64,000 nucleotides of DNA from Hydrolagus colliei (taxonomy: Eukaryota), in assembly GCA_035084275.1 (NCBI GenBank), contig CM068745.1, positions 35,092,001 through 35,156,000 on the forward strand. The letters run 5' to 3'. The notes under the pieces were generated by a model. It had not been told where the DNA came from, did no database searches, and worked only from the letters and a program-made list of their open reading frames with translations. The position numbers and the translations under genes are program-made. Shown here piece after piece: positions 1 to 64,000 of this stretch; position 1 is the stretch's first letter; the number at the start of each line of letters is the position of its first letter.

Positions 1-1169
1 TTTCATTCCTGGCAGTATAGAGATGTGGGTGGGTTAGCTCAATAATGTATACTACTCAATCTACCCCACTCTTGTCAATTGTAGCACAAGACCACAAACA
101 TTCAGTGTTGCCATTTATATTTCAAACTATCTTGAATTTAATGTTAATGATTTAATTAGCTCCTGACAATTACAAATCAAATCAGGTCTCAGTTTGGTTT
201 AGTTGCTAGCAGTTTCCCATGTGGGTCAAAAAAATGTTGCTTAAAGCTTTATATCAGGAGTATGACATTGTTAAAGATATCCTTCCTTGGATGAGACATT
301 AAACTGGGGGAGATGGGGACGATAAAAGACAGCATAATTTCAAAAGACTTTCTTCAAACCTACATTTCTCCACATCAATCAGTCATTCGCCTCACATGTT
401 CAAAAACGCTTCTGTGTTTACATACTAAATCAGACTGCACACTTAATAATACTTACTATCAAGTATTTTGTGATGTTTTGAAGCAAAAGGTACTATAAAA
501 ATGCAAGTTCTTTTTTACACCATGTTTTATCGATTGTTCTCTCAAGGTTAAATTGTGGACCCTGAGCTTCATACTATTGTGCTGATTTGGGGTGTGGGGC
601 AATTGTTTCTCAAGCTAGCAAGAATACAGTATTCGAAAGGAAATTATACAAACAATGAAAAAACTGGGAGTGAGCAAGGTCTTCCAAAAATAACTGCACG
701 GACGTCTCCGTCTCAGGGGGCTGCTGATAAGACACAATTGTATATGTCAAGAATCATTTAGGCCGAAAACACTCACAACTGATGTTTAAAAATGCATGTC
801 CTGGGCCAGTGGTTCTCAAACTAATTTGTTTGATGGCCTCATAGTGCATAGTCACCATTTCTTAACGGTGGTCACGGTGCTAGTTTTTTTAAAAACTTTC
901 GGATATCTATAAAATATAAAAATACTACTGTAACTACTCTTATATCCTAGTATCAAAGCAACCTCTTATTCACCTCATTCCGGTACTCGTCACCATCTTT
1001 GAAAATCCAAGCTTGGTCAACAGTGGGCAGTGATTGTTTCACAGTGCATATTATGCAAAGCAATAGATTGCAAGTTTATTCACGTAATGGCTCTTAACCA
1101 ATGAGCCCATTACTACGTTACCGACTGTTGGATAACCTTTTAGGAGGAAATAGACAATTAATAATATAT

Positions 1170-1535
1170 AATAATAACCATTTCATTTGGTATAGCACCT
1201 TATTGCATCTTCGAGGTGTCTCAATGCGCTTCACAGAATATATTGCAAAGTGATTTGACTGTGTAGTTTGTGGGCGGACTGTGGCAGCCAACTGTACACA
1301 GCAGTGTCCCACAAACAGTCGTGGATTGAGTGACCAAATTGTTATCATTTTGTAATGGATTATTACTCCCAGTAAATTGATTCACCAATCGACTAACAAC
1401 TGGATTCCTCCTTACTGCTTGTAAACAGAGGCAGGTGGAGTAAGGAAGCTTGAGGAATGGTTCGCCCAGCCTGGGAATCAAAACCAAGTCCTCGCACTTG
1501 ATAGGCATGTGTTCTAACTAATAGGCTACAGGACT
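1170..1535 (-). mobile_element. tRNA-derived SINE (long variant)
   Basis: Reverse complement of the same head and tail, plus an extra central segment. Confidence 0.8.
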
Positions 1536-1700
1536 TCACAAATAACTGGGAACCATTGAAAGAAGACGAGGATGTATAAAAAGGGATCAAAACATCACAA
1601 AAGGTACTTTTGCTTAGTATCTTTTATAGTACCTTTTGCTTCAAAACATCACAAATAACTGGGAACCATTGAAAGAAGACCAGGATGTATAAAAAGGGAT
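1536..1700 (+). repeat. 52-bp direct duplication flanking a templated insert
   Basis: 1536-1587 and 1649-1700 are identical except for one base. Confidence 0.92.
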
Positions 1701-2394
1701 TCTGGAAGAACTAGTGAATGGAGTTTGATTTCATTTTTATTGTTTGAGTATAGGGAAAAATAGTTACCTTTATACCTGAGTTGTGAGAATCATTACACCC
1801 GTAATTCTGTCTTCTTATTCACGTAGACTGTAGCAATAATCTCAAATCCTGCAAATTGAACTGAAATCTTAAGGTTGTGCTGTGGTTAAAATGAGAACAT
1901 GTAAAATCATAACATAAAAGACAAAATACAAAAGCATTATAAATTAGCCATTTCTAAATATTTAGAAGAATACTTTTGAGTTATAGAAACAATTTACACT
2001 TTGCTGGTGGTTCACCGATGACAGCCATCTTTTAGCCAAGAGTGAGGTTCCTTATGATTAAACCTGGTTGAAGACTTCTGGAATTGCGTTAAGGAAAGGT
2101 GACTACAGCATTAGATACAGGTGGTAGTAGATTAACAACTGCATTGTGAACTGGTTCCATCTTTGAACAAAAGCCTTGTTCATAGTGTTCAATAACTATG
2201 TTCCCTTTCTCAAGAAAGAAATATGGAAAAAGTGTAAGAAGTTGTCTGATGAAATCTGGATAGCGATGGCCACTGAAACCACTGAGATAGGCTTAAATCC
2301 TTTACTACATCCTTCCTTACCATCAGCACTGTGCAGACATAGGCAACAATGACATTTTTGGGTCACAACGTTAAACTTTCAATCAAACTTGCAG

Positions 2395-2690
2395 CACTGA
2401 GGGCCTCCGCTCTACTGGATCCAACCTCTTCCTTGTCCTCTGAATCCTCTGCTCTACCATTGGCGGCCATGCTTTCAGCCACTACACCCCAATAATTTGG
2501 AACTCTGTCCCTCAACCCCTTCGCCTCACCCCCTCCTTCCCCATCTTCAGGTTGGCCCTCAAGACCTTTCTCTTTTTCTCACTTACAGTCATCCTGGCTC
2601 GGCCTCAGGCTCTGCCATCTTAAGGGCTCTGAGATGCCGCCTGGCATGGAGGGCACTATATAAATGATAGATGTTGTCGTTGACTATTGT
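2395..2690 (+). mobile_element. L2 3'-end fragment
   Basis: Pattern ggcggccatgctttcagc...ctttggaactc...aagacctttctcttt...catggagggcactatataaat, shared with 10410-10695. Confidence 0.75.
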
Positions 2691-2988
2691 AATCTAGTGG
2701 ATAATGGCCAGTATTGTCAGTACTGTTGTAATCGGCTTAGTGACCACAACCTTGTGCTTTCACTTTGTATGACAACCACTGTTTGGAGGCTCAAGTCTGC
2801 CAATAGCAGCTGCACACCTCAAGCTGTGTATATGTGTGTTTGTGTGTGTGTGGGCGCGGGTGGGGTTGCTCAAAGTGCAGGACACCATTTGTCTAATGCA
2901 GCTATTGCCCTAGACTATTTGAAAACTGTTCCCCTGCACAGTTTGCCTCCCCTCAAAGCTTCCTGTGAGATGTAAACAGGTGCAAATT

Positions 2989-3167
2989 CTGGATCTAGAT
3001 TTATTCTATTCAGGTAGATTTTATACAGTCTTAATTTTGAAGCTGGCTTTCTGTAAATTCTTTTCAGAACTTCAGAAAACCCACCTCAAAATTAACACTG
3101 ATTTCAACGATCTGTCAAATTCTGGACACTCCAAAATGCTTCACAAATAGAATAAATCTAGATCCAG
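2989..3167. repeat. Perfect 22-bp inverted repeat
   Basis: CTGGATCTAGATTTATTCTATT (2989-3010) is the reverse complement of 3146-3167. Confidence 0.9.
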
Positions 3168-4299
3168 GTGGAGTTTCTTCCCAATCCATACCAAATGAAG
3201 TTAGTGGTACAGTAGTCTGTTATAAAGCAGTTATATATTAAATTTAATTCAATAAAGTTATCATGAATAATGCGGCATGATTTCTTTTACAAAGGTTGTG
3301 AAGCTGTAAGGTAAAAATTAAATGGATCTTTATAGACCTGTTTTAGTCAATGCCGGTGTGTATTAAGAGCAGTCTTGTGCATTTTGGCTAGTTTTCAAAC
3401 TGAGCAGCTGAACAGAAACTAGATCCCATCTCTATACTGCTTTGTTGGTGATAGCTTCAATTTATGTTCAATCAACTCCTTGACCTTCTTCCTATGAAAC
3501 ACAAGATTCACATTTGCTTTAATCTTTATCACACACAATTGTTTTTCCAATGCCTGACAATGTTTTCATTCTATCAGACCTGTCACACACACGTATTGGT
3601 ATATGATAGCAAAGGCTTGTAACATATCAATGCTGATCCAGCCGGGTTTCTGTCACAAACCAGCGACTTGTCATTAAGAGTTCTGTCGCTGGCATTTGGG
3701 AGCTGCATACAAAAACAGCAAAGATTTCAGTCCTTGTTAAGCTCACCCTATGACAGCCACACCAAATTTAAATTACTGTATATTAGAATTTTTTTTAAAT
3801 TTCAGATTATCCAGAAGTGCTTGAGATGCCTAATGTCAGTGTAGAAATAGTTCTGAAATAATAAGGTGTGTACTCCTGTTAGTCTGGGATTTTGCACAAG
3901 CACCTCTTGTGTATAGACAGGGCCAGGTCTGTAGCTCCGATTTGCTGAGCAAATGAACACAGCTCACAGATTGTTTAACTTGTTGTCAGGTCACAGATAG
4001 ACATGAGAAACTTCAGTGCGCTGGGTGCAATTAAAAAGAGATCTATGTATTTTATTTACAGGTCTGCACAAATTCTTTTCAGTGGACCTGCAACTTGAAA
4101 GCTTTAAGACAACTCTTGTGACTAATCTCATTCAATTTATTACTGTAATCCTGAATTAGTATTTTTTTTAAATGATGAATTATATTATTATATTAAGACA
4201 ATTTTACGTAAAGGTTTGTATTAACATAATTATACTGAGGTCATAACATTTTGGGCTTCACTTAACAAAAAACATAGGGCTTTCTTTTTTCAGTGTGTG

Positions 4300-4895
4300 T
4301 GTGTTTTGAAGCAGTGACTTTTCAACAGGATGTGGTTTAGCATTGAGCAGCAAGCCTGGCCTACACCAGGTTTCCTGTCAGGCTGTGACTATTAAAGGCT
4401 GGTGCCGTTATCTGCCTGCTGTCAGGCCTGGCTAACGGTAAAACTGTCCTAGTGCCTCACTTCCTTGGTTTCTTACAGCATTTCCTGACCACAAATCGAT
4501 AAACCACTGACATGTTTGAAAGGGGAAAATCTTTTAAGAAAAGACAGGAAGCTGATGTTTAAACTCTCAGTCTCACAAGCTGACAAGAGAGAGAAAGCTC
4601 TAATCTTTCTAAAATTTGAAGCACAATAACCCTCAGCATCTGCAATCAAGGGCTTGGATAACCTGTTGTGAGAGACGACCAAGGAATCTATCCTGTCTGT
4701 TTTTACTCACAATGCAAAACCACTTTCTGCTACTACTGTACTTGTCGACTAAAGTCTGTGTCAGGATGTAAGCCTGGACTGCCTGTTGATCAAGTCGAAT
4801 TCACTGGGATTTTTTTTTACTAATGGTTGCTTTCAAACAGCTCTTTGTGTTGAAGTAAATTGAGGCAAAGGCAGCTCAAGACAACTTGCTCACCC
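4300..4895 (+). promoter_or_regulatory. Putative ARHGAP31 promoter / 5' UTR
   Basis: Non-repetitive segment upstream of the ATG with several ETS-type cores (CAGGAT/CAGGAA/TTCCT) and a RUNX-like TGTGGTT. The TSS cannot be located from sequence. Confidence 0.3.
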
Positions 4896-4998
4896 ATGAA
4901 GAACAAGGGAGCAAAACAGAAAACAAAACGCAAGGGTGCGAAGGAAGGTGCCTTTGGCTGTGACCTGACGGAATATTTACAGAACACGGGACAGGATG
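4896..4998 (+). CDS. ARHGAP31: ARHGAP31 (CdGAP) coding exon 1
   Basis: ATG at 4896 gives MKNKGAKQKTKRKGAKEGAFGCDLTEYLQNTGQD, matching the vertebrate ARHGAP31 N-terminus as I recall it (MKNKGAKQKLKRKG...FGCDLTEYL). GT donor at 4999, phase 1. Absent from the ORF track. Confidence 0.95.
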
Positions 4999-6354
4999 GT
5001 AATGTAGCTTTCTAATATTTCACTTTCTGCTAAGATTTCCTTCTCAAATGTCTGTGAGACATTGCACTCACTGGTGCTTCACCTTCAGTTACAAAGCTGT
5101 GCTTCTGTGTAATTGTAATTGAATGAGATGACTTACTGAGTTTATTTCACATCTGAATCATACCAGGGTGCTTGCATATGCTAACTTTAAAATTGAGCTC
5201 ACTTAGAGTAATAATTCATGTATTTTACAATCAGATTGTAATGTAGAAAATATTGAAATTTAAACAGATTACTATGTGCTTTTGGAGAATATATAATTGG
5301 TTGTGCAGCCAGCTGATTTTAAATCATTGCTTCCTCTGATTTCAAACTGTCAAATGTCTTCATATAGTTATTTTGCCATTCCATGACCTTGGTCTTATTC
5401 TGTTACCAAAGCCATTTGCACCTTATCCTAAGATGTTCCACAAAATATAAATACTAATAAAATGTGAGTGACTAAAATATTACATTCAAAGTAACCAGAT
5501 TCCACGCAACTAAAGTACAGTTTTGCCTTGTAATAAAGAAACCAAAACTGCAGCACTACAGAGTAACTTTGAACAAAACATGTTAACTCCAATACTGTAC
5601 TGAAATTAGAGTAATCAGCAAGCAGGGGCAATTTGTTAAAACAACAGGTTTGTGGCAATTGGAAGAGAACGTCTCTTGAGATATATTGAAGACGATATTA
5701 CAGGATCAATGGTAAGAGGTGTGGATAGTGGTCAGAAACATGGTCAGTAAAATGTTTGATTTTCTGTTGGTAAGAGAGAAAATTTGTTTCGAGTTAGCCT
5801 GTTTCTAAGCAGCTGGTGACCAGATTTTCTCAAGGACGTAATGAGACAGTAGAGAAGAGACAGGGTGGAGTTTGTGGCTGAAATTTGGCCCTATTTGTAG
5901 GTAAAAGCAAATAAACTAGAGATATTAAGCGACGTTGGACATGGCTGCTGAGTGTGTCCCAATGGTTCCTTGGAGATTCCATCGTGTTTACCTAGACAAG
6001 TTTTAGTCACCACTGAACCAACAATGGCTGTGTATGTGATTAATTGGCCATTGTTCAGACAGAGCTGTTGTTATTTGTCCAGAACGGGGAGGAAGGATTA
6101 AATCAATCTATCCTATTGCCTGGGGCATCCCTAGAGTTTGCTTCTATCATAGTCAGCACAAAACTTTATTTCCCGTTCATTCAGATGGGAAGTCAAACTC
6201 TTGTGTAATTACACATAAGTGTGAATTTTGTAGTGGAGCTTTTTCTTATATCGTCTCTAGAGCTTCACTAAACAAGTGAAAGCCACTGTTAAACTTCTAA
6301 TTACTCAAGAATGGTCTGGGAGGTTGAGTCACCCAATTGACTAGACTATCCTAA

Positions 6355-6720
6355 TCGGAATGGTATTTCTGGTGTTTGGGAGGGGGAGGGAAGCTGAAGG
6401 TAGAGTGGAGAAGGCAAAGCACAGGTTTGCTAGTGTAGGGAGCCAGCAGGAGTGTGAGGCTGGAGAAACTCAAAGGGATGAGGGATTTGTCCGTGAGGAT
6501 GAGGATCATGAGGTGGATTTGCTGGGAGACAAGTTCTCCAGTGGAGCCTGGCAAGGATGGGATTGTTGGATGTGCAAAGCTTGGAGCAGGAAAGAATGCA
6601 GGCAGCCAAGAGCTTAGATGAGCTGGAGCTTCCGGATGTGGAAGTGGAGAGGCTGGCGAGGAGGGCAATTGGGAACTTCAGTCAGAGAAGGGGTCAAGAG
6701 GACATCACAGCAGTGGGTTT
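6355..6720 (-). mobile_element. L2-like LINE fragment (EN-RT linker)
   Basis: Purine-rich on the + strand. Reverse complement resembles 53690-53990 (tctccactctaccttc...ccaaacaccagaaa, ctccaagctttg). Confidence 0.55.
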
Positions 6721-7085
6721 GATGACACCACAGCAATGGGTTTTATGCTTTGTTTATGCTCTGGGAAATAAAGTGAATGGAGCTCCAGCAGTACTGTACA
6801 CAGCATTGTGGAGCAGCAATTCTCATTGATCAAGGCCCAGCATCGCCTTGATTCGAGTGTTAAAATAAATCACTCCTTTGAACACATCTGGCTGTTTAAT
6901 AACATTGTGAATTTTTTTGGCCATTCACAATGTGAATTGATTAAAACAGCTTCCTGATGGAATGTAATGCTATAAGCAATGACACTGACCATTGTGTTTT
7001 CAACCTGCAATCTGTGCTCATACAGTAACAAGGCTTGCTAGTCTGTGGAGTTGGACTGTTGTCTCAACCATGTTCAACACTTGTT

Positions 7086-7390
7086 GAGTCCTGTAGCCCA
7101 GTGGTTAGAGCACTCGCTTCACAAGTGAGAGACCTTGGTTTGGTTACCAGCAGGGCGAAACCTTGGGCAAGTTTCCTTACTCCACACGCCTGATATTAAT
7201 CCCTCAAAAAAACAATAATAATTTTGTAACTTCAATTCACTACTGTTTGTGGGACACTGCTATGCGCAATTGGCTGCTGCATTTCACCCTCAGTGTACAG
7301 TCAATTCACTTTACCGTATATTCAGCGAAGCGCTTTGACACATCTAGAAGATGTGAAAAGCACTATATGAAATGCAAGGATTATCATTAC
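7086..7390 (+). mobile_element. tRNA-derived SINE (full length)
   Basis: Head gagtcctgtagcccagtggttagagcactcgc with A/B boxes. Tail gaaaagcactatatgaaatgcaaggattatcatta. Many copies in the window. Confidence 0.88.
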
Positions 7391-7959
7391 TCTTAAATAA
7401 TAACAGTGCTCTATGCAGTTTACCAATTCCCTGTGCCTTTGTCATACAGTGATTAAGCATGGAGTCTGTGAACAGGTAAGTGTGACTGACATGATTTAGT
7501 AACTTTTTTCCCAATCAATGCTTTTTTTATACACATTCTGCCTCAGCCTCCAATTACAACAACAATGATGACGAGGACGTCCCAAGGCACTGGACAATCA
7601 GTATTTCAGATTAAAATAAACTTATTTTCAAATGATTACAACATTTTACAGAGTTTAAATGTAGAGTGGGAGTTAGTTACGTTTCCATTATGAAATATAT
7701 TAACACGGAGGCATGCATAGGATGCAATTAAAGACTAAAAATAACAGTGGGAGTACAAGAGGAGCCGAGAGAAACCCCATAGGGCTAGTGCCTAGTCGCT
7801 GTGGGAACTATGGTACTCTCCTCTCGAAAGCACTCACAATAAGGAACTGCTTTATTGTTGTATTATCTAAGGCTGAGATAGGGTGAAGTTTATTTTAAAC
7901 TGTGAAAAATACTGCTATGAGAAGAGAGGAGGTTAGAGATTTAGGGGGAGGGTTGAAGG

Positions 7960-8330
7960 GATTTAACTAAAAGAATGAGGATCTTTAAGTCGATCCGCTC
8001 TGTGACAGGAAGCCAGTGGAGTTTGGCAAGGACTGTTGTAATCGGGGTGCGGAGTTTGCTGCGGGTGAGAATGAGAGCGGCACAGTTTTGGATGAGCTGA
8101 ATGTTGTGGATGGTGGAGGAGGGGAGACCGGCAAGGAGGGTGTTGGGAGTAGTCTAGCTGAGAGGTGACGAAGGGAAGGACCAGGGTTTTGGCAGCTTTT
8201 GGGATGAAGTATTGATGGAGACATACAATGTGGAGGAGATGGTAGAAAGTGGTGCTGGTCAGGATCCGGAAATAGGGGAGGAAGGATAACTGGCGATTGA
8301 ACTTGAAGCCTAATTTGGGCACAGGTTTGG
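7960..8330 (-). mobile_element. L2 LINE fragment
   Basis: Minus ORF contains AAKTLV..FVTSQLDY, the post-RT region of L2. Confidence 0.8.
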
Positions 8331-10409
8331 AGAGTGTCCACCACAATATTTGTCTGGAATTGATACAGAGATTTCAGCAGTGGCCATTGGCCAAGAAACA
8401 TATAGTGTGTATGTGCGGGCTGTGTCTCGGAGATGCGATTTTTATATAAAATATTGCAAATGTTCATTTCCAAGTTCTTTATCTTCAGGACAGTTTAAAG
8501 TAATTTCGGCAGAGCGCACTTTGCTAAACAAAGCTCCTGCACCTTTGACATTCTAAAGTTTCTATGTGATGCCACTGTTTTGGGAGACTCAACGAAAGAT
8601 AACATTTCATTCTGTCAGCCCATGTGCTTGGTTCCCACGGACTGGCTGTTGTGAGGGTGGAGTTGCTCCTCCCTGATTATCCAGAGGAAAACATGCATCT
8701 CATATTTTAGTAAAGGACAGCACTGTAGTCTATTTAAGGGTGGTTGACATCACAGACTACAAGATGAAAGCTCTACAGTTTAACATGCAATCAATCAATG
8801 CCTACCCCAATTACAATATTGCCTTAAATTCAGCAAAAACAATCTATAACTCTTATTAATACACACAAGCATCTCTGTTTCTTTCCGAAATCTTATTTTT
8901 AAGATGGCATTAAGATGTACTGGACTGTAAGATGGAGCATTGACTTTGCTACATCCTGTTTGTTTCAGGCAATGAATCAGAATTATTTAATTAATCCTTG
9001 CATTTATTTGAATTTGGTCCTGAAGGACAATAATTTTATGTTGTAATGTAGTGATGGACATGAATAGAAGTGGCTCAGATCACCTACAACATATACAGTC
9101 ACTACACTTTACAGTAAATCATGCAAAGCAATTTGAGGCACCATAGCAGATCCAAGAATTATTAATATTATAGAGAGGTGAGGAAGAGAGGGTAGAGGCT
9201 AGGATGGCAAGTATCCAAATGTTAGTCAGTAAATAGAGAACCTTGACTGTCTGTCAGTTCAAACAACACCCGTTTGTGGTGTAACAGAGCCTACTTAGAT
9301 CTCCTCTACCTGCCTCAGGCCAGTTGGAAGAGCCAATGCCAACAAGACACCTGCATGACCAATGTAACAACAGTTATACAGGTGAAGAGTGAGTCCTGAC
9401 CATCTGTTATTTTGTATAGTCTGTACAGCAGAAACCTCATTGTGACCAATGTAATAGTTTCACTGAGCTGCAGTAGACTTGAATGGCCAATCAGACTGCA
9501 TTTTGCTCCATGTTGCTTCTGCTTGGGTCCGGTATAAAATGTTCAAACTATCCCCAGGTACTATGCCCAAGTGCCCATTATTTTTTCATTATCCTTGGCA
9601 ACAACAAATATTTGTATTTATGTAGTGTCTTTCATGTTGTAGGATGTCTCGCACAGCTGATTGCCATCCAAGTTGCCAAGAGTTGAGCAAAATGCATAGT
9701 TAATCCTATATTTTTCTTGGTATTAAGGTTATATGAGTTGGTCCATGGATCAAATGAGCAGTCTATTGGATCTAGATTAATTGATAGTTAGCTGAGCAAA
9801 AATAATCAGAATGCACAGCAGAGAGTGCTGCACCAGTGAGCAGAGAGCGACATAATGTATAGCTTCGTTCCACTCTGTGTTCATCTGCGAAACCTACGCA
9901 TGCCAATTTTCAAGCGGCAACCTCTTTGTTGAAAAGTGCTAGCAAAATATTTCCTCCCTTCCCCCCATGTTTGTTAATGCAACAAAGCAATACATAATAA
10001 AACATGCCACTTGTCTCATCACTTGTCGGTCATAAGCAAAGAAAATAATAATAATTCTTGCATTTGACATTTCACAGCAGGCATCCACCTCAAAGTGCTT
10101 CATAGGGTTCACAGGGTTCAGTGTTACATTATAAGTATAGCGTTACATTATACAGTACATTGCTTCCCAACTCACATTATAGCAGGATTATGATCCCGAG
10201 CTAACTACCATCATGTAACTCTAGATATCCCACTGTAAAAGAAAAGATAGTTTCTACACGAGCGCAAAGTGGGAAGTAATGTTGGCGGAACTGACCTGAG
10301 TGGTTTTATTTTTTGTGTGAGAAGACAGAATGGTGACTTTCGGGTGAACAATGTCAATGTCAGTGACCCAGAAATTGGTCATTTAGTGCAAAAACGTGCA
10401 GTAAATTCT

Positions 10410-10695
10410 ACTGGGTCTGATCTCCTTCTTGTCCCCTGAATCCTCCATTCCACCTTTGGCAGCCTTGCCTTCAGCTACTATGCCCCGAGGCTCTGGAACT
10501 CCCTCCCTCACTCCCTTCGCCTCGCCCCCTCCTTTCCTATTTTCAGGTCACACCTGAAGACTTTTCTTTTCGACCGCACTTTTGGTCAGCACTTTTTTTC
10601 CCTCTCCCCTGGCTCAGCCCCAGGATTCGCTTTGTGAAGCGCTCTGAGATGCAGTCTGGCATGGAGGGTGCTATATAAATCCAAGTTGTTGTTGC
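10410..10695 (+). mobile_element. L2 3'-end fragment
   Basis: gccttcagctactatgccccgaggctctggaactccctccct...gagggtgctatataaatccaagttgttgttg tail. Confidence 0.8.
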
Positions 10696-11734
10696 AGATT
10701 AAAGTAACTATTCCTGTAAGTAAGCGCTTGGACTGTCTGAGATGTTTTCACTGCCTTATTAAATGCAAGATAGATAATTTATTTCCAGATCATTATTCCT
10801 TTTCCAAACATGTCAATAAACTAAGGTCCAATCTGTTCTTGTGATCCAAGCAGACATTAGAGATCTATTCCACCTATTTCAGGGAAGAGTAGGGAAGTGC
10901 TCTGACATGCTACCCTGCATAGAGGGCACTATATAAGTGTAAGTTGTTATTGTTGTTTCTCCCAATTGACCTGAGAAGGGAGAGAGAAGTATAGTATGTA
11001 TTCACATGAGGATGTTAATAATAGATCCAGCAGTTATGAGAGAGGGAGTAAGAGAAGAGTCGTTATATTGACTTATAATTCCTGATGGAAGAAGTTTTTA
11101 GTTAGTACTGAGCAATGTACGATTATTTTGTACGATAACCTGACATCTATGTTGTTTTGATATAATGAGGCCAAATATCAGTTTATCTATTGCATAAAAC
11201 ATATCGAGTTATTTTTTACATGTAAAAAGTGCTGTACAAATGTAAGTTATTGTTCATTGAAACAATGCTTAGATTGTTCGATTCTTGTACCAAAAGGGTA
11301 CCTTTTATGAAACTTGAAAGAAAAGCATTTTTTTTCCTCTTTGACCATTGCGTTCCATGACAAATCATTTATTTGTTATGCATCAAACCATTATGTCTGA
11401 TTCCGTGCAGCAACGTAACATTTGTTTCCTCAACCATGTTTTCTATGGGTTAGATGTTGATCTCTGACATCTACTTTGGGAAAACAATGGACGGACGGTT
11501 GTTGGATTTCTGACAAAAGTGTCTGCCTCATTTCCATGTGTGTTTTACCTTTCTTTGTGTAACAAACAGCGTTTGGAAATGGGCAGTTAGCCTCTGCGAC
11601 TCCTGTTCTAACTGTAAACACGTCTGTAATGCCCGTCATCATAAATTTCCTCAGAACTGTTTCCATTTGTTTTCCATTTGAATTTACTCTCTGCTTCACT
11701 GGTTTGGTAAAGCATTCTTTGCATATTACCATCA

Positions 11735-11995
11735 TCAATAACAACAACCAAATTACATTTGTAAAGCATCTTTCCCATCAGAAGGACATCCCAAGGCATT
11801 GAACAGTTGGAGATCAGGATCCAAGAATGGGGGTACAGCGTTGAGATGACGGTGGGCAGAAAGGTAGGAAGGTAGGAAGGCTGAAGGCACAGTCACAAAG
11901 GAAGGTCTTGAGTCATGCCTTGAAGGAGGCAAGACAGGGAGCAAGGTGGAGGGAGAGAATTGCTGAGAGCAAGAGTATAGAGACTGCAAGCACAT
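11735..11995 (-). mobile_element. L2 3'-end fragment
   Basis: Reverse complement of the same tail family (caacaaccaaattacatttgtaaagc...ggacatcccaagg...aaggtcttgagtcatgccttgaagg). Confidence 0.7.
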
Positions 11996-12739
11996 TAGGT
12001 AGAAAATACAGTACTAGGATATTAGAAAGATTTGAAGTGCAGATGATGTAACAGTAGTGAGGGGCTGGAAAAAGCATCAGGAAATGGTCACTAACTTTTT
12101 TTTCCTGTAGTTATTGTAATTGTTTTCCATTCTGTTCCCTGTGAGCCACTAACAACAGCCGGATTACAGGAAAATTGTCATCTTAACACTTTTTGGGTGG
12201 TAAAACAAGTGATATTCCTAAATAACAAAACAACAACACAATTACATTTGTATAGCGCCTTTCACATCAGGACGATGTGAAAATACATTTGGTTCCTTGA
12301 ATTCTAGAAAATGTGCAAATCTGTTGATGTTAACATATTAGATTTGGGAGTGAACTCCCTGACTAACCCACCTACCGCAGCTGCTCACCCCCGCCCCCCC
12401 AACCACATAAACACCTTTCGACAAGGGGCAATGATTTTGTTCTGCAGGCATTGCAGACTTCAGGCCGCGACAATTTTAATTTTTTTATTGAGGAGCCTGA
12501 GGCTTTCATTCACAGTGACCAATGCAGAGGTTTAACTTTCAGTATCAATTTTTAAGCCAATATCAGGAGAGGAAGCGTGTTCCAGATAAATTCACCGCAG
12601 GGATGTCTGTTATGCTTTGCTTTGTGTGAAATGATTGCCACATTTGCCTACAAATACAGATTCATTCTAGTTGACAGCAATTCCATATGCAGTGCTCTAG
12701 GATGTTTCCACATGATAAGATATTGTATCAAAGTCAAGT

Positions 12740-13085
12740 AAAATCGCAAAATACTGCAGAATGGATGGAAATCTGAAACAAAAACAGAAATCACTGGGAA
12801 CACTCAGCTGGTCAGGCAGCATCTATGGAGAAAGGAAAGTGAATCAATGTTTCGGATCCACAACTCTTCGTCAGAACTTTGGGTAATATTGGGTAACAGG
12901 GAATATTGGTCACTCAATCCACGACTGTTTGTGGGACTCTGTTGTGCACAATTGGCTGCCGCGGTTCGCTCATAAAACATAGTCAAATCACTTGACAGTA
13001 TATCCTGTGAAGCGCTTTGAGACATCTGAAAGAAGTGATAAAGCGCTATAATTACATCAAAAGAAAATCATTCGCAACACTTTGG
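12740..13085. mobile_element. Chimeric Penelope-pLTR(-)/SINE-tail(+) element, copy 1
   Basis: Colinear and highly similar to 52162-52478, including the junction. Confidence 0.8.
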
Positions 13086-14265
13086 TGCACTTTGTATTCA
13101 TTTCTCATCTCCACTGCTGTTTGATCACTACTGGGCTGGATACAGTAAGCCAATAAGTCGTACTGTTATCTTTGATCCTTTAGCTCATGCAGGATCCTTC
13201 CCATTGTGCAGCTGTTTTATCCTCCACCTCACATCAGAAAACAGTTCAGTGGAGTCTGGGTTTGAAGTGGTTCTAACAAGGAAGTCTTAAGAATGAGCTC
13301 AGCATTTTGTGAGTTTTTTGTTTGTTTAAAAAAATGTTCTATACAAAGTTCAGGTACTGAAGCATTAACTCTTAGGTAGACTTGAATGTGCACGTCTAGT
13401 GTTATTGAAGTCAGGAAGTAGGAGGTTATGCCAAAAATCACATTGATGTCAACAGGAAGTAAACTGAGATAAACCAGTAGTTAATTCTAGTTTAAAGGTA
13501 AGAGTAGTTTCCAGTTTAAAGGTAAAAGTAGTTTAAATTTAAGAGTGAACAACAAGCTTTAATTTGTATTTAATTCTTGTGGTCATTAATTATTTGATTC
13601 CCCCACACACACCCACTAGCAATCACTGTCAGTCTCCAGTCTCTTTCTTTTAACAGAGACCAAGCTGAGCCAGTCTAAATGCAATGTGCGTGTGACCCTT
13701 GAGATCTGTCAGCGGGGGTGCTTCTCCTTGTTTTCCTGGCTTGGATTGCAGCCCACATCTGTACAGATTACACAGGATACCTCCAGGGCCAAGGATGTGT
13801 CACAGTATTTACATTGAATGTTTTATGTCCATTCAAGCCCAGGAGTCGGATAAACCTTGTGCCATATCGGGAGCCATTGGCTAAAAATGTTAATACACAC
13901 AGTAAAGTGTTCAGCATATAAAATGAATTTCTTGTGAGTTCTTTTAAAATATAATCAAAGTTTTATTATAAATACTGTAATAGGAACAGGAGGAGAAGGT
14001 CGTTCAAACCATTGAGCCTGTTCTTAGTTGATCATTAGAAATATTTTAATTCAATTTCAATGCCTTTTTTCCTATACCCCTTGGTACGCTGTTTCCCATG
14101 TATCTATTGGCCTCAATTTTAACTATACCAATTGATTCTGCCTCCGCAGCCTTCTGGGTCAGTGTAGTTTTGAAGCCACCAGGATGGTGGAGTGGTTTAA
14201 AAGATCATGTATTGTGAGATAGTCTGCCTGCAACTGCCCTTGCCAAACTCTTTCCTCACCATTTA

Positions 14266-14591
14266 CAGTAAAACCTCGATAATCCGATATTCCGAAAGCT
14301 GACAACTCCCTTAAGCTGGTAAGCATTCAAAATACATACAGTATTAGATTTTTTTTCCGACATCCAGCAAGTTTGGAACAGCTGCTTGTACTTTCCGGTG
14401 TGGCCGATTTGTCATCTGGCGCTGTGGCTGGAGCTCAGACATTGTTTGGCGTCAGTGCTGTGTTTACAGCACACATGGTGTATGGGGTGGGGTTTCCCCA
14501 GCCATTTCTAGGGTAGGTTCTAAATACCGGCAAACTCCAAAATCCGGGAGATACGGGGGCCCAACTGTGCTGGATTATCGAGGTTTTGCTG
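14266..14591. mobile_element. Tc1/mariner-pogo (Tigger-like) MITE
   Basis: TIR CAG(T/C)AAAACCTCGATAATCC (19/20 match) with TA on both sides. Confidence 0.88.
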
Positions 14592-16689
14592 TATTAGTAT
14601 TTCTATAAATATTTTAAAATGTGAAACATAATTTTGGGTTTGATGTTCCAAATGGTATTGATTCATGGCATTACATCGGGTATGCTAAATGTTCTAAAGA
14701 CAAAATGGTAACTGCTGTCAGTTACTAACTATATAATGGCTATATAGTGACTATTAGCCATCGCTGATACAATACAAATTTACATAAGAACCTAGGAAAT
14801 GCTGGACGAGAAAAGCCAAGGGTCTATCTAGTTCGCCTTCCACCTTCCTGGTTGTCGCATGCACATTATGGCTCAAACTACCATAAGAACATAAGAAATG
14901 CTAGATGATAAAAGACCAATGTTAAGCAACGAAAAAGCAAAATTACATTTATATAGTACCTTTCATGTCAGGAGAATGTCCCAAAGTACTGGCTGGGGGC
15001 GACTGAGCTGGGTCTGGAAGCCAATGGGATAAGGTGGTGAAAGATGACCAAAAGCTCAGTCTTGTGAGTGACAGAGTGGATCCACATTGTGTGCTGGCTA
15101 TTAACTACAGTATGGATACTAGATATCACTGATACAGTGAGTGAATAGTGCAATGTTTTGGAGACTTCACATTAGTATCAAAATACAAATCATAGTGGAG
15201 CTGCTTACTTCTGATTTCCTGCCAGAGGATTTTGGCTGCTTTTGCTGCCTACCGTCACCTAGCATTGTTATTGAAGGCCTCCTTACGACTGTTGAATAGC
15301 TGATGACTATCACTGTCTAGGCTTACCACTAAACTGTGGGTATTCACTGGAAGATTCATGTATACAGAAATCCAATCTGTTTGGGTTTTGATGTCAGGCC
15401 ATGAATGGAATGCAGGGCTAGGAATCAACTTTGCTTGACAGCTTTTATAATCTCATGTTGCATCCGTTGAAAGTTTATTCTAAAATATTTTCTGGTCGAA
15501 GGAGTCATCTATACAACAGGGTGCAAATGTTTCTTTAAAAAAATATGTTGTTGGAACTTCTTTGTGAGATATTCAACAGTGATCTCACTTTATGAAAGGG
15601 GGAAATAACCCATTATATTTTTTTCTGAGAAAAATGTTAACGTGATTATCTTCAGGAAGCTGTGGGGATGGGAGGCAATGTGGGGGTGATTGCGTGAGGT
15701 GGGGGAAGGGGTGTTAGAATCTCAAACCTAGTTTGAGTTTCTTAAATGAAGGGCAGAACGTAGGTAGTGAACCATGTAAACCCACTGGGACTCATCCAGC
15801 AAAGCACACTGTTGTACTGTTCAAGTTTGTGAATACGGCAATTCAAGTAGTCAATCTGGAAGAGTCTGCATTTTTCATTCCTCCCTTTTGGGTTATGTCC
15901 AAAGCTAAGAAAAGCCATGTGTAGACAGTGGTGAGTGTGGATTGAGTCCAGAACTGGGGGACTGAGAAGATCACCGCAATCAGCACTCATGGGTCACAAA
16001 CTAACCCACACACACCAGTTCCCCCTTCAGTGGGCAGGAATCCATACAGTGAAACTCTGTCTTTCAGTAGTGCCATGAGTATGTATCGGAGGTGAAGTAT
16101 AAAACCTTGGGCTGAAGTAAAGGAGGGTGTGTTGTTAAGAATATATCTGGGTACACCACACACCTACAACAGTGGTCCAGAAACAGTCATTATGCTCAAC
16201 ATTTAACCAACACTAAACATGTTTGCAGCACCCTCTGGTTGAGCTGCAGGAATGGGTGTTGACTTCACACTGTTTGTTGCTAATCTGATATCATATTCAG
16301 AACATCTGTTTTAATGAGATACTGCGTGTAGTATTTACCGTGGGAAGCAAGCAAAGCAGAATATTCTGAACTGTGCAGGTTACTTCATTGCATTGTGTGG
16401 ATGAAAACATTATGGGGGAGGAAGGAGGGTGGAAGAAAATTTGTGTTGTATGTGTGGTGATAATTAACACCAATGATAATTAAAGCTAATGCATCATGTG
16501 AAAATTTTTCCCCCTGATAACCTCACCCTCATAGCAATTCTGATAATCTGCATACTTTCACAACACAGTAGTCTAGTTATTTCACTTGTAACCCTGCATC
16601 TGCTGCATCAAAGAGATTTATTTATGACACTAAGATTCTTGTCTTGACCTTCACATTTCTTCAGTCTCACTCCTCCGTACTTCTACAAT

Positions 16690-17090
16690 CTCCTCTAGCA
16701 ATCTCCTCTGTCAGCCTGCCCATCCGCTCCGTTCAGTGGGCTGTGGCCTGCTCCATGTCCCCCGCCCAAACACCCTACCATCGGTGGCCAGGCTTTCAGC
16801 CTCTCTGCCCCCACACTCTGGAATTCCATCCCGCAATCCCTTCGCCTCGCTTCCTGCCTTTCCTCCTTTAAGGCCAATCTGAAGATCTTCCTCTTTGACC
16901 ATTCTTCTGCTCCCCTCCTAACTCTCCCCCCTCTCCTGCTCTCTCCTTCCCCTTATCCTGAACCACCCCCGCCCCCCCACCCCCTTCTCGGTCCCGACCT
17001 AACTGTTCAGCATCTTGGGACATCCTCCTGACGTGAAAGTCGCTCTATAAATGTCATTTTGTTGTTGTTGTTGTTTTGTTGTTGTTGTAT
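16690..17090 (+). mobile_element. L2 3'-end fragment with (TTG)n tail
   Basis: Closely similar to 30560-30905 and 54980-55330. Ends gtcgctctataaatgtcattttgttgttgttg. Confidence 0.85.
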
Positions 17091-18529
17091 CTTAATCTCT
17101 CACCTTGCACCCGTTACACTTTTGACTCTGGTCTACTGTTTGTTCCACACTCCTTCTCTTCTACCATCACTGATTGAGTCCAATCACTATGCCCCCCATC
17201 ACGGGAACTCCCTAACTTCTTAAAAGTATATCTTGTTTAACTTGCCTTTGGCCACCTGCAGTAAATTATCCCTGTTTTTCTCCATGTTCAGGAACTGCCC
17301 ACCCACCACCTTGTCTTTGTGAAGGGCTTTGAGATTCAGTCTGAGATATACAAAATCACAAGATTATTGTTAAGTTAAATAGAGAGAAGTTATTTTCACT
17401 GATAGGGTTGTCAGTACTATCACAGCAGACATAATTATAAGGTAACTACAAGAATAGAGAAAGGGGAACTTACAAGGAATTCTTTCACCTAAAATAGTTG
17501 GGTGAACACCTGACTGAGCAGGGTGGTGGTGGTGCAGTTGATTGTAGCTTTTAAGAGGGAAGTAGACAGCCATATGAAAGAGAGGAGCTTGAATGGGTAT
17601 GGAGATTGGGTGGGTCATGGGATTGAAGCAATATCCTTGCTATGTAAACTGGTCCTGGCTTGATGGGCTGCAAACCCTTCATCTAAGCTATACATTTATA
17701 TCTTTCTAAGTAAAATCTGCTAAATAAGTTCAAGGATTCAAAGCTCAGGATTCTTTCAGATTAAGGACACCAAATCACAAATGGGAATTCCTTCTGGTGA
17801 CTAGGAGTAGCCCAAGTACACTAGCAGTGGAAACTGCTCCAAAGCAGGTCAAGCAGGGTTTATGAGAGTCTCTGTGACTTTTGCAACACAGAGTCCTTAG
17901 TAAGAAATCGCATCAGAAATCACCCCCATTTTAGCCATCTAATCATCATTCAAGATGACCATTGTTCACGATGACAGGAAAACAATAAGGAGATTGTAAA
18001 TACAGTAGAGCTCTGGCATAACACATCACTATCTCATTGACTTCCCAGCATGTTAAAAATGCTATGTGCAGAAGGTAAAAAGTGGCCTAAATGGCAGCAT
18101 GATGACCCGGCCATTTCGTTGTGCAGGAATTCACTACTTTCTGCACACATGTGGCATAATATCATTGGTTATACGATTGATGACTTCATGAGGCCTCAGA
18201 AGTGCTGAACGTTGATCACTCCCCAGTATAAAGCTGATTGGGATTTTATGGACCCCTCCACACCCCCCACAACTAGCACATTACAATGGGTTCTACATTG
18301 TTCATTGTAATGATCGGTTGGGAAAAGGAGTAAAACTTAAGCCCTGGGGCTAGCTAGCTAGTAATGAACTCATTCCACCCAACATACAATATATGCCTTT
18401 CAAATTCAAACATTTACCAGCAATTTACAGTGAAACACAGCTGTCATGTGAGTCACTAAACCTGCTGGAGACAATTTCTATTAGTATTTTACAACATTCT
18501 TCTTTACTTCATTAAAATCCTGGAGGATT

Positions 18530-18930
18530 TACAGCATGACAGGAGGCCATTTGGTGCATCATCTCTACGCTGGTGAAATCTCTCCCAGTGGAGCTATCCA
18601 CCCCCATCCTATTCCCTTACGCCAGACTCATTTATAATTTTCTCAAGCATTAATACATTTTCCCCTTTCAATGCTGTTATGGATTCAACTTTGAGAGCCA
18701 TTTGTGGTGAGGCATTCCGCATTCTAACAACTCGTTGTGAAAAACACTTTCTTCTGACCGCCCCCTTTATCTTCTTGTAATCATCCTCAGATTATTACCC
18801 TCTTATTATTTACTCATTAATCAATGAGAATACAGTAGTCTCTCTTTATGTACCAAAATGGTTTAGAATTTGAAAAACCTCAAAGTTTGTAAAATACCCT
18901 CCCCCAATCTCGTCTGCTCATGTGGGAAAA
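18530..18930 (-). mobile_element. CR1 3' UTR fragment
   Basis: acagcatgacaggaggccatttgg...gaggcattccgcattctaacaactcgttgtgaaaaac, typical of a reverse-oriented CR1 tail. Confidence 0.65.
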
Positions 18931-19394
18931 AGGTCCCAACTTTCAACTATCAAGAAACAATACATGCCTTTTGGCTGGATTAACCAATGTTGCCATTGGC
19001 ATATAAAATTGCTAAACTGCATGTATGTCTTGGTGCAAGAGAAGTCACCTTGGAAAAAAATAGAAAACTGGAAAATAGATGAAATAAAGCAAATAATTCC
19101 AATTTAGCTTCTGGATCCCAGGGTGAGCTCACTCCTCCCTCCTAGTCTTATTAAATTCATATCCAGTAATATACACACAAATCAGTTTTCTGGTTACAAA
19201 AAAAACTGCCGCGTAACCACCAGAAAAAGTAACTGCAATGTAGATTGTGTTTACTGTAGGTACATCCCTTTGACCCGCAAGACTGAGGAGATCCTAGAGC
19301 AGAGATAACGTCTCATGAATCAGTGTGACAAACAGCGAGTCCTCTGAAGATACTCGAGGAGAACAACAACAACTTCAGTAACTTGCATTATCCT

Positions 19395-19785
19395 ACAGAC
19401 ATGGGGTTAACTTCCACATGTATGCAGATGACACCCAACTAACTCTATCTTTCTGATTAAACCCTCGACACCAGGACTACCACTGTCCTGACGGACTGTC
19501 TGCCAGACATCAAGTCCTGAATGAGAGCTAACTTTCTACAGTTGAATGTCAATAAGATAGAGGTCTTTCTGATTGGCTCATGCTAGAGCCTTCATGCATC
19601 AGGCGCTGTTAGCATCAACCTCCATGGTTGCTCACTCAACCTCAACAAGTCAGTCAGGAACCTAGGTGTCTTGTTCGATCCTCAACTATCTTTCCTCACC
19701 TACAGATTCCTAGTGAATGGAGACAGGAGTGTTCTAAGACGCTGCCCAGCATGGAGGGCACTGTATATATGTGAGTTGTTGTTAT
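19395..19785 (+). mobile_element. L2 LINE RT fragment with 3' tail
   Basis: Encodes FHMYADDTQL...LQLNVNKIE...VRNLGVLFD and aligns by eye to 54330-54630. Confidence 0.85.
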
Positions 19786-22700
19786 TGTAGGAGCAATTGT
19801 ATACATTTTTCACATGGTAGTCAGCATTACTTGAAGTGAAAAGGTTAAGTCTATCGCGAGAGGTACAGTATACTAGCAGAACATCCACATGTTGGGTGTG
19901 TTGCTTTTTTTGCTGAAACAAACAACCAGTTTTCACTTCCTGTGACCTCTGCCTTCCTGCTTTCTGTGGAGAGCCACTTTAAACCCATATTTAGCAATTA
20001 TACACAGAGCATGGCATTGAGTGGTTGAAAGATTGCCAAGCCCAGCAACTGCGATACCACATGTTGCAGTGCAGAATGCAATAGATATTCTGGGAGATAT
20101 TCATATAGATTGCTGGCATCATTTTCAATATGCATATGTTAGGAAACATTGTTTGTCAAGAGATACCCTTTTTTATCCTGTATGTTGCAATATTCATAAT
20201 TTTGAACACACAAAAACATGGCACCATCTCAGTGAGGACGAAAAATGTTTCGCAACCTGCAGTTCGTTGTTTCAATGGCCACAGCCCGAAGATCTGAATC
20301 ATGTTGAAATATGCCTTCTTTTCACATGTGTGCCAGCTCTTTTTGATAAAATGGATGCAGTAATGTTCTGGTTGCTCTCCCTCCTCAAACAAAGAAAAAA
20401 GTGTTTTCAAACAGTCTGTGTGAAGATGGTCAAAGAACAAGCATAAGTGGCTCCAGCTAAAGTGATAAGCAGGACATCAGGCGTTTCAATCGGTGACCTC
20501 TCTTGACACAAGAGCTCCAGTACTGTGTATGCATGAACAGAGTGTCTGGAGTAAGATGTAATTTGGTTGGTAATGCTTATCCAAATTCAATGTGCTTCGT
20601 ACTATAAGTGTAATTTGTTGTTGTTGTACTGGCGCTATGCCCAGGTCATGCCCAGCTCCTGATTAGGAGCTTGGAGACATCAATCAGTTCATCGCTCATG
20701 CCGTTCCTTCTTATTTTCTCCAATCCGCCCTTGCTGCTCCTGTAAGTATCAACACAGTTAGCGTCTTCTTCTAAGCAGCACAAAATCAAAGTCTGTCTGC
20801 TTTTTCTCTTTTTGAAAAAATATACATTTTGAAAAAAAAGACTAATTTCCTTCCAACAGTCCCGATTCATTTATTTTGGCAATGGGTTTGTTTCCTGGGT
20901 ATGACTGCAGAGTTCAGCGAGCTCTTTGTTGTACCTGCTGGCTCAGGCACAGATTGCAGCACACTGGAACTGCCTTCAATTCCGCCACATGTCTCTCCCT
21001 CCAGTAAGGTCACTCTGCACCATAAGTCAAAAGCATAAAAGGATTTTGGTGTTCAGCAAGGAGTTAATTCAGTGATGGACAAAAGCCCTAGGATCATAAA
21101 GCACTCATTGAAGAATACTTAGAACAATTTAATATTATGAAGCCTTCTATGTAGGGTGGATGGCTCAAAATACTTTATAAAGCCTGAGCTGCGGGTTTTA
21201 TGGAGGTGGCTGAAGTCACAGTCAAAGAAATAGTAAAACAGTGAAAACCGAGAGAAAAGGTGGATGAATGTTAGAAGATTTTCAAAGGGTAGGTTGGTGG
21301 ACTGAAAGGTCGCCCAGTAATGATGAATCAGGGAGGTGGTGGAGTAGAATTTCAGAAGATCACAAACGTACAACACTATAAGGTCATTTGAAAGTAAGGA
21401 CAAGGATTATAAAGTGAAACCGCTGAGGCGATAGTAGAGTCATGCAAAGATAGGAGTGATTAGGTCATTGAACATAATGCGGAAGAAGATGTGGGTAGCA
21501 GAGTTTGGGATGATCTGGAGTTTGTAGAGACCAGAGAGCAAAGCTTTGGAGACATGAAGGCTGGAGATAACAACAAAGCGAATAAGGGTATTGCCGAGCA
21601 CAGCATCTGTGAAACCACGTGTTGGAGTGTAGATTACAATAGATATTTTGGCCGATAAATTCCTGCTCTAAATGAAGTTCAGTGTTGGACAAACACAATG
21701 AAATCAATTTCATAAAGCTCTTATTTGAACGACCTCCCAATGTAAATATAATTTGTTGTTGTTAAACAATACTCAGACTGACCCTCATGCATGAAACCTT
21801 TTACAGAGAGTGGACCTCTCAAAATGGGCCACTCTTTGAGGGGGTGGGGGTGGGGGAGGGGAGGGGTGGGGAGACGTGTTGGGTGGTAGTGGCAGAAGCG
21901 GGCGATTTTGTATTAATTGAGGTTGAGAGAAAGTGGACTTGATCAGAGCCCAGAATTAAGGTTTAAAAGAGAGTTGATGGCCGAACAAAATAGCAACATG
22001 CAGTACAGGCTCTGTAAGTTACACTGAACAACCAGGAAAGCAACCATCATCGGAAGTCAGAGGCATTGGCAAGAACCAAGCAGACAAGTCTTCATTTGTT
22101 GACACCAAGCAAGGGCATATCTATTTTAATTTTCACTTATTCTTTAATTAGAGCTTTATTGGATTTTTTTTAACAAAAACCTTTCTTTACTGTAGTTTTA
22201 TGGTCCGTATGTTTTTTTTATTGTTTGCATGTGATTTGAGACAATATATTTTGACGGTTTAGTGGTTTGTGCCTACAGCATTACCAGCAACCTACAGAGG
22301 TACTACCCTATAGAGCAACCAATAGCCAGTGTCATCAATCAGCAATACTGCCATTCGACTGTACAACCTAAATGTAGCTAATAAAGTTAAAAGCAAATGC
22401 ATAGTAAGAGACTTCCAAGTGTCACACGTTGGCAGCTGCAGTTTGGTTTTAAATTGGGAACATTTTGATGTTCATCCAGCTCGTAAATCAAGCTCCATTT
22501 ATATTAGTGGATTGGAAGCTTTGTGTCCCTCGCTGTCATACTATTTTCTTCATGTGGGCCATCTAAAGGATCATTTTCAAAGGAAATTCAATGGCTTCTA
22601 CTTGACATCAAATTTGTGTTCCGGCTGTTTCATTGAATAGAATAAACAGACTTTGAGCTAAAAATTGCGCATTTTTCTAGCACATTTACACATACCACTT

Positions 22701-22920
22701 CTTAATTAGAGGGTTATATGGTATAAGTAGCCAAGGAAAATACACCCAGGTTCATGTTCACTCACTTTAATGCCATCATGCATTAGTTGTGGGTCCTCCA
22801 GCAGAGATATCTTGGGGGAGGAAGCTGCTGCCTATCTTCTCTGTACCTAATAATGTACATTTGAAGCTGGACATCACTCGACTAAAACATAAGACCACTG
22901 GACACATAAAGAAAGAGCCC

Positions 22921-23050
22921 AAACACAAACAAAAATTACTGCAGATGCTGGAAATCGATAAAGGGTCGTGGACCCGAAACATTGGCTCACTTTCTTTTCT
23001 CCATAGATGTTGCCTGACCTGCTGAGTTTTCCCAGCAACTTCTGTTTTTG
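22921..23050. mobile_element. Solo Penelope pLTR with inverted junction
   Basis: Minus-strand terminus (aaaattactgcagatgctggaaatc) is fused to a plus-strand pLTR (aagggtcgtggacccgaaac...cagcaacttctgtttttg). The CTGATGA box is lost. Confidence 0.75.
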
Positions 23051-25260
23051 GTAAAGAGATCGCCCCAAATGTTGTTCCAAACTTGCAGGTTGAAAGTATA
23101 AACCACCAGAACAAGCAATGACTATGTGGAGATTTCTGTTTGTAAATCTGAGGATCATGTAGTGACTTACTTTCATACAGTTCTCCATTAAATGTTGTTA
23201 TTGTTTTGTGTAAGGATGTGAGCTCATAATGTATGCTAATGCACCCAAGGCAACACTACAGTGTTAGTGGAGCTGTTCTTCAGATGAGATGTTACAGTCA
23301 ATTCACTTTACAGTATATTTTGTGAAGCGCTTTGTCGATATGATATGATGTCGATAAGATATGAAAAGCGCTATATCAAATGTAAAGATTATTATTATTC
23401 TTATACTGAGGTCCAAATCTGCTTGTTCAAATGGACTTTAAAGTTCGTCATGACAATATCCCCCAAATTTAGGAATTTTTCCTGGTGTTCTGATAATTAG
23501 TCGTTCATTTTGTAGCTGTTTGTGGGACATTGCCTGCAGTTTTTTTGCTGCTAAAAAAAAGTCTTGTTAGGTGTTTTGAATTTTTTTTAAATCGGTTCTT
23601 TCTTTCTAATGATTACCCCAAACAAGCTGAATCTATGCAGGGTTCTTCACCCTGGAGAAAAGCTGTGATTAGTTTGTAGTATGTAGCTCAAGTTATACAT
23701 TATTTTGTGAGGGGAGCTTCAGGAATTCTACACATATGTGTTATAGCTTGTACTGTGGCCTTACGTTAGTTGCAGTTTATGTGGGAGTTAGTCTCTCTAC
23801 TCAGCTGTGCTACTGGTAAATAAATATGTTCCTGTCTCCTTGTGGTTCACTCTGCCCTCCTTTCTCTCCCAAACATTGGTAGATTTACAATTCCAGTTTT
23901 CTATTGGCTGATAGAGTGGGTGTAAATGTTTTGTAAATTATTGCTTTCATTGAATGTGCTGAAGTACAAGAATTGAATAATAAAGGATGGATTCTAAATT
24001 CAGACTACCAACATTAGGCACGGTAAAAGCTGAAAAGTCAAGAATTTCACAACAGAACTGTAGGATCCTCACTAAGGTTAAAGATTGACCAGATGTGAAA
24101 CAACAACAAAATGACACTTGTATAGTGCCTTTCATGTTAGGAGGACACGGGAGTAGAGCTACGCTCAGCGCCTTGGGACATCCTCCCGTTGTGAAAGGCG
24201 CTCTATAAATGTAATGTTGTTGTTGTTGTACTCCTACACATAAGATTGCTGTTACATACGCCCCCATTTGCCCTCAGGAGTAGGGCCAGCCACAAAGCAG
24301 TTTAACAGTTCTGCTGTCTCAAACTACTCAACTACAGTTGCTTTATTATTATATGTACAAATATTTTAAATGCAAGTATTTTTCAGAACTGTCCAGTTTG
24401 TTTAAATAAAAAGTGGAGACTTCACTAAAATCGGTCAAGTTCATTCAAATGTGCAGCCTAGATTGAGGCACTGTCTCAACCAAGAGGTAGCTAAGATAGA
24501 CACACATTACTCTCCACACATTGGCTTCTCCGTTCCTCAATGAATACCTTTACACACTATAGTGTTAATACAGAATGTCTGTCTTATAGCAAAAGGTCAA
24601 GGAATTTCAGCGCACCACATTTTGTTGTTGAAGCTATTAAACACAGCCCGCTTTATATTCACTTGCCAGATTTTTTCTGGACAGCCAACTGCAAATGAAA
24701 CACAGTAACCATGAGGCCTGGTTCAGAATACAGTAAAACTAAATAATTTGCCTTTTGCTGGACTAAATGTACAGTATATATTTAAATAGATTACTGGTTG
24801 TAATTTATTCCCCAATTTCCACCCTGTTCTCTCCTCATCTCCCAAAAATATCCTTCGTACTGCTGTTTGGCTCCAAAATGATTGTACTGCAGAAATATAA
24901 AGTCAGGATCAAAAATCCTGGAAGGGACTATTATTTGAAAGGAAGGAAGATAATATGTATGGAACATGCAAAGGACCTGGGGGGTCCTGATTGACAATAA
25001 ATTGAAACTCTTCCAATGGTGCTCTGTGGTAATAAGTAAAGAAAACCAGATGTTGGGATGTATAAAAACATTAATAGCAAGCAAAAATAGTGGGCTAGTC
25101 CTGGCACTGAATAAATAATTGGTGTACAGTTCTGGGCGCTGCAGTACAGTTTATCGGTTTATTGCTGACAAATGTTAGATTTTGCTTTGTAGTACATCCG
25201 AATACATATTGTCACAATTCATAAAACTGAAACAGTTTCCCTCTATTTATCTTCCAACAG

Positions 25261-25363
25261 TTCCTCAAGTCCTCAAAAGCTGTGCTGGATTCATTGAGAA
25301 AAATGGGATTGTCGATGGAGTGTACAGACTCTCAGGAATCACATCCAACATCCAAAAGCTGAG
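25261..25363 (+). CDS. ARHGAP31: ARHGAP31 exon 2 (RhoGAP domain, arginine finger)
   Basis: CAG acceptor ends 25260. Encodes VPQVLKSCAGFIEKNGIVDGVYRLSGITSNIQKLR with the catalytic GxYRLSG motif. Donor gtaagg. Confidence 0.97.
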
Positions 25364-26146
25364 GTAAGGCACACCTTCACTGACACACTGATGTACTGAA
25401 TACATCACTGTGTCTTGGGCTCACACAACCCTTTACTCTTCAAATGTTAAAGTGCTACTGGCTCTAGTAATTATCTTCTAATCCCAGTTTTGTAGAGAGA
25501 TGGGAACAAGGGTCAAGTAAGGTGTCAGATTGGCTCAGTTGATAGCATTGTGGGTTCTAGGTCCAATGCAAGACTCATAGCATCACATTTTCTGAGGTGC
25601 TGTCCTTCAGGTAAAATCTTTAAATAGAAGTCCTGTCTATCAGTCAGGTGATCTTATAATAATAATGACAGGTTTCTGTCACCACACAGACACACAGCTA
25701 ATCAAATGAAAAGTATTGAGCTAAATGCTGCTGGAGTGGATGCATTGTAGTTATTGTTGGTAACACTAGCCCCTCTCTCTCACAATAAGCTTCTGCTGCA
25801 TGTAAATCATTCCCAATGCCCTGCACCTTTTTTTTAATCAATGGAAATACCTGCTGTTTTGAAATAGAATGAAACATTCTTTAATGAAAACAGAAGGTTC
25901 AAACCCAGAACATTACACTTGGTTTCTCTTTCTGATATTGCACTGTGGTTTCCAAGGTTCAATGTTTTATTTTATCTTTGATGGAAATACAACATTCTGC
26001 AATTGCACCTTACCCAGGGCATCAGAAAAAGCTATTAACCATTCTTGTGCTCTTGCCATTCAATCTGCAGCCTGTCTAATCTCTTCACTGTAAGATTTGG
26101 TTGCCAGCTGTGAACTAACAGAGGTTTGTTGTGTCTGCTCTTGCAG

Positions 26147-26291
26147 ACAGGAGTTTGGCACAGAGCAATGCCCTGACCTGACCAAGGAAGTGTATCTGCA
26201 AGACATTCACTGTGTGGGTTCTCTCTGTAAGCAGTACTTCCGAGAACTCCCAAATCCTCTCCTCACTTATGAACTGTACAAAAAATTCACA
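26147..26291 (+). CDS. ARHGAP31: ARHGAP31 exon 3
   Basis: ttgcag acceptor. Encodes QEFGTEQCPDLTKEVYLQDIHCVGSLCKQYFRELPNPLLTYELYKKFT. Donor gtgagt. Confidence 0.97.
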
Positions 26292-28418
26292 GTGAGTACA
26301 TTACTTTATTCTTCTCTAGTTTACTGTCACTCTTTCCTTCAGAACGCAGTGCCTGGATGTGGTTTGAATGGTGGAGGTAGGCCTCAGAGTATCTATTCCA
26401 GCGTGAGTTTGACCATGAGAGGTATCACAGCCAAGCCTAAACCTTCCTTCACTTCCTTGATTTGCTAACCTCCCGCTGAACATTTAAAACTGTTTGCTCG
26501 GTGGAACAGTAGGGCTGTATGGGGGTGACAGTTTTAAGAAGACATTATACAACAGCAGCAACATCTTGCATTCATATAGTAGCCTTCACCCAGGAGAGTG
26601 AGAGAGCATTCTTCAGTGATGGGGTTGTTTCTAGAAAACAACGGAAAAGTGGGAGGAGAAGGAGGTGACCATAGGCCTAGTTGAAGAGGTAGACTTAAGG
26701 TTGGGATTTCAAGATGGATAAAGAGGGGGTGAGCTGCGAGATTAAAACAGGGAGTTCCAGAGGTTCGGCACATGGTGATTGAAGACCTGGCCATTGATAG
26801 TGGCACAGGGAGGTCAGGGACTCCCGGCAGGCTTGTGGTAATTGTGGAGTGAGGTATGAGCTGGTCAGAGAAGGAGGGAAATATGTCTAGGATTGTTGGG
26901 GATATGACAATGTAAGCAATAGAGGCCTATAGTATTACAAAAATGGGACCAGGTGACATGTAATGGTCTTTTCCAATCATTTAGGTTCCTATGCTCCCTC
27001 TTGACAGTCGATCACTTCACTAGAGAATACAAGCCTATGTAAAGGACGCTATGTAAACACAAGCTGTTATTTGTTGTTGTTGCTGACGGATGCTGAGGTA
27101 TGGTTCCATCAGCACCAGGTCTCATTTTACCAGGGGCACAAGTGTATTGACACATTCATCTAAGCACACAGTCAGCTTTGCTTGAACGCAGGTTGATCCA
27201 CACATACAAGCCTACAAATTCATGCACACAGTGCACATAGATATCCATATCCTCATGCTCAGGATTATGTATATTCACAAGATCACACTCAAATATTTAC
27301 AAACACACACCGACAAACTTACTAAGAAGTCAGGCTCACAAACACACACACACACAAGTGCCTGATGTCAAAGCATCTCAAAATACTTTAAAGTAACATA
27401 CTGAAACTTTAAACAGAAATGGCAGCAATTTTACTTACACTGTAGTAAGGTTCCAGAAACAGTCATGAGGTGAATGACAATTAATATGCAGTATTGTCTA
27501 TCAGCATAATAATGATAACAACAATACTAATAATAAAGAATGAAAGAAGAAACTCTCTTTGTGTTTCTAATGGTGCCTGCGATTGTTAACATCCACCTTT
27601 AAAACAGCGAATACAAATCTGGACAGGGAAAGGCTCCTATGTAAGTGTGGGCCCTATTTGTACTGTTCCTGAACTTGTATGGCTTTGAAATCTACTAGAT
27701 TGTCAGCAGATCAGTGTTCCATATTTTATTTCAAAGTGAGTGAATGGCCTCAGAAGTCAAATAAGCCTAAGGCAGCTGGTTCTGTAATTCCATTGGAGCA
27801 GAACAAAATTCTGTAGTGTAGTAAGCTGCTATAACATCTGGAGAAAGGTTCAACAAGTGCTCACATCAGCTGTCGTGAGTTACATCTGGTACATCTAGTA
27901 AATGCAGATAGACAGATTTAAACAGTGCTGATCATCAAATTACTGATTTAAATTAGCAATACATGCAACAGTCTACAATATTGAGATGTTTGATGCTTTG
28001 AGAAGATTTTAGTTAAGAAATGTGCCACCAAAATGTTAATTTTAATGTTGTACTCTAAAAGGAACACTCAACCCATGTTAGAAAGTATATATTAGTTCAA
28101 GTCCCAGGCCAAAGATTTGGAGCTCATGGTCTAAAATGGCACTCCACTGCTGTGAAAGTACTGCACCGTCAAAGCTGCCATCCTTTAGATGAGATGTTAA
28201 ACCAAGCCCTTTTGTGCCTGTTCAAGTGGTCATCAAAGAACCACTAATCAAGTCACGTTTCGAAATGAGAAGGAAATATCTCCTGGAATATCTTCCTTCT
28301 GTGAAATGCTTTGGTTAAAACAATGCTTTATTATCATTAAAGTTGCTGAACTCTGTCTTAAGCCATATCTCTCACCTTCCATGTCTGTGAGCGTTTAAGT
28401 CATTTACTTCATCTGTAG

Positions 28419-28501
28419 GAGGCGGTGTCGGCTCAGTCAGAGGAGGAGCAGATTCTCAGAGTCCACAACGTCATCAAAGAACTGCCTTCTCCGCATTACA
28501 G
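28419..28501 (+). CDS. ARHGAP31: ARHGAP31 exon 4
   Basis: ctgtag acceptor. Encodes EAVSAQSEEEQILRVHNVIKELPSPHYR. Donor gtaata; phase consistent. Confidence 0.95.
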
Positions 28502-29683
28502 GTAATAGAAGCCAGAGAAAGTAGCTAGAAATTCCACTCATGCTTGGCCTTTTCTCCTAAAACTTGAGGTTGTGCATAATGTGGATATTTCTCCATTTCA
28601 GTCGTAGTTTGGAAGCCAGTTTTAAACAGTTTGTAAAATGAACCATTTTTCAGATTAAGACTGTATTTCAGAATTTTCCACTATTTTGCCCAATCTTAAA
28701 TTTTAATGGTCACTAAATTAAGTCGAGGCAGAATTTTATATACATAATAACCTAAGAGATTTCCTTTCCTCCCATTTTCTAGTCTTCAATGATGCTGACA
28801 AGTTTACAGAGTCTCTTGGGTCAATCAGTCTTGAATGAATTTTGAATGAAAAGTGGTACCACCATTAGCTAAATTAGCTCACCTCCCAACATGAAATGCT
28901 GTTATTCAATTTGTTGTTATTTGTTGTTGAATGTTTTAGGCTTCTATACAGTGTGAAATCCTGAAAAAGCATTATTATTACACCCAATAAAGCATAATTG
29001 AAATATTAACCCCACTTTACTAAAAATAATATATTTTTAAAGAAAATATATTTTCAATTGTTTACCCTGCCTGTGCCCTCTTTTTTGTTTTAGTTTATCT
29101 TCCTTGCCTATTCTTTTCTTCTACAATTTTTTTCATCTTAACTGTTTTTTGCTCCTGATATTTATTATAAATATTATACCATACTACAGTACTACAGTTT
29201 ACCTCCTTTCTCTGTCCATCACATACGGAAGGTGGAAGGTAATGGTAAAGTGTTTTTACCATTGGCTGATGATGTTTTTACAGGCCACTTTTTGCAGCCA
29301 ATTAACAGGCTAAAAGGTAGAAAATTGATAGAGCTGCATCCCAGATGTGGCAATGTTACATTCCTGATAGCATTTTCATTTCTAAACTAGGGCATGAGAG
29401 ATAATGAATAAATCTCTCATACCCAGACAAAGTGAAATTGTCATCAGGAGTCTCTCCTAAAGTCCCTCCTCCCTCTGTCTCTACTTTCAAAACTCATCTA
29501 AAAAATGTTTATTTGGTCTACCAGCACCTTGGGATGTCCTCCTGATGTGAAAGGCTCTATACAAGTGTAACTTTGTTGTTGTGTTCCCTTGTCACCTCTG
29601 CATAGTGTTTTGTGTTTTTCGTGAATGGTGCGTAAATGCAAATTGTAGTCATTAAAACAAATCTGAACTTCTTCCCCTTGCAG

Positions 29684-29791
29684 GACTTTGGAATACCTGA
29701 CAAAACATTTGACACACATTGCTTCCTACAGCTGTGAGACAAATATGCACTCCAGGAATCTGGCACTCGTCTGGGCTCCCAATCTACTGAG
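29684..29791 (+). CDS. ARHGAP31: ARHGAP31 exon 5
   Basis: ttgcag acceptor. Encodes TLEYLTKHLTHIASYSCETNMHSRNLALVWAPNLLR, the RhoGAP NxM...NLA.VW.PNL motif. Donor gtagac. Confidence 0.96.
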
Positions 29792-30559
29792 GTAGACTTT
29801 GGTACCTTTGAATTCTAAACCTAAATTGTTTGTGAAAAAATGCAAGAGAATTATATGTGTGGAGATGGGAGCACGGCAAGATAGATTATTTGGTGGTGTA
29901 ATTTTTTTTCTTTGTATTTCTTAAAGAGATGGAGACTCAACATGGATTCCTCATTACGAATTACTATAAATTAGACCCCTAACAATGTTTAAGCAATAAA
30001 AAAAACATAGAAATGTAGATTATATTAATGAAATAATTTGCTATTGTTCTATGTATTGCCCTCACAATGTATGTATAACTTGATGCCTTCCTTTCATTAA
30101 TCTCTGTGGATGTTTGCGTTGGGTTGCAGTTCATGCTTTTTACAGCATTGCTTCTCTGAAATTGACCCCTGATCTCTTAAGAGCATTAGGTCAACATTCT
30201 TGCCATTCCAGGAGCTAGGAATGGAATGTTCTGTTATCTTCCACAGTAGAAACTCAGGTTTAGTTTGAGTCCAATCTGAAAATTAAATCTTAATCCCATC
30301 ACCTGCAAGTATCTACCTTTTTCAGTAAATGAAAAAGAGGCCCCTTCTTCTTGCTGTCCACTTACTATAACAATGGAGAGAGGTCCACATTCAAAAATCC
30401 TTTTGTTTCAGATGAGATGTTAAACTAAGGTCCTGTCTACCTGTTTTGGTGACGTTAACAATCCAAGGGCATTGCTTAAAATGAGAAAGAAGTTTCCATA
30501 ATCTTTTGGAAAAATTGGAAATTCACTTCAATTCACTTCATTGAAATTCACTTTCAATT

Positions 30560-30905
30560 CACTCCTTACCTGCCCACCCACTCAGTTCAGCGGGCTCCGG
30601 TCTGCTCCATGTCTCCCGCCCAACCCGCCCTACCATCGGTGGCCGGGCTTTCAGCCTCTCTGCCCCCACACTCTGGAACTCCATCCCACAGTCCATTCAC
30701 CTCACTTCCTCCCTTGCCTCCTTCAAGGCCAGTCTCAAGACCCTCCTTTTCAATTTTACGTTCTGCTACCCTTCCACCCCTCTCCTCCTCCCCATCCCCA
30801 CCTTGCCCCTCCCTTATACTCGGGTCCCTACCAAGGTTCAGCACCTTGGTATGTCCCTCCAACGTGAAAGGCGCTCTATAAATGCAATTTTGTTATTGTT
30901 GTTGT
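30560..30905 (+). mobile_element. L2 3'-end fragment with (TTG)n tail
   Basis: ccctaccatcggtggccgggctttcagcctctctgcccccacactctggaactcc is near-identical to the 16770 region. Confidence 0.85.
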
Positions 30906-30907
30906 TT

Positions 30908-31230
30908 AGAATCATATAATCTTACAGCACAGAATTATTCTATGAGGATATGTTTTGCGGGGTTATGGAGAGGGAGCCAGCACAGACTTGATGGGCTGAA
31001 TGGCCTCCTTTTGAGCTGTAAAATTCTATGATTCTAGCAGGAGGCCATTTGGTCCATCACATTTCCCCTGCTTTCTCCACATAGCCCTGCAAACCTATCT
31101 TCCCCAAATAACTATCTACAGTACTTCTCTCTTAAAAGTTGTTATTGAATTGACTTCCACCACCTTTTCATACAATGCATTCCAGATTCAAACAATTTGC
31201 TGCATGAAAATAGTTTTTTCATTTTCTCAT
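30908..31230. mobile_element. Nested CR1 tails in opposite orientations
   Basis: Minus tail (tagaatcatataatcttacagcacag ... gcaggaggccatttggtcc) is interrupted by a plus tail (gatgggctgaatggcctcct...attctatgattcta). Confidence 0.65.
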
Positions 31231-31638
31231 GTTTCTTTCAACATATCATGTGTGAAACTTAGCTGCAGTTTTTGCCCAGAGTTACTAACTAGCAATGATT
31301 TGTGAGGCCCTTTGAGGTGTTTCAACATTATCAATGCAATACAGCCAATGCAAGAATTATCATTATTAAACCCACTCAAAATAACATGTACAAGGGATTG
31401 AAGGAAGCAGACTGTTTCACTTTTCCCATGAAGAAAACACTGAACTAGTTTGTGAGACCATTACGATTCCCTATAAATTAAATGGTATCACTTCTAGGAT
31501 CCAAACTCTTCTCAACACCATTGTTTGCCCAAATGATTTGTGTCCCATTCATTTCTTTATCTCATTTTAGAATATGCATTAAAACCTGAACTAATTAATG
31601 GACATCAATGCAATTCATGCTATATTCTGTGTTTGTAG

Positions 31639-31784
31639 ATCAAAGGAAATAGAAGGTTCTGGCTACAATAATGATGCTGCGTTTCTGGAGGTGCGAATTC
31701 AGTCTGTTGTCATTGAGTTCATCCTGAATCACGTCAATCAGCTGTTCAACAACAGTACAAAGCAGCCTGGCCAAGAGAATGAAG
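31639..31784 (+). CDS. ARHGAP31: ARHGAP31 exon 6
   Basis: ttgtag acceptor. Encodes SKEIEGSGYNNDAAFLEVRIQSVVIEFILNHVNQLFNNSTKQPGQENE. Donor gtgaga. Confidence 0.95.
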
Positions 31785-31987
31785 GTGAGACTTAAACAGT
31801 AATAACTGGGACTTCAGATTTATGTCAGTGTTTTTCATTTATATGAATTTGGCAAATTCTTAAAACGATCTTAATTTTGAAGACAGTTTTTCTAGTTCTT
31901 AAAACCAAATATTTTAAAATCTTTCCTACTCCTGCATGAAACCTTGAGTAAGTTTTATTACTCCACACACCTCTGTTTACCTAGCAG

Positions 31988-32333
31988 TTGGGTCCGGCGA
32001 TATATCGATATATATCGATATAATTTTCAAATCGATATGCCAATATCGGAATTAAAAATATGTCGATATATTGAAAAATTCGATGTGTACATTAAAAAAT
32101 ATATATATTGCAAATATCAGTATATCGTGTCTGGCGATATATCGATATATTGGTATATATCGGTATAATGCGGACTTTTTCAACTTACCTTGTTGATATC
32201 CGAATGCGCGCGCACACCGGAATGCGCGCGCATGCACGGGACAAAAAACCCCGCGATATCGATATATCAGTATATATCGATATGGGCAAACCAATATATC
32301 GATATCGGAAAATTTCAATATCGACGGACCCTA
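31988..32333 (+). mobile_element. hAT-type MITE rich in ATATCGATAT palindromes
   Basis: TIRs t(t/a)gggtccg(g/t)cgatat and a perfect 8-bp TSD CCTAGCAG (31980-31987 / 32334-32341). Inserted into a SINE. Confidence 0.88.
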
Positions 32334-32689
32334 CCTAGCAGTAAATAAGAGTCTGGTTGTTAGTCAATCGCATATTGTTTTTCCAGGGGAAAAATCCTTT
32401 CAAAAGAAAAAATAATTTGGTCGCTTAATCCACAACCGTTTATGGGACACTATTGTGCACAATTGATTGCCGCGTTTTGCCCATAAAACATACAGTCAAT
32501 TCACTTTTCGGTATATTCTGGGAAGCACTTTCAGACGTCTAGAAGACATGAAAAGCACTACATCAAATGCAAGGATTATTATTATATTCTGTGAAGCCCT
32601 TTGAGATGTCTAGAAGAAGGGATAAGGCGCTATATCAAACACAAAAATTATTATATTAAATAATGCTAGTACATAAACATGGCTCAAAT

Positions 32690-33170
32690 GCCTTGGATTA
32701 CAATTTCTTAGATTTGCACTTAGCGGGGAAATTGTCAAACCATTTTTGTATAAGTATAGGAAGACGCCTAAGGCATGGAATCGAAACACCTCCATCCTGT
32801 GCAGCAGCATGGAAATAACTGGTGGGTGTGTCTCTTGGAAGCTTTGGCCACCTATGCACAGCTGCATGTGTTTGCAGATCCATTTTTTTGAGACGTTTTA
32901 TGGTCCAACACCCCAAAACTAATCGGTACTGTAATCTAGGGATAAGATGATTAATAAAAATATAAATTTGTTGCTGCCATTTCAGTGGGGCACGTGAGAG
33001 ACTCTGGATCACATCCTCTAGAATCGACCCTATGGGCTCCACTTTCCATATGTCCAAAATGCATACCAATATATTTAAAATTACTTATTGCAGTTAGGGT
33101 ATTGAATGGTCAATTGTTCATTGTAAATGTTTGTGTTTCATTGACAAGATAGCATTAGTGCATCCTGTAG
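32690..33170 (-). mobile_element. R2-clade (restriction-like endonuclease) non-LTR retrotransposon relic
   Basis: Reverse strand: FKYIG (RT domain 7), then LSRAPLKWQQQIYIFINHLIPRLQYRLVLG...MD...VHRW.KLPRDTPTSYFHAAAQDGGVSIP, the R2-type thumb signature (aPLKpqQ...lIPrl...wL.LP...ffh....GGlGi). Confidence 0.8.
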
Positions 33171-33410
33171 ATGACTAATCAATCAATCAATCAAAACTTA
33201 CATTTATATAGTGCCTTTCACGTCGAGAGGACATTGTACTGTTAGGTAGGGACAAGACCAGGGGGGAAGCGGTCAGGGCAGGAAGAAGAAGAGGAGGAAA
33301 ATTGACTGTATATTTGTGGACGAAACAGGGAGTCACATCCTAACATTGCTCCTTGAATAAGCAATGGGATGTGTTTAGGAATACCTAATCAATGTGATTT
33401 GTCTCAACAG

Positions 33411-33609
33411 TACACAACCCTATTTCAATATGTAAATCACTTCCTGTTGTATCACCGTCCATGAAGCTCCTAACGCTAGAGGAGGCCCAAGCCAGGACTC
33501 TAGGCCCAGACCATCCGGCTCGACTTGAAAAGTTGCACTGTGCTCCCATGGACACTGGGCCTGCGGCTGGAACAATTTATCACACAGTCATTGATCTGCC
33601 AGATCCCAG
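33411..33609 (+). CDS. ARHGAP31: ARHGAP31 exon 7
   Basis: caacag acceptor. Encodes VHNPISICKSLPVVSPSMKLLTLEEAQARTLGPDHPARLEKLHCAPMDTGPAAGTIYHTVIDLPDPR with the conserved MKL..LEEAQAR motif. Donor gtaaga. Confidence 0.93.
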
Positions 33610-33660
33610 GTAAGATTATATCCCTATTTGCACAGAAAGTTTACTTTGTCAACTCATTAT

Positions 33661-33950
33661 GAAGTTCTGTAGCTCAGTGATTAGAGAACTCTACTTATAA
33701 GCGTGAGACCTGTGTTCGAATCCAGGTAGGTCAGGGCGAAACCTTGGGCAAGGTTCCTTACTCCACATGCCTGATAACAATCCCTAAAAAAAAACAATAA
33801 TACAAACTTGGTAATTTCAATCCAATTGTCTGCCACATTTAGCTCACAAATACGGTCAATTCACTTTACAGTATTTTCTGTGAAGCATTTTGAGATGTCT
33901 AGAAGACGTGAAAAGCGCTGTATCAAAATGCAAGGATTATTATTATTATT
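33661..33950 (+). mobile_element. tRNA-derived SINE
   Basis: tgtagctcagtgattagag...gttcgaatcc...gcaaggattattattattatt. Confidence 0.88.
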
Positions 33951-34223
33951 ACACACAATAAGGTCACACTTGCTGATCATTGACTGAATTTAAGAATATT
34001 TTTCAATTCTTTGCATTCTCTTCCATGTTGTATGATAAAATTGTCCTGCAGGCTAAGATTAGGTGAAATTTTGGACCAGAGAGAGGAAAGCTTCTGTTAC
34101 TCCAGATCCAATTCAAATCCATTTCCGACAGTTTGAAGGATAGTGTTTATTATTATACTCAGCAATGTTTGTTCAATGTCTGTGCTTTAATTGATTTGTA
34201 AGGAATACTATCTTGTTTTCTAG

Positions 34224-34348
34224 AAGAAAACTTTCTGCAAAAGCAAAGAAATGGAAATCCATCTTTAACCTAGGCCGCTCAGGAGCTGATTCTAAGGGCA
34301 AACTGAGCAGGAACAGCAGTGTATTCGTAAGAGGCCGTAAGCTGTCTG
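34224..34348 (+). CDS. ARHGAP31: ARHGAP31 exon 8
   Basis: ttctag acceptor. Encodes RKLSAKAKKWKSIFNLGRSGADSKGKLSRNSSVFVRGRKLS (basic region, KWKSIFNLGRS). Donor gtaaga. Confidence 0.95.
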
Positions 34349-35781
34349 GTAAGAACATTGACATTCAGTAACAGAGACACTCATAATCATACAGGCATCA
34401 ATCTTTCAGGATCAATTTAATTATATATTGTATATCTGTCATTGAATGTGATGAAGATGACCCTGGCGATGTCTATGCCAGGCCAAACTGAAAATGTCAT
34501 GATAAATGCACAATCAATTATATCCAAAACAAAAAATGTAAAGAATAACAACCGAACAAATGCAGCTGTTAACTTTGTGATTGATCAGATGGAGTAGAAT
34601 GTTTTTTTCAAGTTGTGTACACTCCTAAGTTCCTGCAAGGAACTTTCAAGCTATCTGGCAAGCTTTCCTGCTGCTTATCCAGCTAGGACTACCCTACCCA
34701 TTAGAGCTTTGGCTTGCAGGATTAACGGGAGTTGAGTGGGATAACTCCTTGCCCCCAGTGACCAGTCTGTCCCTCCAGGTCCTGCCGATGAGCCAGGCTG
34801 GCTGTGCTGTCCTGTACCATGGATTTCCGCTGACCCACCTGGCTCAGGAACGAGACTACAGAGACAGCCACAGAGGGCTGGCTCCATTCCAATATTCCAT
34901 TTCCAGGCATGTCATTGTGAAGTCAGTTCTGTTCCAAGGAGACCCCGCTTACCTCTCTACAGGCCAATCAACATTCATTCTAGGCCCTGGACATACAAAT
35001 GCATGTTCATGAACTCAGACTCCAGATAATGCCTTCCGGCAACTATTGTCTCGAGCCTCAGTGTTTCTCATCAGCTATCCGCAAGGTATTTGCCTTCAAC
35101 ATGGTAGGGAACTTTCAGGTTGATCAAAACAAAGCTACACCCACTTGGAACTGAACTGGCTCTGCAAGTGTAGGCAAGTCCTCAAACCTGTGAACCAAAG
35201 CCCCAAAGAGTATCGCTGGTCGAGATAAGCAATGTGACTCACAGTCAATATTTCATTCCTGGTCTTACCAGTCATCTTTTGAGTATCAAGCATCTACTTG
35301 GGGAAACTATTGATTGGTCTATTATGGTTTGATATTGTGGCTAACATGTCACAGTTCTGTGTAAAATTGAATTGCATCACACTGACCATAACTTACTGTA
35401 TTTGCTCCGTGTAACTTGTTGTTGTAAACTAATGATGTCTCACAGGAGTATAACACACTTCTGTTCTCATTCAGCGTGTTAGAGAGACTCCACAAAACAG
35501 CAAATCCAGGAGATTTCTCTCAACCAAAATTAATGAACAACAAGAACTTTTAAAATCCTATACATTATATTTCCCGAAATAACAAATAGCAGTAAATGAA
35601 TTAAATGTTACAGCCTAATAATGGGGTCAGATGGTGTTCGCAAACTTGTTGGCTTTCATCTCGGTGCATGTCATTGAAACCCTTTGATTAGTTTGCAGTT
35701 CTGTATTTTTTTCTCTCCGGTGTCTGGTTTTCTGTGTGTACTTTTCACTCACAAGTGTTTCCTTTCTTTATGTTCAAACAG

Positions 35782-35841
35782 AAAAGGCCAGCATCCGACC
35801 AGCTAAAAGCATGGATTCCCTTTGTTCTTTGCCTGCGGAAG
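35782..35841 (+). CDS. ARHGAP31: ARHGAP31 exon 9
   Basis: aaacag acceptor. Encodes EKASIRPAKSMDSLCSLPAE (conserved RPAKSMDSL). Donor gtaaga. Confidence 0.94.
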
Positions 35842-37403
35842 GTAAGATACATTGTATCTTGCACAAGTTTACCTTCTGTTGTTGAGTGACTTTTCAGAAG
35901 TTGATGTAAGGGGAAGCAGAGGGTGTCCTGGGTTAAATTCAGCAATACTGTCTGTGCCATTGCACAGCCACATTCAGAACACCGCACTGAAGACTCAAAC
36001 TTCACTCGGAGAACATTCCAAACCACATTACTTCATTCACCTCTCATAGCTACCACTGGGTAATTACTGATGATGAAGCTCATTACAGAAAGAGGCATCA
36101 CCCTTTGAGTAGTCACCTCCAACAAAATAACATTGTTTGGTTTTGTTCCACTCGCTTCTGCATATTTTAGTTTAAGTTGGATGATATTATTGGCATGTCA
36201 CTGTTCATGAGCCTGAAAGTGCGAGGAGATTGAATTAACAATGGCAATGACATAGTCATTAAGATTATAGAGTTTTGGTGTCTGCTCTGTACGTAAACCC
36301 AGCTCTGCTTTTAAGTTCATCAGCTAAACCAGCACCTCCCATGATGTCATTGACCCTTGCAGTTTGATCACTGTTGAATAATAATATTTTCAAAATGGTT
36401 AACTACAATAAACAAGTCAAGACAAGAGGGTGATAGGCTCTCCAGTGCTTAGTGGGGAAATACATTCGGTCTTCCATTGAGTCATACAGACCAGGAGATT
36501 GAAGATTCAGTTCCGGGACACTGGTTGGTGAGCTAATCTGAATTGAGGCGGGATAAGGCACTAAAAGTGATCACTGAAGGTGATAATTTTCATTCTTTGT
36601 TATCCTCAATTCTGTAAAGAAAAATGGCAATTTTCACCCTTCTGGGACAGGTCAGGAACTATTACACTTTCATCAACTTCAATGACATTCAGTGTTCAGG
36701 ATTCTGTTTGGAATAAGAGTAAAAATTAAAATGAGAGCATTCTCAGACAAAATTGGAAGAATGCAAATCCCCTATCTTTTACCCTATTATTTCTGCCTCC
36801 TACAGTCAGACATGCTATTTTGAGAGTAGAGTGAAAGTTTGCATTTTTTGATTTGGTTTTTCATTTGATATATTGCCTTAACATGTTTTTGAGACATCAT
36901 TGAATCTATTGTAAAGTGGTTTGACTGTGTATTTTGTGGGTGAAATGCAGCAACAAAGTTCCACAAACAGCCATGGGAGTGAGTGATTGATTTTATTGGC
37001 GAGGATTTGTTGGCCAGGACACTGGAAAAATTATCTTCTTTTTTCGAACAGTGCTTTGGGATCTTTTAACATCCACCTGAACAGGTGAATGGAACATCAA
37101 TTAAGGATGACACCTCTGATAATGCAACACCCAGCGCTACATTGGAAAATCATCTTAGATAGGGTGACCACAATGTCTCTGATAAGCAGGGTCAGTCCTT
37201 GGATGAGTTATTACATTCCTGGCCAAACTTGCCCAGTCTTGATTTCAGCAACAATAAAAAAAATTTAAATGAATGCAGTCATCAGAGAAATACAGTCAAT
37301 CCATTAATTATTGTTCAAACTGTGTGCTGCAGATTCTGTATAAATCTATATGAAAATCTTGCTCTATTATTCCTCACAATCTTTGAATTTTTTTTCCCTG
37401 TAG

Positions 37404-38033
37404 ACGATAAACACGGAGCCACTTTGGGAGGAGGCCTCTCACCTGCCATGAAATCGCACACACTTGGCTCAGGAGGTTCATTTCATCTCGGCAGGAGGCA
37501 TAGTGACTGGGATCAGGAGGATCTTCTTGGTGCTATTGGCGGTTGTGCCAGTAACACCAGTAAAGAAACAACGGCCAAAGAGATGCTGCCACTCAAGCTA
37601 CAGCCAGAGCCGCTTAAAGTGATTCGTGGAGATGCCCTCAACAAGTCAGAACCCACCTCACCAAAGACTAGACGCTTGTTTTATTCAACAAATCTCAATG
37701 AGGTTTCAATGAAATCCAATTTTCCAGGGAACCTGTTCCCCCTTGAAGCATCCCCAAGACATCACAGGAAACCAATAGCTGTGAATATATCAGAGCCCTA
37801 TTCTGTATCTGTCCCATTGCATATCTCAGGAATTATCAGCCCAGGCAGCACACTGTGTAAGGAACCACAGAAAAGTGGACCAGATTTGAACATTGCAGCT
37901 TTACAGGACAGTAGCTTCACAGTAAACCAACATGAAAGCAACAATCTGTCCCCAGCCAAGCATGAGAAAGTAGCAAAAGAACCTCTCAACCAGCCATTTC
38001 CCAACCCCTTTTCTAGCAGAGCTGAAATGAAAG
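37404..38033 (+). CDS. ARHGAP31: ARHGAP31 exon 10
   Basis: Lies within ORF 37199-38050. ctgtag acceptor. Contains FPLEASPRHHRKPIAVNISEPYSVSVPLHIS, similar to mammalian SPRNQRKALNISEPFAVSVP. Donor gtatgt. Confidence 0.92.
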
Positions 38034-39003
38034 GTATGTACTTTCTATGAAATAAATAACTTGACTGAAAGATGGTACCTCCTACAATGCTACACTCTGC
38101 CAGTAATGTAGTACAATATCAACTTAAGATATAAACCTATGTTCCGACATAAGACTAGAACCCACGGACCTGACCAGAAGCAAGAGTGCTTCGAACTGAG
38201 TCAAATTAATATATCGCTTGTTATTCAATGGGAAACTGATACCTTTCTTATCTAGACAGGCTTTACTGTTATCATGTGGAATGCTGTTAAGATAATAATA
38301 GAGACCTTCTAACCAAGTCTTATGGAACAGTGTTTGTGTGAAATAATACCTCATGCTGATTTTTATTTTAACTTTTCATTCCTGTACTAGCTAAAGTCCA
38401 TCCTGAAACATTATTGTAGAAATGCCAAAAATAAATCCGAGGAGCTGTGCTGAATTAACTGATCTCAGTGGGGTGCTATAATTGGCCTTGGTGCCCCTGA
38501 GCTAAGGAAAAGTCTGTTCCTAATCACTACCCAAATAGCTTTGTTATGTGATGTGCTCACATTGGGTGAGGGCAGGATCATGCTCGGCTTTGATGCCCTC
38601 ACAGGCACATAGCACACTAATGCTTACTGTCTGAGATCACAAAATCAAGAATAGCCACTTGTACGGGACATCAGAAGGCGAATCCTCCCTCCCCACAAAT
38701 ATGGCACGTGTCAGTGCTTTCACCAACATGAAACAAACAGACCAAATGGCCTCCCACTGTGTCATTAATTTCCATGTTCTTATGGGAAGAAGTGAAGAGA
38801 GAGAATTGAAGAGAAGTAAAAGATGTGTCACTTCAGGATCGCATATTGGTTCAAATTGGCCAAAAGATGTTATCTTTTTTATTTCAAGTGTACTGAGAGA
38901 GGATTTCAGTGTAGTATTTCTGGTTTATTCTGAACAATATGGAACATGGGAAGAAGTAACATCTATTTATTAAAATCTATTTGTCAATTTCTTTGCTGAT
39001 TAG

Positions 39004-39302
39004 GTGATCAGACCATAGAGAACCAAGAGTTACTTGAATCCCGGCCGATCGATGTTTCCTCCAAGCCTGCTTCTTTCAACCTGCCAACGCTTTTCCCTAA
39101 TGTCACAATCCAACAATCTGAGCCACTGCAGTTAGTGAGCCCTGCATCTTCAGTCAGCAGCTCAAATCTCCCAGACACAGAAAACCAGGAGGGCCAAGCG
39201 CTGCCAAGCCCACTCACTGAGATTCCCTGTGAGAACTGTAACCATCAGACAGCTTCTGAAGACAGCAATAAAGACCAGCCAGCAACAAAACAGGACCAAG
39301 AG
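39004..39302 (+). CDS. ARHGAP31: ARHGAP31 exon 11 (poorly conserved linker)
   Basis: gattag acceptor. Open frame GDQTIENQELLESRP...KQDQE, donor gtgagt. The 299-nt length converts phase 1 to phase 0, as needed to join exon 12. Confidence 0.82.
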
Positions 39303-40289
39303 GTGAGTCTCATCATTCGAGATTCAGATCAAAATTAATTAGTATTCTATTGTCTAGTCTCACACTTGTTGGAGCTACAAGGGTTTCTGGCACCTGTAAA
39401 ACTGTAACACAGTGTGAGTATTCAATGCCTTTAACAGGGGAGAAAAATAGAAGATTGACAACAGCCATCACAAATATTGAATAGATCACATGGAAACTCA
39501 CAGCAGGGTGACCAAAATGCGAGTGGGAAGTTTGCAATATCACAGCATTTCCTCCCCCACCCTCCCTGCAGATGTCCATTTCACCTCTTTTCACAATGAA
39601 AATGGATTTGAAATGTACCAACTTGGATACTGAGTTGACCATTTAGTTTAGTATTCTCCTGAACAAAGGCCCTTCCTGAGGCTAAACCTTCAATGGTATG
39701 TCTGCAAACCACAGTCATGCCTTGCTGTTGGTCAGAGAATGCTGGTAACAGCAATAGTATCCATTATTTCTCTTTACTTTTTCAATGTGCAGAAATGAAA
39801 TAGTTAGACAGAAATGGTGCACAGAGGGGCTCTCTTGTAAAAATAGCATCTTCCTGTTTGGCAAAATTGTTTCTAAAGAAAACCACATCAAAGGATCTCC
39901 AGCTTCAGGAAGTGTGGAGAGGCAAGAGGAATAGCTCAGCTGCTCCTGTAAGCAGTATCCAACACTGCAATTGACACTCTGTTCTCCAGAGCCTCATTGT
40001 TCAGGTTGAATCCCAGCAATGGGACTGAGATAGGTCTCAGAGAGCAGGATTCGGGTTACACCTGAGGACAGCATTCAGGTTATACCCCAGACAGACCCCA
40101 GTGAATTTAGAAATGAGGTTGGCATCAAACCATGAAGTTTATGAAAGGTATTTTTTTTATATGAGCATAGGGACCTGATAGAGCCACTGTGATAGGAGGC
40201 ATATAGAGCTATGTGAGATGACGTTATCATCTGCAGACATGGGGTCAACTTTCATATGTATGGGGATCACACCCAAGGCCATGATACAT

Positions 40290-40910
40290 TAGAATACATT
40301 AGAATATAGAACTAATATAAAAAGGCCATTCGGCTCAACTGATCTATGCCGTTGTTTATACTCCACATGAGCCTCCTCCTGCCATTCCTCAACTTAACCT
40401 TCTATTCCTGTTTCTCTCATGTACCTTTCTAGCTTCCCATCTATAGCATTTGCCTCACCAAGTTCCACATTCCCATTATTTAGGCCATTATTCTCTGCCT
40501 AAAGAAATTTCTTCTAAATTCTCTATTTGATCTATTTGTGACTATTTTATATTGATGACCCCACAGTTTTGGTCTCCCCCACAAGTGGAAACATCTTCCC
40601 TCTGTCTACCCTATCAAAACCTTTCATAATTTTAAAGGCCTCTATCAGATCACCTCTTACCCTTCCTCTTTTCAAGAGAAAAGAGACCAAGCGTGTTCAG
40701 CCTTTTCTGATGCGTATAACCTCTCAGTTCTGGGATCATCCTCGTGAATCTCCTTTGCACATTTTCCAGTGCTTCTATATCCTTTCCATAATGTGGAGAC
40801 CAGAACTGCCCACAGTATTCTAAGTGTGGTCCAGCCAAGATTGTATATAAGTATACCATAACTTCCCAGTTTTTCATTTTGATCTATCTTGTGACCTTCT
40901 ATATCTATAC
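40290..40910 (-). mobile_element. CR1-clade LINE 3' fragment
   Basis: Minus ORF LYTIL.GPHLEYCGQFWSPHYGKDIEALENVQRRFTRMIPELRG...LGLFSLEKR is the canonical CR1 ORF2 C-terminus. Followed by a CR1 3' UTR and short-repeat tail. Confidence 0.93.
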
Positions 40911-42009
40911 AACTCAACCACTAATGGAATAAACTAACTGAACATAAGGTCATTTATAAAACTTTGCTTAATCTAAAAAAATTAAATTTGTCACAAATGT
41001 TTGTGCTCTGGAGCAACAACACGTTGTTCACAAATGATACTGAAGTGCCCTCTGGTGGATGTAATGAACAATAATCCTTTGGATCTTGGGAGTTTAGAAC
41101 ATAAAAAGCCATTTGTCTGTAAAATAAATATCAAATAGTATTCAATGGGAATAGAAAAGAAATTGGATAATATTTATGAAGAATAATTAAAAGATTAATA
41201 TCTGGGATTGAGGGGTTTTATTTGAGTTTTATTTCTTACAGCTGTTCTGATTGTGGTGTTCAAAATAAGGAAACAAATTGACAAGCTAGATACAACAATA
41301 CAAATTTACATTTATTCAGCACCTTTCAGGTCAGGAGGATGCCCTATGTGCTGGTGGATGACTCTTTCCGCTGGTGCAACACAAATGGCATAACCTTAGA
41401 ATTAGAGTTAGTAAGGATGACTTTGAAAATGTAGAACACACTGACCCAGAAAGTCAAGCAGATAAACTGAATAAAGTGCTTGTTTTGATCCAATAAACTG
41501 CAGAATATGTTGGTTGGGCTGATTGGCTTTCTCCTGGTCAGTCCTAGAGTGAAATGGGCCAAATGTGCGGTAAATTCTTTATTCTATAACAAATAAGCTA
41601 TTACTATTAAGCATTCGGGGATGTTACCCTGCATGAGAGGTGCTATAAAAATATGTTCTCGTTGCTTAGATGTAACTGTAAGTTCATATTTAGTTTTCTT
41701 TTCTGAATTATAGACAAAGAGTAAATCTTCCTCTGCTATTTGAGTTTAGAATAGACAATGAAGTGTACAAACAAACAAATTTACATTAATTGAACACAAG
41801 AAATGTTCTACAATTTGATAATGATCACTTTAACATCAAGAATTACTGATCAATTAAATTACTGAATTTTACCTATACTTAAAGCTAAGTGCTACTGCAG
41901 TACTTTTTAATACCAATGACAATTTACACAATAATTTGATAGTCATGTATTATCAACAAAATATACTTTATTTGTCATTATTTATGGTGCCTTTGTGCCT
42001 GTTTTGCAG

Positions 42010-44259
42010 GTCAACAAGTCCACTGCTAAAGCATTTATGGAGCAGCTTTGGCCAGATACTAAAGAAGAACTCAAGATTACTGAACCTGAGACTGCTACCA
42101 CTGCCAATTTTCAAGAAAAAGTGGAAAAAAGTTTAGTTCAGACTTATGACAAAAATGAAATCAAAGAAAAATCCTTACCTCATGCTTCACCAGACCTACC
42201 TTGTACTGGACCTCAGAAAAAACACAGTTCTAACCAGTTCTTACAAAGTTCATGCATGTCTGTAGTGACTGAAACGAACAAAGACACATGCCCAACCTGT
42301 GCACATCACATACCTTCAACTGAAGAAAGCATTGCATCTGATCAAACTTTGTCTCAACCTCTGCCCATGGGAGACTTATTGGATGTTTCATCAAAGACAG
42401 AACTGCCTCATTCTACAGAAGATAAGAATATTTTTATAGAGAGTCGATCAACCATGTGTGCAAAACCATCTACAGCTAATTCCATCTCAAATGATTCTGA
42501 GTGTAATTTAGGTCAACCTACTGATAGTGGGTTAATTGAGAGAGATCAAAGACCCGGTCTTTCACATCAAGTTGAGACCTCAGAAATTTGGATCAGGGAT
42601 GATATTTCAAAACAATCTGAACTGAGCCCTAAATCAAATGTTAATCTTTCAGGAATGTGTTCAGGAGATGTCTTCTATATTGAAACAAAGCCTGCTAAAG
42701 TTAACCTGCTAAACATTAAAAAGAATCAAAAGAAACAGTTGCCAGATAGACCGTCAAATCTCAAATCCCTCGCATCTCAGACTGATGAGCTCCTCACCCC
42801 TGAGCACTGGATAGACAATGACACATTCCAGCAGTCCAGCTCTCATTCCTCCCAGTGGATTGAAATTAAAATAGTTCAGGAAGAATGTTTGACAGAAGTG
42901 CCAGAAAAGGAGTATGGTTTCTCACAGATAGTTACTAATGTTTCCCAGGAAAAGGAATGGCCTGATCCTCCTCAACAAATATTGTTCTTTGAAGATTGTA
43001 CAGATAAAATTCTCCCCGAGGATTCTTACAGTAGCTCATACCAGTCATTTAATGAAAATATTGGTTGGAGTAAACAGTGTCCAGAGACACCATCTAAAGT
43101 TTCCAAATCTGAGTGTTTGATGAGCACTTGTCCTGTAATGAAACTTGTAACATTTCCAAATGAAATGGAAGAAGCTACAAGCAGTGCGCTGAATGTTCCA
43201 TTAAATAAGGACAATGCAGTGTCATCCAAAGAATCAAAGAGTGCGAGTACTGAGAGCACAGGGGCAGCACCATGCTTAGTTAGTGTGGGCACTGAACCCA
43301 TAGTGAAGAACTTTGATGGAATCAAAGAATACTGCCTGAAATGTGAAGATAAGCCCTTATCTCTTCATTCAAACTCCACAAAGACAGACAAACATCCTGT
43401 GCCTCATGGAGATCTTGTTCAATCATTCCCCATTGGTGTGACAGCTGTTCGAACCACCTACATGATAAAGACATGTCAAGTGAAGGCTGTGCCAGTCATT
43501 CCTCCAAAAGTACAATTTACCCAGGTCCCCCAACCTTTGCAGAAGAAGTGCACAGCAACTCCTTTCCTTTCTCTTGATAAAGTATTGACAGCATTGCAAC
43601 CCAGCACAGTGTGTGAATCAACTTGTCCTGAGAACAAAAAAGGACCGGAAAAGTGTCAACCAAGTTTGCCAATACCTGAACCTAAAGATGGGAAGGAAAA
43701 TGACCTACCAAATGTAACAAAATCCAAAACGTCAGGACATGAAAACCACATTGTTCCATCTGACCCCACTGTTACGCAATCCCAAACCACCCAGGCAGCT
43801 CTTCCAGTTATAAGAAGAACCTGCAAGGCAAATGGAGAAGATGTAATGGGCATACCAATATCTTCAATAGCAGAAAGATCACCAGCTCTGCAAAAATCCT
43901 CTTTTTTGCGGCACACACAGCACAGAACAAGGCCAGGCAGGCCGCAGAGCCTCATCCTGTTCAGCCCGCCATGGCCTAATATGGAGCGTACTTCTTCAGC
44001 TGAGTCCAACAAGGTGCTTCTTAGCCCCATAAGATCTAGCACTGATCAATTACAACAATTGGGACTCGACCATTCAACTTCAGGTGGCTGCCCTAATGAA
44101 CTCAATGAAAATCAGAAGACGCTAGAGGGTGTTACTCTTCGAAGTAAAATGAGCATCCCTAAAAATGGCCAAAGATTGGAGACCTCAACAAGTTGCTTCT
44201 ATCAACCTCAGAGAAGGTCCATGATATTTGAAAACAGAGGTGGCAGGCAAATCGAATGA
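42010..44259 (+). CDS. ARHGAP31: ARHGAP31 exon 12 (large terminal exon)
   Basis: ttgcag acceptor. 749 codons plus TGA. Contains LWPDTKEELKI, AVRTTYMIKTCQVKAVPVIPPKVQFTQVPQPL, RPGRPQSLILFSPP and the diagnostic C-terminus PKNGQRLETSTSCFYQPQRRS...GRQIE. Confidence 0.96.
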   Translation, partial: VNKSTAKAFMEQLWPDTKEELKITEPETATTANFQEKVEKSLVQTYDKNEIKEKSLPHASPDLPCTGPQKKHSSNQFLQSSCMSVVTETNKDTCPTCAHHIPSTEESIASDQTLSQPLPMGDLLDVSSKTELPHSTEDKNIFIESRSTMCAKPSTANSISNDSECNLGQPTDSGLIERDQRPGLSHQVETSEIWIRDDISKQSELSPKSNVNLSGMCSGDVFYIETKPAKVNLLNIKKNQKKQLPDRPSNLKSLASQTDELLTPEHWIDNDTFQQSSSHSSQWIEIKIVQEECLTEVPEKEYGFSQIVTNVSQEKEWPDPPQQILFFEDCTDKILPEDSYSSSYQSFNENIGWSKQCPETPSKVSKSECLMSTCPVMKLVTFPNEMEEATSSALNVPLNKDNAVSSKESKSASTESTGAAPCLVSVGTEPIVKNFDGIKEYCLKCEDKPLSLHSNSTKTDKHPVPHGDLVQSFPIGVTAVRTTYMIKTCQVKAVPVIPPKVQFTQVPQPLQKKCTATPFLSLDKVLTALQPSTVCESTCPENKKGPEKCQPSLPIPEPKDGKENDLPNVTKSKTSGHENHIVPSDPTVTQSQTTQAALPVIRRTCKANGEDVMGIPISSIAERSPALQKSSFLRHTQHRTRPGRPQSLILFSPPWPNMERTSSAESNKVLLSPIRSSTDQLQQLGLDHSTSGGCPNELNENQKTLEGVTLRSKMSIPKNGQRLETSTSCFYQPQRRSMIFENRGGRQIE

Positions 44260-44720
44260 CCACTTTACATATCTGTTGACCTAATGTTGGCTGGACAAGA
44301 TTTATTTCTGCAAAAGCTTTTTCAATGCCCCAACAATCCATAAGCATCTTTCATCCACTTCTCAAACGGTCACAAAACACTGGTAAACATTTCAATCGTG
44401 TAGCAGAAACAGAACAAAACCGAGGATATGGCAAAGCTGGCCTTGTACAGGTTATGAAATAACGTCATCCGGACAAACAGTATATAGTTTGGCAAGATTA
44501 CACATAACAGCCATTCAGTGAATGAAAACCGCATATCTTTAATTTTAACATGGATCACATGAAACAAAATATATCCATGTATATATCTTATATGAAGAAT
44601 TATATATATTAAAAAAAACTTGGTGAACATTTTGCTTTTTAAAGAACGTGTCTTATCTAAGTATGTGCAATGAATATAAGTCAGAGCTGGCTACTGCAAT
44701 GCTGTACAGCACTCTGTTCT

Positions 44721-44726
44721 AATAAA
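44721..44726 (+). terminator. Candidate ARHGAP31 polyadenylation signal (proximal)
   Basis: AATAAA about 460 nt after the stop codon. A second AATAAA lies at 45257-45262. Confidence 0.35.
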
Positions 44727-45256
44727 GATAGTTTAGCTTTCCATTTCAAGCGAGTGGATATTCTTTTCTCAATAACTCCCAAGGTGTATATTACTGTAAT
44801 ATTTATTACACCTTTTAAACTCTTAAGTGAACAATATGCTAACAGCGTGTGCATTATTGGTGATTAGTGCACTTAGCGATTACTTTTCCACCAGTGATGG
44901 ATGTTCTGCTGTTGGATTACTACTCAATTTAAACGTTGATCTAAATTGTTAGCAATGACAAATTCAAATGATTATGTTTTCCAAATGTAATCAGTATCCC
45001 ATCCTACTTCCTAAGAAAATTACAAAATAACTAAATTAGGTAATTGGCTAAATCAGATAACCTACAATACATATGCTACTGTATTATTTATCTGGATACA
45101 AGTATCTCAAAGGATAAAGATGACACCAAGGTTCCCATAAATGCTTTATTTCTCAATTTCAAATGTCTATGTATCTCTATAATTTTTGCTACATTGCCCA
45201 ATATTAAATGTAAGCATTTGCCCAAAAAAACAGAGAATTAAAAGATTTAAAAAAAC

Positions 45257-45262
45257 AATAAA
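45257..45262 (+). terminator. Candidate ARHGAP31 polyadenylation signal (distal)
   Basis: AATAAA followed by T/GT-rich sequence, just before repeat-rich intergenic DNA resumes. Confidence 0.45.
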
Positions 45263-45519
45263 CCTGTGGCTTCCCAATTATTTCGGGATTTATTTTAGAG
45301 TGTAAATTAGTTAAGGAGCCTTCTTCATATCAAAAAGAATCACCGGTTTTACTTCTATCTTTCAAAAGGCTGTGCCTCAAGCACATGATTGCTTTGGGTT
45401 GTGTTCAGAAATACACAACAAATACACATGCCCAGTCTTGGGCATATATAGATTGTGTACCTGTCTGAGATGGGTATGAATTGTGTCCTCAACGGGTGTA
45501 TATGTATGCACTCCAACGT

Positions 45520-45790
45520 GTTATATTGGGTCTTTAGCCTTCTGGTCCTACCCTTTGGAACACCATTACACAGTCCCTCCACGTCGTCTCCTCCATTGCT
45601 TTCTTCAAGGCCTATCACAAGAAACTCTTCTTCAACCGCGCTTTCGGTCACCCTGCTACCCTTTACCCTCCTTGCCCTCCACCTTCCCTAATCCAGACCC
45701 CCAGCTCAGGTCCAAATCGCAGACTGTCCAGCACCTTGAGATGTCCTTCCAACGTGAAAGGCGCTACACAAATGTAATTCATTGTTGTTT
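45520..45790 (+). mobile_element. L2 3'-end fragment
   Basis: Same tail family, ending ccaacgtgaaaggcgctacacaaatgtaattcattgttg. Confidence 0.75.
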
Positions 45791-46810
45791 TTGTATATTA
45801 ACAGAATATAGGAGCCAGAATCTCCCTGGCTTAGGAAGGGTTCTTGCTCCTGTTTGCTGAATTGATATACAGTAGTTAGTAAATTCAAGTTATTATGTTT
45901 TCTGCGGAGACTGCTGCCAGAAGGTTTGTGTTGGCAGACATTAAATAAGAGAGGATGGGGCTCACCTCTGTGTCTTCTGCTTTACAACTGAATAATCTAC
46001 CAACAATCAAGACATAAGATTCCAGCATGCCTGTTGGAATGGAAGGGAAAAGGATTCAAAAACCTTCAGGAGAAGAAAGAATTGGCAATATTTTTTTTAA
46101 ATGTTTTCTATCAATGTCAGTTTTACTCATTGATAATTGTACACTATGAATTAAGCTCCACAGCCTAGGACTGTCTTAAGCAGTTTGTATGCTACAATGT
46201 ACTGTAATTATATTTTTAATACCCAGTTAATGATCACACACAAATATCTGCTTGCTCCAACTTGTTGGTGATATGCTCATCTCTGTGTAACTATTATGCT
46301 TTTCCATTAATCTGTCAAATTGTCAATTTCTTTGTGGATCCATTCATAAGTTTCCTTGAACAGTATCATACAAAGACATATCATACACACATCAGACAAC
46401 TTCACATTTCTGATGAATATTCTCGGGTGGAGTGAAGAGGGTATGTGGTCACTCTTCTAACTTAATTACAACTCAACTTCAAAAGTAAGTTTATTTAATA
46501 ATTGCTGGATTGCAAAGGCACCAGGTCCCCTGCTTCTGAAGAAGACCAGTGTCAGAGAATCCTTTTCGACATGAAGCTGATCTTTAATGTGCCTGAACAA
46601 CAAAATTCTCAAATCCTATTTCTAGATCTGCTAGCACTCTTGCTAGAATCACAAGAAGGAATATTTGGTTCTCATCAACAAGAATTTCCGTCAAAATTCT
46701 CAAGTGACTTAGCAGGCAACGGTAATATAGAGATCCCAGTCGTCTTACCAAACCTTTCCATGCTCTGGACTCATGGGATCATAATACATGTGCATTATGT
46801 TCCTCGTACT

Positions 46811-47110
46811 GTCCTGTAACTCAGTGATTAGAGTACACGGCATAAAAGCAAGAGACCTGTTCAGGCCGGGTGAAACATTGGGCAAGTTTTCTTCTCCAGA
46901 CTCCACAATCTTTGAAAATAATAATAAATTGGTCATCTCAAATCACGATTGTTTGTGAGGCATTGCTGTGCACAATTGGCTGCTGTATTTCACCAATATA
47001 TATACATACATATATATATATAGTCAAGTCACTTTACAATATATTCTGTGAATCGCTTTGAGATATCTAGAAAACATAAAAAGTACTTTATCAAATACAA
47101 GGGTTACTAT
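46811..47110 (+). mobile_element. tRNA-derived SINE
   Basis: Same head, body and tail as 7086-7390. Confidence 0.8.
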
Positions 47111-47565
47111 TTTTGTATGGTCTGATTATTTTGTGAATCTATCAAGGCTGTCAAGGTTCAGAAGGGATCGACTGTGACTCCTCCAGAACCATTCTTCCCC
47201 TCCTGTGAACTAATTCAAGAGAAAATGACAAGAAGACTTGTTTTCAGTGTGTGGTTTTTCCATCCTTTTATTCCCTTTTGTTTTAAAAAAAAGCTGTACA
47301 GCTTCCCTGAACATGTGTAGCATCGCATATTGTGAAAGGCACTATACAAGTGTCATTTTGTTGTTGTTTGCTGACAAAATATTGCAGAGTAACGTCCTTG
47401 TGAATCCTCCAAGCTGTGGAATCCAGGAATTCGCAGCACTTGTGATCCTGCACCAAATATTGGTCCAAAGTCATCGGTTATTAGTAACTTTGTATTTTTA
47501 GGTTAATTATGACCATCAAAGTTGGTAGCAGAAATAAAAGTCCATCGCAAATTGATAGTGTGATA

Positions 47566-48145
47566 CAGGTAGATCCCACGTCATAGTGTGGTTCCTGCAA
47601 AGAATGACTTTAAATGGAACGACTTTAAGCTAATACATTATCCTCATAAGAATGAATGTAAAAACTGGAGTTAGGTTATTTTGGCCATTTTAGGTCAAAG
47701 TTTTCTAAAAGAAAACACATTATACTCGCTCCCTGCCTTCCTGCCCGGCTCACTAACTAACTCCCTGCCTGCCCTGCCCTGCTCACTAACTCACTGCCTG
47801 CCTGCCCTGCTCACTAACTCACTGCCTGCCCTGCTCACTAACTCACTGCCTGCCTGGCTCACTCCCTGCCTGACTGCCCTGCTCACTAACTCACTGCCTG
47901 ACTGCCCTGCTCACTCACTCGCTGCCGGGTGGCTGGTCTCACTCTCTTGACGGGCAGGTCCAAACGCAGTCGTGTCACTCACTTGACGGCAGGTTCTAGC
48001 GCCATCATGCCCCCTTCTCACCCGCTGGCGAACGACGTAGTAGCAAACGTCGTAACTTTAAATGAATATATGTTCCCAATGTATCAGCAACGTAAAAACA
48101 AAAAAGCGTTACGTGAGGCAATGGTAAGTGGGGTCTACCTACCTG
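47566..48145. mobile_element. Tigger-like MITE containing a minisatellite
   Basis: TA|CAGGTAGATCCCAC ... GTGGGGTCTACCT(ACCT)G|TA. Confidence 0.65.
47725..47925. repeat. Minisatellite (CTGCCCTGCTCACTAACTCACTGC-like units)
   Basis: About 7 imperfect 24-28-bp tandem units built from CCTG/CTCA tetramers. Confidence 0.85.
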
Positions 48146-49233
48146 TACTTTGGGTATCTTTGAAAATGAATTAAAATGTTGCAAATTCTTATAATGGACC
48201 AATACATTTTTTGTTGATCAAGGTGTGTGCATGTCTCTCTGATTTTCACAATGTTTCCCATAAATTCCCCGAAGCTTTACACATGGATGACTGAAGGTCT
48301 ATCAGACTTGGGGAAACACCAGCTCCGCTGAAACCGCACCACCAGAGGGCACTTCCAGCTTTCTGAAAGGTTATCATGACTGATGAACTTGTCAAGGGCA
48401 ACCTGACTGTGGGAAATCCACCCACCATCTATTAGTAATCATTTTGGAATCAAACACAAATGAGAAAAGATGAATAAATTGTTGAGATGTAATTACTTTG
48501 CGCAGGGAGTGGTGAATCTATGGAAGAGAGGCATCAGTAAATTCAAGAGAGAATTCAATTCGATTTGGCGAAGAATTCAATTGAAGGATATGGAAAAGAA
48601 AGAACTTGTATTTTATACCAGTTTATCAAATTGAAACATCTCAAAGCACTCCAGTTACCATCAAGTGAAATGACTATTTTTGAAGGCAAATGCAGCAGCC
48701 ATTTGAATAAATTACTCAATTGATTTGGAGGCCACCATAAGGCAAGAAACTTCTATCTCTTTTAAATACTGTCATTGGATCTTTAACGTCACCTGAACGG
48801 GTAGATGTGAGCATGGTTTAAAGTCTCAAATTGAAATTATGATATTTTGAATGATCAGGTTCCTACTTACTGCAAGGTAAACAGAGGTGTGTGGAGTAAG
48901 GAAACTTGCCTAATATTTTGCCGTGCCAGGAATTGAACCCAGATCTTTCACTTGTGAGGCGAGGGCTTTAGCTACTGATCTACAGGACTCCACATGATAT
49001 CCAATATAGGGCTTAAAATGACCTGGTCAGCTTTGGTTCTGAAGCTGAGATTGCCCCAAAAGAGCAAAGTTGATTTATATGAGAAAGAATAAGGTAGGAC
49101 TTTTATTTTTTAACTGTGAGATCAGCAAATAATCCATAATGGTTATAGAAGACATAGAATTCTGTGAATCAACATGGATCTACGCATCAAGTTTGGACAG
49201 TTCATACTTCACAACAGGTCATAAATTTAAGTG

Positions 49234-49481
49234 GGTGGCACTCGGTAGTCCGAAGGTTCGATAGTCCAAACACACAAATTTCCTATACCCGGCGCGGTTA
49301 CTGTGGTTACCGCTTGATAGTCCGAAAATAATGTTTGTTAATCCAAACATTTCCATCCTTAGGGTTAGGGTTAGTGTTAGGGTTAGCGTTACAGTTAGGG
49401 TTAGGGAAGCTTCAGACTAATGAACCTTAGGACTAATGAACCTTTCGGACTAACGAACCTTCGAACTATCGAGCTGTAACC
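49234..49481. mobile_element. Mutator/foldback-like MITE with internal (TTAGGG)8
   Basis: 9-bp TSD ATTTAAGTG (49225-49233 / 49482-49490). Imperfect TIRs are built from ttcgatagtccgaagg-type subrepeats. Confidence 0.75.
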
Positions 49482-50224
49482 ATTTAAGTGGGCCTACAGC
49501 TCCTTCCTTCCTCCCTTTCTCAGGATCCAACACTGTATCACTAGACACTACAGTGATCCAAGATGTTATGCTACATATAGAACACTATATAAATGTAATT
49601 ATTGTTGATGGTCAACCAAAGCTGACCAGCAAGATTTCACATAGACGCTATTGAACCAAATCTCACAAAGCACCAGACTAGTTAAAAACTAGTTTGGTAT
49701 TTAATTTGAGGTCACTTGAATGTAAGAGGAATTAACGATTTCATCTATAGTCTGAAATTTCATTAGTCACTGTATTGGGGTGGAGCACTATCTAAGGTGG
49801 AGGTAAACAAACACCTGTATAAATTGACAATGTGGCAACACAACAAATGCTCATTGTAATGAAGTTGTTCAGATGTTAGGAGAAAAATACCATGTAATAA
49901 TCATCCTTGCATTTGATATACAGTACTGTACTGCACTGCCTTATCACATTTTCAAGACATCTCAAAACATTTCACAAAATATGCTGTAAAGTGAATTGAC
50001 TGTATACTTTATGGGAAAAAAGCAAACAGGAGTGGATTAAGTGACAAAATTATTATTTAAAAAATAATTCAAGGGATTATTACGCCCAGAAAAGTGATCT
50101 GCTAATCATAAAGAAAACAAAATTTTCTACTTATGCCTAGGTCAACAAAGGTGTGTGGAGTAAGGAAAGTTACACAACATTTCATCCACAACAAAACAAA
50201 CTCAGACTCAAGCCAGTTCCAAAA

Positions 50225-51585
50225 GGTATATTGGATGACCGATTTGGACGACCTCCATTCTGTTTATTCTGCAAATAAAATAAAACCCTGACCTGCCGGT
50301 TTCTTGCCATTTCAACTCTCCTTCCCACTCGCAGTTTGACCTCTCCATCCACAGTCTCCCGCACTGTCCAATGAACCGCAGTGCAAGCTTGAAGAACAGC
50401 ATCCAGTATCTGCTAGGCACTACGGTCCGTCAATATGGAAATTTTCCAATTTAGATATATCGATGGGCTCCTATTGAGATATACCAAAATATCGATATTT
50501 CCGGGCTTTTCGTACTCCGCATGCGCGTTACGGATGCGCGCGCGTTATGGGTGCGCGAGCGCGTTACGGGTGCGCGCGCGCGTTATGGGTACGCGCGTTC
50601 GGGGCCTATCTCCTCAGGAGGTAAATATCTTTCTCTCTCTGTGTCTCTCACTCTCTCCATCTCTGTGTTTTTCTGTCTGTGTCTCTCTCACATTCCCCCC
50701 ATCTCTATCTATCTGTATATTATCACATCCACCCCGTCTCTCCCCCCACCACCCCCCCCGGCTGTCCCTCACCCCCCCCCGACCCCCCCAGCCGTCTCTT
50801 TCCCTCTCCCTCTGCAGCCCTCTCTCTCCCCCCCACCCCCCCGCCATCTCTCTCCCGCTCCCCCGCCGTCTCTCTCCTGCCCCCCAGCCATCTCTCTCCC
50901 CCTCACCCCCCCCAGCCGTCTCTTTCCCCCTCACCCCCCTCTAGCCGTCTCTCTCCCCCCACCCCTTGCATACCTGTATATTGTATTCGAGGACTACGAA
51001 TACAATATGGCGGCTTTGCACCTCGGTCTGTGCATTGTGTATAGAGATGAGCATTCTGGGTCTTGTAGTTCTTGTAGTGTGCAGCATTCCGATTTTTTCA
51101 CCTCGATATATTGATTTTTTGATATATCGATATTTTTGAAATGCCTATATCGGCGTATCAATATGAAAATTATATCGGGTTTTAGCGATATATCGATATA
51201 TCGCCGGACCCTGCTAGGGACCTTACAGCCCTCGGGCCTTAATATTAATATTGACTTCAATAATTTGAAACCATAACAGCTCATATTCCCCCTCTTCTGA
51301 TCTGCCTGATCTTTTGAAATTTTACCCCACTTTGTTTAACTTTATTAACACCTTTTCTCTCCAGTTTTGTTGCAAATCCCCCCCCACCCCCGTTTGTTTC
51401 ACAATGTTACCACCTCTCTAACCCATCATCTCCTGCCCTCTACCCCATTTTCTTCTTTACCTTCCTTGCCCTGCCTCTCCCTCTTTGCCTTTCTCCATAG
51501 ATGCTGCCTGACCTGCTGAGTGTTCTCAGCAATTTCTGTTTTTGTTTCAGATTTCCAGCATCTACAATATTTAGCATTTTTGTTC
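50225..51585 (+). mobile_element. Penelope-like element 3' part interrupted by a hAT MITE
   Basis: Reads PDLPVSCHFNSPSH...KLEEQH...LLGT, then the MITE, then LQPSGLN...DFNN. Tail gatgctgcctgacctgctgagtgttctcagc at about 51500. Confidence 0.85.
50421..51213 (-). mobile_element. hAT-type MITE, same family, longer copy
   Basis: Same TIRs in opposite orientation. 8-bp TSD CTAGGCAC/CTAGGGAC. Internal GCGCGC repeats and a C-rich minisatellite (about 50730-50965). Confidence 0.85.
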
Positions 51586-52161
51586 AACCCGGTATGCTAC
51601 TAAACAACCAACTTGTAGTGCGATCATCTTAGGGACCAACTAACTGTGATAGTGTTGTGTGGGTAGAGAAGAGGAGGGGAATAACAATCACAGAGCACGC
51701 AAAATGAAAAACCGTATTTTTTTAATGTTCACACCAGGTTTCCGGAATATGCAGGATTGACCTGTGGGTGTGACATTGAACAGTGTTTTTAGCAACAGCA
51801 GAATTGCAAATGACAAGTTCAAGGTGCGGCAGACAAACCTGCGTAGCAGACGATTTGAAAGGTGATCTATTAAATACAAGGATTATCATTTGCATAAATT
51901 GCTTCACGCTACACCAGTGTTTGGATCAGCCATTACAGTTCATTACAGGAGGAACACTGATACAACATTGAAACATTTTCATCATCTTTAATGATCCTGA
52001 TAGTATTAATTTTGCAATCATTTTGCCTTATACAGAAGTAATGGGTGAAAATTGCAAGGTGTGTTGTGGTAATAATTTGGGATCACTGCACTAAGAATTC
52101 TCTTGTAAAATGGCACAAAGAGTGAGGAGACAACTGCAGCCAAAAGCACTTCCCCAATTAT

Positions 52162-52478
52162 TGAAACAAAAACAGAAATAGCTGGGAACACTCAGCTGGT
52201 CTGGCAGCATCTATGGAGAAAGGAAAATGAATCAACGTTTCGGATCCACGACCCTTTGTCAGAACTTTGGATAATATTGGGTAATGCGGAATATTGGTCA
52301 CTCAATCCACGACTGTTTGTGGGACACTGCTGTGCGCAATTGGCTGCCGCGGTTCGCTCATCAAACATAGTCAAATCACTTGACAGTACAGTATATTCTG
52401 TGAAGCGCTTTGAGACATCTCAAAGATGTGATAAGGCGCGATAATTATATCAAAAGAAAATCATTTGCACCACTTTGC
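52162..52478. mobile_element. Chimeric Penelope-pLTR(-)/SINE-tail(+) element, copy 2
   Basis: Same architecture and junction as 12775-13085. Confidence 0.8.
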
Positions 52479-53499
52479 AAATGATCTGTTCTGAAAGCTG
52501 TTTGCGCTGGTTGAATTCAGTTCCACACAAAGGGGGGAATATACAACGTCAGAAAGCTACAATGTTTCAATGTATTTAGATCACCAGCCAGTTTCTGCTG
52601 ATCCTGCCAGACCTGTTGAGCAACATTTTGTTCACAGCTAGATGAGCCACATGAAAGTCAGCCAGATTTGTTTCTGTGAGCTCTTGTAAGGTGAAAAGGC
52701 TTGGGGGGAAAAGATCCCACCCATACGTAGCATTCACTGCTCATGTCTCATTGTTTCACGGTGTTATTTGATCTGGAGATTCATTGTTGTTTATTGTAGC
52801 AAAATAAATCAGCTTTCGCCTCATTTTTTACTGGGTACATAATTTGAGGAGTCCTGAGTAGTTTAGTGGTTGGAGCATTCGCCTCACAAGCGAGAAAATC
52901 TAGGTTAGATTCCCAGCAGGGTGAAATGTTAGGCAAGTTTCCTTATTCCACAAGCTTCTGTGCTTCATCACATCAAGGCTCGACTATGGAAACTCCCTCC
53001 TCATTAGCCTTCTTGGCTCTTCCCTTCACAAGCTGCAAATGATCCACAATTCTGCTCCATGACCACATCACTCCCACCCTCGCCCGGCTCTATTGGCTTC
53101 CCACCCCCCCAGAGAATTGAATTCAAGAACCTGCCCACGACCCACCCCCATTCAGGGGGCTCCGGTCTGCTCCATGTCCCCCACCCGACCCACCCTACCA
53201 TAAGTGGATGGACTTTCACCCTCTCTGCTCCCACACTCTGGAACTCTTTCTCCCATCCTCCCATCTCTCTCTCCCCCTTCCAACTCTCTCCCTCCCCCCT
53301 ATCGTGCATCTGCCCCTTGCTCAGGTCCCGACCTGACTCTTCAGCCCTTCGTCTTCTAGATGTCTCAAAGTGCTTCACAGAATGTACTGTAAAGTGAATT
53401 GACTGTAAATTTGTGAGCAAAACATGGCAGCTAATTGTACACTACAGTGTCCCACAAAGTCGTGGATTGAAGTGACCAATTTGTTTCCTCCCTCACTCT

Positions 53500-55335
53500 C
53501 CTCCATACTCTTGATTCCCTTGCCCCCCTCACCTTCTGAACCACCCCATATTCATAAACCTCACCTTGGTTCACCAGCCACCTCTACTCCCTCAAGGGTC
53601 AGGTGTGGGATGAACATACCTGGCTCAAATCTGGCCTACGCCCCATCAGTATATTTGGCTGGATAACACCAAAACATACCGCTCCACTCTCGCCTCCGCC
53701 AAATCGTCCTTCTACTCCAAGATTATCTTGGAGGTGAAGGGCAACCCTAGGCTCCTATTCTCCACAAACCAACCAGCTCCTCAGTCCATGCCTCGCCTAC
53801 TCTCTCCTCTAAATCTCATTGTGAGGAGATGCTGGATTTCCTCAAGTCCAAAATTGAGAGAACCTGCTCAGCTGCCTCTGCCCTCCCAAATGCCACTCCT
53901 TCCCCATCTCCAAGCTCCCTTTTCTTTCCAAGGTCCTTGAAAGAGTAATTGCTTCACAACTTCGCTCTTTCCTGTCCTCCCACTCCCTTCACAAGTCCCC
54001 CCAATTGGGCTTCCATGCTGTTCACAGGACAGAAACTGCTCTGGTCAAGGTCACAAATGATATCTTGTCCATCTGTAACCAAGACTCCCTCTGCCTCCTC
54101 GACCACTCTGCAGCCTTTGACATTGTGGAACACTCAATCCTTCTCCACCATCTCTTCTATCATCTTAACATTCAAGGTTTTGTCCTTAACTGGTTCAGGT
54201 CGTATCTCTCACACTGTCTTCACTTTGTCTCTGCCACCGGTTCCCACACAGTCTTGTGCAGTGTTCCTCGGGGCTCTAGCCTCGGTCCCCTCCTCTTGAA
54301 TCTCTACATGCTACCACTTAGTGACATAATCCAAAGACACAGAGTAAATTCCCACATGTACACAGATGACATCCAACTCTATCTCTCCCCCTCCACCCTC
54401 AATTCCAGGGCTACTGAACATCCTGCCAGACTGCATGTCAGACATCGAGTCCTGGAAGAGACAACTTTCTACAGCTGAACATCAGCAAAACAGAGGCCCT
54501 CCTGATTGGCTCGTGCCAGCGCCTCCACACTTCAGGCACTGGCAGCATCAGAATCCACAGATGTACACTCCACCTCACCAAGCCAGTAAGGAACCTGGGT
54601 GTCCTATTTGATCCTGTATTGTCCTTTCTCCCCCATATCCATGCCACGGCCAGCACTGTCTTCCACCATCTCCGCAACATCGCCGGTCTCTGCCACTGCT
54701 TCCCCCTCAGGTCGCTGAAACTCTTACATACACATTTGTCACCTCAAGGCTCAACTACAGCAACTCCCTCTTTGTCAGTCTCACCAACTCTTCCCTCCAC
54801 AAGCTGCAGATCATCCAAAACTCTGCAACTTATGGCCCCTCCCTCACCAGGCTCTGCGACCCCATCATCTCCAACCATGTCAAGCTCCACTTGCTCCCAA
54901 TCCATCAGAGGATCGAATTCAAGTTCTTGATCTTCACCTTCAAGATCCTCCATGGCCTTGCCACTCCTACCTTCCTGACCTGCTGATCCCCAATCAACTT
55001 GCCCGCTCCCTCCGATTGGCAGGCTCTGCCCTGTTCCATGTCCCTCATCTGATTCACCCTACCATTGGTGACCAGGCTTTTAGCCTCTCTGCTCACATGC
55101 TCTGAAACTCCATCCCACAATCTCTTTGCCTTACTCCCTCCCTTGCCTCCTCCAAGGCAGGTCTCAAGACCCTCCTTTTTGACTGTGCCTTCAACCACCA
55201 TCCCAATTCTCTGCCTTCCCTCATCCCAACCTTGGCCCCCACTCTCACCGCATGCTCGGGTTCTGACCCCTGACTATTCAGCTCCTTAGGACATCCTCCT
55301 GACGGAATAGGCAAGTATAATTTGCTTGTTGTTTC
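53500..55335 (+). mobile_element. Degenerate 5'-truncated L2-clade LINE
   Basis: Frameshifted RT motifs GF...H.TETALVKVTND, LDHSAAFDIV, WFRSYLS, VPRGSSLGPLL, MYTDDIQLY. Typical L2 3' end shared with many short fragments in the window. Confidence 0.92.
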
Positions 55336-55979
55336 TTGAGGGATTATTATCAGGGGTGTGGAGTAAGGAAACTTGTTCAAGGTTTCGCCCTGCTGGGAAC
55401 CAAACCCAGGTCTCTTGCATGTTAGGTCAGTGCTGTAACCACTGAGCGACAGGATTCCAGTTGCTTCAACATTATGAGTTGCTTCAGGTTACAGGTTTGT
55501 CTCAGGAGTCAAACTTGTAATGTAAGAGGCATTTCATAGGTTCAAATTTAGTTCATAGGTGAGAAGGATTTAGGAGTGTAGCCGCTATTAGAATGAGCTA
55601 CACAAGCCAATGTTACTTCTCAAGCTGCACCCTTGACAGTGGAAAACAGATTCCGATTAATTTGCAGACACCCTAAACTCAAGCCAACTCCCTTCACTTC
55701 AAGAGAAATAGGCACACCCAGTTAATCATGTTAAAGGGACAGATATCACCCAGAGGCAGCAGTACGAAACATTGCATTCAATCAAGTCAGATCATGGTTT
55801 CTTGACATAACATTATTTAGAATTGTACATTAGAAACATTCATCAGTATAATTTTTATGACATTAGCCATTAAATCCAAATTGACAATACTATTTGTGCA
55901 ATGCTCCATTGAAACAGAGGCTACCTTCAGAGATAAATAGGAAAGCAATCAAGTCATGCTGGTATTTTCCAAATTTAGG

Positions 55980-56450
55980 AGTGCCTATAAGACTCACCTA
56001 AAATGTTTATTGATGTGTTGTATCAGACGGAGCACAAACAGTAGAACTCACATGAGTCAGGAGGGAGGCGGAGTTTTGAATCGGTTGAATTTTTTGAATG
56101 GTAGAGCAGGGGAGAATGTCAAGGAGGGTGTTTGAGTAGTCGAGGCACGAGGTTGATGAGGGTGTGGATGAAAGTTTGGGCAATGCAATGTACTGGAGGT
56201 AGAGGAAAGCAGTGCTGGCCAGGGCAAAGCGCGGAGGTACTGATCAGGAACCAGATTTGGGGTGCAAAGGAAAGCTAGGGATTGAAACTGGCAGGTAGGT
56301 TGCACACAGGGTTTGACGAGTCTTAGATCAGGGAGGGTAAGGAGGTCTGAACCACAGGAGAGAAGATGTTGACGGGATCTAAAGAGTATGTCTTGTCAAC
56401 ATATTGTACTCATCCAGGGCTTCATATCTATTAGACAAGCTGACAGAACA
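55980..56450 (-). mobile_element. Probable L2 LINE internal fragment
   Basis: Pyrimidine-rich reverse strand with degenerate L2-like coding sequence. Confidence 0.45.
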
Positions 56451-56454
56451 TCTG

Positions 56455-57230
56455 TGGCAAAAACAGAACTCGCTGGGAAAACTCAGCAGGTCAGGCAGCA
56501 TCCATAGAGAAAGAAAAGTGAATTAACGTTTCGGGTGCACGACCTTTCATCAGAACTGGGGTATGTTGGGAGGTACATGTTTTTAAGGACAAGTTAGAGA
56601 GGGCAAGGCAGAACAAGGTTTTTGTTTATAATAATCCTTGCATTCGATATAGCGCTTTTCATATCTTCTGGAGACAAAGGGAAAAATGTGTTAATTGATG
56701 GGCTAAATAGGTGATAATGGTGTGAAGCAAAAGGGGGTGGGTTTAATCAAAACTGGGGAGAAGAGGTGTTAATGTTGTAGAGCAGACGAACACCAGAGAG
56801 GCAAGGGGTGTCTGGAGTGATAATTATAATGGGGGAGGGGAAGCTCTTATGGCCTGAAGTGGCTGAAATCAATATTGTGGCCAGAGGGCTGTAGGGTCCT
56901 CAGTAGATACATAAGATGCTGTTCCTCAAACTTTTGCTGTGGGTCACTGGATCAGCACAGCAGACCATGGATGGAGAGATTAGCCTCTAATGTGAGTGTG
57001 AGTTGAAATGGAGGGAGACCGGAAGATCAGGGTTGACCTTGCGTCCAGAACGAAGGTGCTCTGCAAATCGGTCTCCCAATCTGTGCTTAGTCTCCCCAAT
57101 ATAGAGACCACATCGTGAGCAGCGGATACATTATGCTACATTGGTGGTAGTATATGTGAATCGCTGTCTTTCATGGAAGTTGTGTTTTGGTCCTTGGAGA
57201 GTTGTCTGGGTGGAGGTGTGGACTGGGAGT
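56455..57230 (-). mobile_element. Penelope-like element (GIY-YIG endonuclease remnant plus pLTR)
   Basis: Reverse strand reads QRFTYTTTNVA*CIRCSRCGLYIGETKHRLGDRFAEHLRS...PDLPVSLHFNSHSH...FEEQHLMYLLRTLQPSGHNIDF. Ends in the pLTR tail gatgctgcctgacctgctgagttttcccagc. Confidence 0.9.
56525..56553 (-). ncRNA. Putative minimal hammerhead ribozyme (second copy)
   Basis: Reverse strand agttCTGATGAaaggtcgtgcacccGAAACGTTaatt. Core is intact; stem II carries two substitutions. Confidence 0.5.
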
Positions 57231-57319
57231 CATTATGTTCATGAGTCAAGTCCAGCCACCAACCTATGTTTGCCAATTCAAGAGTACATAATGACAACAA
57301 TAATAATCCTTGCTCTGTC

Positions 57320-57420
57320 ATGTTCTGATGAAGGGTCGTGGACCCGAAACGTTGACTCACTTTTCTTTCTCCATAGATGCTGCGTGACCTGCTGAGTTTT
57401 CCCAGCAACTTCTGTTTTTG
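57320..57420 (+). mobile_element. Penelope pLTR copy with minimal hammerhead motif
   Basis: Inverted copy of 56457-56556. Contains CTGATGA-a-GGGTC-gtg-GACCC-GAAACGTT. Confidence 0.8.
57325..57353 (+). ncRNA. Putative minimal type I hammerhead ribozyme
   Basis: Core CUGAUGA and GAAA boxes flank a perfect 5-bp stem II (GGGTC/GACCC). Stem III is palindromic (AACGTT). Stem I is short (gtt/gac). Confidence 0.6.
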
Positions 57421-57704
57421 TTTATAATAATCCTTGCATTTGATATAGTGCTTTTCACATCTTCTGGACGTCTCAAAGAGCTTCACAGAATATACTGTAA
57501 AATGAATTGACTGTATATATGTGGGCGAAACATGGCCACCAATTGCACATAGCAGTGTTTCACACAAACAGTTATGGATTGAAATAACCAATTTATTATT
57601 TTTTTCATTAAGGAAACTTGCCCAAGGTTTCACACAGACCTGCCTGCAATCGAACCAGGTCTCTCGTTTAAGGCAAGTGCTCTAACCACTGAGCTTCAGG
57701 ACTC
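57421..57704 (-). mobile_element. tRNA-derived SINE
   Basis: Reverse-complement copy; its tail abuts the Penelope pLTR at 57420. Confidence 0.85.
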
Positions 57705-58219
57705 AACACAACTCCCCCCGAACATCAACAGCATGCATTTATATAGTGCCACTCATGCAGGGCTATTACTCACACCTTATTCAAAAAAATACAAGCAAAA
57801 AGACCCCTACTTTGACTCACCTCCTTGGAATCTATATGTTGGTCAGACAATTTACAACTGTGGGCTTTAGCTATCACTAGTGGGGAGTCTAAATTTGCTC
57901 TGTAGCATTTTAGAGGATCCACAATATGGCAAATTCAAAACTAGTCTCAATTGCAAAGCTTGTTTTATCTTTCTGTTTTTTTTTATATAAAAGAACTACA
58001 GAAAAACTACAGTACTAGGTTGAGACCGAATTCAATAATTTGCCAAAGAAAAACTTCAAGCACCAGTTTTCAGTGACATCCTTCAGGAACAATAACCAGT
58101 TTCATAGCGAGGTTTGAGGCTTGGACTATTTCATCACACCTCCCATCCCCCGGCCCCCCAAACAAACCCCAGCAAACCATTGGACATCCGTGTTTCTCAG
58201 CAAATAAAGGTTTGAATAC

Positions 58220-58225
58220 TTTATT
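58220..58225 (-). terminator. Candidate UPK1B polyadenylation signal
   Basis: AATAAA on the - strand about 1.1 kb after the stop, followed by GT-rich sequence. Confidence 0.5.
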
Positions 58226-59336
58226 TAATAAAATTAAGTTTCCAGTATAACAGGCTTAAACTACAATGATCAAGCCCTGCACACTTATAATGTACATTAT
58301 ATATTACATGTTTAGTACTCAAGCAGTGATTAGCTTATTAAGCATAAGAATGATACTGAACCTGACAAGCAACCTGAATTCTTAATGCACTTTTCTACAA
58401 AAAAAATCAAGAATCCTAATCCACATTAAATACAATACTACAATCGGATGCAGTGAGCAAGAATACAAAAGAACACTTCAATTTAATAGAACTTGTTGTT
58501 TTGTGATCATTTTATTTACTATAGTATCATCATGGTTTGAAGTTTCTTAAGGTATAAATTCAGATATTCATAACTAGCTTCAAGAAAATTAATCCATAAA
58601 GCTGTACATTATGGAACAAGCCTTCTGTCCACCACGCCTGTCTCTGAAACCACAATTTTAAAATTGCTTGGAGTGTGTGTGAGTGACGGGGGGGGGGGAG
58701 AGGGGTAACAAGGAGAAAGAATAGAAGGGTGATCTAGGAAGCTATGAATTTTATGTTCCCAAATAAGCTCCAGAACAAGGAATCTGCATTGTATTTAACA
58801 AAGTCCTTTCTAAGCAAGGTTTGAGAAAGCTGAAGTAGTGGAAGATTGGGTGCATTCTTCAATCATCTTTTCAAAGGCCACTTACCATTTTTCCCAACTA
58901 CATAGAATGAATTTCCTACAGATTTTAGAACATTTCTAGACTCTCATTATAACTATCTCAAGTGAAATGGGTGGGAGGGAGAATCTCAATTTCTGAATGG
59001 CAACTGCAGCATCAAACTAATGATCAACCCAATATAGTTAAAAACGATTAATTGATATGAGCTTTGTTAAAAGGCTACTGTGATGGTTTTAGAAAGGAAA
59101 CAAGTTTTGAAAACAAGTACAATGGCAGCCATAGTTCAACCATTTCTAAAAAAGAGACTAAATACAACCATTTCTTTAAGTCAACAAATGGAGATATGAG
59201 GTTGAAGCCAACTTAAAAAAACACGATTTGAAATACTTCACAGGTTCAGGCACAATTACGCTGTCCTCAGTATTGCCACACATGATGGTTGTTGTAATCA
59301 AATTTTATACAAGTTTATAGAGGAAGCTAACAGGAT

Positions 59337-59387
59337 TTAATTTTCCAGAACTGCATAATAGTACATTGTTCCAACAAGGACAAAGAA
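59337..59387 (-). CDS. UPK1B: Uroplakin-1b terminal coding exon
   Basis: Strong polypyrimidine tract plus cag. Encodes FFVLVGTMYYYAVLEN*, same length as mammalian FWVLLGTMFYWSRIEY*. Confidence 0.9.
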   Translation of the reverse strand, partial: FFVLVGTMYYYAVLEN

Positions 59388-60000
59388 CTGAAAAAGAAAA
59401 AGGAAAACAGTCAATAACCAGCATACATTTCTCATATTTTATAAACTACATGTTTACTAAAAGAAACTCTGGCTTTTAAACATTCACTTAGGTAAAAGGC
59501 ATTTCCCCATAACCTATTGGGTTAATCTTGAAACTATTTTATTGGAAAGCTGCAGTCATCACACTGGTGTATGGCCAATGCTTTCTCTTCCTCAACACTG
59601 ACAAAATTACATTTATGCTATAGTCTTGACCCTCTGAGTTAGGCAATTACAGCAAGGGCAGCAATTGAATTTCAATCAACATCAGTGCCCCTGGGTTAAG
59701 GAAAGGAAATAATGGCTAAGCTTTCCATTCCCAATCCAAGAACTTCTTTCTGAAGTAAACAAACTCAGAGTTCCTATGAGTTGTGTGATCTACTTGGTTA
59801 CTTAAGAAGTATTCTGATCCTTAAAGTATCTGGTTAGAAATGAATGCACATCAACGCACCACTGTCAAGGTTCATATATGAATTCTCATTTGGATGGGGC
59901 ACTATGGGATGACCATTAACTGCAGAATTAGAATCCAAAAGAAGGGACAAAGCTTCACGAGTAAAAACAAAATGACCAGTATTTCACAAAATAATTTGTG

Positions 60001-60299
60001 GAGTCCTGCAGATCAGTGGTTAGAGCACTCGCCTTAAAAAGCGAGAGACCTGGGTTCAATTCCAGGCAGGGCGAAACCTTGGGAAAGTTTCTTTACTCCA
60101 TATGCCCAATATTAATCCCTCAAGAAAAAAACAATAATAATTTGGTCATTTCAATCGGCTGTTGGTGTGACACTGCGCAATTGGCTGCCTACAATTCACC
60201 TACAAATATAGTCAATTCACGTTACAGAATATTGTATGAATTGCTTGGAGATATCCAGAAGATGTGAAAAGTGCTATATCAAATGCAGGATTATTATTA
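60001..60299 (+). mobile_element. tRNA-derived SINE in the last UPK1B intron
   Basis: gagtcctgcagatcagtggttagagcactcgcc...gggttcaattcc...gcaggattattattat. Confidence 0.88.
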
Positions 60300-60370
60300 T
60301 TTGTGCTAGTATAATGCATTAACTAGTAGTAATATTTATACTCAATATTGAAGTTAAAGAAAACACTTAC

Positions 60371-60454
60371 AGTCCAACAAAGGATTGCAAATCCAAACCA
60401 TGCTACACCCCAAGCATGTCTGTTCAGTGGACCAACAATTGATTCAAAGCAACC
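60371..60454 (-). CDS. UPK1B: Uroplakin-1b exon (end of EC2, TM4)
   Basis: tcacag acceptor. Encodes GCFESIVGPLNRHAWGVAWFGFAILCWT, near-identical to mammalian UPK1B as I recall it. Donor gtaagt. Confidence 0.96.
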
Positions 60455-60702
60455 CTGTGACAACGAAACAAGAAACTCATTAGAGAAATACTGAAAGTCA
60501 TGCTTCTTTTCAGCAACAGATTAACATAATCCTAAAAATAATTAATACTATAGTTTTGATGAAATCCAAATGAAAATCAATGTACATTATATAAAAGCGA
60601 GCTTCTGCAACAGAGTCATTTTCGCTCTGGAGGAAGAGAAATGATTCAGATTCTATTCAGCAACAAGTGATAACATTGTAATAGAAAGATCATTCACACT
60701 AC

Positions 60703-60882
60703 CTGGGTATAAACATAGCCAGTAACACCAAGCTTGCAGGAATTTATATCCGTTATCTGGGCAACTGAGTTAGTTGTGCAACACTGTCGTGGCCAGGGGA
60801 AGTCAGCATCTGAGTTACTTTCTCTGAATGAGGAATTGAAATTAATCCAGTCCTGTGGTCCGTTTATACCACAGCAGTTATT
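60703..60882 (-). CDS. UPK1B: Uroplakin-1b exon (CCG motif, EC2)
   Basis: ttttag acceptor. Encodes NNCCGINGPQDWINFNSSFRESNSDADFPWPRQCCTTNSVAQITDINSCKLGVTGYVYTQ with the tetraspanin CCG and PxxCC motifs. GT donor. Confidence 0.96.
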
Positions 60883-61094
60883 CTAAAACAAAGAAAACAA
60901 GTTACTTCATTTAAACATATTCATAGGAAGATATCTTTTGCAGATTACATTCAGTATGACTAAGACACAAAAAAAGAGACACAGTTATTCCACAACCAAA
61001 GTGTGTGAGTGTCTTGATCTTTACGGAACGTCCTCCCAATGTGAAATGTCCTATACAAATGTAATTTTGTTGTTATTTAATTAACTATTTTAGG

Positions 61095-61350
61095 GACAAA
61101 ATACTGCAGCCAATTGGACAAAAGCAGTGTCCCACAAATAGCCATGGATTGATTGACCAAATTCTTTTTGTAGAGATCATCACCCCAAAAGCGATCCATC
61201 AATCAACTAACAACTGGATTCCTACTCACTGCTAGATCAAGAGGCGGAAACTTGGAGTAAGGAAACTTGCTTAATATTTCGCCTCAGCAGGGAATCAAAC
61301 CCAGGTCCTCTCACTTGCGAGGAGACCTAACCATAACACTACAGGATTCC
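61095..61350 (-). mobile_element. tRNA-derived SINE (long variant)
   Basis: Shares the extra central segment (caactaacaactggattcct) with 1340-1440. Confidence 0.75.
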
Positions 61351-61684
61351 ATAAATGGCCACTCACTTTCCCTTCCTTCTCCCCACCCTACCTAGAGTAC
61401 ACAAATCAACATGCTCATCCCAGTATCATGGATGAAGAAATGAAACTATGTGCTTACCTTGAAACTCTATTCTACACTAGATAGATTTGCGAAAGATTAG
61501 AATTTCAAATCTTGGTGATATCAAGATTGGATTTGGCTCTATGTATTTTGTGACCTAATATCCTACTTGGTTGCTTCAATCCATATCCTGTCACAATTCA
61601 AAGTATTATTGCATCCAAGTCAGAAGATTGTGGGATAAACTTCATGACATAGCATTGAACTCTCTTAATCTAGGACTACCCTCC

Positions 61685-61995
61685 AGTACACTGCTGGAGG
61701 CTAGTGAATTATTTGTGGTGCTGTCCTTCAATGAGATATTAAAACTGAGGCTCCTATTACGCCAGTTCAGATGGATGTTAAAAATCCAATGGCACTATTC
61801 AAAGCATGAAGGGAGTTTCTCCCAATGCCCAGGACAACAATCACCCAAACAAAGTCAGAGACATACACAATGGATGTTTGTGAGTCATTACTGCAAATAA
61901 ATGGACTGTCCACAAAACACAAATTCACTATATTTTACAGATTATCTTGTGATGCAGTTTGAGAATGTACTGAACCAGATGCAAGGATTATTATA
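61685..61995 (+). mobile_element. Old DeuSINE-like element
   Basis: Deu-domain-like gtgctgtccttcaatgagatattaaaactgagg...ggatgttaaaaatccaatggcactattcaaag...gggagtttctccc. Weaker relics at about 280, 25590, 28160, 30405 (+) and 37010, 48740 (-). Confidence 0.65.
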
Positions 61996-62456
61996 CAACA
62001 AAACATGGCAGCAAATACCACCATTCAAATTCACACATTCATTTAAAATGGATTAATCATGAACAAGGCATACATTATTTCCGTTCATGGGTAGGGAAAA
62101 TTATCCTAGGTAGAAATCATCAACTTCCACCTTTATAGAGCAAATTGCACTCTTTTAGATTTTAATTCAGTTAGTATCTTATAATGCAACTTATTAGCAT
62201 CAAATCCAGCATATAAACATTAAAGTTGGGTCAGGGATTCCTAATGGGAATGTAGAGAGAAAAAAAAACATGAAAAACAGCCATTGAGCATTCTGATGTA
62301 GGAAAGATGACATTTAATACCTCAGCAATTCCTTTGGGATAGCTCAGAATTTATAGTTTTTAAATGTATTCCACTTGACAATTCTGTCCCTAAATATTAT
62401 AAATGTCTAAATATCATGCTTCAAGATGTCTGGCCACTTTACACTGAATTACTTAC

Positions 62457-62579
62457 CTCCGGCATGATACGTTTCCAGGCATTGGTCAAGCCTACATAAT
62501 TTTTGAATTGTGCGTCACTCTGCCAGTTTTTGTTTTCATACAACTGGAGCATTTGTTTGAGGAAGAAGTTTGGAATAAA
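62457..62579 (-). CDS. UPK1B: Uroplakin-1b exon (large extracellular loop start)
   Basis: ttgcag acceptor. Encodes FIPNFFLKQMLQLYENKNWQSDAQFKNYVGLTNAWKRIMPE, similar to FTPNLFLKQML...TKTWDRLM. Donor gtaagt. Confidence 0.94.
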
Positions 62580-63901
62580 CTGCAAACAAAGTATGGAACA
62601 ATTTAATGTGATTTTCTCTTGCACAATTTCAAATAAATGTTGCTAACTCAAAGATTTTCTGATGGATGCAACCATGAAAGAAAAATTGGGAGGCAATAAT
62701 GTCAACTAATTTTTAGCACAAATTTTATCAAACTAAAAAATTGTTGCCAATGCCAGCCTTAGTTTTCCTGGTTTTGAAAGTTTATCCAAAGTTGCTACAC
62801 ATCCATTTGATCCAGTTTCTCTTGATCCACACCATTTATTTCCATACAACCACCAAGTCTTTCACTTGTCCATTCCATTGAAAGGGCAAGTTTGAATTTA
62901 TTTTCCTCTTAATTTTGCGCAAAAAGTTAAATGGGCTATAAACAATATATTATGCACAATAGCTAAAGTAATTGGACTGGAGTTATTGGATCAGTATCAA
63001 GTGTGGTGAATAACAGGACAGATTTGGACATTATCACTGGAAAAAGGAGAAAATTTGAAAATATCTTCAAGCCAAGGGTTGTTTTAGAAGCAAAAGGCTG
63101 CACCACAAAGTGTTGAAAAGTTCATAAATGTACATAAAGCAGGAATTGGGAGAGAATGGATTAATGTGAAAGAGGAAGGGGTATGGGATCTAAAATTGGT
63201 AAGTTCGGTGAAACACCTGGTACAGGAATGTTTGGCTAACTAGCACAGACATAATTACCTGAAGATCTCAGTCTATGATGTAGACCTTATTTAATTCTAT
63301 GAAGCACTGCGTTGCACAATCATTCGATATCAAAAATGTATCTATAGATAAAGCGCCAAAGTTCATATTCACTACAATGCGAGAATTTTACATAATGTGG
63401 CTTTGGGCAAGGAGAACTAAGTTTAGATTTTAAAAAGGTAGGAGGTTGGAATGTTATTGCTGTTTTGAGGATGATTGGTGTGAGAGAAAAGAGACAGAGA
63501 GTGAAAGAGTATTTAAGTTGTCACACTACAAGCCTTTTTGTGCATCACTCACGAGTTCAACCACTGTCATGGAAGAGCCTCCAGGTACAGAAACAATATT
63601 CAAGTCTTCAACATAATTCTCCTTTATTAAGAGTTAACTGTCCTTTGATATTTATCAATGTAAAAGATGTAAAATCACAATTTGGAGACAAGAATACAAA
63701 TAGCAAAGAGAAGAGGCAGCAAAGGTGGCAATTGTTTGCTAGACTTGCAAGGCAAAGTAAAACATGGTCGGAAAAATTGAAACAAGGATCAAATGCCCTC
63801 TCCCTCCCATTAAAGGGTTATATGGTGCTTCAGAGAAATAACTGCAATTTCGTTCTAAACATATTCTCTAGCATAGAGAAACTATAGGTACAGGTACTTA
63901 C

Positions 63902-63976
63902 AAAATCCCGGTGTGTTGCAGCTGTGATACAGGATGCTACTTCGAAAATGAAGACAATTATCATCAAAATTAAATA
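63902..63976 (-). CDS. UPK1B: Uroplakin-1b internal exon (TM3)
   Basis: Reverse strand: tttcag acceptor, YLILMIIVFIFEVASCITAATHRDF, gtaagt donor. Matches UPK1B FEVASCITAAT. Upstream exons lie beyond the window. Confidence 0.93.
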
Positions 63977-64000
63977 CTGAAAAATAAAACAAAACTAGTA

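Follow-up and report, generated by a model that had tools for sequence, protein, structure and literature searches.

Two segments lying 39 kb apart in a 64,000-nt stretch of Hydrolagus colliei DNA (contig CM068745.1; hereafter the window) join the end of a Penelope-like element to part of a tRNA-SINE in the same way, which raises the question of whether they belong to an amplified family or stem from a single local event. The original prediction was of a retrozyme-like, non-autonomous family that had amplified as one unit, probably via the Penelope reverse transcriptase (RT). The chimera is a two-copy local duplicate and not a new ribozyme-bearing family; the two segments, designated here copies A and B, are a new instance of known things, namely a truncated Penelope end beside a SINE remnant, duplicated once nearby.

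Layout and common descent of the two copies

Self-BLAST of the window gave one pair of segments, A (12774–13084) and B (52162–52477), which lie on the same strand and are 90.8% identical over 316 columns. They differ by 24 substitutions, 15 of them transitions, and by a single 5-nt insertion in B. In each, a pLTR in reverse orientation that carries a minimal hammerhead stands on the left, and a 25-nt junction, a tRNA-SINE 3′ half and about 12 nt of flank follow in that order; one common junction joins the reverse Penelope pLTR to the SINE 3′ half in the two copies, and their flanks are unrelated beyond those ~12 nt according to self-BLAST and alignment. Common descent of A and B is far beyond chance, because three pLTR changes that they have in common occur together in only 2 of 44 aligned copies, A and B themselves.

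Copy A is preceded by 34 extra pLTR bases (12740–12773, minus strand) that are absent from B and correspond to the Penelope 'tail', an optional 3′ extension of 30–40 nt (assigned from the bimodal ends of the family, with the concept of a tail taken from an excerpt of PMC11167929). A's pLTR here adjoins the end of an older, heavily decayed SINE tail (12589–12737, plus strand), detected by nhmmer with a profile of eight SINE copies from the genome (E 5.6e-7). Sequence alignment placed the pLTR core of A at 12774–12878 (minus strand). It is followed by the junction (12879–12903, no strand assigned), which on alignment to family copies consists of a decayed continuation of the pLTR plus ~10 nt more, and by a headless tRNA-SINE 3′ half with a decayed tail (12904–13072, plus strand; nhmmer E 8e-40 for 12904–13058). 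The unique flank of A (13073–13137, plus strand) has its first 12 nt in common with B and its whole length in common with a third locus, C, 94 kb downstream. In B, a tail-less pLTR core (52162–52266, minus strand, by alignment) leads into the junction, then a SINE 3′ half in which 5 nt are duplicated in B alone, and the 12 nt that also occur in the flank of A (52267–52477, plus strand). The two halves of a candidate imperfect 15-nt target-site duplication (52147–52161 and 52471–52485, plus strand; 11/15 match) border this segment, the first 7 nt of the right half overlapping the end of the A-derived sequence.

The composite structure predicted for both places was thus confirmed, as was the absence of a Pol III head: an Rfam search of the window gave no tRNA match at A or within B, where only the SINE 3′ half is present, and nhmmer gave no SINE-profile match upstream of B. 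The supposed linker did not hold up as a separate sequence, since its start is the pLTR's own continuation in decayed form (seen in copies L011 and L015, the BLAST match of L011 reaching 12893 in A). Most of the presumed non-SINE terminus aligns with the decayed SINE tail, leaving ~12 nt (13073–13084) as flank.

An exon encoding a RhoGAP domain in frame (26094–26465, plus strand; Pfam PF00620, E 5.9e-10; best PDB match RICS, 3iug) identifies a host gene. A probably lies in an upstream intron of this gene and B past its long 3′ frames at 37163–44256.

Parent repeats and hammerhead motifs

Both parent repeats are abundant. An unbiased 1.0-Mb sample contained 36 pLTR matches, corresponding by extrapolation to ~36,000 fragments per genome, and the SINE tail family made up 7.6% of it. 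At least three SINE types with different upstream parts carry the same 3′ tail: two tRNA types, one short and one longer and with an insert in the middle, plus one that is older. The 3′ ends of the pLTR in the sample were bimodal, falling at reference positions 1–5 in 18/36 matches and 31–40 in 10/36, as expected from the two RT start sites 30–40 nt apart and the optional tail described for Penelope in part of PMC11167929. The pLTR of B starts at reference position 33, inside the second mode, and A carries the tail. Target duplications in the pLTR family are 11–16 nt long, with a score of at least 7 in 16/47 matches vs 3.5% of 537 shuffled pairs. Preference of the pLTR for this SINE was rejected as there was no enrichment: 1/36 unbiased matches lay within 40 nt of a SINE vs 12% of random points (a null of points and not of intervals), at the SINE cover given above. 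One tail-less pLTR in the window (57308–57437), inserted where a full SINE ends, has a perfect 14-nt target duplication, and its hammerhead core is intact; loci L021, L023, L026 and L065 contain inverted pairs of pLTR fragments, the usual Penelope arrangement.

In longer pLTR copies the sequence leads on to a frame, now broken, in which a YIG-type motif and a zinc-finger-like CX2-5CxxC linker can be seen. The pLTR was also present at 11/12 loci from a search with the endonuclease end and at 3/4 further loci, with YIG-type and CxxC motifs visible. Pfam left the short broken endonuclease pieces unnamed; in five broken frames it gave GIY-YIG once, below the cut-off (E 0.008), and no RT match. A CX2-5CxxC motif preceding GIY-YIG characterizes Neptune and Nematis in the relevant portion of PMC8557442, and we provisionally assign the pLTR element to the Neptune/Nematis type by this motif. 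A decayed RT frame elsewhere in the window (53858–54475; RVT_1, E 1.5e-17) is probably a LINE remnant.

The left part of each copy is, as originally proposed, a Penelope pLTR with the named motifs of a minimal hammerhead on the minus strand: CTGACGA...GAAACATT in A (12868–12874 and 12846–12853) and CTGACAA...GAAACGTT in B (52256–52262 and 52234–52241). The hammerhead was recognized by its core and by the description of minimal hammerheads in part of PMC4209133; Rfam made no hammerhead call across the window (seven matches at E ≤ 1, six tRNA and one chance). Copy A has a minimal type I hammerhead (12842–12878, minus strand) in which CUGANGA is intact, stem II is mismatched and the ACGU palindrome has become ACAU, and copy B a minimal hammerhead (52230–52266, minus strand) with core G8 changed to A. 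Stem II was unformed in the minimum-energy structures of A and B and formed in those of two other family copies. G8 is essential to the hammerhead according to an excerpt of PMC11167929, the mutation tested there being G8C, and a single minimal motif did not cleave in the experiments covered by an excerpt of PMC4209133. Judged by sequence and predicted fold, the hammerhead is damaged in A and in B, in keeping with the degenerate state first noted. As to whether the consensus was intact, the parsimony ancestor of A and B retained both core boxes, but each present copy is damaged. Among other pLTR copies, CUGANGA was found in 28/42, GAAACGU in 14/42 and both in 9/42.

These features agree with endonuclease-bearing (EN+) Penelope-like elements as portrayed in excerpts of PMC4209133, PMC11167929 and PMC8557442, where the type I hammerhead is likewise minimal, has one additional base ahead of stem II and contains an ACGU palindrome, and where the 3′ ends are of two kinds, here ~34 nt apart; the putative YIG-type endonuclease frame of longer copies would fit as well. 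The difference lies in the 5′ junction, which here bears 200 nt of SINE and flanking host sequence taken from a sister locus at a distance of 39 kb.

History and origin of copy B

Compared with the family majority, the SINE half (169 columns) contained 19 changes common to A and B, 6 private to A, 3 private to B and 2 positions differing in both, and the pLTR half (105 columns) 3 common changes and 4 private to each copy. Restricting the SINE set to the 25 most similar copies left 18 shared changes, some of which may be subfamily traits. A and B are each ~4% from their ancestor. Because the 19 SINE changes common to A and B predate the copy, the SINE half must, on this comparison, have decayed before copying, and the template was a decayed genomic locus. 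It follows from the numbers of shared changes, 19 in the SINE half and 3 in the pLTR half, that a pLTR became attached to a SINE remnant older than itself, that the joint aged a little, and that it was then copied once. Contigs from a second organism show A's right junction (13051–13706) and a B-type end, so both predate the split from that organism; contigs from a more distant organism covered neither junction.

A is likely to be the donor of B, since A has the tail and the older locus C has in common with A the bases that run past the end of B. The best target duplication at A, 9/15, is at chance level. Copy B as an original nested insertion in the older SINE type was considered and rejected, there being no profile match in its left flank, its right flank or the in-silico empty site.

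Locus C (G000:C6:35198789–35199170; L086:1196–1577) has as its right part the SINE tail and ~60 nt of A's flank (75% overall) and lacks the pLTR. Its left part, ~160 nt of unique flank plus SINE, matches locus D (G000:C6:35215013–35215275; L108), its partner 16 kb further downstream. The pairs A–C and C–D each have SINE and unique flank in common on the same strand, and each accounted for 2/2 candidates genome-wide. Only 3 derived sites in the SINE part of C are common with A and B, which makes C either a mosaic or a copy of far greater age. Neither C nor D yielded a target duplication. The pairs A–C and C–D show local copying of short SINE-anchored pieces here without Penelope. Two 200-kb control regions yielded nine candidate local pairs, of which the one checked was an ordinary dispersed repeat.

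The explanation that we consider best, one that could as easily prove wrong as right, is that B was made once by local, repeat-anchored copying of the decayed locus A; this, like every route to B, is inferred. A tail-bearing Penelope end would have inserted at A between two old SINE remnants and become joined to the headless SINE half, with no target duplication left. A tail-less pLTR at B, either resident or a cDNA in the course of insertion, would then have paired with its homologue at A, synthesis would have extended across the SINE half and over 12 nt of flank before the new strand joined B again through 5 nt of microhomology where the right target repeat begins. The resulting sequence has no predicted function and has not moved since. 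The left edge of B is a natural, tail-less end of the Penelope family and, together with a weak target duplication (11/15), points to Penelope as its maker; the candidate duplication, which was spotted by eye, has P ~0.01 as an anchored 15-mer and a score of 3 on the family scale, which 21% of null pairs reach.

Local copying accounts for where the edge lies, for the duplication and for the closeness of the two loci, and A–C and C–D are similar events. Against a resident pLTR, B has all three shared pLTR changes and so shows no resident pLTR sequence of independent origin; the first 34 nt contain no informative site. Nor is the fit unique, as a single RNA-templated event gives the same boundaries of B. 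Localised non-tandem duplication, sometimes with conversion between repeat copies, is a common class of rearrangement in the text excerpted from PMC5829575, and the present case shares with it the short, same-strand, local character and the involvement of repeats, with A–C and C–D nearby. It differs in that one edge is the natural end of a retroelement with a possible target duplication, and in being an old, fixed event, whereas those in that excerpt are human polymorphisms.

A possible but distinctly less probable route is a single 5′ transduction by the Penelope RT. A minus-strand read-through RNA across A would have been bound by Penelope protein, and reverse transcription would have begun internally at the tail-less site. 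Its product, spanning the hammerhead left uncut, the SINE half in antisense and 12 nt of flank, would have been inserted at B with a 15-nt target duplication. This would explain why B begins at the tail-less end although A has a tail, and the candidate duplication is as long as those of the family. Initiation within the RNA at two sites 30–40 nt apart, a preference for AT-rich targets and the dispensability of hammerhead cleavage are all reported in excerpts of PMC11167929, and Penelope-like elements can move host genes in trans (PMC8557442, excerpt). The RT was plausibly still present, since family copies as little as 3–4% from the majority exist and A and B are each at a similar distance (~4%) from their ancestor. 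However, random insertion within 50 kb of the donor has a chance of ~1 in 10,000 (simple arithmetic for 1.0 Gb, softened in that a 64-kb window shows local pairs only). There was no local sister pair, as local hopping of the pLTR would give, in the top 25 pairs of 73 pLTR copies, a weak test on a small sample in which subfamily signal is dominant; transduction would also require transcription antisense to the host gene, and the neighbouring A–C and C–D duplications lack a pLTR. The Penelope RT, originally put forward as the agent of amplification, may have made copy B, but in one event and not by the best-supported route. Tentatively, B could be read as the record of a Penelope RT that started at the internal, tail-less site and went past its own 5′ end to pick up host DNA or RNA in cis, from a sister locus, within a chain (A–B, A–C, C–D) in which abundant repeats shuffle unique flanks over 15–100 kb. 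If the Penelope route were true, B would show in a genome what in-vitro work predicts, internal initiation accompanied by 5′ capture. A literature search found no account of a pLTR–SINE chimeric family or of Penelope 5′ transduction of flank.

Homology-independent local duplication, through a replication template switch or a templated insertion at a break, is improbable. It would need no pLTR at B, and the short, local, same-strand copy with microhomology at its right edge fits the class described in part of PMC5829575. The left breakpoint would then have fallen at the tail-less pLTR end by chance, but no more than a few bases separate it from the second natural end of the family, a coincidence estimated at ~2–3% over a 350-nt donor, and the candidate target duplication would be a further chance event (~0.01).

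Copy number and neighbourhood

A genome-wide count of the junction, proposed with the original prediction, returned A and B only: a DNA search of the 1.0-Gb genome with the 71-nt junction gave 2/2 candidates, the same search giving 719 for a dispersed repeat used as a positive control. Patterns for the junction and for the terminus, each allowing 3 mismatches, had two matches each genome-wide, and a pattern of diagnostic SINE changes had four, A and B exactly and two ordinary SINEs without pLTR or terminus. The patterns are indel-free, hence the older locus C was missed by the terminus pattern, and copies with more than 3 changes or with indels in every probe would escape these four probes.

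Genome-wide, eight places, B included, fitted a strict pattern that required a pLTR end no further than 30 nt from the same SINE position; all have different junctions. Target duplications of 11–16 nt were present in 5/7 of the other loci, and likewise in L009 and L010. From the eight differing junctions, mostly with their own target duplications, pLTR–SINE chimeras have formed many times over in separate events, and A/B is the one case seen twice. The nested cases (L009, L010, L038–L041 and L043) combine both parent repeats at the same AT-rich SINE position, but each is a single insertion flanked by a target duplication of its own, unlike A, which lacks one and was copied at a later time.

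An amplified retrozyme-like family of pLTR–SINE chimeras is consequently very improbable and, at the sensitivity of these probes, refuted. The junction and terminus are identical at two places, and the unit of ~316 nt is of retrozyme size (PMC7229834, excerpt), but four probes found two copies in 1.0 Gb, the eight strict pLTR–SINE junctions all differ, and 19 SINE changes predate the copy. Non-LTR retrozymes occur in many copies as tandem units, every one of which carries a type I hammerhead, as set out in excerpts of PMC7229834 and bioRxiv 10.64898/2026.07.22.740005. With the metazoan examples there, A and B have in common their non-coding nature, a length of ~300 nt, low GC and a pLTR-related type I hammerhead. 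They differ in having no tandem array at either place, one hammerhead motif per copy, of the minimal and not the canonical type and damaged in both cases, and two copies in all. What stood of the amplification claim is that a single chimeric locus lies behind both copies and was copied as a unit. As found, this is a dead two-copy rearrangement of common repeats that matters little, with the caution that a chimeric junction seen twice in one window need not mean a family.

An assembly artefact or the remnant of one large segmental duplication can be virtually dismissed, because A and B, although on the same contig and strand, are 9% divergent with unrelated flanks, the three offsets differ (A–B 39 kb, A–C 94 kb, C–D 16 kb), and the second organism's contigs show A's right junction and the B-type end.

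Other features were noted in and around the window. The RhoGAP gene (26094–44256, plus strand) is followed by a tetraspanin exon (60697–60882, minus strand), beyond which lie Tex55, rhodanese and Gla-trypsin genes (L089, L090, L092–L093); human ARHGAP31 lies near UPK1B and TEX55, so the window RhoGAP is likely ARHGAP31-like. Locus D is situated immediately beyond the final trypsin-domain exon of a Gla + trypsin gene on the minus strand. A coding 72-nt tandem repeat of ~1 kb occurs inside the Tex55-like frame (L089:5136–6566), and a near-perfect 84-nt tandem repeat (99%) has open frames on both strands (L087:7258–7565). Finally, a repeat with internal TTAGGG runs and 16–17-nt subrepeats is present in two copies 86 kb apart, at 49232–49472 in the window and at G000:C6:35054815–35054968.
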